IMG/VR virus record: IMGVR_UViG_3300025413_000005
Strand: one strand, 5' to 3'
Length of the DNA stretch: 37,336 nucleotides
Source of the DNA: a virus
Shown: piece by piece, positions 1 through 37,336 of the stretch
How the letters are laid out: the number at the start of each line of letters is the position of its first letter
How positions within the stretch are numbered: position 1 is the first letter of the stretch
Program-made: the position numbers and the translations under genes
The notes under the pieces: generated by a model
What the model was told of the DNA's origin: nothing
Databases searched by the model: none
The model's input: the letters and a program-made list of their open reading frames with translations, nothing else

Positions 1-127
1 TCAACCATTCGCAGTTACTACAGCAACGGCGATTACAACCCTACTGACAACGGCACAGCAACCGGATTGGGTGGAGGGTATCAAATCCTTCCTTACTTCC
101 GTGTGCGCTTTGTGGCCGGTTCAGGCA
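1..127. repeat. Terminal overlap copy A (identical to 37210-37336)
   Basis: Base-for-base identity read directly: tcaaccattcgcagttactacagc...gtggccggttcaggca at both ends. Confidence 0.97.
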
Positions 128-1590
128 CCCCGTCTTATTCGCCTCGGTGCATGTTCCAAGTCATCAATCCCACCCTTTCAGGGTTTGTAAAAATCACGGG
201 ATTTACCGACCAGCAAACAGTCACCGCCACGGTTATCGCTCCGATCATCGGAACCGGCCCAACTTCCCTGTGGCGCGAGGGCGCCTTTAGCTCGATTCAG
301 GGATACCCCAACACGGTTGTTCTCCATGAAACCCGTGTTGTTTTTGGCGGAACATCCCTTGCCCCTAATAAAATCTGGGGCAGTTATGTCGGAGATTTTG
401 AAAACTTCAAGCAGGGCGCCAATGACTCTGACTCGTATTCTTTCGCGCTGGCATCTCAATCTCAGGGGCGCATCCAGTGGATGATTTCCAAGATCGCGCT
501 TCTCATCGGAACGACTGCCGATGAATGGTACATCTCTTCGACTACTCAGGGATCACCCATCACCCCGGCAAGCGTCTACGCCCAAAAACAATCGCACTAC
601 GGGAGCGCCCCCTTCCCGGCGTTTATCGTCAATGACACGACGCTTTACGTCCAGCGCATGGGGCGAAAGATTCGCGAGTTCCTCTATACCTGGCAGTCTC
701 AAACGTGGGTTTCAAATGACCTGACGGCGCTTTCCTCTCACATTTCGCTTCAAGGCATCCAAGAGCTTGCTTACCAGCGTGTGCCGGACGCCATTCTTTG
801 GTTCATTCGCGGGGATGGAACCCTGTGCGCCATGACCTATGAGCGCGAACAACAGGTCTCCGGATTCTCCAGGATGCTCACCAACCCGGACAATGGGGAC
901 TTTTTCGAGAGCATTTGCACGATTAACTCCAGCGCCGGGGAAGATGAAATCTGGTTGCTGGTTAATCGCACCATCAACGGCACCACGGCCCGCTACATCG
1001 AGCGATTTGCCACCGGCCAGCGCGATGCCCTGGATTCGATCAATTACGCCTCCTATTGGTATCTTGACGCCGCCAAGAGCTATTCTTTTGGTTCACCAAC
1101 GACCACGATCACCGGCCTCGATCATCTTAACGGTCAAACCGTAAGCGTCTGGGGTGATGGCGCAGTCGTGCCGGTATCTGTTACAACCCCCAAGGTTTCA
1201 GGCGGATCAATTACCCTAGGCACGCCCGTAAATAATTGCGTGGTTGGCCTTCCCTACACTTCAACCGTAGTGCCTGAAACTCTTTACCGCGATCTTCAGG
1301 ATGGCACCTCATCGGGGCGCAGGATGAGAATCGCAACGCTGAACGTGCGCCTCTATAACACTTTTGGAGGGGAATCCTCTCAAGACGGCGTTACCTGGTT
1401 CCCGATGAAAATCCGCTCTGTTGGTGATGCCCTGGATGCTTCCCCTGTTGCCTTTGACGGTTACAGGAGGGTTTCTTTGGCTGGAAATTGGCGCGATGGC
1501 TCGGATCTTTACTTGAGAAGTAGCCTTCCAGCTCCTTTTACAGTGGCGGCCGTGGTTGGGGCATGGGAATCCACCGAACAAGGGCAATAA
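1..1590 (+). CDS. Tail tubular protein B / nozzle-like protein, C-terminal part of the gene that starts at 36088 (wraps the junction)
   Basis: Frame 1 is open from nt 1; the track lists 67..1590 only because it requires a start. It is in phase with the ORF open at 37336 through the 127-nt overlap. It follows the tail tubular A-like gene, as in T7 (gp11-gp12). Confidence 0.8.
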   Translation, partial: STIRSYYSNGDYNPTDNGTATGLGGGYQILPYFRVRFVAGSGTPSYSPRCMFQVINPTLSGFVKITGFTDQQTVTATVIAPIIGTGPTSLWREGAFSSIQGYPNTVVLHETRVVFGGTSLAPNKIWGSYVGDFENFKQGANDSDSYSFALASQSQGRIQWMISKIALLIGTTADEWYISSTTQGSPITPASVYAQKQSHYGSAPFPAFIVNDTTLYVQRMGRKIREFLYTWQSQTWVSNDLTALSSHISLQGIQELAYQRVPDAILWFIRGDGTLCAMTYEREQQVSGFSRMLTNPDNGDFFESICTINSSAGEDEIWLLVNRTINGTTARYIERFATGQRDALDSINYASYWYLDAAKSYSFGSPTTTITGLDHLNGQTVSVWGDGAVVPVSVTTPKVSGGSITLGTPVNNCVVGLPYTSTVVPETLYRDLQDGTSSGRRMRIATLNVRLYNTFGGESSQDGVTWFPMKIRSVGDALDASPVAFDGYRRVSLAGNWRDGSDLYLRSSLPAPFTVAAVVGAWESTEQGQ

Positions 1591-1630
1591 AGCCCTTCCC
1601 AAGCTCAGAAATCCATGATACCGATTTTAC

Positions 1631-2077
1631 ATGGATCAAAAGAGTAAAATGGACATCTTAAGCAAGATGGATATTTTTGAAGCGGAGCTATCAGAACTCC
1701 CTCAGGTTCATCTTCCTTTGATTCATCGTTTCACGCCCGGAATGTATGTCCGGGAAATTTTCATGCCGGCTGGGTGTTTTGTAACCACTCGCACCCACAA
1801 AACAGAACATCCGTATGTGGTCTTAAGTGGAGTAGCGGAAATCATCGACGAGAAGGGGAATAGTGAAATTGTGAGCGCTGGCCATATTGGGATTACCAAG
1901 CCAGGAACACGCCGCGTCTTAAAAATCCACAAGGATTGCCGGTGGCTAACTTTTCATGCCACGGAGGCAACAGACCCCGACGAAATCGCCGAGGAGATCA
2001 CAGAAAGCACTAACCCGCTTTTGAGGAAATCGTTCCAACAAATCTGTTTTGAGCGTCGGCAGACGCTTCCTGACTAA
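1631..2077 (+). CDS. Small cupin-like beta-barrel protein in the gp13 (internal virion protein) position
   Basis: 148-aa ORF. PGMYVREIFMPAGCFVTTRTHKTEHPYVVLSGVAEIIDEKG...GITKPGTRRV resembles a cupin His/Glu beta-barrel motif (weak, by eye). It lies between the tail tubular B gene and the internal virion genes. Confidence 0.5.
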   Translation: MDQKSKMDILSKMDIFEAELSELPQVHLPLIHRFTPGMYVREIFMPAGCFVTTRTHKTEHPYVVLSGVAEIIDEKGNSEIVSAGHIGITKPGTRRVLKIHKDCRWLTFHATEATDPDEIAEEITESTNPLLRKSFQQICFERRQTLPD

Positions 2078-2847
2078 TGGCTTTCGGCGTCACGGCAGTT
2101 GTTTCGGCAGGCTCAGCGCTGGTTTCCGCCGGTGTAGGGATTGCTGGCGGGATTATGTCTTCCAACGCTCAAAGGACAGCTGCCGCGAATAATGCTTACC
2201 TTTCACAAAAAGAAGCGGACGCCACCCTTGCCGTTTCGACCTATCAAAACAACCTGAACAAGGCCGTTGCTTTATCGAATGCCAGCGTGGCTGATCAAAA
2301 CGCCAATGTTTATCACTCGGCGGCCAGGACGACCGAAAACCTTGGATTTGAGCAGGAAACCCGAGACCTGATGAATCAGGACATGCAGCAATCAGGCGTG
2401 CGTGCTGAGTATGGCGCAAGTGGTGTCCAAGGGGACACAGGAAGCCCTCTTTCGGTTGCCGAGCATCAAGGCTACGTCGCGCAACTTCACCGCATGGACA
2501 CGGCGTATCAAACCAACGTCGCCGCCATGGATAAAGATTGGCAAGGCGCTCTTTCGACGTACCAGGCCTCATTAGATCGCGAATTGGCCACTCAATACGA
2601 TTACGCGAACCAGATGGCTCAATGGCAACACATTGCTGCTTACGCTGGCGCTGCGGTTCAGCAACAAACCGCTGATTCTCAAGCCACAGCCGCACTTATT
2701 GGTCAAGTTGGGCAAACCATCGGCCAAGTCGGGTCAGCTTTTGAAAATTACGGAATGGCTTCCTATAGGGCTTCTTCATACGGAGCCGGTGCCATTGGAG
2801 GCGGATACTATCAGCCCGGCATGAGTGTGCTGGTTCCTAATCGATAA
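2077..2847 (+). CDS. Putative internal virion/ejection protein (gp14 position)
   Basis: 256-aa ORF with TAATG overlap to the previous gene. Hydrophobic Gly/Ala-rich N-terminus (AFGVTAVVSAGSALVSAGVGIAGGIM), then a Q/A/N-rich helical region. Assigned by position in the T7-like gene order. Confidence 0.5.
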   Translation: MAFGVTAVVSAGSALVSAGVGIAGGIMSSNAQRTAAANNAYLSQKEADATLAVSTYQNNLNKAVALSNASVADQNANVYHSAARTTENLGFEQETRDLMNQDMQQSGVRAEYGASGVQGDTGSPLSVAEHQGYVAQLHRMDTAYQTNVAAMDKDWQGALSTYQASLDRELATQYDYANQMAQWQHIAAYAGAAVQQQTADSQATAALIGQVGQTIGQVGSAFENYGMASYRASSYGAGAIGGGYYQPGMSVLVPNR

Positions 2848-2850
2848 AAT

Positions 2851-4839
2851 ATGGCCAACATTCCTCTCTCAGAAATTCCCAACGCCCCGACGGCCGTTTT
2901 TACTCCGATCGCCGATCCCCATTACCAGGGCGACGTTGTAGGTGATCAGGCAAAGGCCGATATCCGACAAGGCTACCAAGCCAGCATGGTCAACCCCGAG
3001 GCTGCCGGAACGCTCGGGCGCGGCCTGACTCAACTCGGGGCCGGAATAGATAGGGGTCTTTCGGGGATTTCTTCTGGAATGCTTTTTCAAGATGCAGCAA
3101 ACCGCAGGCAACAGCTTGAAAGAGCTTCTGTTACAGGCATTCAGAAATTTTATCAAAACCAAGCCACTGTTCAAAATAACTACAGCGATTTAATGCAGGG
3201 GCAAGACCCCAAAATGGCTAGCGCTATGTGGCTTAAAGCGGCCGGCCAGCGCGGTGAAAATCTTCTTCAGGGCATGGATGAGTACGAGCAGTACGCCATG
3301 ACTCATAACGCGATGCACGTTTGGGGTACAGGCCTTATTAACTCTAACCAACAGGCTCGCAATCAGTTTCACCTTGAAACCGAAACGACAGCCAGGACCA
3401 CCCAAAACGACCTAGTCAAAGCCGAGAGATTTCCTGATGCGGTGAAGAATGCTGATGCCGCCTTGGCCAACAGAACAATTTCACCTCAGGAGCATCAAGT
3501 ATGGATGGACGGCATCCAAACCGCCCAACAGTTCTCGGGCCTACGCGACAAGGTTGCCTATGCCATTGGCAACGTCCGTGCCACCGGGACGCTTCCCGCG
3601 GATCAGCAAAGCGACGAGGCGGGGCTTTCCAACCAGCAATCCAAGCAATTCCTCCAACAGGTTCAAGATTCTTTTGTGGAAGGAAAGCCTCTTCCTGGTT
3701 TTGAAAAGTTGGGCGCCAAAGATATTTCAGCCGCTTACAAAATCGGCAGCTACCTTGATAATCAAAGCATGAATGCAGCGCAAGATAGCGCCATGGCACG
3801 CATTCAATCGGGCGGAAAGATTTCGCCCGATGATCTTCCCAAGCTTCCCGAGTGGAATCAAATGGATCAATCCCGGCAGCAGGCGGTGAGAGAAAGCCTC
3901 AACAATTACCGATACGGGACTCCGGAAGCTGCTGCTGATCGCGCTGAAATCTTAACCAACATTCAGAATTTCCCCACAAGCAAAGACCCGCTTCAGGAGG
4001 CTACCGACATTCGCAACAGCGCGATTGCCAAAATGCCTGATGACGATCAGCGAAAAGACGTCCTTGGCATTCTTGATTCCAAAATCAAGGAGATGAAAAG
4101 CAACGGCGGAAATCTCACGCCTCAGACTCAGGTGCATCAGTGGCTTTCCCAAAGCCTTACCCAGATGCTCAAAAACAATGCTTTTGGCGCGTATGACCCC
4201 GACCTTAAAGGAGGCACGCCCGATCAGCTCAAAAAGAATCTTTCTGCCCTGAATGTCAAAGAGGACGTTTACGAGGCGGTGCTGGCAAAGAATCCCAAGA
4301 CCCGCCTTGAGGCCCAAAAGTACCTTGATGACATGACGCGGCAATTCCGTGCGGGAGCGGCAGCCGGAGGAGGTGCATCCCAGCCACCCCAGCAAACGCC
4401 CCTAAAACCAGCTTCCTGGTGGAGCAATTTCCACACGAGCAATGATGGGTGGAACAGTGGAACGTCCACTTGGTTCGGAACATCTCCCGAGGGAAAGCCT
4501 GATCCTGAAGACAATGGAAACGGCAAATACGCCGGAACCAAGACAAGAGATCCCAATTTCCAAGGCGCTTCTCTTTCTGATGCGGTCCTGAGGGCTCATG
4601 GAATTGACCCCGAGAACAAGGATCAGGTTGCCCAGCACGAAGTTGAAGTTCGCAACGGCGACAAGACCGTCCGCGTGCCGATTGCCGACCTGGGACCGGC
4701 TAAACGGGTGGAGGCCCGCCAAGGAACCACCGTTGACCTTACTGGCGCTGTTCACAGGGCGCTTGCCCTCAAGAGCGATCAATACGAGCACGGCGCTCCG
4801 ATTCAATGGCGCATCGTCCCGAAAAATTCCAACGCCTAA
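2851..4839 (+). CDS. Internal virion protein (gp15 position) with C-terminal RlpA-like double-psi beta-barrel (lytic transglycosylase-type) domain
   Basis: 662-aa ORF. The C-terminus STWFG...GASLSDAVLRAHG...VEVRNGDKTVRVPIADLGP...TVDLTGAVHRAL follows the RlpA/DPBB pattern (SWYG ... VxVxNxxNGxxVxVxVxDRGP ... IDLSxAA). Confidence 0.65.
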   Translation: MANIPLSEIPNAPTAVFTPIADPHYQGDVVGDQAKADIRQGYQASMVNPEAAGTLGRGLTQLGAGIDRGLSGISSGMLFQDAANRRQQLERASVTGIQKFYQNQATVQNNYSDLMQGQDPKMASAMWLKAAGQRGENLLQGMDEYEQYAMTHNAMHVWGTGLINSNQQARNQFHLETETTARTTQNDLVKAERFPDAVKNADAALANRTISPQEHQVWMDGIQTAQQFSGLRDKVAYAIGNVRATGTLPADQQSDEAGLSNQQSKQFLQQVQDSFVEGKPLPGFEKLGAKDISAAYKIGSYLDNQSMNAAQDSAMARIQSGGKISPDDLPKLPEWNQMDQSRQQAVRESLNNYRYGTPEAAADRAEILTNIQNFPTSKDPLQEATDIRNSAIAKMPDDDQRKDVLGILDSKIKEMKSNGGNLTPQTQVHQWLSQSLTQMLKNNAFGAYDPDLKGGTPDQLKKNLSALNVKEDVYEAVLAKNPKTRLEAQKYLDDMTRQFRAGAAAGGGASQPPQQTPLKPASWWSNFHTSNDGWNSGTSTWFGTSPEGKPDPEDNGNGKYAGTKTRDPNFQGASLSDAVLRAHGIDPENKDQVAQHEVEVRNGDKTVRVPIADLGPAKRVEARQGTTVDLTGAVHRALALKSDQYEHGAPIQWRIVPKNSNA

Positions 4840-4842
4840 CCC

Positions 4843-7800
4843 ATGCCTGATCCCGTTATGCCCGACCTTCCCATGGTCGAAAATCAAAGCCCCACAATCA
4901 ACTTGGGGCCTGATCAGTTCCATTTTGACCCCGTAGAAGCGGCCAATCAGTCGGCGGGAATGGCCCCCCAGCCCATTCATAATCCCGATTTTGCGTCCCA
5001 TCCGGAGCGCGATACGGTCCGCGCCGTCCTTAATGATCGCGCCAACCTTGGCGGAAAGCTCCCGCAAGCAGTCACCGATTCCAAGACCGATGACAATCCC
5101 CAGGATTTCCGAGACATGGCCGCCAACATCAAGGCAATGTCTTTTTATAGCGGAAAGGATACCGCTGAGATTTCCCCCAACTACGAGCAGGAGAAACAGA
5201 ATTTCGTAAAAGCACAGGGTTGGGACATGCCCAACTCAGAAGGGGCCTTTAATGGCCAGCTACGCGATTTTTTCAACACTCAGGACGCCCGACAGCAAGC
5301 GATTGAGGATCTTCATTCTAGGGCGATCCTGGACGCCGGAAAGGGCATTTCCTCCGATGAGGCGCTTCAAACATCCTGGCAAGAATGGAACACGCAACAT
5401 GCATCAGCCCTTGCCGGAGTTCCCGAGGCTGAGGCTTTTAGCGCCTGGAAAAAAGGTTACTGGAACAACCTCCAACAGCTTCAGGGCGAGCATCACGACC
5501 TTGCCCAGCAAATCGTTGATTTGTACGGCAACTTTCCTAAAGGCGAGCAGGAAGCCCAAGGGGTGAAGCAGTTGGCGGCCATAACGGCCGAGTCGGCAAA
5601 AGCACCGCTTGGCCTAGCTGGCGATCAGCCCGCCTTAAAAGCCCAGCAAACCGAGGATCAGCAAAAGGAAGAGCTTATCACCAAGCTTCAATCCCTGCCC
5701 CCGGAGGAACGCCAAAAGGTTTATCACCGCGCCGCCGCCCTGGAGAAAGCCAAGAACCCGGACAATTTCGGCATGGCCACGAGCCTTTACAGCATGGGAC
5801 AGGCAGCCGGGCGTTCGATGGATTGGCTTTCTCCTTCCGCTCCTGACGTATCGACTCCTCGTGGACGCGTTGCCTTGGAACTTCAGCACGCCGCCAGAGA
5901 CATCGTAAATCCCCTCCCCTATTCTGACGTCAATGCCTTGGACGCAACCAAAAAAGGCCTTCCAATCATTGGAACCCAAGTGGGCCAGGGTTTGGCTGGG
6001 GCTGTCCCGACGATTGGAGCTTTTGCACTCACGGGGGAATACGGCGGATTGGCCTACATGCTGGCTCAAACCTCGCTAGAAAACCGCGACCGGCTGCTTA
6101 TCAACAATCCCAGCATGACGCCCAAGGAAGCCCTTTCTTTTGGCTATCTGATGGCTGTTCCCGTCGTCGCACTTCAGTCGATTACCTTCATGGGCCTCAA
6201 GGGGGCTTTCCCATCCCTAGAAAAAGCCCTGGCTGATTGGGGTGCCGGAAAGATGTTTTTTGCTAACACGGCGGTTGGAGGTGCGGCCTTCAGTGCTTCG
6301 GAAATCGCTTCAAATCTGGCTGATTCCGCCATTCATGCCCTGAATGCAGAGTGGAATCCTGATGCCAGCGTCAAAAAGGGACTCAAAGAAACCCTTCTCA
6401 ACGCCCCTCAAGATTTTGCAATGGCCGCAGCCTTTGCCCTGCTTCACATTGGGCACAAGCCCGATACCGAAGCAGGAAAGAAACAAGCTGATCAGGCAAT
6501 GGCCGACGTCCAGAAGCCCGACGCCCCCAAGATGGTCACAACCGCCGATGGGGCTAAGGTCATTATTGCCCACGACGAAAAAGGCCAGCCCAAAGAGGTT
6601 TTCAAGACCAAGGATCCCGAGGTGGCCGCTTCCGCCCTGGAGATCGTCCACGACGAGCAAAGGCGCAACACAGACACCCCCACTCCTAAAAGCAAATGGA
6701 CCGGGGTAACGGACGATGCCAACGACGTGGCCAACGACGCGGCTAACTTCAACCTATCCAAAGATGATCAATCCCAAACTTCTAATGGAGAAAAAGGAGA
6801 CTTGACCAATTCCGCGACGGACGGAAAATCAAAGAATGCTGAAGCCGAAACATCAGGAACGCTTGCAAATACGGCAGATGCTAGCGAAGCGGGGTTGCCT
6901 ATTAGAACCCTCAATAGCAGTCTTGCATCGGAAAATAAATCGACGCGGGTCACGGCAGCAACTCCCGATCAACTTTCTAAACTTTCGTTAGACCCAAAAT
7001 TCCAGCTAGCAGATCAGTTAGCGGGAATCTTTAAGAAGCGGATCATTGTTTATTCGGGGGATGAAAATGACCCCAACGGAATTACCAGCCAAGCCACTGG
7101 TCTTGATCAATATATTTTCCTGAAGCTCGATGGAGCTAGGCCGCACTTATTTACCCTTGGCCATGAGCTATGGCATCACCTTGAGGCTGATTATAAGGAA
7201 TTAGCCAAATCGCTACGCAAAGAGCTGGCGCCCCTAATTAAGAATTGGGCGCAGATGAACGGAAAGTACCAATCCTACGGCTACAAGCCTCATCGTTTTT
7301 TTGATGAGCATGTTGCCGATTTTCTCGGCGATTCTTTCCAAGACCCAGATTTCCTAAACAACCTTCGCAATCGCAACCCAGAGGCATTCGCAGATTTCAC
7401 CACAAGGGCTCTTGAGTGGCTTAATGGTGTCCTTGAAAAGCTTAAAGGATGGGTCATGGGTGGAACCGATCACATGCGAGACATTCAATCAGCTCGCGAT
7501 ATGCTGGCCGAGGGGCTCGACAAATACCTCAACCAAGATGACAGCCCTATTGTTGGCCGCGACAGTCCTCAATGGTGGAAAGCCGAGCCCCGCGCCACTG
7601 GCGAGCGCCAGACTTTTACAGATGATCCAATCATTGCCTATCTCAATGAGAATAGGATTCGCTCTAAATCTGAGCAGGACAAAAGAAACAAATCCCAAGG
7701 CATCGAAGGAGCCGGGGAATATGACGGAGTTCCCAAGCTCCCCCCAGCCCATAGCTCTAAAATTTATGGGGGAAGTCAGAGCGTAGACCAAGCGCATCAA

Positions 7801-10800
7801 GCCCTTATTGAAGAAGGATACATGCCTGAAGATTCCACGGTCGATGACCTCTGGAATCACATAGCCAAGGCGAGTGAGAGCGCCATCAAGCAAACCAAGG
7901 CTGAAAAAGCTGAAACGGTACGTCAACGAGAAGAAGCAAAGTTTGACAAAGAACTTGCTGATTTACGCGAAAAAGACCCCGTAGAATATCGTAAGCGCCT
8001 TGCGGAGATGGAGCCAGAGGAACAAAAGCGAACCGAGCGAACGCAATTAAGAGAAAGAATGCGCCGCATGGATCGTGAAGACAGAAACTATTTCCAGAAC
8101 GCCAGGGAAGAGGACAAACGGGAAAACGAAGAAACCTTTTCTTTGAAAAACCCTGATGTTCAGGCCTACCTTGATTTAGCTCATGTCCCTGAAGAAAAAA
8201 AAGAGCAGGCCGGAGAAGCTTTTAGCCAAGTCGCCAATGCGTCAACCGCCCCCTACCCAAGGAGCGAAGTATCCGCTTCCGGAGGAGTGGATCGGGACGA
8301 GCTTCGACAAGTCCGCGAAGAACAAGCCGCCGCTTACCGGGGGCTGCTGAAAGGTGATGCCGAGGCGGTTAAAAATGCCATTGAAAACGGCGTGCCGCTT
8401 TCCAAGCTCATTGCCGCGTATGCCAAGGGAGAGGTAACGCCTTTCTCCATCCAAGGGGCAATTATCAATAGCCCCGCAGACTTGGCCGCGCACAATCTAG
8501 CGCACCGAACCCCTTTCTTTGAGAGTCTTAAAGTCGCCGTCCTCGACAACTCTAACCAAGTGATTCATTCGGAATTGATTTCGATTGGATCGCTCAATGA
8601 GTCGATAGCTCACCCGCGCGAAATCATGCGCGCCGTTGAACGTGGAAAACAAGTCGGCTCCGATTTAGGGCGCAAGATTAAAGGTTGGATGCTCATGCAT
8701 AATCATCCAAGCGGAGATCCTACCCCTAGCGAGACCGATAGGAGGCTTACTCGTCGGCTTGATGAGGTGGCCGGCATGATGGAATCCCCCCTTCTGGATC
8801 ATGTCATTACAAACGGGGAAACGTATTTTAGCTTTAATCAAGCAGGGATTAACGGAAGAGGCGTAAGCGGTGATTCGAAGCTGAAGCCAAAACTACAAAC
8901 TATCCCCAAGCCCGAAGACCTTAAAGAAGGCACAATGGCCGATTGGGAAGCCATTCCCGCCGGCGAGGCCCCAAGAATTGAACGTGCCGCAATGGTTCAA
9001 GCAATCAGGGCCACGCTTCAAACGGCTGATCCTGGAATGATTCATGTGCTGAACCTAAACACGCGCCATGGACTTATCAGCGTGGACAGGCACCCGCTCG
9101 ACGTATCCCCTGGAGAAATCCTCAAGCAGTCCTCTAAACACGGAACCTATGCCATAGCGCTTTCTTTCCCTGATACAAGCCCCGAGGGCGTTCCTATGGA
9201 CACGCAGGGCGCAATGGCTGCCTGGAGGCCGTTTGTCCGAAAGATGACCGAAGCGGGTACGCTCTATCAACTTCCACTTGTTGACGCCGTTACCAAGGAG
9301 TTTTCGTGGAGAGAGTCGGGATTGTTAGAGGAGCCTGGTAAATATGGATCAGATAACTCAGTTAATGAGGAAAAAACATATTTTCAAGCAGCGCGACCCG
9401 AGGACGATCACGTTTCCCCGCTTGAAAAGCTCAAGCAGCAAGCAAAAGCAACTTCTGATTACCTTCTCAAGCTCCCGCAAGACACGGCATTTTCTAGGGC
9501 AGTCCTAGACTTGAGCAAGAAGCGCCAGATTTCTACCCAGCAGATTCAGAAAGCTATCAAGGACATTGCAGAGGTGGCAAAGACGCCCGTAGAACGGGAA
9601 GCCCTCTTCAACTACATCGAAGCCAACGGGGACCGTGCAAAGCTCCAAAGGCAGGCCGACGCTACGGCAGACCCCAAGCTGAAAGCCGGTTACGAGGAAG
9701 CCGTCAAGGCATCCCCCGAAATGGTGGAGGTAGCCAAAGAGATTTCCAACGCCTACGCATCCATTTTGGCCCGTCTTCGTAAAGAAGGCTATGATGTCGG
9801 TGAACGCTCCAACTACGCAGGAACCCACCAATATAAAAAAGAACCAGGTGACAAGGCCCCCGTTGCCATCAAGAGGCTTACGGACAACTTCAAGTATGCC
9901 GAGAGGCGTGAGTTTAACACTGCATTTGACGCAGAGCAGGCGGGATTCAATGTCCGCACCAAGGATGCCGCTGAATTGCTGGGATCATATCTGTCCCACG
10001 CCAACGACATCCTCATCAATCGCCAGTTTGTTAAAAGCCTTTTTGGAAGCGGGGCAAAGGCAACCGATGAAAGGGCATTGGTCTCTCCCCGTGGAGGATT
10101 CGGCCAGAAGCCTAGCCCCGATTCCAAAGGTATTTACATTGACCCAGAAAGAGCACAAGTCGGAACGGCAGATTATGTTCCGCTAGATCAACCGGCGCTC
10201 AAAGGCTACCATTTCATTGACCAGAAGCAGAACATCGCGGTCAAAGGTGATTTTGCCGTTCACCCGGAGATTGCGCGGCATATTAACAACATCTTTGGGG
10301 AATCCAAACTGAAGCAGGCGTACAACGACCCGCACCTCAACCCTGCCCTAAAGCCGCTTGTTAAGATCCTACAGGGCGCAGATCTAGCCGGTCAGTATGC
10401 CAAAGCCACCCTTTACTCTGGTCTATCGTTTTTCCACCAAGCTCACGAAGGCTTCAACGTCATATTCCACGGGGTCAATCCGATTGAATACAAGTCTGCC
10501 CCCGACATTGAACATGACCCCCTCGCCCGTGATGCGGCAGAACATGGCGTCCAGTTGGCGCCTGACAGAATGACGCAGGATCAGTTCAAGCAAGAGATCG
10601 GAGAGCAAAGCAAGAGTCTCCTGACAATGGGTCTCCGAGCCGCAAAGCTGAAGCCAACCGATGCGGTAGCCGATTGGATTGACGGGTACACTCATTACCT
10701 TTTCGAAAACTACATCCCAAACATGAAGCTCAAAGCCTATCAGATGGCCCTTGAGCGCAACATGAAGCTTTTTGAAAAAGAATTGGCATCGGGTAAAGTG

Positions 10801-11793
10801 AATGAACGGCAAGTCAAGATGATGTCGGCATACCAGGCAAACGAGTATGCGGGACACCAGAACCTTACCGTGATGGGCAGAAGCCCGACCTTTCAGCACC
10901 TTGCTTCGATCTTCCTGGGCGCTCCCGATTTCCTAGAAGCGCAGGCACGTTTCCAAGGTCACGCCCTGCTTGGGCTAACCGGCTCCAAGGCTAATCGTGA
11001 GTTTCTTCGTGCAGCGGCATTGCAGGCAATCACGATGTTTATCGGCGCTAGGATTCTGAACTACGCAATCAATCAGGAGCTAGGCCTAGACCATCCTTTT
11101 GAGATCCGTATCAGAGATCGGTATTATGGATTCCGTTCTAGGACGGGTGACACCTACAACCTTATTAAAGACATTGTCGAAAACGGGGTGCCGACCACGT
11201 TCCTTTCTGGGCGAATTTCTCCTTTGGTTGGGAAATTTATGTTGGAGGCAGCTTCTCACAAAAACTACCGAGGGGAACGAGTTGGAATCGGCGGATTGAT
11301 TGCCGACACCCTTGCAGGAATCGTCCCAATTTCCACGCAACCCTTGATTCGCCAATGGACGACCACGGGTAAAAACAACCCTATTTCTGCTTTTGAGCAG
11401 TTGGTGGCAAACGTGCTTGGTTTCCAAATCCATCGGTATAGCCCGATTACCAACACCTACCCCATTGCACGGGCGTGGATGAAGGCCAACTACCCCGATA
11501 AGGTCAACGAGGACATTCACCCGACCGGCAAATTTACGCACCTCAAATACGCCCTTGAGGATGGCGACACTCAAAAATCGCAAGATGAAATCCAAAACCT
11601 TTTAAAGTCGGGCATGACCCTTCAACAAATCTCCACCAAGTTTAAGGCGAGTCTCAACCACCCGTTCACGGATTCAAAAGAGCATGAAGAGGAGTTTGTA
11701 AAATCATTGGAAGGGGAACACCTCAAAACTTACCAAGCAGCCATGGAAAGAAAAAAACTGATCCTAGAGCGGTTCCAGAACCTCCCTAGATAG
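4843..11793 (+). CDS. Giant (2316 aa) polyvalent internal virion/ejection protein: membrane-insertion segments, HExxH zincin domain, E/R/K helix, RadC-like JAB domain plus degenerate second JAB, large C-terminal region
   Basis: Uninterrupted 6951-nt ORF in the gp16 position. HELWHH at 7162-7179. MLMHNHPSGDPTPSETD (HNHPSG 8698-8715) is the RadC/JAB metal site. Hydrophobic G/A-rich segments at about 5950-6460. Confidence 0.9.
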   Translation: MPDPVMPDLPMVENQSPTINLGPDQFHFDPVEAANQSAGMAPQPIHNPDFASHPERDTVRAVLNDRANLGGKLPQAVTDSKTDDNPQDFRDMAANIKAMSFYSGKDTAEISPNYEQEKQNFVKAQGWDMPNSEGAFNGQLRDFFNTQDARQQAIEDLHSRAILDAGKGISSDEALQTSWQEWNTQHASALAGVPEAEAFSAWKKGYWNNLQQLQGEHHDLAQQIVDLYGNFPKGEQEAQGVKQLAAITAESAKAPLGLAGDQPALKAQQTEDQQKEELITKLQSLPPEERQKVYHRAAALEKAKNPDNFGMATSLYSMGQAAGRSMDWLSPSAPDVSTPRGRVALELQHAARDIVNPLPYSDVNALDATKKGLPIIGTQVGQGLAGAVPTIGAFALTGEYGGLAYMLAQTSLENRDRLLINNPSMTPKEALSFGYLMAVPVVALQSITFMGLKGAFPSLEKALADWGAGKMFFANTAVGGAAFSASEIASNLADSAIHALNAEWNPDASVKKGLKETLLNAPQDFAMAAAFALLHIGHKPDTEAGKKQADQAMADVQKPDAPKMVTTADGAKVIIAHDEKGQPKEVFKTKDPEVAASALEIVHDEQRRNTDTPTPKSKWTGVTDDANDVANDAANFNLSKDDQSQTSNGEKGDLTNSATDGKSKNAEAETSGTLANTADASEAGLPIRTLNSSLASENKSTRVTAATPDQLSKLSLDPKFQLADQLAGIFKKRIIVYSGDENDPNGITSQATGLDQYIFLKLDGARPHLFTLGHELWHHLEADYKELAKSLRKELAPLIKNWAQMNGKYQSYGYKPHRFFDEHVADFLGDSFQDPDFLNNLRNRNPEAFADFTTRALEWLNGVLEKLKGWVMGGTDHMRDIQSARDMLAEGLDKYLNQDDSPIVGRDSPQWWKAEPRATGERQTFTDDPIIAYLNENRIRSKSEQDKRNKSQGIEGAGEYDGVPKLPPAHSSKIYGGSQSVDQAHQALIEEGYMPEDSTVDDLWNHIAKASESAIKQTKAEKAETVRQREEAKFDKELADLREKDPVEYRKRLAEMEPEEQKRTERTQLRERMRRMDREDRNYFQNAREEDKRENEETFSLKNPDVQAYLDLAHVPEEKKEQAGEAFSQVANASTAPYPRSEVSASGGVDRDELRQVREEQAAAYRGLLKGDAEAVKNAIENGVPLSKLIAAYAKGEVTPFSIQGAIINSPADLAAHNLAHRTPFFESLKVAVLDNSNQVIHSELISIGSLNESIAHPREIMRAVERGKQVGSDLGRKIKGWMLMHNHPSGDPTPSETDRRLTRRLDEVAGMMESPLLDHVITNGETYFSFNQAGINGRGVSGDSKLKPKLQTIPKPEDLKEGTMADWEAIPAGEAPRIERAAMVQAIRATLQTADPGMIHVLNLNTRHGLISVDRHPLDVSPGEILKQSSKHGTYAIALSFPDTSPEGVPMDTQGAMAAWRPFVRKMTEAGTLYQLPLVDAVTKEFSWRESGLLEEPGKYGSDNSVNEEKTYFQAARPEDDHVSPLEKLKQQAKATSDYLLKLPQDTAFSRAVLDLSKKRQISTQQIQKAIKDIAEVAKTPVEREALFNYIEANGDRAKLQRQADATADPKLKAGYEEAVKASPEMVEVAKEISNAYASILARLRKEGYDVGERSNYAGTHQYKKEPGDKAPVAIKRLTDNFKYAERREFNTAFDAEQAGFNVRTKDAAELLGSYLSHANDILINRQFVKSLFGSGAKATDERALVSPRGGFGQKPSPDSKGIYIDPERAQVGTADYVPLDQPALKGYHFIDQKQNIAVKGDFAVHPEIARHINNIFGESKLKQAYNDPHLNPALKPLVKILQGADLAGQYAKATLYSGLSFFHQAHEGFNVIFHGVNPIEYKSAPDIEHDPLARDAAEHGVQLAPDRMTQDQFKQEIGEQSKSLLTMGLRAAKLKPTDAVADWIDGYTHYLFENYIPNMKLKAYQMALERNMKLFEKELASGKVNERQVKMMSAYQANEYAGHQNLTVMGRSPTFQHLASIFLGAPDFLEAQARFQGHALLGLTGSKANREFLRAAALQAITMFIGARILNYAINQELGLDHPFEIRIRDRYYGFRSRTGDTYNLIKDIVENGVPTTFLSGRISPLVGKFMLEAASHKNYRGERVGIGGLIADTLAGIVPISTQPLIRQWTTTGKNNPISAFEQLVANVLGFQIHRYSPITNTYPIARAWMKANYPDKVNEDIHPTGKFTHLKYALEDGDTQKSQDEIQNLLKSGMTLQQISTKFKASLNHPFTDSKEHEEEFVKSLEGEHLKTYQAAMERKKLILERFQNLPR

Positions 11794-11819
11794 ACCCCCC
11801 ATTTTCTCCAAGAAACCCC

Positions 11820-11848
11820 TTGCCATTCTAGGGTTCCACCTCTAAAAA
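11820..11848 (+). promoter_or_regulatory. Candidate sigma70-type promoter ahead of the tail fibre gene (TTGCCA-17 nt-TAAAAA)
   Basis: TTGCCA 11820-11825, 17-nt spacer, TAAAAA 11843-11848, in the 72-nt gap after the giant gene. Host promoter rules are unknown. Confidence 0.3.
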
Positions 11849-11850
11849 CT

Positions 11851-11871
11851 GGACATCTCCTAAAGATGTCC
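11851..11871 (+). promoter_or_regulatory. Hairpin sequestering the tail fibre start codon
   Basis: ggacatct (11851-11858) / cctaa loop / agatgtcc (11864-11871): a perfect 8-bp stem. The ATG 11866-11868 lies in the 3-prime arm. Confidence 0.35.
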
Positions 11872-14397
11872 GTTTCAAACCTTCAATCCTCAACAGGGGC
11901 GCTGGTCGGGAATAACTCGACCACGACGGGGTACGTCGTCCCGTTTGCTTTTCAGCTTCCTTCAGACTTGGTAGTCGTTCGAAGGGATTCCAGCGGCAAT
12001 GTTTATTTTTTGGGTATCGGCACGGATTACACCGTGACTCAGAACTCCAATCTTTCCGGCGGTACCGTTTACACAATCGCGCCATGGGATTCGACCAATA
12101 CCCTGGTCATTACACGAGTTGTTCCCCTCACCCAGCTACTAAACCTCATTCCCGGCGCAAAAGAACCGGCAGCGGCCATTACACAGGCTTTTGACAAGCT
12201 GACCTATATCGCTCAGCAGCTTTCCCGTAACTCCGTTCCCGACACCATCACGGCTTTAGGCGTGGGGCCTTATGTCTTGGGACTCTCTGCTGCTGGTGGC
12301 ACCCCGACCTGGACGAGTCAGTCTTCTGCTTCTATTGCTGACGGGTCTATTACCCCTGCCAAGCTATCTGCTGGCAAGCCTACTTGGAATACTAGCGGCA
12401 ACCTGACCGCGACATCTTTTATCGGCCCCGTAACAGGGAATGTGACAGGTAACCTCACCGGCAATGTCACAGGCAATGTCACAGGCAATGTCACAGGCAA
12501 TGTCACAGGCACGGCATCCAATATTGCCGACGGGGCGGTTTCTTCATCTGCAAAACTTGCAGCCGGATCGGTATCAACGGACAAAATAATCGATCAGGCT
12601 GTTTCCACTGGAAAATTAGCCGATCAGGCTGTTTCCACTGGAAAATTAGCCGATCAGGCTGTCACTGGCCAAAAAATAGCCGATGGGACAATTTCCATCA
12701 CAAAGCTTGACAATGACGCCAACGAGCGCCTTTTTGAGTCCACTCCGTCGGGAGTAGCTTGCGACGGAAGGATTCAAGGGATTGCGATCGTCATACCTGG
12801 AGCGCTTTATACATCGCCGCCCGTGGTTACAATTTCGGCGCCTCCATCTGGAGGCATTCAGGCCACGGCATCTGCGACTTTAGGAACAGGAAGTAAAGCC
12901 GGGCAAGTAATCTCGATTTCCGTCACCAATAAGGGCAAAGGATACAAAACAGATCCAACGGTAACTTTTTCTTCACCTCCGACAGGAGGGACGATTGCTA
13001 AAGCGATTGCCTACGCCGACACCTCTGGAATCGAACAGGGCTCCAGTAATGCAGGAGGAAGCCAGGAGTGCATTTCCTTCATTATGAAGGACGGTCAGAT
13101 TATGAGCGTCGGGGCAAACAACGGCTATGGATACGTTGGAGCTCTCGGGGACATTGACTATACCGTACTACCCCAGCCCGCCTCGACGGGGGGATTATCA
13201 GCTAAATTTGTACGCCTCTGGAAGGCGTGGCATAACATGTATGCCCTGGACACCGCCGGGCAACTTTGGGCGTGTGGAATTGGAGGCGTGGGGGCCCTAG
13301 GTGCAAACAATTCCTCAAGTGATTGGCGGCAATTAAATCAAACTTCTGTTCCCGCTCCGGTTGCCAAGTTTGCAACAAGCTACGGAAGGGATAACAACGC
13401 ATGCCTAGCGCTGCTTGGAGATGGCCGCCTTTACGGTTGGGGCTACAATGCGCAAGGAGCGCTTGGAGACAATACGCTAACAAACGTCATCAACCCCAAA
13501 ATCATTTCTTCACCGATTTCAGGAATTTGGACCGCCGAAAGCAACATTGTTAATTTTGCTTTGATTGGAGCAGATGGAAGTATATCCACGTTTCTGCTTC
13601 GCTCTGATGGAACTGTGCGGAGCGCTGGCCGCAACGATTACGGCCAGCTTGGCCACGGAACGGCTAACCCCTACGAATACAATGGGTTTTCTTATGTCCT
13701 AACGGCAGCTAATACGCTGTTAAGTTCGGTTAAAAAGATCGTAGGGTGCGGAGCAAGCACTTATGGAACTACGCTATTTTTGCGAACCGATGGCACTATT
13801 TACGCCTGCGGTAGAGGTTCGAATGGCCAACTTGGCAATGGAACAACGCCAGCCAATCAAAATTTTGCTCAACCTTGCTCAATTACAGGCGCGGCAAACA
13901 TTTGGGCAACTGGCGGCCCGGGCGGATCTACTGGTCATATCCATGTCCTAAAAAGCGATGGATCACTTTGGGCTTGGGGCCACAACAATGCTGGTCAACT
14001 AGGGACGGGAGCGGCAACTCCGGTCAATGTTAGCGCTCCTGTGCAAGTATGGCCCGCGGCCAATGGCATCGTTGTCGATGTGGCCCAGCATGGCGGAGCT
14101 GATACAGGCGGAACCATGATCCTCCTTGCGGATGGAAGAATGTTTTACACCGGAAATGGAGCTTATGGATGCCGTGGCGACGGAGGAACGGGAACCACGA
14201 ACGGACAATGGACTCAAGTTCAGCTTAACCGCCGCGACATCGTGGACATCAATTTTGGATCCAATCAAGACGCGCCCGTAATGACCATCCTCACTTCCAC
14301 CGGCGAAGTCTATGCGTGCGGAATCAATTTGCGCGGCACCCTTGGAAATGGCCGCACATACACTCTAAGAAGCATGCCAGGCAGAGTCGTTTTCTAA
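11866..14397 (+). CDS. Tail fibre: T7 gp17-like N-terminal tail-attachment domain, tandem-repeat shaft, C-terminal RCC1-type beta-propeller
   Basis: The N-terminus YVVPFAFQLPSDLVVVRRD...GTDYTVT...VITRVVPLTQ matches the gp17 N-terminal pattern (FNIPFEYL..VVV..DY..L.R.T; T7 sequence recalled from memory). The C-terminus has repeated GxNxxGQLG/GALG motifs (RNDYGQLGHG, GSNGQLGNG, HNNAGQLGTG, YNAQGALGDN, INLRGTLGNG). Confidence 0.85.
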   Translation: MSVSNLQSSTGALVGNNSTTTGYVVPFAFQLPSDLVVVRRDSSGNVYFLGIGTDYTVTQNSNLSGGTVYTIAPWDSTNTLVITRVVPLTQLLNLIPGAKEPAAAITQAFDKLTYIAQQLSRNSVPDTITALGVGPYVLGLSAAGGTPTWTSQSSASIADGSITPAKLSAGKPTWNTSGNLTATSFIGPVTGNVTGNLTGNVTGNVTGNVTGNVTGTASNIADGAVSSSAKLAAGSVSTDKIIDQAVSTGKLADQAVSTGKLADQAVTGQKIADGTISITKLDNDANERLFESTPSGVACDGRIQGIAIVIPGALYTSPPVVTISAPPSGGIQATASATLGTGSKAGQVISISVTNKGKGYKTDPTVTFSSPPTGGTIAKAIAYADTSGIEQGSSNAGGSQECISFIMKDGQIMSVGANNGYGYVGALGDIDYTVLPQPASTGGLSAKFVRLWKAWHNMYALDTAGQLWACGIGGVGALGANNSSSDWRQLNQTSVPAPVAKFATSYGRDNNACLALLGDGRLYGWGYNAQGALGDNTLTNVINPKIISSPISGIWTAESNIVNFALIGADGSISTFLLRSDGTVRSAGRNDYGQLGHGTANPYEYNGFSYVLTAANTLLSSVKKIVGCGASTYGTTLFLRTDGTIYACGRGSNGQLGNGTTPANQNFAQPCSITGAANIWATGGPGGSTGHIHVLKSDGSLWAWGHNNAGQLGTGAATPVNVSAPVQVWPAANGIVVDVAQHGGADTGGTMILLADGRMFYTGNGAYGCRGDGGTGTTNGQWTQVQLNRRDIVDINFGSNQDAPVMTILTSTGEVYACGINLRGTLGNGRTYTLRSMPGRVVF
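12436..12507 (+). repeat. 12-nt in-frame tandem repeat, 6 units (GNVT/GNLT)
   Basis: gggaatgtgaca ggtaacctcacc, then ggcaatgtcaca x4 exact (12460-12507). Confidence 0.95.
12591..12680 (+). repeat. 30-nt in-frame tandem repeat, 2 exact units plus 1 diverged (DQAVSTGKLA)
   Basis: cgatcaggctgtttccactggaaaattagc at 12591-12620 and 12621-12650 (identical); diverged copy at 12651-12680. Confidence 0.95.
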
Positions 14398-14417
14398 ACC
14401 CACAACCAACCATCACC

Positions 14418-14612
14418 ATGAGCATCACGCCCCAAGGAATCGATACATCATCCCCCGCAATCAAGAAATGGTTTGATGCCGGGTGTCCGATTGACGGACC
14501 TCTTTCGGCCTCAACGCTAGTTGACCCAGTTTCTGTTCAATCTGAAGAAACGACCGATTCCGTTTCTGACGAAGAGGCCTCCGAGTCATCCGCTCAAGAA
14601 TCGGCCGAGTAA
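14418..14612 (+). CDS. Small protein with acidic Ser/Glu-rich tail (possible fibre assembly factor)
   Basis: ATG 14418 is the first ATG after the fibre stop; the track's 14316 start overlaps the fibre gene. MSITPQGIDTSSPAIKKWFDAG...SDEEASESSAQESAE. Function unknown. Confidence 0.45.
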   Translation: MSITPQGIDTSSPAIKKWFDAGCPIDGPLSASTLVDPVSVQSEETTDSVSDEEASESSAQESAE

Positions 14613-14629
14613 ACAACCACCACCCAACC

Positions 14630-14875
14630 ATGCTATACCCAAAGAACCCATTTGATTCCGGCGCCAATGGCGGTGTTCTAATCAATACCACCACAACCTA
14701 TAATGGCTATTTCTACGCCATCCAGGTCATCAGTGCCGCGGTTTTCGCCAATATCGCCGGAAACCTTTCAGGTGACCCTTACGCACAACAAACATTCCTT
14801 CCTGGAACTGTTCTGTATGGGAGCTTCACCTCCGTGCAGTTAGCTAGCGGAAGCGTCATCGCCTACAAGTCGTAA
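14630..14875 (+). CDS. Small beta-rich hypothetical protein between the two tail protein genes
   Basis: 81-aa ORF fitting exactly between neighbours. ...GTVLYGSFTSVQLASGSVIAYKS. No recognisable catalytic motif. Confidence 0.5.
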   Translation: MLYPKNPFDSGANGGVLINTTTTYNGYFYAIQVISAAVFANIAGNLSGDPYAQQTFLPGTVLYGSFTSVQLASGSVIAYKS

Positions 14876-14876
14876 C

Positions 14877-16565
14877 ATGACCCGCCTAGGCTTTGGGATG
14901 TCGATCAATTCGGTTGGGGCTGGTTCTTCCACAACGCCAGCTCCGATCAATTTCTCACTTTCTCAAAGCCTGGTTTACTCGGTCGGAAAAACACTGACAC
15001 TTGCTGCAACTTCAGGCGCTCCTGGAACGATTACTTACGTTAGCGACAACCCTTCTGTCATCAGCGTTTCTGGAAATACCGCCACGGTTCTTTCTGTCGG
15101 CACGGCAAGGATTACCGCAAGCATCCGTGAATCGCAGTTTTACTACGCCAACACAAAGACGCTTGCGGTTTTAGTCACGCCGATTGTTTCAACGCTGACA
15201 TTCACTCCGCCGACATCAAGCTCTTACGGCTCTGCGGACATTCCGCTTTCTGTCATCACCAATTCCCCCAACGCGGTTTCCTACACTAGCGATAACCCAT
15301 ACGTTGTATCGATCGTCGGCAATGCAATCCGGATTGTTGGGGTCGGCTCGGCAAACATCACGGCGTCGATTCCGGCCGGAAACAACTACTCCGCAGTTTC
15401 GGTGACTCAAAACCTTGCCGTATCCAAAGGCACGCCAACCCTTTCAATCAGCATTCCAAGCCAGATTGATACCAACTCGGCCCCGATCACGCTTAATGCG
15501 ACGACAAATTCTCCTGGAGCGGTTAGCTACTCGAGCTCCAATGCCTCTGTTATCAGCATCAGTGGAAACGTGGCCACAATCATGGCCGATGGTTCGGCCA
15601 CCATCACCGTTACCGTTCCAGAAACGGCAACTTACTACGGAATCGTTAGAAACTTTGGAGTGACGATTGCCCCGTCTTCGGCCGCCTCCTGGACTCCTTA
15701 CGGGACGTATTCAGTCGATCAGTATGTTTGGTTTTCGGGCAACATCTACCAGTGCAAAACGGCAAACACCGGGGTTGTCACTACCAATGGAGCTGTCTGG
15801 CAGCTCATTAAAACCGGATCTGTCGTTTTTGATAACGATGCCAACGCCTATTTTACGGCTGTCGGAGCGGTGTCTTCGATCTCGGCCAACAACCAGAATG
15901 CCATCAATAGCTTTGTTGCCTCTCTCAAGGCGGCCGGGGTATGGGGCTCCATCAAGCAATCTAATTTACTGGTTGGTCCGACATCCCTGGCCGGAGCTTT
16001 GGTTCCGATTGCTGGCAATGCGCCAATCAACTACCTGAATAGATTTGTTGATAGCGACTATAATTATTGCATAGGACTAAAGGGCGATGGGTCTACCAAG
16101 TACCTTAATACCGGAAGGGCCAATAATGCCGACGCCAACCAATCAAGCAGGCATATCTATGTTTGCACTACGCAGAATGCGGTAGTGTCTGGCAGCGGAA
16201 TTTACCTATTAGGTTCGGGTTCTATTTCTGGTGAGGCGCGAATCTATCAAACTTCTACTACCTCTGGATCCATATCAATGGGATTGGTATCCAGCACTCA
16301 AGCAATTCCCACGACTTTCCAAACAATCAATGGATTCGGCATGAATCGAAACTCAAGCACCACGGTAATTCCTTTTGTAAATGGCAATTTAGCAATGGTG
16401 ACAAACAATGTATTAACTCCATCTGTTACCAATATTGGCATCTTTGCCACGGGTAGTGGAGTTGGTAAGTCAGATGCCAGAATCGCTTTCTATTCTATCG
16501 GCGATTCCGCTGACGTTTCCATCATCGACGCCTGCGTTAAAACCCTCCTATCCGCCTTGGTATGA
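14877..16565 (+). CDS. Second tail fibre/spike-like protein: repeated Big_2-like Ig domains, CBM5/12-like aromatic module, distal domain
   Basis: Four repeats of the pattern (I/V)xYxSxNxxVxS(I/V)xGNxxxxxxxGxAxITASxP. Then WTPYGTYSVDQYVWFSGNIYQCKTANTG...AVWQLI, a chitin/carbohydrate-binding-like W/Y pattern. Confidence 0.75.
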   Translation: MTRLGFGMSINSVGAGSSTTPAPINFSLSQSLVYSVGKTLTLAATSGAPGTITYVSDNPSVISVSGNTATVLSVGTARITASIRESQFYYANTKTLAVLVTPIVSTLTFTPPTSSSYGSADIPLSVITNSPNAVSYTSDNPYVVSIVGNAIRIVGVGSANITASIPAGNNYSAVSVTQNLAVSKGTPTLSISIPSQIDTNSAPITLNATTNSPGAVSYSSSNASVISISGNVATIMADGSATITVTVPETATYYGIVRNFGVTIAPSSAASWTPYGTYSVDQYVWFSGNIYQCKTANTGVVTTNGAVWQLIKTGSVVFDNDANAYFTAVGAVSSISANNQNAINSFVASLKAAGVWGSIKQSNLLVGPTSLAGALVPIAGNAPINYLNRFVDSDYNYCIGLKGDGSTKYLNTGRANNADANQSSRHIYVCTTQNAVVSGSGIYLLGSGSISGEARIYQTSTTSGSISMGLVSSTQAIPTTFQTINGFGMNRNSSTTVIPFVNGNLAMVTNNVLTPSVTNIGIFATGSGVGKSDARIAFYSIGDSADVSIIDACVKTLLSALV

Positions 16566-16783
16566 GCCACCTTCCCCAACAACCCCCCCTTGCCATCGAA
16601 TTAGCCGCCACATCAGGAACCGCCGCCATCTCGGTTGCAGCTACTCATGCGGGATTTGTGGCAACGCACGCGTGGGCTCAAGACCTATTTAGCTTTCTTG
16701 GGGCAGGTGCCGCTATCTTTTCACTATTTGCTTCGGTTCTGGCAATCACCGCCCGCATTCTTACTAGAAACGACAAAAAATGA
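16562..16783 (+). CDS. Holin candidate (small membrane protein with charged C-terminus)
   Basis: 73 aa with ATGA overlap to the upstream gene. Hydrophobic LFSFLGAGAAIFSLFASVLAITARIL followed by TRNDKK. First gene of the block that ends with the endolysin. Confidence 0.5.
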   Translation: MSHLPQQPPLAIELAATSGTAAISVAATHAGFVATHAWAQDLFSFLGAGAAIFSLFASVLAITARILTRNDKK

Positions 16784-17007
16784 CACCGGGAAGCAAAAAC
16801 GTTCTTGCTGAAATCATCATGGCCGCGCTGATCACTATTCTGATCCTGTTGATTGCTGGAAGCCTTGTGGGATGCGCCACGGCCCCCAAGCCTACTCCCG
16901 CCGTCTCCACGGAAGTTCTTTCAAGTCATCTTGACCACATCAACGCCGGGCTCTCTCGAGTAGATGGTAAAAGCGTGGTGATTGAGTCCTGGTTAAAATC
17001 TCACTAA
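16780..17007 (+). CDS. Small lipoprotein (o-spanin-like)
   Basis: 75 aa with ATGA overlap. Signal-like ALITILILLIAGSLVGC with lipobox LVGC. Short mature part beginning ATAPKPTP. Confidence 0.6.
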   Translation: MTPGSKNVLAEIIMAALITILILLIAGSLVGCATAPKPTPAVSTEVLSSHLDHINAGLSRVDGKSVVIESWLKSH

Positions 17008-17009
17008 CC

Positions 17010-17468
17010 ATGAAAACCATTATCCTATTGATTTGCCTGATCGTCGCGGGATGTGTTTTCCCTTATGAATCCGCTCATGGGGCGGAAATTTCCAAAGCCG
17101 ACATCATTGCCACAGTAGAACATCTCCGATCTCTGACGCATGAGGCCCAAGCGGAAACAGCCGCCGCCAAGGCCGAGACGGCAACGATTCAACAGGCGGC
17201 TGACAAGCTTAAACAAGAACGGGACGATTGGAAAAATGATGATGCAAAAGCGTGGGCCTACGGAAAGGGAAAAGCCAAGGAGGCCCATGACAACGCCAAA
17301 CAGCGGGATGTCGTGATCTGGGCTTTTGCTTTAGCTTTTGCCGGGCTGATCTTGCGCGCTTTTCCGTTGCCTGGCTGGTACATCGTCGCAGAAGGGGCGC
17401 TCTCGCTTGCCTGCGGGTACGCCATGGGCCGATTTGCCCTAGCTTGGCTCGCCTCCCTGATGCCGTGA
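17010..17468 (+). CDS. Lipoprotein with central coiled coil and C-terminal membrane segments (unimolecular-spanin-like)
   Basis: MKTIILLICLIVAGC (lipobox VAGC). Ala/Glu/Lys-rich helix (EAQAETAAAKAETATIQQAADKLKQERDDWK). C-terminal hydrophobic VVIWAFALAFAGLIL...ALSLACGYAMGRFALAWLASL. Confidence 0.6.
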   Translation: MKTIILLICLIVAGCVFPYESAHGAEISKADIIATVEHLRSLTHEAQAETAAAKAETATIQQAADKLKQERDDWKNDDAKAWAYGKGKAKEAHDNAKQRDVVIWAFALAFAGLILRAFPLPGWYIVAEGALSLACGYAMGRFALAWLASLMP

Positions 17469-17758
17469 GCCGCCTGTTTTCATACCTTCGTAGCATTCAC
17501 CAGGAGGGGACTCCTGATTCCTGGGCGCGTTGGGCTGGCACCTTTTTTCTTTTTATCATTGCCGGGGTTGTCGCTGCCGCTCTCTTCGGTCACGCGATCA
17601 ACGAAACCGTGCGCGGGCTACTGGCCGATACTGGCTATGCCGTGCTTGGCGGATCCGCCCTGAGAAAAGGCATGGAGGTTGCCGGTCAAGTGTCCGCCAA
17701 GTGGGCGCCCCCCGCCACAACGACACTTCCTGTCGCCACTGATACCCGAGATCCATGA
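17465..17758 (+). CDS. Single-pass membrane protein of the lysis cassette (holin/antiholin candidate)
   Basis: GTG 17465 gives a GTGA overlap with the upstream stop; the track uses TTG 17444. TM segment WAGTFFLFIIAGVVAAALFG. ATGA overlap with the endolysin gene. Confidence 0.5.
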   Translation: MSRLFSYLRSIHQEGTPDSWARWAGTFFLFIIAGVVAAALFGHAINETVRGLLADTGYAVLGGSALRKGMEVAGQVSAKWAPPATTTLPVATDTRDP

Positions 17759-18348
17759 AGATTTCTGACATCATCGCCGCCTCAAATGAGGACTATCAGC
17801 CCCGTTTTACCTACTGGCTGAAATTCATCCTGGCTGCTGAATGCAAGCTGGATTCCCTGGGCAACATCCTGGAGGAAAACCTTCGTGACGGAGCCGGGAT
17901 CACTTTTGCCGGACTCACGGAGCGGGATGACCATTACGATCCGGCCACGTGTAACCCTGCATGGGTGGCGCGCACTTACCATGACGGATACTGGCTGAAG
18001 AGCGACGCCGTGGACCTTCCCTGGGGTGTGGGTGAAGAAACCGCCAACATCGCCGTGAATGAAGGCCTTGGGACGGCCGAAAAAATCCTCCAGCAAACCC
18101 TTGTGGACATGGGCGCAAGAATCGGCGTGGACGGGGCTATCGGGCCCGCCACGGAAGAGGCTGCCGCATCTTTCGATCCCGACGCCGTTCTTCGGGCCTT
18201 GGTTGCCCACAACGATAAGCATTACGAGCGCTTGGCTCGGATCAACCCCGACAATCAGCGCTTTCTTAGAGGGTGGCTTAATCGTGACGCCGATGCCTTA
18301 GAGGCTTTCGAGCAAGAGGCAAAAACTCGACAAGCAGTGGCAGTCTGA
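17755..18348 (+). CDS. Endolysin, GH108-type muramidase with PG_binding_3-like C-terminal domain
   Basis: By-eye alignment to the GH108 pattern: AAECK (HEGGY position, Glu kept), YHDGYW, ANIAVNEGLGTAEKILQQTL, VDGAIGPATEEAAA, RFLRGWLNR. Confidence 0.85.
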   Translation: MKISDIIAASNEDYQPRFTYWLKFILAAECKLDSLGNILEENLRDGAGITFAGLTERDDHYDPATCNPAWVARTYHDGYWLKSDAVDLPWGVGEETANIAVNEGLGTAEKILQQTLVDMGARIGVDGAIGPATEEAAASFDPDAVLRALVAHNDKHYERLARINPDNQRFLRGWLNRDADALEAFEQEAKTRQAVAV

Positions 18349-18361
18349 TAGGTTGCCAGCA

Positions 18362-18415
18362 CTGACAGATTCTTTCGAGACCAACCCTCGGAAATTGTCA
18401 GCGTTTTGATTTTTG
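18362..18415 (+). terminator. Candidate intrinsic terminator after the endolysin gene
   Basis: ctgacagatt (18362-18371) pairs with aattgtcag (18393-18401) with one bulge, followed by cgttttgatttttg. Confidence 0.4.
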
Positions 18416-18568
18416 CTGACACTTTACTCTGAAGAAATGTTAAGTTCGAATCCCTCCCTCACCGCCATTCTTCAGAGTAGAAGAATCGGCCTTTGACACT
18501 GATAAAACCTAGCTTTGCGGGTCTGTGCGCTTTCTTGCGTTTCTGTGCGTTTCGGTGCAAAGTGTCAG
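18416..18568 (+). other. attP region: tRNA-derived core flanked by a 12-bp inverted repeat, TGACACT arm-type candidates and 10-bp-phased TGCG repeats
   Basis: Non-coding gap directly upstream of int. IR tactctgaagaa 18425-18436 / ttcttcagagta 18468-18479. ctgacacttt at 18416-18425 (+) and 18559-18568 (-). TGCG at 18516, 18526, 18536, 18546 and TGCA at 18556. Confidence 0.65.
18444..18467 (+). other. 3-prime fragment of a tRNA gene (T-loop, 3-prime T-stem, acceptor 3-prime strand, discriminator G, CCA); probably tRNA-Ser-like; not a functional tRNA
   Basis: gttcgaatccctccctcaccgcca. TTCGAAT T-loop and ...CCTCACCGCCA match the end of E. coli tRNA-Ser(GCU) as I recall it. No matching 5-prime acceptor strand (ggtgagg) or 5-prime T-stem upstream. 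Confidence 0.6.
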
Positions 18569-18571
18569 GAC

Positions 18572-19606
18572 ATGTCAGCGACTCCAAAGCAACGATCTCG
18601 CCGGTTGACTCCCCGTTTTTACCCTTCTGAGGATAGGTGGGCCGTTGACCTTCCGGCCGACATGAACGCCGGCCATCGGGGTAGAAAGTTTTTTAAGCGC
18701 CAAGATAGCGCTTTTCGGTTCATTGCTCGGTTCATGGCCGCAAGCCGACTTTTGGGTCTGAAAGATCGCGTGGAGCGCGACGGATCGGCCGACACGATAG
18801 GCGGACTCGTTCCCCTCTACCTGGGCAAGATGGAACTGGATGGCCACTCCGCCGACGGGATCAAGCAGGCCAAGACATGCCTCCGGCGCTTCGTGCTTTC
18901 CTTCGGGGATCTTTCCCCCGACCAGCTTACCGCCGACGACATCGGGGATTGGCTGGCGCGTCTGGACTTCTCAACGCGCACCATCTGGAACCACTGGAGC
19001 CAGGCACGGCAATTCTTCAACTGGAAGGCCGTGCGCGAAATCGCCAAGGAATCCCCCTTCCATGACCAGGACGCCCCCGACAAGAGTGACCCCGACGCAA
19101 GGAAGCAAATTCTCACCCCCGAGCAAATGGCGGGGCTCCTCGCCCTCCCGATCACCGACCCCTGGATCAAATGCAAGATTGTCCTAGGGGGGTTTGCTGG
19201 CCTGAGGACGTGCGAGCTTTCGCGCATGACATACGAGTGCATTGATGCCGAGTATCAGGAGATCAACGTGAACGCCGCCCAGGCAAAGCAGGGCAAAGCC
19301 ATGAGGCCGCGAAGTATCACCCTCCAAGATGCCGTCAAGCGCCACCTCCCCGAGGGCACCGGCTCGCTCGTGGGTAACAGCAAGGAGTGGCGTCATCATC
19401 GCGGGATGCCCGAAGAGGCCAAGCTAGGCCTAGAGCGTTTTCCCCAGAATGCCCTCCGGCACAGCTTCGCGAGCTATCACCTGGCGCATTTCCGCGACCC
19501 AGCCAAGACCGCCTTCGAGATGGGACACACCTCCCCTCGCCTGCTTTACGAGACCTACGCCAACACGGTTTCCCGCCGGGATGCCGCGAGGTGGTGGACG
19601 CTTTGA
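18572..19606 (+). CDS. int: Tyrosine recombinase / phage integrase
   Basis: ATG 18572; the track's 18515 start runs into the phased att repeats. C-terminal catalytic pattern LRTCEL (Arg), NALRHSFASYHL (H-x-x-R), MGHTSPRLLYETYA (His and Tyr). Adjacent to the tRNA-fragment att site. Confidence 0.9.
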   Translation: MSATPKQRSRRLTPRFYPSEDRWAVDLPADMNAGHRGRKFFKRQDSAFRFIARFMAASRLLGLKDRVERDGSADTIGGLVPLYLGKMELDGHSADGIKQAKTCLRRFVLSFGDLSPDQLTADDIGDWLARLDFSTRTIWNHWSQARQFFNWKAVREIAKESPFHDQDAPDKSDPDARKQILTPEQMAGLLALPITDPWIKCKIVLGGFAGLRTCELSRMTYECIDAEYQEINVNAAQAKQGKAMRPRSITLQDAVKRHLPEGTGSLVGNSKEWRHHRGMPEEAKLGLERFPQNALRHSFASYHLAHFRDPAKTAFEMGHTSPRLLYETYANTVSRRDAARWWTL

Positions 19607-19608
19607 TT

Positions 19609-19884
19609 ATGAAAATGCTTGGTCTGATTTTGTCTTTCTATGGGATTTTTCTGCTTCTTTTGATAATCTCGGGATTTCCAATTAAAAAAGCGCCACTCAG
19701 ATCCGCTTTGATTACACCAATCTTTATATCTTTCATCATTTTGATGAAGCTGAGTTTTTTGCTTTCCGAGAGAATCTTTGCCAATCAGTGGCTTCAAATC
19801 GTTGCCGGAATGTTTTTTACTCTATCTGCTTTAACGGCTCTCTGCTGGTGTTTCGATTACGCTAGAAACCTTGGAAAACACTAG
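19609..19884 (+). CDS. AT-rich three-TM membrane protein (moron; superinfection-exclusion/lysogenic-conversion candidate)
   Basis: ATG 19609, 2 nt after the int stop. 91 aa with three hydrophobic segments. First 100 nt hand-counted at 37% G+C, against about 50-67% in hand-counted blocks elsewhere. Confidence 0.6.
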   Translation: MKMLGLILSFYGIFLLLLIISGFPIKKAPLRSALITPIFISFIILMKLSFLLSERIFANQWLQIVAGMFFTLSALTALCWCFDYARNLGKH

Positions 19885-19919
19885 CGCTACGGCTGAAAAA
19901 GATTTCTGAAAAAAAGTTC

Positions 19920-19948
19920 TTGCGGGTTCAGTGAACCTTCTGCATGAT
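19920..19948 (+). promoter_or_regulatory. Candidate promoter TTGCGG-17 nt-CATGAT with palindromic operator (ggttcagtgaacc, 19925-19937) filling the spacer
   Basis: Read directly. The palindrome recurs as gggttcagtgaaccc at 20283-20297. Upstream of the RHH genes. Confidence 0.35.
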
Positions 19949-20225
19949 CTTTCCCATGGCAGACATGCACAGCCCTGACAAAGAGCCTCTTTCCTTCCAG
20001 GCACCACGTACAACCGTTGTGTCTCTGAAGAAAGAAGCTCGTCGCCTTGGGCTTCCGCTGTCCGTTCATCTCACACGAATACTTGCGGCAGAAACATCCC
20101 ATATTGAACTGAATGAAGACGACTACCAAGCCATCAAGGAAGCCACGGCGCTTGCCCGTAAAACCGGAAAAAGAATTGCGACTGTCCTTCCAGGCACCGC
20201 GTCACATAGTCGCAAGAATCCGTAA
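19944..20225 (+). CDS. Ribbon-helix-helix (Arc/MetJ/CopG-type) regulator 1
   Basis: KEPLSFQAPRTTVVSLKKEARRLGLPLSVHLTRILAAE fits strand-helix-helix. The start may be 19956 or 19965 if the promoter call is right. The last ~17 codons read the RHH2 strand out of frame and look like junk. Confidence 0.55.
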   Translation: MIFPMADMHSPDKEPLSFQAPRTTVVSLKKEARRLGLPLSVHLTRILAAETSHIELNEDDYQAIKEATALARKTGKRIATVLPGTASHSRKNP

Positions 20226-20310
20226 GCAAGCAATGAGTGAGCATCGTAGCCTCTCAAATCAAACAGCCTTTTTTTTAATTCAGGGTTCAGTGAACCCATC
20301 ACCCCGCTAA
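20113..20310 (+). CDS. Ribbon-helix-helix regulator 2 (paralogue of RHH1, +1 frame, 113-nt overlap)
   Basis: ELRLSFQAPRHIVARIRKQAMSEHRSLSNQTAFFLIQG. Shares the 14-nt tccttccaggcacc with RHH1 (19992-20005 vs 20185-20198). The true start is uncertain (ATG 20113 or TTG 20176). Confidence 0.55.
   Translation: MKTTTKPSRKPRRLPVKPEKELRLSFQAPRHIVARIRKQAMSEHRSLSNQTAFFLIQGSVNPSPR
20283..20297. promoter_or_regulatory. Second copy of the operator-like palindrome (perfect 15-mer GGGTTCA-G-TGAACCC)
   Basis: gggttcagtgaaccc at the 3-prime end of the second RHH ORF, just before the next gene block. Confidence 0.4.
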
Positions 20311-20320
20311 CCCCATCAAG

Positions 20321-20422
20321 ATGAAGAAATCACCTCGCGAAGAGATGCGTTCACAGCATGCGGTCGCGCAACTTCGCGAGCTAAGAAAATCAACAGGGAA
20401 TCAAGATCAGATCGCGTCATGA
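20321..20422 (+). CDS. Very small ORF (33 aa) coupled by ATGA to the excisionase-like gene
   Basis: ATG 20321 ... TGA 20420-20422 overlapping ATG 20419. MKKSPREEMRSQHAVAQLRELRKSTGNQDQIAS. Below the ORF-track length cutoff. Confidence 0.3.
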   Translation: MKKSPREEMRSQHAVAQLRELRKSTGNQDQIAS

Positions 20423-20607
20423 CCTCTTCTGTATCCATTACCCCGGCAGCCCTCAAACCCAAAGAGGCCGCCCGCTATCTCTCGCTTTCCGAGAGGGCGA
20501 TTTACAACCTGATTGAGCGCAAGGAGCTGAAGGCCCGCAAGGTTGGCCGCTCAACCATTCTCCGAGTCCGTGACCTGGACGCTTTCCTAAACCGAGAAGA
20601 CGCATGA
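20419..20607 (+). CDS. Excisionase/AlpA-type helix-turn-helix DNA-binding protein
   Basis: 62 aa. LKPKEAARYLSLSERAIYNLIERKELKARKVGRSTILRVRDLDAFL is the typical excisionase-family HTH pattern. Located near int. Confidence 0.7.
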   Translation: MTSSVSITPAALKPKEAARYLSLSERAIYNLIERKELKARKVGRSTILRVRDLDAFLNREDA

Positions 20608-21098
20608 GCTTCCCCGGCGCCGCCCTTCCAAGCTTTCCCGTCATTCCGATGGGAGAAACCAACCCAAAAACAACAACACCCATGTCTTACACATCACTAA
20701 AAGCTGAAACCGACACTATTACGGCTAAAATACAAAGCATCGTAGACCTCATTCGCACGGCAACGCTTGCCGAGCTACAGGTCATCGAAGGGCACCTTGG
20801 TCTTGCTCGTCAGGATATTGCCCCTGAGACCACCACTTTTCGCGATTTTGACTATCGCCTCGGACTGATCGTGAACGAGCTTCATAACGTCGAATCTGAA
20901 ATGTTGGACGCCGTGGCTTTTGTTCTGGCTCCCCCCGTAGAGCAAACTAGCCCAACGGATCCCGAAGCAATCCCCGTCCCCTTAACCCCTGAGGTTAATG
21001 AAATCACTCAGGCCCCCGCCGATACCACCGCCGAAAACGGTGCAGCCTCTTCAGGCGCTTCGGCTGAGGCCGCCAACCCTGATCAGCCCGTCTCCTGA
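20604..21098 (+). CDS. Acidic hypothetical early protein
   Basis: 164-aa ORF with ATGA overlap. From Met at 20682, hand count 22 Asp/Glu vs 6 Lys/Arg. No recognisable motif. Confidence 0.55.
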   Translation: MSFPGAALPSFPVIPMGETNPKTTTPMSYTSLKAETDTITAKIQSIVDLIRTATLAELQVIEGHLGLARQDIAPETTTFRDFDYRLGLIVNELHNVESEMLDAVAFVLAPPVEQTSPTDPEAIPVPLTPEVNEITQAPADTTAENGAASSGASAEAANPDQPVS

Positions 21099-21107
21099 TT
21101 GGGAACC

Positions 21108-21200
21108 ATGCGCCTTCTTCTTCGATTCCTGGAAATCATCCGGCTCAGGAAGAAGGCGCAACCTTTCTCCAAACACAACCGCATTACATGGAAACCATGA
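21108..21200 (+). CDS. Possible 30-aa basic peptide
   Basis: ATG 21108 ... TGA 21198-21200, ATGA-coupled to the next small ORF. MRLLLRFLEIIRLRKKAQPFSKHNRITWKP. Supported only by fit in an otherwise empty 240-nt gap. Confidence 0.2.
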   Translation: MRLLLRFLEIIRLRKKAQPFSKHNRITWKP

Positions 21201-21313
21201 TTTTAGCCCTTGGCGCCTGCCTGTGCTCCTTCCTCATCGGAAGGCTCTCGGTGGGTGCCTTCAGCAAAGAAGAAAGGCCGGAAGACGCAGCAACGTCCTC
21301 CGACCTTGATTGA
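21197..21313 (+). CDS. Possible 38-aa single-TM peptide
   Basis: MILALGACLCSFLIGRLSVGAFSKEERPEDAATSSDLD: a hydrophobic helix plus an acidic tail. Too short to be sure. Confidence 0.25.
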   Translation: MILALGACLCSFLIGRLSVGAFSKEERPEDAATSSDLD

Positions 21314-21338
21314 ACGAAACCCTAGAGAAGTAACGAAC

Positions 21339-22457
21339 ATGTCCACTGAAACCCTAGAAGCCCCATCCGTCAAGCCCCAAGCCTCGCAAGGCATTGAGCT
21401 TGAGCAGTTCGCCGACGCCGTAACCCTTGGAGAGGAGCGCTTGCTTGACTCCGGTGATTACGACTTTGCCGCGGCCAAGGCCCACGCCCTTTTCCGGGCA
21501 TGGGCTCCCACCTTTATCCCCACCCTGGCATCCCATGATGTCCTTGAAGTGGAGAGCGAGTTCTCTTTCCCGCTCCTCAACCCCGAGAGCGAGGCCCCGT
21601 CCAAGACGTTTGTGGAGGCCGGAAAGATTGACGGAGTCCTTCGCCACAAGGCCAGCGGCACCATTAAGACCCTGGAGCACAAGACCACAAGCGATTCCAT
21701 CGCGCCGGATTCCAATTATTGGCCCCGGCTCATCATGGACACGCAGCCGAGCAAATACATCCTCTCGCTCCAGCATCGCGGGATCGTTGCCAACTCTGCC
21801 CTCTACAACGTGGTCAGTAAGCCCGCCCAGCGCCCCAAGGGAATCCCCATTCTCGATGAAGAAGGGCGCAAGATTGTCCTGGATTCAGACGGCCAGCGCG
21901 TTTTCACCAAGGACGGCAAGAAGCCCCGCGAGACAGGAAGCCCCGCCGATGGGTATTTCCTCCAGACCCGCGAGGAAACCCCCGAGGAGTTCCATCATCG
22001 CATCCTAGATGAGTTGACCGGCTCCCCCGGCGATTACTTCGCCCAACGGGAGATCCCCCGCCAGGACCGGGCGCTTTTGGAATACATGGAGGACGCATGG
22101 GCTCTCTCCCAGCAAATCCTCTACTTCCGCCGCTCCAACCTCTGGCCGCGCAATCCTTCGGCCTGCACGCAGTTCGGAACCTGTGAGTTCTTTGACCTGT
22201 GCTCGGGCCGCGCCTCAGTGGATGGGATCCGCTACGCCGCAAAGCCCAAGCGCCACGCCGAGCTTGAGACGCCCGAAAACGGCAAGGAGTTCCTGACCAA
22301 CTCTCGCCTTTCGGCGCTTCGCAAGTGTTCGCGCTACCACTTCCACCGCTACGAGCAACCCATCAAGCCCATCCGCGATGAAGACGAGGCGCTCCGCATT
22401 GGCAGCGCTTTCCACGTCGCCGTTGAGGCCTTCCTTGCAACCTTCCTCGTCAAATAA
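21339..22457 (+). CDS. PD-(D/E)XK nuclease of the Cas4/RecB/AddB type with Cys cluster (recombination exonuclease)
   Basis: ATG 21339 (the track's 21210 is a non-ATG extension). GKIDGVL ... LEHKT (D...ExK, 21675-21683), QPSKY (QxxxY), CTQFGTCEFFDLC (22164-22202). The canonical 'N-terminal' motif SRLSALRKCSRYHFHRY...GSAFHVAVEAF sits at the C-terminus. Confidence 0.8.
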   Translation: MSTETLEAPSVKPQASQGIELEQFADAVTLGEERLLDSGDYDFAAAKAHALFRAWAPTFIPTLASHDVLEVESEFSFPLLNPESEAPSKTFVEAGKIDGVLRHKASGTIKTLEHKTTSDSIAPDSNYWPRLIMDTQPSKYILSLQHRGIVANSALYNVVSKPAQRPKGIPILDEEGRKIVLDSDGQRVFTKDGKKPRETGSPADGYFLQTREETPEEFHHRILDELTGSPGDYFAQREIPRQDRALLEYMEDAWALSQQILYFRRSNLWPRNPSACTQFGTCEFFDLCSGRASVDGIRYAAKPKRHAELETPENGKEFLTNSRLSALRKCSRYHFHRYEQPIKPIRDEDEALRIGSAFHVAVEAFLATFLVK

Positions 22458-22483
22458 CCCCGTCACCCCAAAAAACCAACACC

Positions 22484-22855
22484 ATGAAAGCCCAACAGAT
22501 CGCCACCATCCTTTCAGTCCTTCTGGCCGAAAAAGAACCCTCCGAGTCCGTGAAGACCTGCGAGGAGACCACAGTCCACCCCATGCTCGGAAAGCGGTGC
22601 CTCATCCGCACCTACTCGGCAGGAGTCCACATTGGTGACATTGAGCATGTCAACGGCATGGAGGTGAAGCTCAAGAACGCCCTACGCCTCTGGAAGTGGG
22701 AGGGGGGCGGCTTATCGCTCTCGGCTGTCGCCAACAACGGCATCAAGGGAGGCCGACTCAACCGCACTGGCGAGGTCTACCTGACCAACGTCATCGAGAT
22801 GATTCCGACGACAGGGGAGGCGGAAAAGACCTATGTCAAATTCATCGAGGATTAA
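22484..22855 (+). CDS. Conserved-looking phage protein of unknown function
   Basis: 123 aa. GKRCLIRTYSAGVHIGDI...ALRLWKWEGGGLSLSAVANNG...VIEMIPTT resembles a small phage protein family I have seen in recombination/replication regions (memory only). Confidence 0.65.
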   Translation: MKAQQIATILSVLLAEKEPSESVKTCEETTVHPMLGKRCLIRTYSAGVHIGDIEHVNGMEVKLKNALRLWKWEGGGLSLSAVANNGIKGGRLNRTGEVYLTNVIEMIPTTGEAEKTYVKFIED

Positions 22856-23102
22856 GGAGCTGCACCACGGTCATGAGTGCAAGGACGGCTCCGGCTACGG
22901 CGACGGCTCCGGCGACGGCTCCGGCTACGGCTCCGGCTACGGCTACGGCGACGGCTCCGGCGACGGCGACGGCGACGGCTCCGGCGACGGCTCCGGCTAC
23001 GGCTCCGGCTACGGCTCCGGCTACGGCGACGGCGACGGCTCCGGCGACGGCTCCGGCTACGGCGACGGCTACGGCTACGGCGACGGCTCCGGCGACGGCT
23101 AA
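22833..23102 (+). CDS. Low-complexity protein: 17-aa His/Cys-containing head plus strictly alternating (X-Gly)36, X = Asp/Ser/Tyr
   Basis: ATG 22833 (23-nt overlap with the upstream gene), stop 23100-23102. All frames are open over the repeat, so frame choice is uncertain. This frame is the only one with an ATG upstream of the whole array, and it uses common-looking codons (GGC GAC TCC TAC). Confidence 0.45.
   Translation: MSNSSRIKELHHGHECKDGSGYGDGSGDGSGYGSGYGYGDGSGDGDGDGSGDGSGYGSGYGSGYGDGDGSGDGSGYGDGYGYGDGSGDG
22884..23099. repeat. 216-nt hexanucleotide array made only of GACGGC, TCCGGC and TACGGC units (36 units)
   Basis: Read directly. No deviation from the NNCGGC pattern across 36 units. 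Confidence 0.95.
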
Positions 23103-23169
23103 GCGAACCGCCGCACCAACTCAATCACCACTCTAACCATCTACCCCCAACAACCAACCCCGTCATAAC

Positions 23170-24060
23170 ATGTCTATCCTATCCAAAATCAAGCGCGGTG
23201 GAGAAACCCTTCCTCCCCGCGTCCTCCTCTCGGGCCCCGAGGGCATCGGCAAGAGTACCTTTGCCGCCAACGCCCCCTCCCCGCTCTTCATCTCCCAGGA
23301 GAACGGGCTCACCGGCCTAGATCACGTCGCGCACCTTTCGCCCGAGTCCTTTGCGGACACGCTGGCGATGGTGGATGAGCTAACGGCCAATCCCTCCGAG
23401 TACAAAACTCTCGTGCTCGATACGATGGATTGGCTAGAGCGTTCGATCCACGCCTTTATTTGCGCCCGCGACGGTAAGCAGAACGTCGAGGATTACGGTT
23501 ACGGCAAGGGCTATAAGGTAGCCGAGGCCGAGCTTGTCCTGCTTCTCAACAAGCTGGATGCGCTCCGCTCCTCTCAGAAGGTGGGCGTAATCCTTCTCTC
23601 ACACGTTCAAATTAAAGCGTTCACCTCCCCCGAGGGAACCGCCTGGGATCGCTACGAGATGAAAGGCCACAAGGGATTCACGGGAATCCTTCGCGAATGG
23701 CCAGATGCCTGCCTGTTTGCCGTCTATGAGGTCCACAAGATGAAGGAGCGCGGCGAGAACCGGGAGCGCGTCATCGGTGGGGATCGCGTGGTTCACACCT
23801 CTTGGAGCCCCGGATGGGATGCCAAGAACCGCCTCGGTCTTCCCGAGATCCTTCCCCTCTCCTACGAGGAATTTGCCGCGGCCGTGGAGGCTAACAGCCC
23901 TTCTAAGCTCCGCGCCGAGTTCATGGCCCTGCTGGAGTCCTCCACCCTGGACGCCGCTGCCCGCAAGGCCTGGACAAAAACCCCCGTTGAAACCCTCGCC
24001 CCCGACCGCATCCGCGCCGGGATCGCCAAACTCCAAAAACTCCAACCCGTCACCAAGTAA
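23170..24060 (+). CDS. Sak4-like RecA-fold ATPase (AAA_24-type single-strand annealing/recombination protein)
   Basis: Walker A LLSGPEGIGKST, Walker B TLVLDTMD. Overall pattern (...YGKGY...LLSH...) as in phage Sak4/AAA_24 proteins. Flanked by a nuclease and an SSB-like gene. Confidence 0.8.
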   Translation: MSILSKIKRGGETLPPRVLLSGPEGIGKSTFAANAPSPLFISQENGLTGLDHVAHLSPESFADTLAMVDELTANPSEYKTLVLDTMDWLERSIHAFICARDGKQNVEDYGYGKGYKVAEAELVLLLNKLDALRSSQKVGVILLSHVQIKAFTSPEGTAWDRYEMKGHKGFTGILREWPDACLFAVYEVHKMKERGENRERVIGGDRVVHTSWSPGWDAKNRLGLPEILPLSYEEFAAAVEANSPSKLRAEFMALLESSTLDAAARKAWTKTPVETLAPDRIRAGIAKLQKLQPVTK

Positions 24061-24064
24061 CCCC

Positions 24065-24661
24065 ATGGCCTACGAATCCAACAACAATAACGCCGACCGC
24101 TACGTTTCCCGCGTGGGAACCTTTCGCTGTGTCGTGCTCCCCACTCCCAACGGCATTTTCTCCGAGAGCAAGGAGGGAACCCCCTGCATCGCCCTTCCCC
24201 TGGAGGTGATCGACGCCGGTGATCAGCAGGGTAAGCGTATCACCTGGAAGGGCTGGCTCACTGCCGGTGCCTTTGACTACACGATCCGTGCTCTTTCCAA
24301 GGCTTTTGCCTGGGATGGAGACCTGGAGGCTATCCGCGACAACCCAGAGTTTTTCTCCCGTTCGGAATGCGCGATCGTCACCGAGAGCGAGACTTACAAC
24401 GGGGAGACCCGCGTGAAGGTCAAATGGCTCAACTCTGCAAACGGAGGCGGAGCCAAGGCGATGGACTCACAGAAGCTCAACGGGATCCTTTCCGGACTTG
24501 GCCGCAAGGCCAAGGCGATTGCCAAGGAAGCCCTTGCCGAGGATGGGGCAACACCCGTTCCAACCACTCTGAGCGCACCGCGCCCGAGCGCCCATGACCG
24601 CGCCAAGGCCAACGGATACGCGCCCGAAACCGACCTTGCCGAGGACGACATTCCCTTTTGA
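24065..24661 (+). CDS. Non-canonical SSB-like protein with bacterial SSB C-terminal tip (…EDDIPF)
   Basis: ATG 24065. 198 aa with a disordered Ala/Pro-rich tail ending AEDDIPF, as in E. coli SSB (DDDIPF). Sits directly after the Sak4-like gene, as cognate SSBs do. Confidence 0.7.
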   Translation: MAYESNNNNADRYVSRVGTFRCVVLPTPNGIFSESKEGTPCIALPLEVIDAGDQQGKRITWKGWLTAGAFDYTIRALSKAFAWDGDLEAIRDNPEFFSRSECAIVTESETYNGETRVKVKWLNSANGGGAKAMDSQKLNGILSGLGRKAKAIAKEALAEDGATPVPTTLSAPRPSAHDRAKANGYAPETDLAEDDIPF

Positions 24662-24663
24662 TC

Positions 24664-24954
24664 ATGCTCGCCCTTACTTACCCGACCGATCCAGGTCACA
24701 AGGAGAACACCACCAGCCGCGAGGCGGCGCTTTCTATGAGCAAGGAAAGCTCCCGCCTTCGCATCCTGGTACTCCGCGCCCTCAGTAAGCCCATGACGGC
24801 GGACGAATGTGCGGATTCCCTGGGAATGTCCGTCCTCTCAATCCGCCCGCGCTTCACGGAGCTTCAGCGGCACGGAATCATCGAGGAGACAGGAGAACTA
24901 CGTCACAACCGAAGCGGACGCCGGGCGAAAGTCTGGCAAAGGAGGGTGGCGTGA
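24664..24954 (+). CDS. Winged-helix (MarR/ArsR-like) DNA-binding protein
   Basis: RILVLRALSKPMTADECADSLGMSVLSIRPRFTELQRHGIIEETGELRHNRSGRRAKVW fits helix-turn-helix plus beta-wing. The alternative start TTG 24658 overlaps the upstream stop. Confidence 0.65.
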   Translation: MLALTYPTDPGHKENTTSREAALSMSKESSRLRILVLRALSKPMTADECADSLGMSVLSIRPRFTELQRHGIIEETGELRHNRSGRRAKVWQRRVA

Positions 24955-25193
24955 CCTGTACCTACCACATGTGCGTCGATATTCGTGGCGCTATTAAGTG
25001 GCACAATAGTCGCTTGAAATCGCTTTTTTGTGATTCTGAAGGGAAGCCGGTCTCGGCAGAAGCTGCCAGGGAGCATCTTTTTGATCAGCTCCAAATGGGG
25101 AGAAAGGTCATCCCTTTTGGTAAACCGTGCGATGGGTTTTCCTATGAGTCGGGTTGCCCTGGACACATCAAAGAATCGGAGGTGGCCGAATGA
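24951..25193 (+). CDS. Small Cys-containing hypothetical protein
   Basis: GTG 24951 (GTGA overlap, preceded by GGAGGG, one of the few SD-like motifs here). ...KPVSAEAAREHLFDQLQMGRKVIPFGKPCDGFSYESGCPGH. Confidence 0.5.
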   Translation: MTCTYHMCVDIRGAIKWHNSRLKSLFCDSEGKPVSAEAAREHLFDQLQMGRKVIPFGKPCDGFSYESGCPGHIKESEVAE

Positions 25194-25624
25194 AAATCCT
25201 GCATTCCTTCACGCTTCCCGTTACCCCGATTTCCCTTCAGAAGAGCGGAAAGAGGATCTTTGTCGTCAATGGAAAGCCACGGTTTTTTAAGGATAAAAAG
25301 GCTCAATCTTACCAGAATGGGATTGTCCTTTTGTGCCGCCAGCATTTTCCTGAAAGCCGGTATGAGATGCCTTTGGCACTGGAGCTGAAATTTGTGATGC
25401 CGAGGCCCCAGCGCCTCAAGCCCACCGATTCCTTGGCAGCCAGCAAAAGGCCCGACCTGGACAACCTGATCAAAGGCACTCAGGACGCCCTTTCGGAGTT
25501 CTGGGTGGATGATGATCAGATTGTTTGCCTGATCGCCTCAAAGAAATACGCGCCGGAGGGTCACTTCCCGTGCATTGGCGTCACCATTTGTGACGCCACC
25601 AGCCTTTTCGACGATGCCCAATAG
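25190..25624 (+). CDS. rusA: RusA-family Holliday junction resolvase
   Basis: ATG 25190 (ATGA overlap). KRPDLDNLIKGTQDALSEFWVDDDQIV is the RusA catalytic Asp pattern (PDxDNxxKxxxDxL...DDxQ). Confidence 0.85.
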   Translation: MKILHSFTLPVTPISLQKSGKRIFVVNGKPRFFKDKKAQSYQNGIVLLCRQHFPESRYEMPLALELKFVMPRPQRLKPTDSLAASKRPDLDNLIKGTQDALSEFWVDDDQIVCLIASKKYAPEGHFPCIGVTICDATSLFDDAQ

Positions 25625-26513
25625 GATTCTCCGCGATTACACCGACAGCGAAGCCATGAACGAAATTTCCGCTCAGTGCGAGCGCCTTTTCATCCGCCTT
25701 ATTCAAAAGGCCGATGATTATGGAAATTACCACGCCAATCCGGCGCTTATCCGCTCGGGCTGCTTCCCCCTCATGCTTGATACCGTCCGCGAGGCCGACA
25801 TATCCCGTGATCTTGCTGCGTGCGAGAAAGCCGGACTGATTGCTCTCTACGAGGTCTCAGGAAAGAACTTCTTGAATATCAAGAATTTCAATCAGCGCAT
25901 GAGGAACAGCAGGCCCAAGTATCCACTGCCAACTTGGCAGCAAAATGACGGCAAGCCGACCGTCAATCCTCCGCCAAGTCGCGGCAAGTCGCCGCGAGTG
26001 GCCGCAACTCGCGGGAAGTCGCGGCCTGAATCGGAGACGTATTCGGAGACGGAGACGTATTCGGAGACGGAGACGAACACCCCCCAACCCCCCACGGGGG
26101 GTGAACAGCCGGTGGGTGAGGAAATCCTCGATGTCGTGCCGCCGGTCAAAAAGCCGTTCGACATCGACAGCTTTCCTGACGCCCCCCAGCCCTCCCGAGC
26201 CGAAATCGACGCCGAGATTCGCCGCGGTGCCGACCTGATGGATCAGGAGGAGGAGTTCAACGTCTGGTTTGCCGAGTACCCCAAGCAAACCGACCGACAC
26301 GAAGCCGCCCGCCAGTGGCTAGCTACCCGTGGCAACCGTCCCGACCTGGATTCCCTCCTTGCCGCTCTGGAAACGCAGAAGGCAAGCGAGCAATGGACCA
26401 GGGACGCCGGGCGCTACGTTCCCAACCCCGCGGCCTACCTGGCCCACCGCAAGTGGGAGGACAAGCTTCAGGCCGGGAAGAAACCCCGTACATCACCCCA
26501 TGCAGACTTTTAA
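25614..26513 (+). CDS. Replication initiator / replisome organiser-like protein containing the candidate origin
   Basis: ATG 25614. The N-terminus CERLFIRLIQKADDYGNYHANPALIRSGCFPL...EKAGLIALYEVSGKNFLNIKNF looks winged-helix-like. Followed by a DnaC-like loader. DNA-level tandem repeats lie in its middle. Confidence 0.6.
   Translation: MPNRILRDYTDSEAMNEISAQCERLFIRLIQKADDYGNYHANPALIRSGCFPLMLDTVREADISRDLAACEKAGLIALYEVSGKNFLNIKNFNQRMRNSRPKYPLPTWQQNDGKPTVNPPPSRGKSPRVAATRGKSRPESETYSETETYSETETNTPQPPTGGEQPVGEEILDVVPPVKKPFDIDSFPDAPQPSRAEIDAEIRRGADLMDQEEEFNVWFAEYPKQTDRHEAARQWLATRGNRPDLDSLLAALETQKASEQWTRDAGRYVPNPAAYLAHRKWEDKLQAGKKPRTSPHADF
25975..26024. repeat. Five tandem 10-nt units (consensus caagtcgcgg): iteron candidates
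   Basis: caagtcgcgg caagtcgccg cgagtggccg caactcgcgg gaagtcgcgg. A 10-nt period is not a multiple of 3, so the repeat is at DNA level, not protein level. Confidence 0.55.
26031..26078. repeat. 12/18-nt tandem repeats tcggagac(ggagac)gtat x3
   Basis: tcggagacgtat tcggagacggagacgtat tcggagacggagacgaac, encoding SETYSETETYSETETN. Confidence 0.8.
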
Positions 26514-27204
26514 CCCTACAGAGACCATGATTTGCCGAGAGTGCAACAAGTCCTTTGATTTCGAGCTAGTTACGCTCAACGGACGCACCGTGTTTCAACC
26601 CCTTTACTGCGATCCTTGCGCCGAAAAGCTGATCAAACGCGAGAATCAGGATGCCCAGCGCCGAGCAGCTGAAGCCTCCAGCGCTCGCTTTCGGGCCATG
26701 ATCCCCCCGATGTACCTCGACACCGACGAAAGCCGATTGTCGGGGCTCCTGAGGGCTGAAATCCAAAACTGGACGTTCGGACCCCTCGGGATCGGATTTA
26801 TTGGACGGAGTGGAGCCGGGAAAACCCGCGCCGCCGTCTGCCTTCTCAAGCGCGAGCACGAGGCAGGGCGAGACGTGTTTTTCCTTTCTGCAACCGATCT
26901 GGCGCTCAACTCCGCCAATCAGTTTGCCGACAATCCCGCCATCCGCGAAATCTCCCGCTCCATCCTCAAGCTGTGCCGGGCATCGGAGATCCTTCTCCTC
27001 GATGACCTGGGAAAGGGACGCATGACCGACCGTTCCGAGAGCGAGCTGTACGACGTCCTGGAGTACCGCACCTCTCACCGGCTCCCCACCATCTGGACGA
27101 GCAACAGCGGAGGCCAAGACCTTCTCAACATGTTTTCTCCCGACCGAGGGGAGGCAATCATCAGGAGAATCGGCAAGGAGTTTTCAACGATTTTGAAGGT
27201 ATGA
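26500..27204 (+). CDS. DnaC/IstB-like AAA+ helicase loader with N-terminal Cys4 zinc-ribbon-like motif
   Basis: CRECNK...CDPCAEK. Walker A GRSGAGKTRAA, Walker B ILLLDDLG, sensor TIWTSN. Start ATG 26500, or 26527. Confidence 0.8.
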   Translation: MQTFNPTETMICRECNKSFDFELVTLNGRTVFQPLYCDPCAEKLIKRENQDAQRRAAEASSARFRAMIPPMYLDTDESRLSGLLRAEIQNWTFGPLGIGFIGRSGAGKTRAAVCLLKREHEAGRDVFFLSATDLALNSANQFADNPAIREISRSILKLCRASEILLLDDLGKGRMTDRSESELYDVLEYRTSHRLPTIWTSNSGGQDLLNMFSPDRGEAIIRRIGKEFSTILKV

Positions 27205-27548
27205 ACCCCGACACCACACCAACGCCGCATTGCGAATACTGCGGCGAAAAGAAATTCATGTATGAAGGAAAGTGGGGATCTCTTTGCAATTCTGAGCCCG
27301 GAAGACAGTCCAGACTCTGTGAGCAGAAGGCTCGCGCACAGAAAGCAGAACGCGAACTCGCAGAGAAAACCAGCGAGGTCGCAAGGCTCAGGGAGGAGAA
27401 TGCAGACCTTAAACAATGGCTCGATGAACGCTATAAAGCGTTGTCTGAAGCCGATGAAGAGGTCGCAAGGCTCAGGGAGCACATCGCAGAGTTAGAAAGC
27501 GGCTGGGACGAAGAAGCATATCAACGCAGACACCAAAACCTAGAATGA
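27201..27548 (+). CDS. Coiled-coil protein with N-terminal Cys pairs
   Basis: 115 aa with ATGA overlap. CEYCGEKK...C...C, then heptad-like E/K/R/L helix with duplicated EVARLRE. Confidence 0.55.
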   Translation: MNPDTTPTPHCEYCGEKKFMYEGKWGSLCNSEPGRQSRLCEQKARAQKAERELAEKTSEVARLREENADLKQWLDERYKALSEADEEVARLREHIAELESGWDEEAYQRRHQNLE

Positions 27549-27760
27549 CCTCCGCACTACGCACTACGAACAATTCAGTGGAAAAATGCCCGCAATGCGG
27601 AGCTTACTGGCGTGATTTATCTGACAGAGAGGTAATACGCGAAGGCGATCAGGAAATGTACCGAGATCAAACCCTCTGGATTCCGGTTGATGACGACACC
27701 ATCGGCTGCATGCCCAAGCAGTGGCCGGAATACCGCTTCCGCACCAGGAGACCCTTATGA
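27545..27760 (+). CDS. Small hypothetical protein (CPQC motif)
   Basis: 71 aa, ATGA-coupled on both sides. Confidence 0.5.
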   Translation: MTSALRTTNNSVEKCPQCGAYWRDLSDREVIREGDQEMYRDQTLWIPVDDDTIGCMPKQWPEYRFRTRRPL

Positions 27761-27915
27761 CAACACCCGCAAACCACTACTGGAGCACTGAAGGCACCAG
27801 ATTCCTAAACCCCGATTCATCCATCCCGACCGTTGAAGAGCGCGTCAAGGCCGCCTTCGAGGCCGGGAGGGAGTATGAAAAGGCCAACCAGGACAACCAA
27901 CCCGACAACCGATGA
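27757..27915 (+). CDS. Small hypothetical protein
   Basis: ATG 27757 (ATGA overlap; the track's 27721 is a non-ATG extension). 52 aa. Confidence 0.45.
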   Translation: MTTPANHYWSTEGTRFLNPDSSIPTVEERVKAAFEAGREYEKANQDNQPDNR

Positions 27916-28094
27916 GCGTACAGAAACCACGATCCCAGGGCAAAGGCGACGCACGCCGCGATGATTTCAAAGCATTCTCCGATAACATCCAGCACGTCAA
28001 AAAATCAGGCATCCGAGGAAAGATCGCCATCCAGAAGAACGGCCGTACCGTTTACTACTACGGCGACAAAAAGCCCACTTTGAGCATTGATTAA
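27912..28094 (+). CDS. Small basic hypothetical protein
   Basis: 60 aa with ATGA overlap. Confidence 0.5.
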   Translation: MSVQKPRSQGKGDARRDDFKAFSDNIQHVKKSGIRGKIAIQKNGRTVYYYGDKKPTLSID

Positions 28095-28177
28095 AGAGAT
28101 TTCGGGAATCAGGGGATATTTAAGGGGGTCTACCAAAAACCTTGTCAAGCCAAGACCACGCTATCAGAGTGAAAAAG

Positions 28178-28675
28178 ATGTCCGTTTCCAAGAAGCGATC
28201 ACCCAAGAAACCCAAGACCGCCCCGAAGAAAATGGGGCGGCCTTCGGTCTTTTCCAAAGAAATCTTTGACCGCATTCTGGTCGGCATTTCCAACGGCAAA
28301 ACCCTCACCTCACTTTGCGAGGCTGAGGACATGCCGGGACTGCGAACGGTGTACGATTGGTTGGAGGAGGACGCTCAACTTTCCGCACGTTTCGCACGCG
28401 CACGCGATGCCGGTCACGATGTTATTGCTGAAGACTGCATGAGGATTGCCGACATGACGGCCCTGGACACGATCCAAACCGAGAGCGGTAAGGAGATCCC
28501 TAACAGCGAGTGGATAGCGCGATCCCGCCTCCGTGTGGAAACCCGCCTGAAGCTCCTGGCCAAATGGAATCCCAAGAAGTACGGCGACAAGATCGAGACT
28601 CAACACACCGGCAGTGTGGATGTCGTGATCATTGGCGGCCCTAACTCAACGGTTGACCATCCCGACGCCCGGTGA
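28178..28675 (+). CDS. terS: Terminase small subunit
   Basis: ATG 28178. A basic N-terminus, then GRPSVFSKEIFDRILVGISNGKTLTSLCEAEDMPGLRTVYDWLEED..FARARDAG, the HTH pattern typical of small terminases. GTGA-coupled to terL. Confidence 0.75.
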   Translation: MSVSKKRSPKKPKTAPKKMGRPSVFSKEIFDRILVGISNGKTLTSLCEAEDMPGLRTVYDWLEEDAQLSARFARARDAGHDVIAEDCMRIADMTALDTIQTESGKEIPNSEWIARSRLRVETRLKLLAKWNPKKYGDKIETQHTGSVDVVIIGGPNSTVDHPDAR

Positions 28676-29955
28676 AAATTGAGATCGTCCCCCGGCCGGT
28701 CTTTGCCCCCTACGTTCACCGGGACAAGCGGTGGGCCTGCATGGTGGTTCACCGGCGAGGCGGAAAAACGTATGTTTCCCTTCAAGACCTTATTTCCCGA
28801 GCCCTCACCCACAAGCGCCCGGGCCCCCCGAAACGTTACGCCTACTTGGCACCCACGCGCCAACAGGCCAAGGACATCGTCTGGGGATACCTGACACGCT
28901 TCACCTCCGCCTTTGCAAAGCCCAACGCCGAGGAGCTAAAGGTCACGTTCGGCGATGGGACAGAGATCAAGCTTTTCTCTGGGGAAAGCTACGAACGTTT
29001 AAGAGGCATGTACCTCGACGGGTGCGTGATCGACGAGTACGCCGACATTGATCCTCGAGCCTGGTATTCCGTCATCCGCCCCTGCTTAACCGATTACCAG
29101 GGATGGGCGACTTTTATTGGAACGCCCAAGGGTAGAAATCAATTCTGGCGCCTTTGGTGTGACGCTCTCCAAGATCCGGCCTGGTACACCCTGATTTTGC
29201 AATCCAGCAAGAGCGGGATCATTCCTGAGAGCGAACTGGCCGACCTCAAGCGCGGCACTCCGGAGCACATTTTCCGCCAGGAGTATGAATGTGACTTCTC
29301 GGTTGCTCGCCTTGGGGCCATTTACGCCCGATTGCTTGAGGAGGCCCGAGTTTCCAAGCGCATCAGTGATGACATCCTTTGGCACAAGGAGAGCCCGGTA
29401 TTTACCTCGTTCGACATAGGAGCCCCCTTCAATCAGCGCGTCTGGGTCTTTCAGCTTATCGGTGATCGGATCGTCTTCCTCGAAAGCCTTTTTGGAGACA
29501 ATGAATGCGGCACCCCCGCGGAATGGGCCAAGCGCCTTCTTGATCGCAAGTATCACTACGGCGGCCATTTCATCCCCCATGACGCGGCAACCGAACATGG
29601 CGGACTCTGGCAAGCCCAACTCCGCACCGCCGGCCTTGACAACGTCAAACCCGTTCCCCGGCAACATAGCGTGTGGGACGGCATCAACCTTGCCCTGGAA
29701 GCGTTTCCCCGCGTTTGCTTTGCTTCTAAAGCCTGCGCCATGGGAATCGATTCCCTTGACAACTATCACGCCAAAGAAGAGACCGACGGCATGACCATCA
29801 AGGACGTTCCGGTTCACGATCACGCCTCCCATGCTTCGGATGCCTTTTCCCTGGCATTTCAGGCGATCAACGCGGGCATGGTAGTTGACCGGCGCAACCT
29901 ACCAGGACGCATCAGAGATCCTTTACGTCGCGCCACGCGGGCAATTCTGGCATAA
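28672..29955 (+). CDS. terL: Terminase large subunit
   Basis: Walker A VVHRRGGKT, Walker B DGCVIDEYAD. C-terminal nuclease-like half with conserved acidic residues (IPHDAA, VHDHASHASDA). Confidence 0.9.
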   Translation: MKIEIVPRPVFAPYVHRDKRWACMVVHRRGGKTYVSLQDLISRALTHKRPGPPKRYAYLAPTRQQAKDIVWGYLTRFTSAFAKPNAEELKVTFGDGTEIKLFSGESYERLRGMYLDGCVIDEYADIDPRAWYSVIRPCLTDYQGWATFIGTPKGRNQFWRLWCDALQDPAWYTLILQSSKSGIIPESELADLKRGTPEHIFRQEYECDFSVARLGAIYARLLEEARVSKRISDDILWHKESPVFTSFDIGAPFNQRVWVFQLIGDRIVFLESLFGDNECGTPAEWAKRLLDRKYHYGGHFIPHDAATEHGGLWQAQLRTAGLDNVKPVPRQHSVWDGINLALEAFPRVCFASKACAMGIDSLDNYHAKEETDGMTIKDVPVHDHASHASDAFSLAFQAINAGMVVDRRNLPGRIRDPLRRATRAILA

Positions 29956-29962
29956 AAATTTT

Positions 29963-30199
29963 ATGAATGAACAACAGGCAAGGCATATTTTAGAAAAAAA
30001 CGGAATTGATATAGATGCTGATGGAAACGGGTTTGGATCCAGTTCATCTCCTTACGTTTCTTGGCGCAATAAACTACATGCAAGCGGAAGGCATGAAGTA
30101 ACTTTAGATGATGGTTTTAATGTTGATGTTTTGGAAGCCATGGCTTGGTGGATTAGAAACAAAGGAGTCCCGGAAAAACCTGAACCATGGGCGACATGA
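29963..30199 (+). CDS. AT-rich hypothetical protein (moron inserted after terL)
   Basis: ATG 29963. 78 aa. First 100 nt hand-counted at 37% G+C. MNEQQARHILEKNGIDIDADGNGF... Confidence 0.55.
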   Translation: MNEQQARHILEKNGIDIDADGNGFGSSSSPYVSWRNKLHASGRHEVTLDDGFNVDVLEAMAWWIRNKGVPEKPEPWAT

Positions 30200-30549
30200 A
30201 GCCCGTCGAGGCTGCGGCCGCCGTCTATCAACGCGAGGCGTGCGCGAGAAGTTTCCCCCATGACCTAGAGCTGCATCTCCTGCATGGGTACGTCATCAAC
30301 ACGCCGGATTGGTTTATGATGTGTCGGCCCGTCTGGTCACGCGCTCCGCATGAACTGATCGTGGATCCTTCTTACAACGAGTTTTCGGTACTCGATACCT
30401 GGCACATTTACCTTTTTAGCGGTTCCAACATTTACCGCGCTGCCTACAAAGCCCAGCAGCTTGCCGGGCGTGTCATGGAAAACGTGAGCTTTGAAAAGCG
30501 CAACCGCCTAAGGATGCACCGCATGGCTGATTTCATGTCCAGGCTCTAA
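30187..30549 (+). CDS. Hypothetical protein
   Basis: 120-aa ORF. The alternative start ATG 30196 gives an ATGA overlap. Confidence 0.6.
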   Translation: MGDMKPVEAAAAVYQREACARSFPHDLELHLLHGYVINTPDWFMMCRPVWSRAPHELIVDPSYNEFSVLDTWHIYLFSGSNIYRAAYKAQQLAGRVMENVSFEKRNRLRMHRMADFMSRL

Positions 30550-30621
30550 AGAAAGGAATCGGACATCTTTAGGATTTTTCCTCTTGCTTGGTAGTAGGTC
30601 CATGGGGTATCCCATGCACCG

Positions 30622-31044
30622 ATGCGAGAGCTTATCAGATTCATTCTGGACATCTTTGCCCCCGAGCCTCTTTTGGTTTCCGGTGCCGAGGGTTTCTTTT
30701 CGGCTCCTCGTGAGGAAAAGCCCAAGCGCTCCCTGGCTGAAATCATCGGCCTTTCAGTCAATAAGGGCGGTCCCACGGTTTCCCTACCCAATCCGCCAGC
30801 CCCACCGATCATCAATATCCCTCCTGCGCCGGTTGCTCCAACGCCCCCTCCCCCTACAAGCAGCCAATCCATCTACAACAGCGCCCAAGCAGGCCGAGAG
30901 GCGGGCGCTCAACAAGCCGCTGGCTTTGGATTTCAAGCTTCGCTCCTGAGCCTTCCTCCCACGGGTGGCACAAGCGCCGGAACCGGCCCGAATGGCACCG
31001 TCAATACAGCTACCGGCACGGGATCGCTTCTAGGGCTCAAGTAA
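30622..31044 (+). CDS. Pro/Gly-rich hypothetical protein preceding the portal gene
   Basis: 140 aa. Abuts the portal ATG (stop 31042-31044, ATG 31045). Confidence 0.55.
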   Translation: MRELIRFILDIFAPEPLLVSGAEGFFSAPREEKPKRSLAEIIGLSVNKGGPTVSLPNPPAPPIINIPPAPVAPTPPPPTSSQSIYNSAQAGREAGAQQAAGFGFQASLLSLPPTGGTSAGTGPNGTVNTATGTGSLLGLK

Positions 31045-32805
31045 ATGGCTACCAAAAGCGCCGCAACTGATCCCTTAAAGGTAGAGGGAGCCACCGAAAA
31101 ACAAGTCTCCATATCAACGCGCGTCAAACAGCGTTGGCAGCATCTCGACGGCAAAGCCTCCTACTGGATTAGCCAATGGCAGGAAATCGGCAGCTATATC
31201 ATGCCCCGCAAGGCGTATGTCACTTATTCGCGCTTGCCTGGTCCGATGCCCGACAAGGAGGCCCAGCTTTTTACTTCCCACGCGGCACGCGCTAACTCCA
31301 CGGCTGCACAAGGCGTCATGTCGCTTGTCTGCGACGTTCAGAAAGAATGGGTCAGCCTGGTAGCCCCTGAAGGCCTGGAAGATGCCGATGGCGTTTCTGA
31401 ATACTACGCCAAGTGTTCGGAAACCATGCTTCGAGAGCTATCGCGCTCCAATTTCTACAGCGAGTTCCTCGAGGTGAACATGGACAGGACTTGTTTTGGC
31501 ACTTCGGCATTCATTGTTGAAGAGGGCAAAGACGAAAACCTTGTCTTTGAAGTCTGGAATGTTGGCACATTCCGTGTCGCCCAAAACGCCGACCGCAAAG
31601 TTGACACGATCCTAGTTAAAAAAGAAATGACGGTCCGCCAGCTTGTGGACAAATACGGCCTAGAGAATGTCTCCCAGAAGAGCCGCGAAATCTTTCTTCA
31701 GAACGATGGAAAGAGCCTTGATACAGTCATCGACGTCCTCTTTGAGATCAGCCCACGCACCGAAAAGGAGCGAACCAAGGGCAAAAAAGACGCCCAGAAC
31801 AAGCCCATTGCCTCAATGCACATCGAGTATCAGGCCGGCAAGCTCTTGCTTAACAGCGGATACGACGAACAGCCCTTTTTCTGCACTCGCTACCTTCGCT
31901 TTGCCGCCGATGCCTACGGATGGAGCCCTTCTTGGCACGCCCTTCCCGATGCTCGGCAGCTCAACCTGATTCAGAAACAGAGTGATTCCATCATCGGGAT
32001 CATGCTTAACCCGCGCATTCTCATGCCGGAAAGCCTCGCCGGACGCCAGCCGGATCTTCGAGAGGGTGGCATTACTTATTACGACGAGTCCAATCCTCAG
32101 GCTGTCCCCAAGGAGTGGGGAACCATTGCCAATCCCGAACTAGCTGAAAAGCGCATCCAAGACCTGAAAGCCGACATTGACGACGCTTTCAACGTCCAGA
32201 TGTTCAAGATGTTTTCCCAGCTTGCCGCAAGTGGTAAAGAGCTCACGGCAACGCAGATCCGCGCCATGGATCAAGAAAAGATCACGTTCCTTTCTACGAC
32301 GTATTCACTCATCACGACAGAAGTGCTCATCCCGCTCGTTCACCGGGTATATGGCATTCTTTCACGCCGCGGCATGATGCCGCCTCCGCCGAAAGCGCTT
32401 GTTCAGCAAGCACGCGACGGGAGCGCTTTCATCCCTGAGCCCAAGATCATTTTTAACAACGCTCTAGCCGTTGCCCTAGAACAGCGTGAAGCCGACGCGA
32501 TTGATCCGGTGATCCAGGGAGCCATTGCCGTCGGCCAAGTGACCGGAGATTTCTCCGTCCTGGATAACTTCGACATGGATAAGATCGTACGAGAAAAGGC
32601 CCTTGCCAGTGGCGCTGATCCAGACTTTATGCGCGATCCTCAAGATGTAGCCAAAATGCGCCAGCAACGCGCCCAAGCACAGCAAGCAGCCGCCCAGCAA
32701 CAGCAACAGGCCCACCTTGCAAACGTGGCGCAAAAGCTTGGAGGGGTAAGCCCTGATTCGCCAATGGCCGGCCAGATCAAGCAACAAGTTCAACGTCATC
32801 TCTAA
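31045..32805 (+). CDS. Portal (head-tail connector) protein, T7 gp8-like
   Basis: TATQIRAMDQEKITFLSTTYSLITTEVLIPLVHRVYGIL aligns by eye with T7 gp8 TAEEIRYVASELEDTLGGVYSILSQELQLPLVRVLLKQL (recalled from memory). Q/A-rich C-terminus as in gp8. Confidence 0.9.
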   Translation: MATKSAATDPLKVEGATEKQVSISTRVKQRWQHLDGKASYWISQWQEIGSYIMPRKAYVTYSRLPGPMPDKEAQLFTSHAARANSTAAQGVMSLVCDVQKEWVSLVAPEGLEDADGVSEYYAKCSETMLRELSRSNFYSEFLEVNMDRTCFGTSAFIVEEGKDENLVFEVWNVGTFRVAQNADRKVDTILVKKEMTVRQLVDKYGLENVSQKSREIFLQNDGKSLDTVIDVLFEISPRTEKERTKGKKDAQNKPIASMHIEYQAGKLLLNSGYDEQPFFCTRYLRFAADAYGWSPSWHALPDARQLNLIQKQSDSIIGIMLNPRILMPESLAGRQPDLREGGITYYDESNPQAVPKEWGTIANPELAEKRIQDLKADIDDAFNVQMFKMFSQLAASGKELTATQIRAMDQEKITFLSTTYSLITTEVLIPLVHRVYGILSRRGMMPPPPKALVQQARDGSAFIPEPKIIFNNALAVALEQREADAIDPVIQGAIAVGQVTGDFSVLDNFDMDKIVREKALASGADPDFMRDPQDVAKMRQQRAQAQQAAAQQQQQAHLANVAQKLGGVSPDSPMAGQIKQQVQRHL

Positions 32806-33074
32806 TGAGCGAACCGGAAGAGGTATCAGACAATAGGAAAGCCGCATACGCGCTTTTTCTTCATCCCCAAGGCCCTGAGATCATCGCCGACTTAGAACGG
32901 CAATTCATGACCGATCAGCCATGTTTCCTTGCCGATAAAGAAGGAAAGCTCGACCCACTCAAGGCCATGGCGCGGGACGCACAGCGTTCACTAATCCTCT
33001 ATATCAAACGCGAGATCGCCAAGCATACGAGTCATGAAAACCCGAAAAAACACCGTAAAGCAAAGACAGGCTGA
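32805..33074 (+). CDS. Small hypothetical protein after portal
   Basis: 89 aa with TAATG overlap to the portal stop. Confidence 0.55.
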   Translation: MSEPEEVSDNRKAAYALFLHPQGPEIIADLERQFMTDQPCFLADKEGKLDPLKAMARDAQRSLILYIKREIAKHTSHENPKKHRKAKTG

Positions 33075-33231
33075 GATCCGCGAAACCGAGGACCACGAGG
33101 CCATTCAAGACGGCCTAGGTAATCACTATGACCACGAGGCGGAATATATCGCCTGGCATAAGGCCAACCATACCGAGGCCGAACACGCTCAATTTCTTGA
33201 GGTAGGCATTATCCCCACCCCAAGCAAATAA
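33034..33231 (+). CDS. Small His/Glu-rich hypothetical protein
   Basis: 65 aa. Overlaps the previous ORF by 41 nt. Fills the gap before the scaffold gene. Confidence 0.35.
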   Translation: MKTRKNTVKQRQAEIRETEDHEAIQDGLGNHYDHEAEYIAWHKANHTEAEHAQFLEVGIIPTPSK

Positions 33232-33258
33232 ACCCAACCCAAAAACCCCGTTAATCCA

Positions 33259-34179
33259 ATGAATAAGAAACGACTGATGATGTTCCTGAATGCCGATGCC
33301 GGAGCTGGCTCTGGTGGATCGGCTGAAGGTGGCGCTGCCGGAGCTGGTGGCGCTGGAGAAGGACAGGGAGGCGCTGGTGGTGCCGCCGGAACCGCAGGAG
33401 CTGGATCCAGTGAAGGAGCAGCCGCTTCTCCCTGGCAGCTTACCGAAAAAGGAGAGTTTGCCGACGGCTGGCTTGATCGCTTGCCTAAGGATTTCGAGGC
33501 AGACAAGCAAATCCTCGGGCAATACAAATCCCCCGAAGCCATTGCCAAAGCCCTTGTTCACACCAAAAAAATGAGCGGAAAGCTCGGTGAGGCCATTTTC
33601 ATGCCTGGTAAAGACGCCACCCCCGAAGAGGTGGCCGTTTTCCGTGCCAAGATGGGAGTTCCCGAGGCCGCTGATAAATACCCCACCGCCATTGAAGGGC
33701 TTAAACTCGATGAAGCCCAAATGAAAGAATTTGCCGGAATTGCTCACAAAGCCGGGCTAACACCCGCTCAGTTCAAAGACTTGGTGAGTTTTGAGGCGAC
33801 CCGCGCAAGCGCTATGGAGGCCAAACAAAAAGCCGACCTTGCTACCGCCGAGGAAACCCACCAAAAAGAGCTTTCTGCAGAATGGGGTGAAAAGTTTGCC
33901 CAGCGCGAAAACCAAATGAAGCGCGTGGCACAGCTTGCCGGCCTTCCCGCTGATCCCAAGGAGTGGACGCGCACCAACGTATCCCTGGCGCTTGCCCGGT
34001 ATGCCGATTTCTTGAGCGAAGATAAGCTTGTCGGAGTTGGAGGAGCGCCCACCCAGCAAACTGGTAAAGCTCTTGGCATGGACATCATCTCCAACAAGAA
34101 CAACCCCATGCACGAGAAGTACCTGAAGGGAGACCTAGAAACGCGGAAATACGTTACCCGCCTTTTGGACTCAAAATAA
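33259..34179 (+). CDS. Scaffolding protein
   Basis: Lies between portal and capsid as in T7 (gp9). Gly/Ala-rich disordered N-terminus, then charged helical sequence. No enzymatic motif. Confidence 0.7.
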   Translation: MNKKRLMMFLNADAGAGSGGSAEGGAAGAGGAGEGQGGAGGAAGTAGAGSSEGAAASPWQLTEKGEFADGWLDRLPKDFEADKQILGQYKSPEAIAKALVHTKKMSGKLGEAIFMPGKDATPEEVAVFRAKMGVPEAADKYPTAIEGLKLDEAQMKEFAGIAHKAGLTPAQFKDLVSFEATRASAMEAKQKADLATAEETHQKELSAEWGEKFAQRENQMKRVAQLAGLPADPKEWTRTNVSLALARYADFLSEDKLVGVGGAPTQQTGKALGMDIISNKNNPMHEKYLKGDLETRKYVTRLLDSK

Positions 34180-34210
34180 ATCCCCTCATAAAATCTGACG
34201 GACGGGGTCA

Positions 34211-34256
34211 GCCCCTCTCGTGGTTCCTATGAGCTGCGGGAGGGGTCATTTTTTGT
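34211..34256 (+). terminator. Intrinsic terminator after the scaffold gene
   Basis: gcccctctcg (34211-34220) pairs with cgggaggggt (34237-34246): 10 bp including 2 G-U pairs, 16-nt loop, followed by cattttttg. Confidence 0.6.
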
Positions 34257-34283
34257 CCAAGAGAAAAGATGTCCAATTTACTC

Positions 34284-34310
34284 TTGACGCACAGACACAT
34301 CCTGTAGTAT
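34284..34310 (+). promoter_or_regulatory. Candidate promoter for the capsid gene (TTGACG-15 nt-TAGTAT)
   Basis: TTGACG 34284-34289, TAGTAT 34305-34310. The spacer is short by E. coli rules. Host unknown. Confidence 0.3.
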
Positions 34311-34330
34311 CTGGACATCACAACCACCGA

Positions 34331-34402
34331 GGGAGTCCCCTAGCAATAGGGCCCGAGTAGGCGAGTTGAACCGATCAGATACCGGCCCCACTAGGGACTC
34401 CC
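34331..34402 (+). promoter_or_regulatory. Structured element in the capsid-gene leader (12-bp stem with one bulge enclosing a nested GC stem)
   Basis: gggagtcccctag (34331-34343) pairs with ctagggactccc (34391-34402) with C34337 bulged. Inner gggcc (34349-34353) pairs with ggccc (34384-34388). Confidence 0.4.
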
Positions 34403-34470
34403 GGAGGAAGACGGCCAACCATGAAACCGGCACCCAAACCCACACAACGGGTGCTTTTCCGCCTACTCCT

Positions 34471-35433
34471 ATGCCTAACCTCACGACTATTTCTGATTCC
34501 TATCGGATTCAATACGCCAACTCTTTTGAGCTGGCAGACCAGCAGATCGACAACCGTCTTGCCGACACGGTTGTAGTTAAACCCCAGATGGGCGCTTCGC
34601 TCCGCGAAAACCTCATCAATCCAACCACCTGGAGCAACAAAGGTGCTCGTGGCACCGCTACCGTCAACACGGACGTTATCATGCCAGTTCGTTGGGGCTT
34701 CTTCACTCAGTTTGACCATAGCTTCTGCATGGACGAGTTTGACGAGGTCAACCTCGGTATGCAGGTCAGCCCTACCGGCGATCTCATTCAGGACCAGACT
34801 GCCGGTTACAATCGTCTCCGTGACGATGTGATCATCGGCGCGGCCCTCAATGCGGCCACTCAGTCCACGGCCACCGCTACCAATGGTGGTATTCCTACCA
34901 CGACTAGCGTTGCCTTCGACACGACCAATCAGCTCATCAAAGCTGATCGCGTTCCTTTCGGCGGAACCAACGTCACCAGCGGCTTGACTCTCGACAAGGT
35001 CAAGTACACCAAGTTCAAGTTCGACAAGGCCGAGGTTTCGGCCGCTGATCGCTACTTTGTGATCAGCGCCGCAGAGATCCAGGATCTTTTGAACACGACC
35101 GAAATCAGCAACGCCCTTTACAACCAGGTCAAGGCTCTGGTCAAAGGTGAGATTGATTCCTTCCTTGGGTTCAAGTTCATCCACAGTGAGCGCCTTCCGC
35201 TCATCACCTCAACGACGAACACCGCCGGAGCTACCATCACTGGCAGCTTTCGCCAGTGCATCGCCTACTCCAAGCGGGCCCTTGTGTTCAGCGAAAGCCC
35301 CAAGGAGTTCCACATGGACATCCTGCCCACTCAGCAGCACGACCTTCAGTGCCGTGCCGCGGTGAGCCTGTCCGCCCTTCGCCGCCTCGATACCGGCGTT
35401 GTGCAGATCCAGACGGACACTTCCAAGCAGTAA
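34471..35433 (+). CDS. Major capsid protein (HK97 fold, T7 gp10-like position)
   Basis: First ATG in frame is 34471; the track's 34366 TTG start runs through the structured leader. 320 aa. Sits between the scaffold and tail tubular A genes. Confidence 0.85.
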   Translation: MPNLTTISDSYRIQYANSFELADQQIDNRLADTVVVKPQMGASLRENLINPTTWSNKGARGTATVNTDVIMPVRWGFFTQFDHSFCMDEFDEVNLGMQVSPTGDLIQDQTAGYNRLRDDVIIGAALNAATQSTATATNGGIPTTTSVAFDTTNQLIKADRVPFGGTNVTSGLTLDKVKYTKFKFDKAEVSAADRYFVISAAEIQDLLNTTEISNALYNQVKALVKGEIDSFLGFKFIHSERLPLITSTTNTAGATITGSFRQCIAYSKRALVFSESPKEFHMDILPTQQHDLQCRAAVSLSALRRLDTGVVQIQTDTSKQ

Positions 35434-35460
35434 TCCACTCGCCCAAGGCTCCTCTTCGTT

Positions 35461-36081
35461 ATGAAGGGGAGCCTTCGGGCAACTGCCATGGATCAGGTCA
35501 CTATCTGCAACCTTGCTCTTTCCAAACTCGGAGAGCAAAGCATCACGAGTCTGGATGACGGATCGCTAGAGGCCCGATTCTGTTCGCTTCATTACCCCGT
35601 TGTCCTTCAGCAAATCCTTTTGCTCAACAACTGGAATTTCGCCACCAAACAGGCGCAACTTACCCAGTTATCTTCGACGCCCCTTTTTGGTTGGAGTTAC
35701 GCCTACCAGCTCCCGGCGGATTATTCCCGCATGAACCAATTCAATGGGTTCAATCTTGGTGATTCCCTGCATTCCTACGAGATCCAGGGAAACACGCTTC
35801 TGACCAACGACGATCAGGCGCAAATCACCTACATCAGCAATTCCCCTGATCAATCCCTTTTTACTCCGGGCTTTTGCCGGGCTTTTGTCCTGCTTCTGGC
35901 TTCGGAATTGTGCAAGCCCCTGGCTGGCACCGAAAACCTCAAAACAGCCCTTCTTGCCGAGTTTAAAACCACGATGTCGGCGGCCAGTCAAATCGATTCC
36001 AACGATGAACGCCCGGCGCGCTTTAACTACATCGCCAATTCTTCATTGGTTCAGGCGCGATTCGTTCAGCCGATCCCCTAA
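35461..36081 (+). CDS. Tail tubular protein A / adaptor (T7 gp11-like)
   Basis: VTICNLALSKLGEQSITSLDDGSLEARFCSLHYPVVLQQILLLNNWNFA is the N-terminal pattern I associate with gp11-type proteins. The true start may be ATG 35488 (MDQVTICN). Confidence 0.75.
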   Translation: MKGSLRATAMDQVTICNLALSKLGEQSITSLDDGSLEARFCSLHYPVVLQQILLLNNWNFATKQAQLTQLSSTPLFGWSYAYQLPADYSRMNQFNGFNLGDSLHSYEIQGNTLLTNDDQAQITYISNSPDQSLFTPGFCRAFVLLLASELCKPLAGTENLKTALLAEFKTTMSAASQIDSNDERPARFNYIANSSLVQARFVQPIP

Positions 36082-36087
36082 ACGGCC

Positions 36088-37336
36088 ATGATGCACGACA
36101 TCATTTCCTCGTTCAACGGCGGGGAGTTTTCTCCTTACATCGCAAGCCGTACGTCCTTGGACAAGTACCGCAACGGGTGTAAACGGCTCGAGAACTTCCT
36201 CATCACGCCTTACGGGCCCGTCAACCGGCGTCCTGGCACTCAATTCATGGGTGCGGCCAAGCTGAGTGCGACGCGCTGCCGTCTTTTTGGTCTCAACCTT
36301 TCCGACGCCAACAAAATCGTCATGGAAATTGGAGTGGGCTACATCAGGTTTTGGAATGGTGGCAAAGCCCCCGGAGCAAGCCTTCAAACGTGGCAAGCGC
36401 CGATGACCTTCAATGGCATCAATTACGCTGCCGGAGCGCCTTTGGAAGCCGTGGGTATCACCGGCGCCTCCACTAATTCCTCCCCTGTATTCTCCTCGGG
36501 ATCCCCTCACCCCTACCAGGAGGCCGACCTCCGTGGCATCAACATTGCCCAGATTAACAACGTCGTCTATCTCACGCATCCCAATTACCCCCCGATGCGC
36601 CTTTCGTATTGGGCGAATACCCGTTCTTACTGGACTTCCGCCCCCGTCAATCCCCCTTGGACCATCGGGCCGGTTGCTTGGAAGTGGGCACCGATGCTGG
36701 ATCAGGATTATTCCTCCACCACGATTACGCCTTCGTCGATTTCAGGCGCACCCCTTGCCGGCGTTTCCTTTGCCTACTCATCGACCACGGTAACGGCCAC
36801 CAATGCAAATCACGGCCTAACAGTTGGAACATCCATCACTGTCAGCGGGGCTGCTTCGGCTTACAACGGAACGTGGACGGTGAACAATGTTCCGGATCAA
36901 AACACCTTTGTTTTTGTGGTTACTGACGCCCCATCGGGCGCATCCAGCGGAACTGTTGCTTATCAAATTCCAGCTTCTGCGGGATCTTCCATCACGCTTT
37001 CTGCAAGCGCTCCAGTTTGGTCAAGTGGTCACGTTGGCGCTTACTGGCAGCTAGACCAACCCAACCCCAGCGGCGCGAGCAACCTCTCTCTTTCTGCAAG
37101 CGGTCAATCCGGAAAAATTCAGGTTCAAGGATCTTGGGCGCTTCAGACTTTTGGAACTTGGTATGGAACCATTTACCTGGATCAGTCCTTGGACGGAGGA
37201 TCTTCCTGGTCAACCATTCGCAGTTACTACAGCAACGGCGATTACAACCCTACTGACAACGGCACAGCAACCGGATTGGGTGGAGGGTATCAAATCCTTC
37301 CTTACTTCCGTGTGCGCTTTGTGGCCGGTTCAGGCA
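36088..37336 (+). CDS. Tail tubular protein B / nozzle-like protein, N-terminal part (continues at nt 128 of the window; full gene 903 codons)
   Basis: ATG 36088. The frame stays open to the window end. MMHDIISSFNGGEFSPY...LENFLITPYGPVNRRPGTQF. Contains an insert TVTATNANHGLTVGTSITVSGAASAYNGTWTVNNVPDQNTFVF typical of small beta-barrel insertions in such proteins. Confidence 0.8.
   Translation, partial: MMHDIISSFNGGEFSPYIASRTSLDKYRNGCKRLENFLITPYGPVNRRPGTQFMGAAKLSATRCRLFGLNLSDANKIVMEIGVGYIRFWNGGKAPGASLQTWQAPMTFNGINYAAGAPLEAVGITGASTNSSPVFSSGSPHPYQEADLRGINIAQINNVVYLTHPNYPPMRLSYWANTRSYWTSAPVNPPWTIGPVAWKWAPMLDQDYSSTTITPSSISGAPLAGVSFAYSSTTVTATNANHGLTVGTSITVSGAASAYNGTWTVNNVPDQNTFVFVVTDAPSGASSGTVAYQIPASAGSSITLSASAPVWSSGHVGAYWQLDQPNPSGASNLSLSASGQSGKIQVQGSWALQTFGTWYGTIYLDQSLDGGSSWSTIRSYYSNGDYNPTDNGTATGLGGGYQILPYFRVRFVAGSG
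37210..37336. repeat. Terminal overlap copy B (identical to 1-127)
   Basis: Same 127 nt as the window start. Most likely an assembly overlap of a circular contig. Confidence 0.97.

Follow-up and report, generated by a model that had tools for sequence, protein, structure and literature searches.

The window, by which we mean the whole stretch of DNA analysed (37,336 nucleotides), is the circular, ~37.2 kb genome of a temperate podovirus. Between its nozzle gene and its tail fibre gene lie, in order, frames encoding proteins of 148, 256, 662 and 2316 amino acids (Table 1), and the same gene order was found in three relatives (L001, L002 and L009). The 256-aa protein resembles T7 gp14 and BPP-1 Bbp12 in size and position and is 73-76% identical to its counterparts in L001 and L002. 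For the 662-aa protein the corresponding identities were 47-57%, and searches of family collections (Pfam, PHROG, NCBIfam) and of the PDB returned no match. At the downstream end of the block, the fibre matched a PHROG tail-protein family over aa 14-119 and the Pfam RCC1-like domain (E=4e-52), with conservation among relatives limited to the first 118 aa.

In podoviruses a gp14-like gene, a gp15-like gene and then a larger gp16-like gene make up a small operon (PMC8954989). Here the giant frame starts 3 nt past the stop codon of the 662-aa frame, and it occupies the T7 gp16/BPP-1 Bbp10 slot of a T7/BPP-1-type structural module. Both the extent of the frame and the conserved gene order uphold an earlier sequence-only reading, which had placed one uninterrupted frame in the gp16 position. 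This assignment is positional only, because the modules of the protein share no sequence similarity with T7 gp13-gp16 or BPP-1 Bbp10-12. Two independent contigs encode the identical 2316-aa protein, and P0001, a collinear full-length homologue, matches it at 67% identity across its entire length (100%); an assembly chimera is thereby ruled out. Megablast of the giant gene against GenBank phages gave no match, and scans of genome contigs found no prophage relative.

Table 1. Features of the giant gene and of the neighbouring genes, in window coordinates
Feature	Coordinates	Strand	Remarks
256-aa protein, gp14 slot	2077..2847	+	weak match to PHROG 418 'internal virion protein' (E=1.7e-4)
662-aa protein, gp15 slot	2851..4839	+	slot by position and size alone
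Giant polyvalent-protein gene	4843..11793	+	2316 aa, single uninterrupted ORF, ATG start
N-terminal conserved module (aa 1-605)	4843..6657	+	common to relatives, no known family
Hydrophobic cluster I (aa 373-536)	5959..6450	+	four Gly/Ala-rich segments, Kyte-Doolittle peaks 1.04-1.61
D/N/S/T-rich low-complexity linker (aa 606-700)	6658..6942	+	47% D/N/S/T; first cassette junction
Zincin-like metallopeptidase module (aa 708-895)	6964..7527	+	HELWH 7162-7176; E822xxxD826 7306-7320
Charged E/R/K-rich spacer (aa 1016-1100)	7888..8142	+	51% E/R/K, 58% charged
RadC-like JAB domain (aa 1206-1335)	8458..8847	+	JAMM motif 8698-8739
RadC-associated domain, possibly degenerate JAB copy (aa 1375-1500)	8965..9342	+	accompanies RadC domain in P0003, P0007, P0012
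C-terminal conserved module, type A (aa 1511-2316)	9373..11790	+	mostly helical, no known family
Hydrophobic cluster II (aa 2054-2165)	11002..11337	+	Kyte-Doolittle peaks 1.46 and 1.51
Tail fibre, RCC1-repeat (beta-propeller) distal part	11866..14397	+	downstream end of ejection-protein block

Conserved modules at both ends of the protein

The N-terminal module is common to thirteen relatives, with identities of 24-87% to P0001-P0008, P0010, P0013 and P0014, and sequence searches against Pfam, PHROG and the PDB left it unmatched. Within it, the Gly/Ala-rich hydrophobic segments that had been placed at nt ~5950-6460 were recovered as the four Kyte-Doolittle peaks of cluster I. The strongest of these (1.61) spans aa 431-449, and comparable peaks were present in P0005, P0006, P0007 and P0010. 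The hydrophobicity is modest, a single segment reaching 1.6. The list of hydrophobic segments in the sequence-only reading did not contain cluster II. A C-proximal hydrophobic cluster was also found in relatives carrying either of two types of C-terminal module.

The C-terminal module of type A is present in P0001, P0002, P0003, P0005, P0007, P0009 and P0011. It is likewise the main, C-terminal part of plain, cargo-free proteins of 845-1408 aa (P0163-P0169), one of which sits in the same gene slot (L009). Such plain proteins link the polyvalent protein to one particular role in the virion. An AlphaFold2 model of aa 1345-2316 had a pLDDT of 49, and therefore no fold was called for the module. 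When this poor model was compared with BFVD using Foldseek, the top match was a podovirus 'crystallin beta/gamma motif-containing protein' (E=1.6e-6, TM 0.15). This is the product name of BPP-1 Bbp10, and the match is taken as a hint only. The type-B C-terminal module of other relatives matched Bbp10 weakly in a profile comparison (E=1e-7, 7-sequence set). Homology between the type-A and type-B modules received no support (hhalign probability 1%). As far as the searches show, neither the N-terminal nor the C-terminal chassis module has been described before.

The protein also contains two segments of biased composition. The first, the D/N/S/T-rich low-complexity linker, lies close to its earlier placement at ~6700-6960; similarity to P0003, P0004 and P0006 stops there, and P0002 carries an insertion of ~160 aa at the same point. 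The second, the charged spacer, was found only in P0001 and P0002 (76-82% identity). It had been described as almost purely E/R/K and likened to a single stable helix. The run itself exists, but E/R/K residues make up only about half of it. Its opposite-charge i/i+4 pairs number 0.16 per residue, and its longest proline-free stretches are 45 aa. A continuous helix of 80 residues is unlikely because Pro1046 and Pro1058 break the run.

A zincin-like metallopeptidase outside current family models

The sequence-only reading had also recognised a zincin motif at 7162-7179. This range covers HELWHH, in which HELWH corresponds to aa 774-778, and the full string FTLGHELWHHLEADY extends over 7150-7194. 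By an estimate from residue frequencies, an HExxH motif would be expected by chance in ~7% of proteins of this length, so the significance of the motif comes from its conservation across homologues and not from the motif itself. Among 162 diverse homologues, H774 and E775 were invariant (100%), H778 and E822 were conserved in 99%, and D826 of the ExxxD motif in 86%. A profile search retrieved 3385 cluster representatives at E<=1e-3, almost all of them proteins of 1000-5000 aa. These homologues were taken from an exhaustive search of cluster representatives; a word-index search with the zincin segment alone gave no match despite the presence of P0001, which is 93% identical over this segment, and this failure was attributed to the index.

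An AlphaFold2 model of the module (pLDDT 85.3, pTM 0.80) showed the order of elements of the zincin topology, namely a helix, three strands, the HExxH helix and the Glu helix, with HExxH within helix 73-88 and the Glu within helix 121-136 (model numbering). In BFVD the model matched phage 'large polyvalent protein-associated' models (E~1e-12, TM 0.75-0.78). Comparison with solved structures gave none at E<=0.001, the best having E=0.039 and TM 0.25; the weak PDB neighbours were mostly zincins (M61, PprI, PPEP-3, LTA4H, BepA and ERAP1; E 0.04-3, TM ~0.25).

Sequence profiles were less informative. The region gave no Pfam or PHROG match at E<=1, whether searched as the whole protein or as ten overlapping pieces. 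A PDB sequence profile search with 25 zincin-module sequences returned noise alone, and 25 diverse members of the clade produced isolated weak matches to M78, M48 and Zn_peptidase_2 (E 0.003-0.07). The clade escapes every Pfam model, including the polyvalent-protein model. The zincin assignment is thus supported by the conserved HExxH...E arrangement, the model topology and the BFVD matches, but not by a match to an established zincin profile. Judged from conservation and the predicted fold, the module is a genuine and widespread metallopeptidase-type domain, of putative gluzincin type by its HExxH...E signature, and it represents a large clade overlooked by current family databases.

Within the giant proteins that carry it, the clade has a median relative position of 0.45 and the median protein length is ~2500 aa. 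The N-terminal module described here accompanied it in 3 of 147 representatives and the C-terminal module in 9 of 147. Because the clade rides on many other chassis, its role need not be tied to ejection.

A RadC-like JAB domain with an intact metal site

The second enzymatic domain matched Pfam PF04002 over aa 1211-1335 (E=3.5e-27; 95.2 bits, cut-off 22.1) and PDB 2QLC (E=8e-15); in the PDB sequence search it was the only module of the protein to match a solved structure. The JAMM motif, HxHx7SxxD, is made up of H1286, H1288, S1296 and D1299, all conserved in each of the six aligned homologues. HNHPSG (aa 1286-1291) falls exactly at nt 8698-8715, where it had been reported, in agreement with the proposal of a RadC-like JAB domain with an intact metal site. 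Of the full-length NCBIfam RadC models, NF000642 (90 bits, cut-off 180) and TIGR00608 (86 bits, cut-off 134), only profile positions ~95-216 were covered. Since these models match through their C-terminal half only and below cut-off, the domain is a RadC-type JAB domain and not a RadC orthologue.

The earlier description had spoken of RadC/JAB modules in the plural, and only one could be verified. A degenerate second JAB copy at aa 1375-1500, suggested by eye, was not supported by alignment with the RadC-like domain (hhalign probability 5%); the AlphaFold2 confidence for this RadC-associated domain was low.

Relatives exchange cassettes next to a common N-terminal module

Proteins sharing the N-terminal module differ in their middles, which contain LPD5 with LPD1, PBECR1, GNAT, ART-PolyVal, or a metallopeptidase with or without RadC. 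In addition, the relatives P0012 and P0015 carry RadC with MuF_C and LPD38, respectively. Comparison with the nearest relatives revealed abrupt shifts of identity at the linkers: the N-terminal module stands at 70-97%, the cassettes reach 91-99%, and the C-terminal module drops to ~40%. That LPD5, LPD1, PBECR1 and ART-PolyVal appear in the same place on this module confirms the polyvalent architecture proposed in the sequence-only reading. The cassette swapping, like the gene position, the domain identities and the intact catalytic motifs, comes directly from the analysis, and the arrangement can be read as a gp16-like ejection chassis bearing swappable cargo.

A probable cargo-carrying ejection protein and the alternatives

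We consider that the product of the gene is probably the largest of the phage's internal virion (ejection) proteins, and that in this temperate podovirus it has grown into a polyvalent carrier of cargo. The chassis would consist of the ~600-aa N-terminal module with its hydrophobic cluster and the ~800-aa C-terminal module with the second cluster. The ~900 residues between them would be the cargo, arranged as cassettes parted by low-complexity linkers: a gluzincin-type metallopeptidase, the charged spacer, a RadC-like JAB domain that looks active, and its companion domain. After packaging in the head, the protein would leave unfolded through the tail before the DNA. Its two hydrophobic regions would then enter the inner membrane and leave the middle in the host cytoplasm, as proposed for T7 gp16, in which the segment between the two transmembrane regions has been assigned to this compartment (PMC8954989). 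There the metallopeptidase would most likely cleave the polyprotein at the linkers and release the cargo, following the self-processing proposed for such domains by Iyer et al. (2017, PMC5512222), who also suggested a nucleic-acid role for RadC. The RadC-like domain could act on a nucleic-acid or nucleotide substrate in the first minutes of infection. Injection and a counter-defence role, both put forward in the sequence-only reading, are inferences.

A possible but less probable explanation, which the sequence-only reading had emphasised, is that both enzymatic domains, the metallopeptidase and the RadC-like one, are injected as effectors in their own right and act against host targets regardless of any cleavage. 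The peptidase would then be an anti-host weapon and not a self-processing enzyme, with defence proteins, repressors or ubiquitin-like conjugates as examples of targets. Catalytic motifs that are intact and strongly constrained fit this explanation, as do the plainly host-directed enzymes that relatives bear in the same slot (PBECR1 RNase, GNAT and ART-PolyVal), and the weak structural neighbours of the zincin model include PprI/IrrE-type proteases. Proteases of this type cleave regulatory proteins. However, neither domain has a known target, and the mid-protein placement of the zincin in many multi-cassette giants fits housekeeping processing at least as well. Iyer et al. (2017, PMC5512222) leave room for an effect on host targets once the protein is injected; they also argue that the RadC clade lacks a groove for the ubiquitin tail. 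Searching the literature for an anti-defence role of RadC or JAB domains established by experiment yielded nothing usable.

It is improbable that the metallopeptidase serves envelope penetration, as a periplasmic enzyme that cleaves an envelope protein or peptidoglycan peptides and takes the place of a lytic transglycosylase. Scans against Pfam, PHROG and NCBIfam did find no lytic transglycosylase or lysozyme domain in the 148-, 256-, 662- and 2316-aa proteins, and both BPP-1 Bbp11 and T7 gp16 are annotated with a lytic transglycosylase. However, to our knowledge, the phage peptidoglycan peptidases described so far are not zincins of the HExxH+Glu kind, and by analogy with T7 a domain lying between the hydrophobic clusters would belong to the cytoplasmic part of the protein. 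In addition, P0003, P0006, P0008 and P0010 have the same N-terminal module and genome type and manage without a metallopeptidase, so it is not essential for penetration in this lineage. A peptidoglycan or envelope-penetration role has been suggested for the metallopeptidase of phi24B gp47 (10.64898/2026.04.10.717836).

Least probable of all is a protein that is not ejected, i.e. a structural or assembly component (internal scaffold or head filler) or a product acting late in the cell, with enzymatic modules that work during replication or assembly: the lack of detectable homology between its modules and characterised ejection proteins would suit this, packaging being itself a deduction, but it sits poorly with a gp14/gp15/gp16-block placement by nozzle and fibre that is kept in five related genome contexts, with the 3-nt gap as a sign of tight coupling to the upstream gene, and with the precedent of a polyvalent protein in phi24B virion proteomics.

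The cargo-carrier explanation can be extended, tentatively and with some doubt, into a general scheme in which any cassette placed between two membrane-inserting regions would be threaded into the cytoplasm ahead of the DNA and the zincin clade would be a built-in, cargo-releasing protease. If true, polyvalent proteins would be podovirus ejection proteins in many phages, and a large peptidase family would gain a function. It is predicted that polyvalent proteins act in the infected cell before all other phage products, yet hardly any of them has been the subject of experiments. This gene is unusually readable: its temperate podovirus genome is small and complete, natural cassette swaps between close relatives make the cargo boundaries visible, and the occurrence of the C-terminal module as a plain ejection-slot protein aids interpretation. 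Understanding how cargo is delivered and released could eventually support engineered phages that inject chosen enzymes.

Comparison with known systems

The gene order mirrors that of T7, gp12/gp13/gp14 (196 aa)/gp15 (747 aa)/gp16 (1318 aa)/gp17. Like gp16, the giant gene is the last and largest of the nozzle-fibre block, after proteins of gp14-like and gp15-like size. Both proteins have two hydrophobic regions (319-408 and 1136-1269 in gp16; 373-536 and 2054-2165 here) and a basic C-terminal tail. Unlike gp16, the giant protein is 1000 residues longer, carries enzymatic cassettes in place of the gp16-C region and has no lytic transglycosylase domain. Neither BLASTP nor HMMs built from the N- and C-terminal modules improved on E~0.1 against T7 gp13-gp16, and the PDB sequence search returned no gp16 chain. 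The slot and the paired hydrophobic regions suggest an analogy to gp16, and are not evidence of family membership.

The order is likewise that of Bordetella phage BPP-1, bbp13/bbp12 (231 aa)/bbp11 (720 aa)/bbp10 (2052 aa)/bbp9. In this temperate podovirus, too, a giant gene precedes the fibre gene, and the hydrophobic clusters of Bbp10 (221-372 and 1871-1959) take the same relative positions. Unlike the phage studied here, BPP-1 yielded no metallopeptidase or RadC in a tblastn search with the 2316-aa protein; the portals are ~27% identical, and the modules of the giant protein have no detectable similarity to Bbp10-12.

Gp50 of coliphage N4, the virion RNA polymerase, is similarly organised according to the literature, with an N-terminal injection region, an enzymatic middle and a C-terminal encapsidation region, and its C-terminal region includes a zincin-like metallopeptidase (Iyer et al. 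2017, PMC5512222). It differs in its cargo, an RNA polymerase, and in virion type, and no sequence relationship was found.

Another precedent is gp47 of the Stx phage phi24B, a 2811-aa polyvalent protein of a podovirus that was detected in virions by mass spectrometry, is invisible in the reconstruction and is proposed by its authors to be an ejection protein (10.64898/2026.04.10.717836). Its domains (LPD5, LPD1, LPD38 and MuF-C) form different cassettes from those of the giant protein, with which it was compared by description and not directly; tblastn of the 2316-aa protein against the phage collection gave RadC-domain matches only. The novelty attached to this architecture in the sequence-only reading is weakened by this 2026 preprint and by Iyer et al. 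(2017, PMC5512222).

In the latter study the metallopeptidase is the commonest domain and hub of polyvalent proteins, and RadC is placed among their domains, with phage versions adjoining virion genes (PMC5512222). The zincin clade outside Pfam models, the chassis modules and the existence of a cargo-free, plain C-terminal module set the present system apart from that description. The shared features are nonetheless extensive: at least two unrelated effector-type domains (RadC-like JAB and a zincin with HExxH and a downstream Glu) strung along one giant polypeptide; a RadC-clade JAB; a gene among late virion genes, between the nozzle/gp14/gp15 slots and the tail fibre; and orthologues of varying domain content, whose architectures draw on domain-network families (LPD1, LPD5, PBECR1, ART-PolyVal, MuF_C and LPD38). 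The 2316-aa protein is a clear further example of the polyvalent proteins, a class already established in the literature.

The giant gene lies in the gp16 slot of a circular podovirus genome

Bases 37210-37336 of the window are an exact repeat of bases 1-127, and the window is therefore a circularly closed assembly of ~37,209 bp (~37.2 kb). The tail-nozzle gene crosses the junction of the circle (~36091-37336, then 1-1590); in L001, a related genome contig, the nozzle is 1002 aa long, and the two parts match its residues 2-515 and 474-1003. The presence of an integrase, exonuclease, Sak4-like annealing protein, replication initiator and DnaC-like loader, together with a large terminase, T7-type portal, major capsid protein, tail tubular protein A and nozzle, marks the genome as that of a temperate podovirus whose structural module is of the T7/BPP-1 type. 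Among GenBank phages the portal reached merely ~27% identity (top matches BPP-1, pelagiphages and Cobetia phage Carin1), no match was found to the giant gene or to its 2316-aa product (the giant protein) outside the RadC domain, and representative bacterial genomes scanned contained no prophage relative. The stretch at ~21000-25000, spanning the exonuclease and Sak4-like recombination genes, has a G+C content of ~60-62% against ~52-55% elsewhere and may be a module of different origin.

Past the nozzle, ORFs of 148, 256, 662 and 2316 aa are followed by the tail fibre. The corresponding order is gp13, gp14 (196 aa), gp15 (747 aa), gp16 (1318 aa) and gp17 in T7, and Bbp12 (231 aa), Bbp11 (720 aa), Bbp10 (2052 aa) and fibre Bbp9 in BPP-1; podoviruses in general have a small operon running from a gp14-like through a gp15-like to a larger gp16-like gene (reviewed in PMC8954989). 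Gene order thus bears out the "gp16 position" assigned by the sequence-only reading, as a positional statement only, because BLASTP and conserved-module profiles detected no similarity to T7 gp13-16 or Bbp10-12, and PDB sequences included no relative apart from a RadC homologue. The 256-aa protein weakly matched a PHROG of internal virion proteins, and the 148-aa protein matched PHROGs named short tail fibre or adhesin, with a weak cupin match. T7 gp16 and BPP-1 Bbp11 carry a lytic transglycosylase, whereas scans of the window's ejection block (the 148-, 256-, 662- and 2316-aa proteins; window 1631-4839 plus the giant ORF) revealed neither this nor any other type of cell-wall hydrolase domain.

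The giant ORF starts 3 nt past the stop of the preceding 662-aa ORF and is uninterrupted, as had been claimed. It is not an assembly artefact, because a 100% identical protein is encoded on two contigs and a homologue, P0001, is collinear with it over the full length at 67% identity. The sequence-only reading had also placed HNHPSG at exactly the correct nucleotides, and its Gly/Ala-rich hydrophobic segments (four by hydropathy scan, aa 373-536) and D/N/S/T-rich linker (aa 606-700, 47% D/N/S/T) were recovered. Other features required correction: the supposedly near-pure E/R/K run is a charged stretch (aa 1016-1100) but contains just 51% E/R/K and is interrupted by two prolines; the zincin string is present, but the coordinates assigned to it span HELWHH alone and not all 15 residues; and of the RadC/JAB modules proposed, one was verified while no further module could be.

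Features of the giant gene, and middle regions of the giant protein and its homologues (P numbers)
Feature	Window position (nt)	Strand	Remark or carriers
Giant-protein ORF	4843-11793	+	single uninterrupted frame, 2316 codons
HELWH (zincin motif)	7162-7176	+	motif position on translated ORF
HNHPSG (RadC/JAB motif)	8698-8715	+	motif position on translated ORF
Middle: metallopeptidase + RadC			giant protein, P0001, P0002
Middle: unassigned cassette + RadC			P0003
Middle: metallopeptidase alone			P0004
Middle: LPD5+LPD1			P0005
Middle: PBECR1 RNase			P0006, P0013
Middle: GNAT			P0010
Middle: ART-PolyVal, weak match			P0014

Exchangeable cassettes are flanked by N- and C-terminal modules

A full-length search returned 15 giant proteins of 1919-3304 aa on contigs of 8-55 kb. 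The N-module (aa ~40-605, hydrophobic cluster included) was common to 11 of these (P0001-P0008, P0010, P0013 and P0014), and an HMM search added P0016 and P0040 as carriers. Seven proteins share a type-A C-module (aa 1511-2316), and six others (P0004, P0006, P0008, P0010, P0013 and P0014) have a type-B C-module in their C-terminal ~900 aa, apparently unrelated in sequence to type A (hhalign probability 1%). A type-B profile matched BPP-1 Bbp10 modestly (E=1e-7, 19 bits, in a 7-sequence search), a hint that Bbp10 may be one of the broad group of ejection-slot giants to which these proteins belong. Gene order on the contigs of P0002 and P0006 is identical to that of the window. Pairwise mapping showed that the region between the modules varies protein by protein (see table), and the range of middles among relatives with the N-module upholds the polyvalent architecture proposed from the sequence. 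The P0003 cassette standing in place of the metallopeptidase (residues ~628-1015) had no Pfam match at E≤0.001. By eye, its 'ISGRHRLD' string is like a ParB/sulfiredoxin-type motif; ParB-like domains are counted among polyvalent-protein modules by Iyer et al. (PMC5512222).

Along a sliding window, identity to P0001-P0003, the three closest relatives, shifted abruptly at low-complexity linkers. Identity was 70-97% in the N-module and 91-99% in the cassettes, where present, and from aa ~1500 to the C-terminus only ~40% to every known relative, with a sharp recombination breakpoint at window 9340-9375 (aa ~1500-1511). Neighbouring genes follow a similar pattern. Compared with L001 and L002, another related contig, identity is 85-95% for the head and neck proteins, 73-76% for the gp14-slot protein and 47-57% for the gp15-slot protein; for the 148-aa protein it is 54%. 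In the fibre (window 11866-14397) only the first ~118 aa, an N-terminal adaptor, are conserved with relatives. RCC1 repeats make up its distal part (Pfam RCC1-like domain, E=4e-52), which presumably forms a beta-propeller receptor-binding domain; the distal parts of the L001 and L002 fibres are unrelated and shorter. Because this adjoining gene is also replaced beyond 118 residues, the C-module may have been exchanged along with the fibre.

A word-indexed search with aa 1511-2316 alone returned a protein set with zero overlap to that obtained with the full-length query: proteins of 845-1408 aa in which the C-module is the C-terminal bulk and no cargo is recognisable. One of them, P0166 (1280 aa, a size like that of T7 gp16), has nozzle-like, 150-, 170- and 599-aa genes upstream of it and a fibre-like gene downstream, which is the same slot. 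This stand-alone C-module is the best evidence here that the two termini of the giant protein form an ejection-protein chassis and that the middle is an insertion.

The RadC-like domain is accompanied by a second domain

The claim of a RadC-like JAB domain with an intact metal site was substantiated by a Pfam PF04002 match on aa 1211-1335 (95 bits against a cut-off of 22, E=3.5e-27), a match to PDB 2QLC (E=8e-15) and an intact JAMM motif (H1286-x-H1288-x7-S1296-x-x-D1299) conserved across six homologues. NCBI full-length RadC models matched through their C-terminal half alone, with scores under the cut-offs, so the domain is classed by sequence as a RadC-type JAB rather than a RadC orthologue. 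In the homologues compared, a ~125-residue domain (aa 1375-1500) invariably travels with it. By eye this resembles a JAB copy lacking HxH, which stays a suggestion because the hhalign probability against the RadC domain is only 5%. For RadC in polyvalent proteins, Iyer et al. have argued for a nucleic-acid or nucleotide substrate (PMC5512222), and following that argument the domain would act on nucleic acid or a nucleotide; a literature search found no experimental work settling the substrate.

The zincin module belongs to a large clade outside family libraries

The zincin claim fell short on the sequence-only reading's own test, a significant family-profile match: Pfam and PHROG scans of the whole protein and of pieces gave no family match to the region at E≤1, and a module profile found none among PDB sequences. 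It was supported by HExxH...E conservation, a structural model and structural matches. As a discrete module, the segment (aa 708-895) recurs at different positions in P0004, P0012 and P0015. A word-indexed search with this segment was empty despite a 93%-identical protein in the database, and negatives from that search do not mean absence. A profile built from five copies and compared exhaustively with 1.84 billion cluster representatives matched 3385 proteins at E≤0.001, 1440 of them at E≤1e-10. The best 147 representatives have a median length of ~2500 aa, carry the module mid-protein and in nine cases contain the RadC-type H-x-HP[SG]G motif (H[NST]HP[SG]G) as well. In an alignment of 162 copies H774 and E775 never vary, and H778 and E822 are conserved at 99%, G773 at 95% and D826 at 86%, which is the HExxH...ExxxD signature of gluzincins.

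A confident AlphaFold2 model from 25 diverse sequences (pLDDT 85.3, pTM 0.80) showed a helix, three strands, the HExxH helix, more helices and a Glu-bearing helix, in agreement with the zincin core described by Iyer et al. (PMC5512222). No solved structure matched the model at E≤0.001, although most of the top weak matches were zincins (M61 aminopeptidase, PprI, PPEP-3, leukotriene A4 hydrolase, DPP3, BepA, ERAP1, ACE). Against predicted viral structures it gave 12 matches at E≤0.001 (best E~1e-12, TM 0.75-0.78), nearly all named "large polyvalent protein-associated domain-containing", PolyVal ADP-ribosyltransferase or IrrE N-terminal-like. In Pfam, 25 diverse members produced isolated weak matches only (M78, M48 and Zn_peptidase_2), and not one of them matched the model for the polyvalent-protein metallopeptidase. 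Taken together, we conclude that aa 708-895 is a real, predicted metallopeptidase-type domain of the kind that forms the hub of polyvalent proteins (Iyer et al., PMC5512222), and that its clade escapes current family libraries.

Two hydrophobic clusters suggest delivery of the cassettes

Two membrane-interacting regions (243-410 and 1119-1290) are described for T7 gp16, and the segment between them is placed in the host cytoplasm (PMC8954989). The same hydropathy scan located clusters at 319-408 and 1136-1269 in gp16, 221-372 and 1871-1959 in Bbp10, and 373-536 and 2054-2165 in the giant protein, whose C-terminus is basic like that of gp16; the two-cluster layout was also found in relatives with either C-module type. 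By analogy with gp16, the cassettes between the clusters (aa ~600-2000) would reach the host cytoplasm. For the metallopeptidase, the main rival explanation is an anti-host protease. Self-processing of the giant protein, a role proposed for this domain by Iyer et al. (PMC5512222), is favoured because the clade is embedded mid-protein in very many multi-cassette giants and because linkers (aa ~606-700, ~1016-1100, ~1340-1370 and ~1500-1510) separate the cassettes.

Relation to known polyvalent and ejection proteins

Having multiple effector-type domains, domain types of the polyvalent network, mosaic orthologues and late virion genes as neighbours, the giant protein is a polyvalent protein by the working definition. 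The sequence-only reading was correct on architecture and domain identities, while the injection and counter-defence roles it suggested stay putative. The novelty claimed for the protein was overstated: the class was described by Iyer et al., and phi24B gp47 offers a recent experimental precedent for a polyvalent protein in the role of podovirus ejection protein, being abundant in virions by proteomics, invisible in the reconstruction and proposed by its authors as the ejection protein (10.64898/2026.04.10.717836). To these the present analysis adds the dissection of the giant protein into chassis and cargo, the C-module standing alone in the same gene slot, the parallel that the two hydrophobic clusters draw with gp16 and Bbp10, and the extent of a metallopeptidase clade undetected by any Pfam model. 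The giant protein is less a surprise than a clean example that lends itself to experiment.

Follow-up and report, generated by a model that had tools for sequence, protein, structure and literature searches.

Overlapping paralogous RHH genes between palindromic operator candidates form a probable autoregulated cassette at the integrase/early-gene boundary of uncultured temperate phages

A viral contig of 37,336 nucleotides (IMG/VR record IMGVR_UViG_3300025413_000005; the whole stretch is hereafter called the window) carries, between an integrase gene and a block of early genes, two small ORFs that both contain LSFQAPR and lie one base out of frame at a run of five adenines. Is this one damaged or recoded gene or are there two genes, and what purpose do the palindromes on either side serve? 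The initial annotation had left a homopolymer assembly error, a +1 recoding or phase-variable site, and two overlapping genes side by side. All earlier coordinates were re-derived in the 37-kb window and proved valid. The annotation question can be settled, in that neither a frameshift error nor a pseudogene accounts for the locus. We consider it probable that the ORFs are separate genes, both translated as assembled, and that together they encode the two repressors of an autoregulated cassette where the integrase gene gives way to the early genes. The features discussed below are the following.

18734–19606, plus strand: tyrosine integrase, just upstream of the cassette (the mechanical ORF opens at 18515)
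19609–19884, plus strand: low-GC, moron-like ORF of 91 aa that separates the integrase from the cassette
19920–19948, plus strand: promoter candidate P1, with −35 TTGCGG at 19920–19925, a 17-nt spacer and −10 CATGAT at 19943–19948
19924–19937, no strand assigned: operator candidate O1, GGGTTCAGTGAACC, whose 13-bp palindrome GGTTCA-G-TGAACC (19925–19937) fills the P1 spacer
19956–20225, plus strand: ORF1, 89 aa, with a gene call of this length in 8 contigs
19989–20009, plus strand: beta-strand DNA of ORF1 (LSFQAPR), 19 of 21 positions identical to 20182–20202
20113–20310, plus strand: ORF2, shifted by +1 against the frame of ORF1; a start at ATG 20113 gives 65 aa, one at TTG 20176 gives 44 aa
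20168–20172, plus strand: A5 run, in the codons GGA AAA AGA (G-K-R) of the conserved TGKR motif of ORF1
20182–20202, plus strand: beta-strand DNA of ORF2 (LSFQAPR), read as T-V-L-P-G-T-A in the frame of ORF1
20269–20276, plus strand: T8 run, separated by 6 nt from O2 downstream, in the codons F-F-L of ORF2
20283–20297, no strand assigned: operator candidate O2, a perfect 15-bp palindrome, GGGTTCAGTGAACCC, within the 3' end of ORF2 and 24 nt before the next ORF
20419–20607, plus strand: HTH_17 (excisionase/MerR-like) protein of 62 aa, the first recognisable gene past O2 (Pfam HTH_17, E=4e-13)

The cassette was found in about 12 lineages, among which ORF1 identity is only about 45–55%. When the window's neighbour genes were used as tblastn queries, ORF1 was the sole match, and the flanking genes are unrelated across lineages. 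Chance is excluded mainly by this conservation, in which a palindrome pair and a +1-frame ORF recur together in about 12 lineages, and less by statistics within the window. DNA and protein searches of GenBank phages gave no match, no relatives of the 164-aa neighbouring protein were found in viral contigs, and Rfam yielded nothing relevant.

Upstream of the cassette, the integrase matches PHROG phrog_1 (E=1e-24) and lies slightly under the Pfam Phage_integrase cut-off (26.2 bits vs 27.1); its gene call of 290 aa was taken from relatives. The 91-aa ORF, also called as a gene in L003 and L005, belongs to a region with a GC content of 0.36–0.40 vs about 0.60 for the integrase, and a Pfam search assigned it to no family. 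By eye, it has a hydrophobic, membrane-protein-like look. In relatives of the integrase (L009–L022), the equivalent place either lacks an RHH-like ORF or has a single one of another kind, which makes these genomes uninformative for comparing fused with split versions. Downstream, the HTH_17 gene leads an early block with PHROGs matches to a PD-(D/E)XK exonuclease, a Sak4-like annealing protein, RusA, a replication initiator and a DnaC-like loader, and an HTH_17-type gene also directly follows O2 in L027 and L029. A putative ORF of 33 aa is present at 20321–20422, between O2 and the HTH_17 gene.

On positional grounds, the cassette may plausibly help to maintain lysogeny; the initial annotation had put it forward as the best candidate for lysogeny control. 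The integrase adjoins it in three lineages (the window, L025 and L109), with recombination and replication genes downstream, and searches of Pfam and PHROGs, covering a subset of the small ORFs, revealed no repressor-like protein, of the CI/XRE type or otherwise, in the early region of the window. No induction route of the kind expected of a lysogeny-maintenance repressor, such as RecA-dependent cleavage or an antirepressor, was identified. The adjacency to the integrase and the lack of another repressor in these searches also argue against a different use of the same cassette, which is possible if rather doubtful: it could act as an early-gene timer or Cro-like autoregulator, with prophage maintenance left to another, unrecognised protein. 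On the model of Reg576 in pLS20, a tightly cooperative RHH repressor could then allow early or establishment genes to be expressed in a pulse once the DNA has entered. In favor of such a timer, the cassette and all other genes are co-directional with the early genes, so that the repressor gene comes first in the operon that would be its target, in the layout of Cro, Arc or Reg576 and not in the divergent layout of CI. Self-repression combined with multiple operators is likewise the logic of Reg576 (PMC6294495), and for several of the early ORFs no function could be assigned. In L023, moreover, the ORF1 homologue lies among small genes and is followed by an ORF that resembles an XRE-type HTH by eye.

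ORF1 begins at ATG 19956, from which MADMHSPDKEP aligns to MPNxHSPDKEP of its family; ATG 19944 was rejected as a start, falling within the −10 hexamer. A conserved N-terminal arm (MxxxHSPDKEP) precedes the predicted RHH domain (strand LSFQA, helices 18–31 and 35–47), and a third helix spans residues 54–70. An AlphaFold2 model built from a 32-sequence alignment (pLDDT 87.8, extended segment 1–17) returned RHH proteins as all of its best Foldseek matches (CopG with a probability of 0.99, Arc, and RHH antitoxins), with a target-normalised TM-score of 0.78 to CopG (1ea4/2cpg) and about 25% identity over 44 residues. Judged by this model, ORF1 belongs to the RHH fold. The window's ORF1 matched no Pfam RHH family (RHH_1, Arc, CopG_antitoxin and others), members of its family gave sub-threshold or marginal values (RHH_1, 6.7e-5; CopG_antitoxin, 8.6e-4), and a profile search of the PDB gave E-values of at least 0.03. 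The family has no at-threshold match in Pfam, PHROG or GenBank phages.

Between ATG 20113 and the stop codon that ends it at 20310, the frame of ORF2 is uninterrupted, with a predicted layout of strand LSFQA and helices at about 30–43 and 50–57 (65-aa numbering). Aligned with hhalign, the ORF2 and ORF1 family profiles match at 95.7% probability (E=1e-8). On this comparison, the two are paralogous, and the earlier view of both as RHH proteins, borne out for ORF1 by the CopG and Arc matches of its model, is supported. The closest PDB sequence to the ORF2 profile was Mnt (E=0.048), followed by pArc and Arc (E 0.06–1.7); in Pfam, RHH_5 was reached below the cut-off (E=0.0045), and Arc was matched by 3 of 11 members with E of at least 0.03. 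A single-sequence model (pLDDT 71) showed the expected secondary structure, and no structural match to it was found. These sub-threshold sequence and profile matches hint that ORF2 may be an Arc/Mnt-like minimal RHH protein.

The two genes are unusually alike in the DNA of their strands. The shared 14-mer noted earlier, TCCTTCCAGGCACC, was confirmed at 19992 and 20185, within the 21-mer that is identical at 19 positions. Over a 30-nt frame, the strand segments of ORF1 and ORF2 agree at 21 positions, vs 13–17 in 10 other lineages, which indicates that this homogenisation is specific to the window lineage. ORF2 lies in the +1 frame over the tail of ORF1 in all of the roughly 12 lineages, its strand starting a few codons past TGKR. 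In the window, its last codons (Q-G-S-V-N-P) coincide with O2.

How ORF2 is started is less uniform. Only 6 of 12 lineages have a TTG or GTG codon at the seventh codon ahead of the Pro-Arg (PR) that closes the strand. An upstream ATG in the +1 frame occurs in 12 of 12, at the same position in nine (17 codons before the codon at −7), and the extra tail that it would add has 3 non-synonymous and no synonymous differences (L102 vs L107), that is, no purifying selection. No Shine–Dalgarno sequence is evident for ORF2 in the window or the lineages. The open +1 frame upstream was rejected as coding evidence, given that the codon and amino-acid composition of ORF1 makes +1 stops rare and that L027, which has no ORF2, is equally open. 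The homogenised reading-head DNA, the invariable +1 relation, the lack of a universal ORF2 start and the operator in the last codons of ORF2 leave some room for an obligate or regulated pair in place of separate homodimeric repressors, in which the two proteins would form an ORF1:ORF2 heterodimer ribbon or ORF2 would arise by non-canonical translation of the ORF1 message. Reinitiation and start-codon-independent +1-frame entry were considered as forms of the latter. We think such a pair improbable; were it real, the stoichiometry fixed by the overlap would itself be a switch variable.

That the two ORFs are halves of one gene is very unlikely. Such a gene would be interrupted by a frameshift at the A5 run through assembly or mutation, or its parts would be joined by +1 frameshifting or slippage, to give a single-chain tandem RHH protein, an intramolecular pseudo-dimer. 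F TraY and AvtR are natural examples of this design, and 4hv0 was among the ORF1 search matches. The constant +1 relation with a strand just past TGKR would suit such a product, as would the half of the lineages that have no canonical start beside the strand. Constraint passes from the ORF1 frame to the ORF2 frame at the RRIAT codons, which is also expected of a frameshift product, and AAA AGA in the window permits tRNA-Lys +1 re-pairing before AGA, if the rarity of AGA is assumed from E. coli. However, eight independent assemblies are identical across the locus, the A5 run included, and the sole other member of the ORF1 cluster is an alternative-start call, which excludes a homopolymer assembly error. 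The junction codons vary from lineage to lineage, with AAA AGA in the window and L029 only; no shift-prone motif is conserved that would support recoding, and the equivalent codons in relatives (GGC AAG CGT, GGT CAG CGA, GGC AGA CGT and CGC AAG CGT) forbid +1 re-pairing. Five adenines are in general too few for efficient transcriptional slippage.

The protein databases speak against a fused gene as well. Among 1.8 billion representatives, 31 homologues of ORF1 were found and no fused two-domain homologue; each of the 31 matches to the fused query was a single stretch over ORF1 only, without a second domain and continuing in the frame of ORF1. When the fused sequence was run against a word index of proteins, the window's own ORF1 alone came back. 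Across the position of the A5 run, the family consensus is AxxTGxRxAT, to which KTGKRIAT of the window conforms in ORF1's own frame, and R-x-A-T is kept in that frame also where ORF2 is absent. The initial annotation had taken ORF1 as genuine only up to KTGK, whereas the next residues, R-I-A-T, are the conserved C-terminal motif of the family. Only the last 13 residues of ORF1 (VLPGTASHSRKNP) are, on this comparison, an unconstrained read across ORF2, and the A5 run is by the same comparison ordinary coding sequence with no special site.

Both genes bear marks of selection. In the unique part of ORF2, which comprises 22 non-overlapping codons, L102 differs from L107/L108 by 9 synonymous vs 0–1 non-synonymous changes (0 for L108). 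Within the overlap, a Thr codon of ORF1 is ACT, giving Leu (CTN) in ORF2, in all 12 lineages with ORF2, and ACG, ACC and ACC in three lineages without it. Even between lineages whose synonymous sites are saturated, the full strand-helix-helix pattern is kept. Together with the presence of ORF2 in about 12 lineages and the passing of constraint to its frame at the RRIAT codons, these substitution patterns support ORF2 as a real overprinted gene under purifying selection, and of the options first proposed, two overlapping genes is the one that stands. The same patterns, together with the profile-level homology to the RHH domain of ORF1, leave very little credence for a silent ORF2, in which only ORF1 would function and 20226–20310 would be a non-coding leader conserved for its T run and operator. 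This explanation draws on the near absence of ORF2 from gene calls (2 entries among 5.8 billion proteins, with no at-threshold match of the family in Pfam, PHROG or GenBank phages), the lack of a clear ribosome-binding site and of a universal start codon, and the absence of ORF2 from L027 and L105. In L024, in addition, the T run lies outside the ORF2 reading frame, and it and the operator are in a different frame from the N-terminal half of ORF2.

We now turn to the palindromes. P1 is weak in the window, with 8 of 12 matches, and a sigma-70 consensus scan of 19500–20700 found no promoter at threshold. In relatives, TTGACG stands in register with the window −35 and is followed by TAnnTT as −10. 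With only 7 nt between the end of the −10 of P1 and the ATG of ORF1, a leaderless ORF1 mRNA is probable, and L104 has the same leaderless geometry (TTGCCA-16-TATGAT-7-ATG). The palindrome GGTTCAGTGAACC has only 2 copies in 37 kb, starting at 19925 and 20284, and was also detected as a 14-nt direct repeat; its placement in the 17-nt spacer and within the 15-mer agrees with the initial annotation.

The operator-like layout described earlier, in which the first palindrome occupies the promoter spacer and the second precedes the following block of genes, proved to be conserved at both positions. Upstream of ORF1 homologues, the palindrome abuts the −35 in L024, L025, L027, L028, L029, L100, L102, L103, L104 and L107–112. 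By position, it overlaps the ORF1 promoter, abutting the −35 (TTGAC-GGTTCA...) and filling the spacer, in 12 lineages, that of the window included. In L101, the operator is a two-sided symmetric variant, GGTGCACTGCACC (GGTGCA-C-TGCACC), as expected for a symmetric dimer. Equivalents of O2 are present in 1–2 copies in every lineage with DNA there, usually 74–80 nt past the ORF1 stop. These conserved positions support the palindromes as operators. Both are kept in L027 without ORF2, which points to ORF1 as the binder. Co-variation of ribbon and operator is not clean, as the ORF1 ribbon of L024 has G/M yet its operator is near-canonical, and L023 has an ORF1 homologue without ORF2 or operators, so the family is not tied to the cassette everywhere.

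A promoter-plus-operator pattern scan gave 64 matches in 596 billion bases of genomes, where we estimate about 140 by chance, and 5 in viral contigs, none of the matches in either set adjoining an ORF1 homologue. A literature search on the operator sequence returned irrelevant papers only. No convincing promoter or terminator was seen at O2. Inspection by eye of nine other lineages showed a T-rich run before O2 in each, as an unbroken T7 in six and as TTTTCTTTT in L102 and L107/L108; it may be UP-element-like, a terminator tract or simply coding. A terminator role for it was set aside as unproven, as none is predicted in the window and a preceding hairpin exists in some lineages only, the window not among them. 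That the palindromes are instead recombination-directionality or integrase arm sites, HTH_17 sites or transcription terminators, as their setting between the integrase and an excisionase-like HTH_17 gene and the T-rich run before O2 might suggest, is scarcely credible: the palindrome accompanies ORF1 homologues despite unrelated flanking genes, O1 sits exactly in the promoter spacer ahead of ORF1, and, for a terminator, the RNA stem would have a loop of 1 nt only, the T run comes before and not after the palindrome, and no terminator is predicted.

The reading that we prefer, an autoregulated two-repressor cassette, would work as follows. The order would be P1/O1, a Mnt-like ORF1 (RHH plus third helix), an Arc-like minimal ORF2 and O2, with ORF2 overprinted in the +1 frame upon a dispensable C-terminal tail of ORF1 and O2 placed within the last codons of ORF2, directly before the early (excision, recombination and replication) genes. 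The third helix of Mnt serves dimer–dimer contacts, and that of ORF1 may provide dimer–dimer cooperativity or bridge O1 and O2. RHH dimers would read the 13-bp palindrome GGTTCA-N-TGAACC by inserting a beta-ribbon of two strands into it. The ribbon sets the specificity of RHH proteins (PMC3413123), and the repeats bound by Arc, CopG and AmrZ lie about one helical turn apart (PMC6294495). Binding to O1, between −35 and −10, would turn P1 off and thus give negative autoregulation. Binding to O2 would silence the early operon, by promoter occlusion or by blocking read-through from P1, which is guesswork on our part. ORF1 is the likelier primary binder of the palindromes. Because ORF2 has the same reading head (LSFQAPR) in the window phage, it would compete or cooperate at the same sites, like Arc relative to Mnt in P22 immI.

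The locus thus gives a compact cassette of about 390 bp that comprises a promoter, an operator candidate, two putative paralogous RHH repressors and a second operator candidate. It defines an operator consensus, GGTTCA-N-TGAACC, with known natural variants, and a conserved family of overprinted ORF2 genes that automatic gene calling has almost wholly missed. The cassette marks the integrase/early-gene boundary in temperate phages in which no CI-type repressor was detected, and is a concrete candidate for the control of early transcription or lysogeny in a group of uncultured phages. It also offers a natural case of two DNA-reading heads evolving in concert inside one overlapping gene pair.

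As a regulatory system, the cassette is a variation on the well-understood Arc/Mnt/CopG theme and introduces no new principle. F-plasmid TraY and AvtR of Acidianus filamentous virus 6 (PDB 4hv0) carry two RHH units on one polypeptide, the arrangement first proposed for this locus, whereas the units of the cassette are never in one frame in the roughly 12 lineages or the 31 database homologues. A closer likeness is found in immI of P22, a temperate phage that also has two paralogous RHH repressors side by side. In both systems, taking the predictions for the cassette as they stand, a longer protein has a C-terminal helix past the RHH core (Mnt, 82 aa; ORF1, 89 aa) and is accompanied by a minimal RHH protein close to 50 aa in length (Arc, 53 aa; ORF2, 44–65 aa), the N-terminal strand sets specificity, and the operator lies within or between promoter hexamers. 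However, mnt and arc are divergent and non-overlapping, use different operators and control an antirepressor gene, whereas the genes of the cassette are co-directional, the second overprinting the first in the +1 frame, have the same reading head in the window phage and have the early operon as their putative target, with no antirepressor gene visible. The similarity of the cassette to Arc and Mnt is also below family thresholds.

CopG (RepA) of pMV158 is the best structural match of the ORF1 model. It binds a 13-bp pseudo-symmetric element that overlaps its own promoter and autoregulates, and the cassette correspondingly has a 13-bp palindrome in the P1 spacer. In contrast to ORF1, CopG is a minimal RHH protein of 45 aa for plasmid copy number, with no paralogous partner and no third helix. 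Reg576 of the Bacillus plasmid pLS20 differs from the cassette in belonging to a plasmid system, in its operators, which are heptamer repeats and not a 13-bp palindrome, and in being a single repressor gene with no overlapping paralogue and no detectable sequence relationship to the cassette. It combines an RHH domain with an extra C-terminal helix implicated in dimer–dimer contacts, binds its operators with high cooperativity, and represses both itself and co-directional 'establishment' genes (PMC6294495). By analogy, Reg576 is a possible functional model for ORF1 acting at O1 and O2.

The locus is a genuine, neatly organised regulatory cassette. Inspection of the window, a phage genome in which every gene lies on the same strand, recovered all of the sequence features described by the initial annotation:

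5' of the cassette: structural and lysis genes, then a tyrosine integrase (18734-19606), then a low-GC ORF (19609-19884)
19920-19925: -35-like TTGCGG, followed by a 17-nt spacer and CATGAT at 19943-19948 (candidate promoter P1)
19925-19937: palindrome copy 1 (O1, in the P1 spacer), GGTTCAGTGAACC
19956-20225: ORF1 (89 aa), reading frame open up to 20225
20113-20310: ORF2, from its ATG, in the +1 frame
20168-20172: A5 run
20283-20297: palindrome copy 2 (O2, at the ORF2 3' end), a perfect 15-mer GGGTTCAGTGAACCC containing GGTTCAGTGAACC
3' of the cassette: HTH_17 excisionase-like gene, exonuclease, Sak4-like annealing protein, RusA, replication initiator, DnaC-like loader and terminase

These are the only two copies of GGTTCAGTGAACC in the 37-kb window, and the 14-mer TCCTTCCAGGCACC, part of a 21-mer matching at 19 of 21 positions, lies at both 19992 and 20185. 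A putative 33-aa ORF (MKKSPREEMRSQHAVAQLRELRKSTGNQDQIAS, 20321-20422) takes up the space from O2 to the HTH_17 gene, and its stop overlaps the HTH_17 ATG; it was called in none of the eight contigs of this phage and had no family match.

The A5 run, for which an assembly error was one of the options first raised, is reproducible, because eight contigs, which differ in source sample and assembler, encode an identical 89-aa ORF1, and the sole other member of its protein cluster is a 93-aa alternative-start call. These contigs are 100% identical across the 920 bp compared (683 bp for the short L008) and represent one clone, uninformative on evolution; an assembly error is not supported, and distant homologues are the decisive evidence. 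Searching 1.8 billion representative proteins by HMMER with a fused ORF1-ORF2 query gave 31 matches, each a single stretch over the ORF1 part only, and none of these ORF1 homologues contained a second in-frame ribbon-helix-helix (RHH) unit. Since no shift-prone motif was conserved at the ORF1/ORF2 junction across lineages, programmed frameshifting is unlikely. Recoding into a single-chain pseudo-dimer therefore found no support, and the comparison of fused and split versions yielded no fused form, with ORF2 in the +1 frame across about 12 lineages. The ORF1 homologues have in common an N-terminal arm (MPNxHSPDKEP), a strand-helix-helix, a third helix (DYxAIAxAT) and a C-terminal motif, TG-x-R-x-A-T. 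Because the window's ...KTGK-RIAT fits this motif in ORF1's own frame, 3' of the A5 run, the earlier view that ORF1 is genuine only up to KTGK was wrong by four residues; judged by these motifs, the only unconstrained tail of ORF1 is the final VLPGTASHSRKNP.

Overlapping genes, the last of the three options raised, was the right one. The same architecture was found repeatedly in the DNA fetched for ORF1 homologues. In about 12 distinct lineages (the window and the related contigs L024, L025, L026, L028, L029, L100, L101, L102/111/112, L103, L104 and L107-110), whose ORF1 is only ~45-55% identical to the window's, a second ORF with the strand-helix-helix pattern occupies the +1 frame across the 3' tail of ORF1 (for example, VPLALMVPRDLKGKLMNGARRSYRSLNRHCVFLLSQGSVNP in L028, LPLNIQIPRDVKARLLKQSKAEFRSLSAHCAFLLSEGSVN in L102 and LRLSFQAPRHIVARIRKQAMSEHRSLSNQTAFFLIQGSVNP in the window); ORF2 was absent in three lineages (L023, L027 and L105). 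In its non-overlapped part (22 codons), L102 and L108 differ by nine synonymous and no non-synonymous changes, and L108 and L112 by eight and none. Within the overlap, the changes that separate these groups 5' of the RRIAT codons are synonymous for ORF1 but not for the ORF2 frame; from the RRIAT codons onward this reverses (synonymous for ORF2, non-synonymous for ORF1), and the ORF1 stop codon shifts too. The invariant Thr of ORF1 is ACT, giving the invariant Leu (CTN) of ORF2, in all 12 lineages with ORF2, and ACG, ACC and ACC in the three without it. Based on these comparisons, ORF2 is a genuine overlapping gene, conserved and under selection. Gene callers hardly ever report it: among 5.8 billion proteins searched with a profile, two entries matched, each cut short at an internal ATG. 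Annotation pipelines miss this conserved gene for a second repressor, overprinted on ORF1.

Two start candidates were seen for ORF2. An upstream +1 ATG (20113 in the window) is present in 12 of 12 lineages; in nine it sits 17 codons upstream, made by ORF1's GAC TAT Gxx (Asp-Tyr-x), and the tail that it adds to ORF2 is without constraint. The other candidate, a TTG or GTG placed seven codons ahead of the strand-ending Pro-Arg (TTG 20176 in the window), is present in six of 12. No Shine-Dalgarno sequence for ORF2 was visible across the lineages. Because of this start-codon gap, we retain a small probability for non-canonical expression of ORF2.

In the window, ORF1 and ORF2 match at 21 of 30 positions over their strand-coding segments, with an exact 14-mer, versus 13-17 of 30 in other lineages, and both window proteins carry an unusual LSFQAPR (family consensus, LSLQIPR). 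In the window, this resembles the outcome of gene conversion, or of concerted selection to keep the two reading heads identical.

The proposal that the palindromes are operators is strongly supported by the comparative data, as they are kept in the P1 spacer and at the ORF2 3' end. Upstream of ORF1 homologues, O1 abuts the -35 hexamer and fills the spacer, following the pattern TTGAC-GGTTCA(G/C)TGAACC, ~4-5 nt, TAnnTT (L024, L025, L028, L029, L102, L103 and L107-112). The geometry common to L104 (TTGCCA-16-TATGAT-7-ATG) and the window (TTGCGG-17-CATGAT-7-ATG) predicts a leaderless ORF1 mRNA, which would account for the window's ORF1 having no Shine-Dalgarno sequence. The promoter-operator arrangement is very constant: many ORF1 homologues in databases have spurious extensions of 45-120 aa at their N-terminus (proteins P0003-P0013, P0021, P0024 and P0029; L028 379-600; L029 907-1149), which, judging from their sequences, are the gene caller reading through the upstream promoter and operator. 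Their recurrent peptide ...(I/V)DGS(L/V)NL... (e.g. ...IDGSLNL...) is the translated TTGAC-GGTTCA(C/G)TGAACC; further upstream, some contain an 'IPRELAxKL' motif resembling an RHH strand and first helix.

One or two more palindrome copies lie at the ORF2 3' end, usually 74-80 nt past the ORF1 stop, which places them right before the ribosome-binding site or start codon of the following gene, and the conserved C-terminal G-S-(V/L)-N of ORF2 is the operator translated.

Operator variants in related contigs
L024: GGTTCAATGAACC
L026: GGTTCAAGTAACC
L027: GGTTCACGTAACC
L104: 11-bp core GTTCA-N-TGAAC
L101: O1 GGTGCA-C-TGCACC, GGTGCACTGCACC; sites at 850-862, 1227-1239 and 1303-1315

The L101 O1 change is symmetric, affecting both half-sites, as expected of a two-fold symmetric binder, and a hybrid (GGTGCACTGAACC) and a degenerate (GGTTCAGTGTACC) site lie downstream; this natural specificity variant would be useful for probing ribbon-to-operator recognition rules. 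Because these lineages have neighbouring genes unrelated to those of the window, the candidate operators follow the RHH genes rather than the integrase or HTH_17 gene. Both operators are kept in L027, where ORF2 is absent, and in lineages with the canonical operator the predicted DNA-reading residues (four and two residues before the strand-ending Pro-Arg; Ser and Gln in ORF1) are more constant in ORF1 than in ORF2. Both findings favour ORF1 as the chief binder of the palindrome. In L029, an extra operator-like 11-bp palindrome (GTTCAATGAAC, 1440-1450) lies inside ORF2 (codons R-S-M-N-K), 9 nt past the ORF1 stop and additional to two O2 copies (1478 and 1512).

O2 is preceded by a T-rich run: T8 in the window, an unbroken T7 in most other lineages and TTTTCTTTT in L102 and L107/L108; a hairpin before it is not consistent among lineages. 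In L024 (418-598), the run is kept though out of ORF2's frame, suggesting that the T run and operator may be conserved as DNA, independent of ORF2 coding. The second half of ORF2 differs in this contig (…LSGLPPDRAAEQIIEAFLAVAEDRL), its stop falls before the T run, and the ancestral segment TGTCTTTTTTTGGGCCAAAGGTTCAATGAACC is kept downstream in another frame.

We also noted features around the cassette and in relatives. The low-GC ORF (19609-19884) between integrase and cassette encodes 91 aa, hydrophobic and membrane-protein-like by eye; its GC is 0.36-0.40 versus ~0.60 in its neighbours, and it has the look of a moron gained by horizontal transfer, e.g. a superinfection-exclusion candidate. 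It matched no family in Pfam or PHROG. Between the integrase and the lysis genes, the gap (18407-18577, GC ~0.47) includes an inverted repeat with perfect 12-nt arms (TACTCTGAAGAA, 18425-18436; TTCTTCAGAGTA, 18468-18479) and a longer imperfect one (arms 18407-18433 and 18551-18577), candidates for an attP core or terminator. No tRNA gene was found in the window, and a genome-collection scan for the host gave chance-level matches only. The structural block includes a single 2316-aa ORF (4843-11793), an unusual size for a phage of 37 kb, and ORFs of 843 and 562 aa come after it; a tail-region protein measures 829, 833 or 843 aa depending on the strain. Relative to the window, the genes of L001 (a contig of this phage, 37,128 bp) are offset by 180 nt at ~22900-23170, between the DUF6948 and Sak4-like genes, indicating an indel between otherwise near-identical genomes. 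In phages with integrases 66-71% identical to the window's (L013, L014 (~4911-5120) and L010 (~5560-5730)), a single unrelated small ORF, RHH-like by eye (e.g. MPNQRKKGNKQATLWLTPVEKSVLKKLAAQSGMTVSAYLKKEV...), lies between the integrase and HTH_17 genes; L009, L011 and L012 have no RHH-like ORF in this slot, and the regulator slot appears mosaic.

The comparisons establish two overlapping paralogous genes, both under selection, and conserved palindromes, one in the pair's promoter spacer and one or more directly before early genes. RHH specificity is set by the ribbon (PMC3413123); repeats about one helical turn apart are bound by Arc, CopG and AmrZ, and a third helix in RHH proteins adds dimer-dimer contacts (PMC6294495). 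Following RHH precedent, dimers would bind the palindrome, occupied O1 would make P1 autoregulated, and occupied O2 might keep the early operon off by occluding a promoter, acting as a roadblock or bridging O1 and O2. It is a reasonable hypothesis that the cassette acts in lysogeny or immunity, because it adjoins integrases in the window, L025 and L109, and no other repressor was found in the window's early region. The co-directional layout fits equally well with a Cro/Arc/Reg576-type early-gene autoregulator, a reading that we consider possible but rather improbable.

The ORF1 model, from a 32-sequence alignment (pLDDT 87.8), has an extended N-terminus, helices at 18-31, 35-47 and 54-70, and a disordered tail. 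Because its top structural matches were CopG (probability 0.99), Arc and RHH antitoxins, and its sequence matches to curated RHH families were sub-threshold, ORF1 is by predicted fold an RHH protein outside every existing Pfam family. The ORF2 family profile matched the ORF1 profile across the strand and two helices (95.7% probability, E=1e-8), and its best PDB sequence matches were Mnt and Arc, with weak E-values; a single-sequence ORF2 model gave the right secondary structure and was useless for fold searching. In size and layout, ORF1 is similar to P22 Mnt, an RHH with a C-terminal helix, and ORF2 to P22 Arc, a minimal RHH. The cassette is a new variant of the Arc/Mnt/CopG-type RHH repressor system, with an overprinted second repressor gene.

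What the first reader, a model, noticed from the sequence alone, without database searches (positions are those of the whole stretch)
22833..23102. Gene-sized array of 36 hexanucleotides encoding a strictly alternating (X-Gly)36 Asp/Ser/Tyr polymer
Nt 22884-23099 consist only of GACGGC, TCCGGC and TACGGC units.
- In the frame with an upstream ATG (22833) this reads MSNSSRIKELHHGHECK + (D/S/Y-G)x36, hand count 14 Asp, 12 Ser, 10 Tyr. Only four codons are used, with no synonymous variation, which points to recent slippage or expansion.
- Strict Gly alternation recalls silk-type beta-sheet repeats.
- [G/S]Y[G/S] motifs are the sticker elements of FUS-like phase-separating domains.
- The HHGHEC head could bind metal.

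The gene sits inside the recombination/replication module, so a phage-encoded condensate or scaffold-forming protein, or a polyanionic mimic, is conceivable.

Caveat: all six frames are open. The +2 frame gives (Ala-Pro/Thr)n from ATG 22872, and there Tyr/Asp unit changes become silent GCT/GCG. A purely DNA-level role cannot be excluded.
Basis: partly seen in the sequence, partly recalled or inferred. Interest (0 to 1): 0.7.

Follow-up and report, generated by a model that had tools for sequence, protein, structure and literature searches.

The report
Phage gene encoding alternating-glycine polymer
This is a real phage gene for a floppy, acidic protein chain in which every second residue is glycine and the rest are serine, tyrosine or aspartate. 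It almost always sits next to a small barrel-shaped partner protein (DUF6948), a two-gene module found in phages of many bacterial phyla for which I found no published description.

Summary
Window 22884-23099 is 36 perfect hexamers (14 GACGGC, 12 TCCGGC, 10 TACGGC), read from ATG 22833 as a 17-aa leader plus (D/S/Y-Gly)36.

It is a real gene read in the X-Gly frame.
- About 95 of roughly 100 informative related loci, from phages and prophages of many phyla and including cultured Pectobacterium phage Ymer, carry an (X-Gly)n ORF next to a DUF6948 gene.
- Each such ORF has its own start codon overlapping or abutting the DUF6948 stop.
- The DNA unit differs between arrays (GGC, GGA or GGG; NNC or NNT; Ser as TCY or AGY). 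The Ser/Tyr/Asp-Gly reading is conserved.

The link is to DUF6948, not to Sak4. All 21 Sak4 relatives with upstream sequence have the exonuclease gene abutting Sak4, and none of the 22 has either gene.

DUF6948 is predicted to have an Sm/LSm-like barrel. Natural in-frame DUF6948-XG fusions exist.

Arrays evolve by unit turnover. A cassette 95.5% identical in DNA has the same 36 units in scrambled order.

Best reading (inferred, not shown): a disordered, acidic, Tyr-rich low-complexity partner or tail of an Sm-like protein, in an early accessory cassette. I found no published description. Function is untested.

The parts
22484..22855 (+). DUF6948 gene (123 aa). Predicted Sm/LSm-like small beta-barrel. 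The conserved partner of the array gene.
   Evidence: Pfam PF22253, E 2e-22. AlphaFold2 pLDDT 86.5. All top-50 Foldseek PDB hits are Sm/LSm proteins; 1i8f gives TM 0.78 and rmsd 1.6 A. 1391 clusters at 50% identity in the exhaustive search.
22814..22820 (+). Shine-Dalgarno-like GGGGAGG, 12 nt before ATG 22833, inside the 3' end of the DUF6948 gene.
   Evidence: Read directly from the sequence. Its function is inferred.
22833..22855 (+). 23-nt overlap of the XG ORF start with the DUF6948 3' end. The XG ORF is in the +1 frame, an arrangement expected to give translational coupling.
   Evidence: The same arrangement, with an ATG or TTG start 20-30 nt before the DUF6948 stop, is seen in about 45 of 48 close loci. 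In distant loci the start overlaps or abuts the stop (in a few it lies up to about 30 nt downstream), and the frame is +1 or +2, never 0.
22833..22883 (+). Leader MSNSSRIKELHHGHECK, matching the clade motif M-x-N-(L/S)-L-K-x-K-x-H-H-G.
   Evidence: The leader is conserved in relatives and in tandem paralogues that do not overlap DUF6948.
22884..23099 (+). Array of 36 hexamers encoding (Asp/Ser/Tyr-Gly)36.
23100..23102 (+). TAA stop directly after the last unit.
   Evidence: In most relatives the stop follows within 0-2 codons of the array.
21339..22457 (+). Context: PD-(D/E)XK exonuclease. In Sak4 relatives this gene directly abuts Sak4, so the DUF6948+XG pair is an inserted cassette.
23170..24060 (+). 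Context: Sak4-like AAA_24 annealing protein. It is a neighbour, not a conserved partner.

Best explanation
ORF 22833-23102 is a genuine protein-coding gene.

Shown:
- It is read in the X-Gly frame from its own start codon, which overlaps the end of the upstream DUF6948 gene.
- The two genes form a self-contained cassette, present or absent as a unit and swapped between unrelated phage backbones.
- The array evolves quickly by gain, loss and conversion of hexamer units. This homogenises codons within an array. Selection acts on composition (about 50% Gly, with Ser, Tyr and Asp in near-equal shares, and a net negative charge) and on the Gly alternation, not on the order of units.
- DUF6948 is predicted to be an Sm/LSm-like small beta-barrel.
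- In a few lineages the XG tract is fused in frame to the C-terminus of DUF6948.

Inferred:
- The product is an intrinsically disordered, acidic, Tyr-rich polymer.
- It works as a detachable low-complexity tail of the DUF6948 oligomer. It would bind through many weak Tyr and Asp contacts to the invariant Arg, Trp and His residues of the barrel.
- In doing so it would either compete with single-stranded nucleic acid, as the acidic tip of Hfq does, or link DUF6948 particles into larger assemblies.
- This would happen during the early phase of infection, when replication and recombination genes are expressed.
For: Frame and reality of the gene:
- An (X-Gly)n ORF lies immediately after DUF6948 in 47 of 57 viral loci. 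Two more loci have it immediately upstream. L056 has a mini version, and the remaining seven are cut by, or lie close to, a contig end.
- 47 of 53 loci from a species-representative bacterial and archaeal genome collection also have one, with DUF6948 identity down to about 35% and in many phyla. L101 has an irregular one.
- The start codon position is conserved as ATG or TTG.
- The codon sets differ between arrays but the amino-acid reading is the same. Ser is encoded by TCY in most arrays and by AGY in L050, L066 and L072.
- Across 130 distinct arrays and 3401 units, X is S 32%, Y 27% and D 25%.
- Gene callers annotate this frame in Pectobacterium phage Ymer (WCD42787.1).

Cassette behaviour:
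- The window and L082 share 95.5% DNA identity over DUF6948 plus leader, while the DNA on both sides is unrelated.
- In all 21 Sak4 relatives with upstream sequence the exonuclease gene abuts Sak4. None of the 22 has DUF6948 or an XG array.

Physical link:
- In-frame DUF6948-XG fusions exist: P0174, seen on 7 independent contigs, and P0267.
- Variants with a 70-aa N-terminal domain still follow and overlap DUF6948.

Fold and disorder:
- DUF6948 fold.
- XG disorder.

Precedent:
- Acinetobacter baumannii Hfq has an Sm core, GGFGGQ repeats and an acidic tip that affect RNA binding and autoregulation (PMC11617691).
- The Hfq C-terminal region bridges DNA (PMC12257945).
Against: - There is no experimental evidence of translation, binding, oligomerisation or nucleic-acid binding.
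- The Sm-like assignment rests on a predicted model, with marginal Foldseek E-values of about 2e-3.
- Profile comparison with E. coli Hfq is not significant.
- Neither the Pfam scan of the window protein nor the Pfam domains precomputed for the 120 listed homologues show an LSM or Hfq family.
- DUF6948 is near neutral (pI 6.8), unlike many RNA chaperones.
- XG arrays also occur without a visible DUF6948 gene: fused to DUF7666 (P0140), and in P0124 between Sak4 and SSB. The tract can therefore work with other partners.
- Two loci have an Acb2/Tad1-type anti-defence gene next to the pair, which fits an anti-defence role as well.
Confidence: 0.5

Rival explanations
1. Anti-defence decoy or nucleic-acid mimic. 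The acidic Tyr-rich polymer, alone or presented by DUF6948, would soak up or block a host immunity or DNA-processing protein early in infection. Its hypervariability would reflect an arms race.
For: - The cassette is dispensable, mobile and located in the early region.
- Acb2/Tad1-hairpin genes lie directly beside the pair in two loci, and DNA methylases are common neighbours.
- 128 of the 130 arrays are net negative.
- Unit order turns over quickly.
- Some phages carry 4-12 tandem paralogues.
Against: - There is no hit in PADLOC or to any known anti-defence family.
- What is conserved is composition, not a specific surface.
- Known DNA mimics such as Ocr and ArdA are folded proteins.
- The near-invariant DUF6948 sequence across phyla points to a universal target rather than a lineage-specific one.
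Confidence: 0.2
2. Precursor of a modified peptide (RiPP-like). A conserved leader (MxNLLKxKxHHG) would be followed by a variable core, as in multi-copy precursor arrays, with DUF6948 acting as the recognition or processing partner.
For: - Leader conservation and tandem multi-copy genes, each with its own leader.
- The HH motif.
- The stop codon falls right after the core.
Against: - No modifying enzyme, protease or exporter is conserved next to the pair.
- The leader is not conserved in distant clades.
- The DUF6948 model is an Sm-like barrel, not a PqqD-type recognition element.
- Fusions place the XG tract at the C-terminus of DUF6948.
Confidence: 0.05
3. The XG tract is made as a C-terminal extension of DUF6948 by programmed +1 ribosomal frameshifting in the 23-nt overlap, not as a separate protein.
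For: - The fixed +1 frame and overlap in the close clade.
- Natural in-frame fusions.
Against: - A start codon (ATG or TTG) is conserved at the head of the XG frame.
- Distant clades use +1 or +2 frames with their own ATG or GTG.
- No recognisable slippery or shift-prone site at GAT-TAA-G (read; this is my own judgement).
Confidence: 0.04
4. The array acts at the DNA or RNA level (binding sites, a recombination hotspot, a structured element), or another frame is the coding one (Ala-Pro/Thr or Arg-Leu).
For: - Five of six frames are open in the window.
- The array is GC-rich (79% against 54% for the window).
- GGC is preferred for Gly even in AT-rich phages.
Against: - The hexamer sequence is not conserved between arrays: CGGC, TGGC, CGGA, TGGG and CGGG cores all occur.
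- Other frames give unrelated peptides in relatives and contain stops in several of them.
- No Rfam family matches.
- The probable origin of replication, with iterons, lies elsewhere at 25975-26075.
Confidence: 0.02
5. A diversity-generating retroelement or other targeted mutator rewrites the first two bases of each hexamer.
For: - All X codons are NNC or NNT and the variable region sits at the C-terminal end of the ORF.
- Between the window and L082 there are 0 differences at 144 constant positions and 28 differences at 72 variable positions, with equal length.
Against: - None of the ten window ORFs of at least 256 aa matches a reverse-transcriptase family.
- There is no template copy of the array anywhere in the window.
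- Variation is G/T at the first position and A/C at the second, not adenine-specific.
- Only 3 of the 16 possible NNC codons are used, and Asn (AAC) is rare.
Confidence: 0.01

Closest known systems
Sm/LSm/Hfq proteins with glycine-rich low-complexity C-terminal tails: Acinetobacter baumannii Hfq with GGFGGQ repeats and an acidic tip (PMC11617691), and eukaryotic SmD1/SmD3 with (Gly-Arg)n tails (the latter from my own knowledge)
   Same: - A small Sm-type beta-barrel (predicted) combined with a repetitive Gly-rich disordered tract that carries acidic residues.
- Some family members have the tract fused to the C-terminus of the barrel.
- Repeat number varies.
   Different: - Here the tract is usually a separate, translationally coupled gene product.
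- It is a strict dipeptide repeat with Ser, Tyr and Asp.
- There is no detectable sequence similarity to Hfq or LSM.
- Ring formation and RNA binding are untested.
- The module is viral and accessory.
FUS-family or prion-like low-complexity domains with [G/S]Y[G/S] motifs (my own knowledge)
   Same: - A Gly/Ser/Tyr-rich composition.
- Every Tyr is flanked by Gly.
- Predicted disorder.
   Different: - Strict period-2 alternation.
- Only about 70 residues long.
- 25% Asp with a net negative charge and no Gln.
- Phase separation has not been tested.
Silk fibroin crystalline repeats (GAGAGS/GAGAGY) (my own knowledge)
   Same: - Strict X-Gly alternation with Ser and Tyr among the X residues.
- Encoded by slippage-prone hexamer repeats.
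   Different: - X is Ala-dominated in silk. Here Ala is 2.6% and Asp 25%, which disfavours stacked beta-sheets.
- The size differs by orders of magnitude.
- The phage protein has no signal peptide or hydrophobic N-terminal stretch in its leader (read from the translation), so it is presumably intracellular.
Bacterial SSB: an OB fold, a Gly-rich disordered linker and an acidic tip (my own knowledge; the bioRxiv paper 10.1101/2022.01.17.476650 was listed but not read in full)
   Same: - A small nucleic-acid-binding barrel with a Gly-rich low-complexity region and acidic residues.
- It sits in the same genomic neighbourhood in the window, next to Sak4 and an SSB-like gene.
   Different: - The fold is different.
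- The tract is encoded separately.
- There is no DDIPF-type tip on the XG protein.
C9orf72 GGGGCC hexanucleotide repeat and its dipeptide-repeat proteins (PMC10637751, abstract as listed; the paper was not opened)
   Same: - A GC-rich hexanucleotide repeat that is open in several frames and encodes X-Gly dipeptide polymers.
   Different: - In C9orf72 the products are a pathological expansion translated without an AUG.
- Here there is a conserved ATG/TTG-initiated gene under selection in one frame.

Membership tests
DUF6948-linked (X-Gly)n partner proteins (the family proposed here) | The ORF starts at or just before the stop of a DUF6948 gene, on the same strand | tested here: met
   In the window ATG 22833 lies 23 nt before the end of DUF6948. 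The same layout is seen in about 90 other loci.
DUF6948-linked (X-Gly)n partner proteins (the family proposed here) | A short leader, then at least about 10 X-Gly units with X mostly Ser, Tyr or Asp, and a stop soon after | tested here: met
   The window has a 17-aa leader, 36 units and TAA. Family composition is given.
Sm/LSm/Hfq superfamily (for the partner protein DUF6948) | Sm fold: a strongly bent five-stranded barrel | tested here: met
   AlphaFold2 model with pLDDT 86.5. All top-50 Foldseek PDB hits are Sm/LSm; 1i8f gives TM 0.72-0.78 and rmsd 1.6 A. This is a predicted model and the E-values are only about 2e-3.
Sm/LSm/Hfq superfamily (for the partner protein DUF6948) | Sm1/Sm2 sequence motifs, or profile similarity to LSM/Hfq | tested here: not met
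   The window protein matches only DUF6948 in Pfam. hhalign against E. coli Hfq gives probability 0.3%. The PDB profile search gives only a weak uL24 hit.
Sm/LSm/Hfq superfamily (for the partner protein DUF6948) | Hexameric or heptameric ring that binds single-stranded RNA | not testable with these tools
   No multimer prediction or binding assay was available.
Diversity-generating retroelement variable region | A reverse transcriptase and a template repeat nearby, with adenine-specific changes | tested here: not met
   No reverse-transcriptase hit among the ten window ORFs of at least 256 aa. No second copy of the array. The variable bases are G/T and A/C.
RiPP precursor peptide | Conserved modifying enzymes, protease or exporter in the neighbourhood | tested here: not met
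   Pfam scans of 64 downstream and 56 upstream neighbours show diverse early genes and no RiPP enzymes.
FUS-like phase-separating low-complexity domain | Multiple [G/S]Y[G/S] motifs in a disordered region | tested here: met
   10 G-Y-G motifs. pLDDT 41.6 with no secondary structure.
FUS-like phase-separating low-complexity domain | Forms condensates or hydrogels | not testable with these tools
   This needs purified protein or imaging.
Silk-type (Gly-X)n beta-sheet former | X dominated by small uncharged residues (Ala, Ser) | tested here: not met
   In the window X is Asp 39%, Ser 33% and Tyr 28%. Across the family Asp is 25% and Ala 2.6%.
Sak4 recombination module component | Co-occurs with Sak4 | tested here: not met
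   22 Sak4 relatives (37-74% identity, 19 of them 66-74%) lack both DUF6948 and XG. Most DUF6948+XG loci have other neighbours.

The most novel reading that the evidence does not exclude
DUF6948 plus its (Ser/Tyr/Asp-Gly)n partner may be a previously unrecognised, near-universal two-component system of tailed phages. In this reading an Sm-like ring and a fast-evolving, composition-selected dipeptide polymer build a multivalent assembly (a condensate or scaffold), or a nucleic-acid-mimicking trap, during early infection. That would be a bacterial-virus counterpart of eukaryotic low-complexity-domain biology, with the low-complexity 'tail' encoded as its own gene.
Probability: 0.25. Interest if true: 0.85.

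Novelty: new variant of a known kind. Interest (0 to 1): 0.72.

Why it matters
**Scale and annotation.** The DUF6948 family spans at least 1391 clusters at 50% identity. About 95% of the roughly 100 loci I inspected carry the polymer gene. That gene has no family model, is usually unnamed, and is sometimes called in the wrong frame, as in Chlorobiaceae phage CV-1-33 gene_25. Recognising the pair fixes that annotation.

**A concrete hypothesis for a DUF.** The pair suggests that DUF6948 is an Sm-like barrel working with a low-complexity partner.

**A model for composition-level selection.** The repeat is selected for composition and periodicity while its unit order is scrambled within about 5% of flanking divergence.

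**Tractability.** Cultured Pectobacterium phages of the Ymer genus carry the pair, so it can be tested directly. If the polymer drives assemblies or mimics nucleic acid, this would be a new principle in phage early biology.

Tried and rejected
- **Nucleotide search of the phage collection** with 21200-24700: only a 60-nt Sak4 hit, so there is no close cultured relative.
- **Family libraries for the XG protein.**
  - Pfam gives only sub-threshold low-complexity hits (TrAA12, CFAP143).
  - PHROGs, NCBIfam and PADLOC give nothing for the window protein.
  - One L053 paralogue had a far sub-threshold NCBIfam serine-rich hit.
- **Protein search with the XG sequence**: only 42 weak hits, because of composition filtering. 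It was useful only for finding domain-fused variants.
- **Exact-sequence look-ups** of the window's XG ORF and three alternative-frame ORFs: none is in the collection, so they say nothing about which frame was called on the source contig.
- **Literature**: no paper mentions DUF6948 or these peptide strings. The paper on the Ymer phage genus does not discuss the gene.
- **Diversity-generating retroelement:** rejected.
- **Known RNA family:** none.
- **Promoter and terminator scan:** nothing above chance around the gene.
- **Sequence-level homology of DUF6948 to Hfq:** not significant.
- **P0124 C-terminal domain against DUF6948:** not related.
- **AlphaFold2 of the XG protein alone:** shows only disorder.
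- **The 6-unit array in L085.** This is the same phage, 100% identical over 2.9 kb of flanks. I could not tell a real deletion from a short-read assembly collapse. Five short contigs simply end inside the array.
Full report
**1. The observation**

Window 22884-23099 is 216 nt made of exactly 36 hexamers: 14 GACGGC, 12 TCCGGC and 10 TACGGC. From ATG 22833 the ORF reads MSNSSRIKELHHGHECK, then (D/S/Y-G)36, then TAA at 23100-23102.

- Tandem Repeats Finder scores the array 264-306.
- A four-unit pattern matches 33 times, all inside the array, and never in 100 shuffles.
- Array GC is 79% against 54% for the window.

There are two minor corrections. The ATG of the Ala-Pro-Thr frame is at 22873, not 22872. 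One reverse frame holds 10 TAG stops, so five frames are open rather than six.

**2. Context in the window**

All genes run on the + strand. The window looks like a temperate podovirus-type genome.

- It carries an integrase, a head-tail connector (PF12236), a capsid protein, a 2316-aa protein with a RadC-like domain and an RCC1-repeat protein.
- A 37,128-nt contig, identical to the window over the 2.9 kb compared, exists in another assembly.

Around the array the gene order is:

| Coordinates | Gene |
|---|---|
| 21339-22457 | PD-(D/E)XK exonuclease |
| 22484-22855 | DUF6948 (PF22253, E 2e-22) |
| 22833-23102 | array ORF |
| 23170-24060 | Sak4-like AAA_24 |
| 24065-24661 | SSB-like protein ending in DDIPF |
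| further downstream | replication initiator and DnaC-like loader |

The array ORF starts 23 nt before the DUF6948 stop, in the +1 frame. A GGGGAGG motif lies 12 nt upstream of its ATG.

**3. The array belongs with DUF6948, not with Sak4**

*Sak4 relatives.* Searching viral contigs with Sak4 gave 22 loci at 37-74% identity (19 of them at 66-74%). None has an X-Gly array. In the 21 with upstream sequence the exonuclease gene abuts Sak4, and DUF6948 is absent from all 22.

*DUF6948 relatives in viral contigs.* Searching with DUF6948 gave 57 loci.

- 47 have an (X-Gly)n ORF directly downstream.
- Two have it directly upstream.
- One (L056) has a mini version, MRNLLKTNHHGYSGSGSGSGVD.
- The remaining seven are cut by, or lie close to, a contig end.

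*DUF6948 relatives in the genome collection.* A profile scan of one genome per bacterial and archaeal species gave 53 loci.

- DUF6948 identity goes down to about 35%.
- Many of the records are metagenome-assembled genomes. The assigned taxa include Sphingomonas, Brevundimonas, Bacteroidota, Treponema, Lachnospiraceae, Planctomycetota, candidate phyla and others.
- 47 of the 53 loci carry a Ser/Tyr/Asp-Gly array right after DUF6948.
- One more (L101) has an irregular version.

*Cultured examples.*

- Pectobacterium phage Ymer: CDS0033 plus CDS0032, which reads MSKLIKPEKYGSCSGDGSGYGDG....
- Chlorobiaceae phage CV-1-33: gene_26 plus gene_25. Gene_25 is annotated in the wrong frame, as MAMAMALAMA....

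*Family size.* The DUF6948 family is large: 1627 hits in the 90%-identity database and 1391 clusters at 50% identity. Almost all are stand-alone proteins of 90-160 aa.

**4. Which frame is read, and is the role at protein or DNA level**

*One codon per residue within an array, different codons between arrays.*

- GAC/TCC/TAC with GGC in the window and many others.
- GAT/TCT/TAT with GGC.
- GCC/GAC with GGA in L053 and L054.
- TAT/GAT with GGG in L057.
- TAC/GAC/ACA with GGA in L070.
- Ser is AGT or AGC in L050, L066 and L072. TCY and AGY cannot interconvert without passing through another amino acid, so Ser has been selected independently.

*Other frames.* They read differently in each array (APT, MGL, MAL, TGP, IRN, RL) and contain stops in several.

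*Start codon.* Its position is conserved as ATG or TTG. In distant clades the ORF has its own ATG or GTG. This start usually overlaps or abuts the DUF6948 stop (in a few loci it lies up to about 30 nt downstream). The frame is +1 in 18 loci and +2 in 27, never 0. That is the arrangement expected for translational coupling, not for one conserved frameshift.

*Composition.* Over 130 distinct arrays and 3401 units, X is Ser 32%, Tyr 27%, Asp 25%, Asn 3.5%, Ala 2.6% and Phe 2.4%. In 128 of the 130 arrays the net charge is negative. These arrays were pre-selected for at least 40% D/S/Y.

I conclude that the X-Gly frame is translated and that selection acts on the protein. The DNA-level and alternative-frame readings are rejected.

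**5. How the array evolves**

L082 carries a cassette whose DUF6948 gene plus leader is 95.5% identical in DNA to the window. The DNA on both sides of the cassette is unrelated, and L082 is a different phage backbone with DnaB and an Acb2/Tad1-hairpin gene.

Its array uses the same four codons and has exactly 36 units, but the unit order is no more similar to the window's than a shuffled order is. The unit-level alignment scores 24, against 20.2 ± 4 for shuffles. There are no differences at the 144 constant positions and 28 at the 72 variable positions.

- L053 and L054 differ by 18 whole units.
- L085 is the same phage as the window, with 2.9 kb of flanks 100% identical, but has only 6 units. 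This is either a real deletion between repeats or an assembly collapse.
- Five short contigs end inside the array.

This is concerted evolution by gain, loss and conversion of units. None of the ten window ORFs of at least 256 aa matches a reverse-transcriptase family, and there is no template copy of the array, so a diversity-generating retroelement is excluded. Why the window and L082 have the same length is unexplained.

**6. The partner protein**

DUF6948 is very conserved. 36 columns are invariant across 72 sequences, including R38, R42, H49, R68, W70, W72 and R91.

- AlphaFold2 gives pLDDT 86.5, and above 90 for residues 30-123 except one block. The model has five strands plus two helices.
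- All 50 best Foldseek matches in the PDB are Sm/LSm proteins. Archaeal SmAP1 (1i8f) gives TM 0.72-0.78 and rmsd 1.6 A over 80 columns, but the E-values are only about 2e-3.
- Among predicted viral structures, the hits are other DUF6948 proteins and uncharacterised small proteins.
- At the sequence level there is no significant similarity to Hfq or to any solved structure.

I therefore call it Sm-like in fold only.

**7. Evidence that the two products work together**

- **Presence and absence.** The two genes are present together and absent together (sections 3 and 5).
- **Fusions.** In-frame fusions of DUF6948 to a C-terminal XG-type tail exist: P0174 (143 aa, on 7 independent contigs from different assemblers) and P0267 (179 aa).
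- **Variants.** Partner proteins with a 70-aa N-terminal domain before the array still follow and overlap DUF6948.
- **Paralogues.** Some phages carry 4-12 tandem XG paralogues after DUF6948, each with an MxxLLxxHH leader.

The tract is not exclusive to DUF6948. It also occurs fused to DUF7666 (P0140), and in P0124, which lies between Sak4 and SSB.

Neighbours of the pair are varied early genes. They include RecT, Sak4, SSB, methylases, a beta-clamp, HNH endonucleases and Acb2/Tad1 (the last in two loci), and most have no Pfam hit.

**8. Mechanism**

Shown:
- A translationally coupled two-gene cassette.
- A polymer that is acidic (pI 4.05) and composition-selected.

Predicted:
- The polymer is disordered (pLDDT 41.6).
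- The partner is an Sm-like barrel.

Inferred:
- The polymer acts as a detachable low-complexity tail of a DUF6948 oligomer.
- It would bind through Tyr and Asp contacts to the conserved Arg, Trp and His surface.
- It would either compete with single-stranded nucleic acid or link particles into larger assemblies.

The nearest precedents are Hfq tails. In Acinetobacter baumannii Hfq, the GGFGGQ repeats and the acidic tip affect RNA binding and autoregulation (PMC11617691). [quoted passage not shown] From my own knowledge, the (Gly-Arg)n tails of SmD1/SmD3 and the Gly-rich linker of SSB are similar cases.

I put this reading at about 0.5. The main rival is an anti-defence decoy or mimic, at 0.2. 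It is favoured by the cassette's mobility, its early location, its hypervariability and its Acb2/Tad1 neighbours, but it has no direct support.

**9. Novelty**

No paper in the library mentions DUF6948 or these peptide strings. No family model covers the polymer.

I rate it a new variant of a known kind: a small nucleic-acid-type barrel plus a Gly-rich low-complexity tract, here split into two genes with a strict Ser/Tyr/Asp-Gly dipeptide polymer. It could prove categorically new if the Sm analogy fails.

The proposed link to Sak4 and the specific physical roles are not supported by anything I could test.

Noticed in passing
window 25975-26075: Iteron-like tandem repeats (CAAGTCGCGG x5, then CGGAGACGTATTCGGAGA x2.4) lie inside the replication-initiator gene 25575-26513. 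This is probably the phage origin of replication.
   Followed up: partly
window 4843-11793: A single 2316-aa ORF whose only Pfam hit is a RadC-like JAB domain at aa 1211-1335. It may be a giant internal-virion or ejected protein.
   Followed up: no
window 11866-14397: An 843-aa protein with RCC1 repeats (a likely tail fibre or receptor-binding protein). It contains 12-nt and perfect 30-nt tandem repeats at 12433-12511 and 12591-12662.
   Followed up: no
window 24065-24661: A 198-aa protein with no Pfam SSB hit that ends in ...EDDIPF, the classic SSB C-terminal tip. It is probably a divergent SSB, cognate to the Sak4-like protein.
   Followed up: no
L082 3701-3958: An Acb2/Tad1-hairpin gene (an anti-CBASS/Thoeris sponge family) lies directly after the XG gene in a phage carrying a 95.5%-identical DUF6948+XG cassette. 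A second locus has the same family upstream of the pair.
   Followed up: partly
L038 4333-6614; L041, L043, L045 about 4275-7700; L051; L063: Runs of 4-12 tandem small genes follow DUF6948. Each has a leader of the type MxxLLxxHH and then irregular X-Gly tracts with a wider range of X (F, C, N, E, K, W).
   Followed up: partly
L080 3286-3531 (Chlorobiaceae phage CV-1-33, gene_25, QOE32032.1): The deposited annotation reads the array in a wrong frame (MAMAMALAMA...). The Y/D/S-Gly frame, conserved elsewhere, is the likely product.
   Followed up: yes
arrays in L024, L033, L052, L068, L069, L078 and others: Gly is encoded almost only by GGC even where the locus GC is 30-42%, while the X codons follow genome GC (NNT). 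The cause is unknown. It could be tRNA-Gly(GCC) use or a DNA/RNA constraint.
   Followed up: no
L085 3350-3439 versus window 22833-23102: The same phage (100% identical over 1.4 kb upstream and 1.5 kb downstream) has only 6 units (DSYDSD) instead of 36. Five other short contigs stop inside the array. This is either real polymorphism or a short-read assembly collapse.
   Followed up: partly
P0140 (L146 799-1269); P0124 (L147 3001-3381): The same Ser/Tyr/Asp-Gly tract occurs fused to DUF7666, and at the N-terminus of a small protein lying between Sak4 (AAA_24) and SSB genes. No DUF6948 is seen nearby in either case.
   Followed up: partly
window 23103-23169: The 67-nt spacer between the array stop and the Sak4 start is C/A-rich (…CCACTCTAACCATCTACCCCCAACAACCAACCCC…). 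There is no Shine-Dalgarno-like motif before ATG 23170, unlike the XG gene.
   Followed up: no
P0213 (216 aa): A protein with two tandem DUF6948 domains and no XG tail. This is compatible with the domain working as an oligomer.
   Followed up: no
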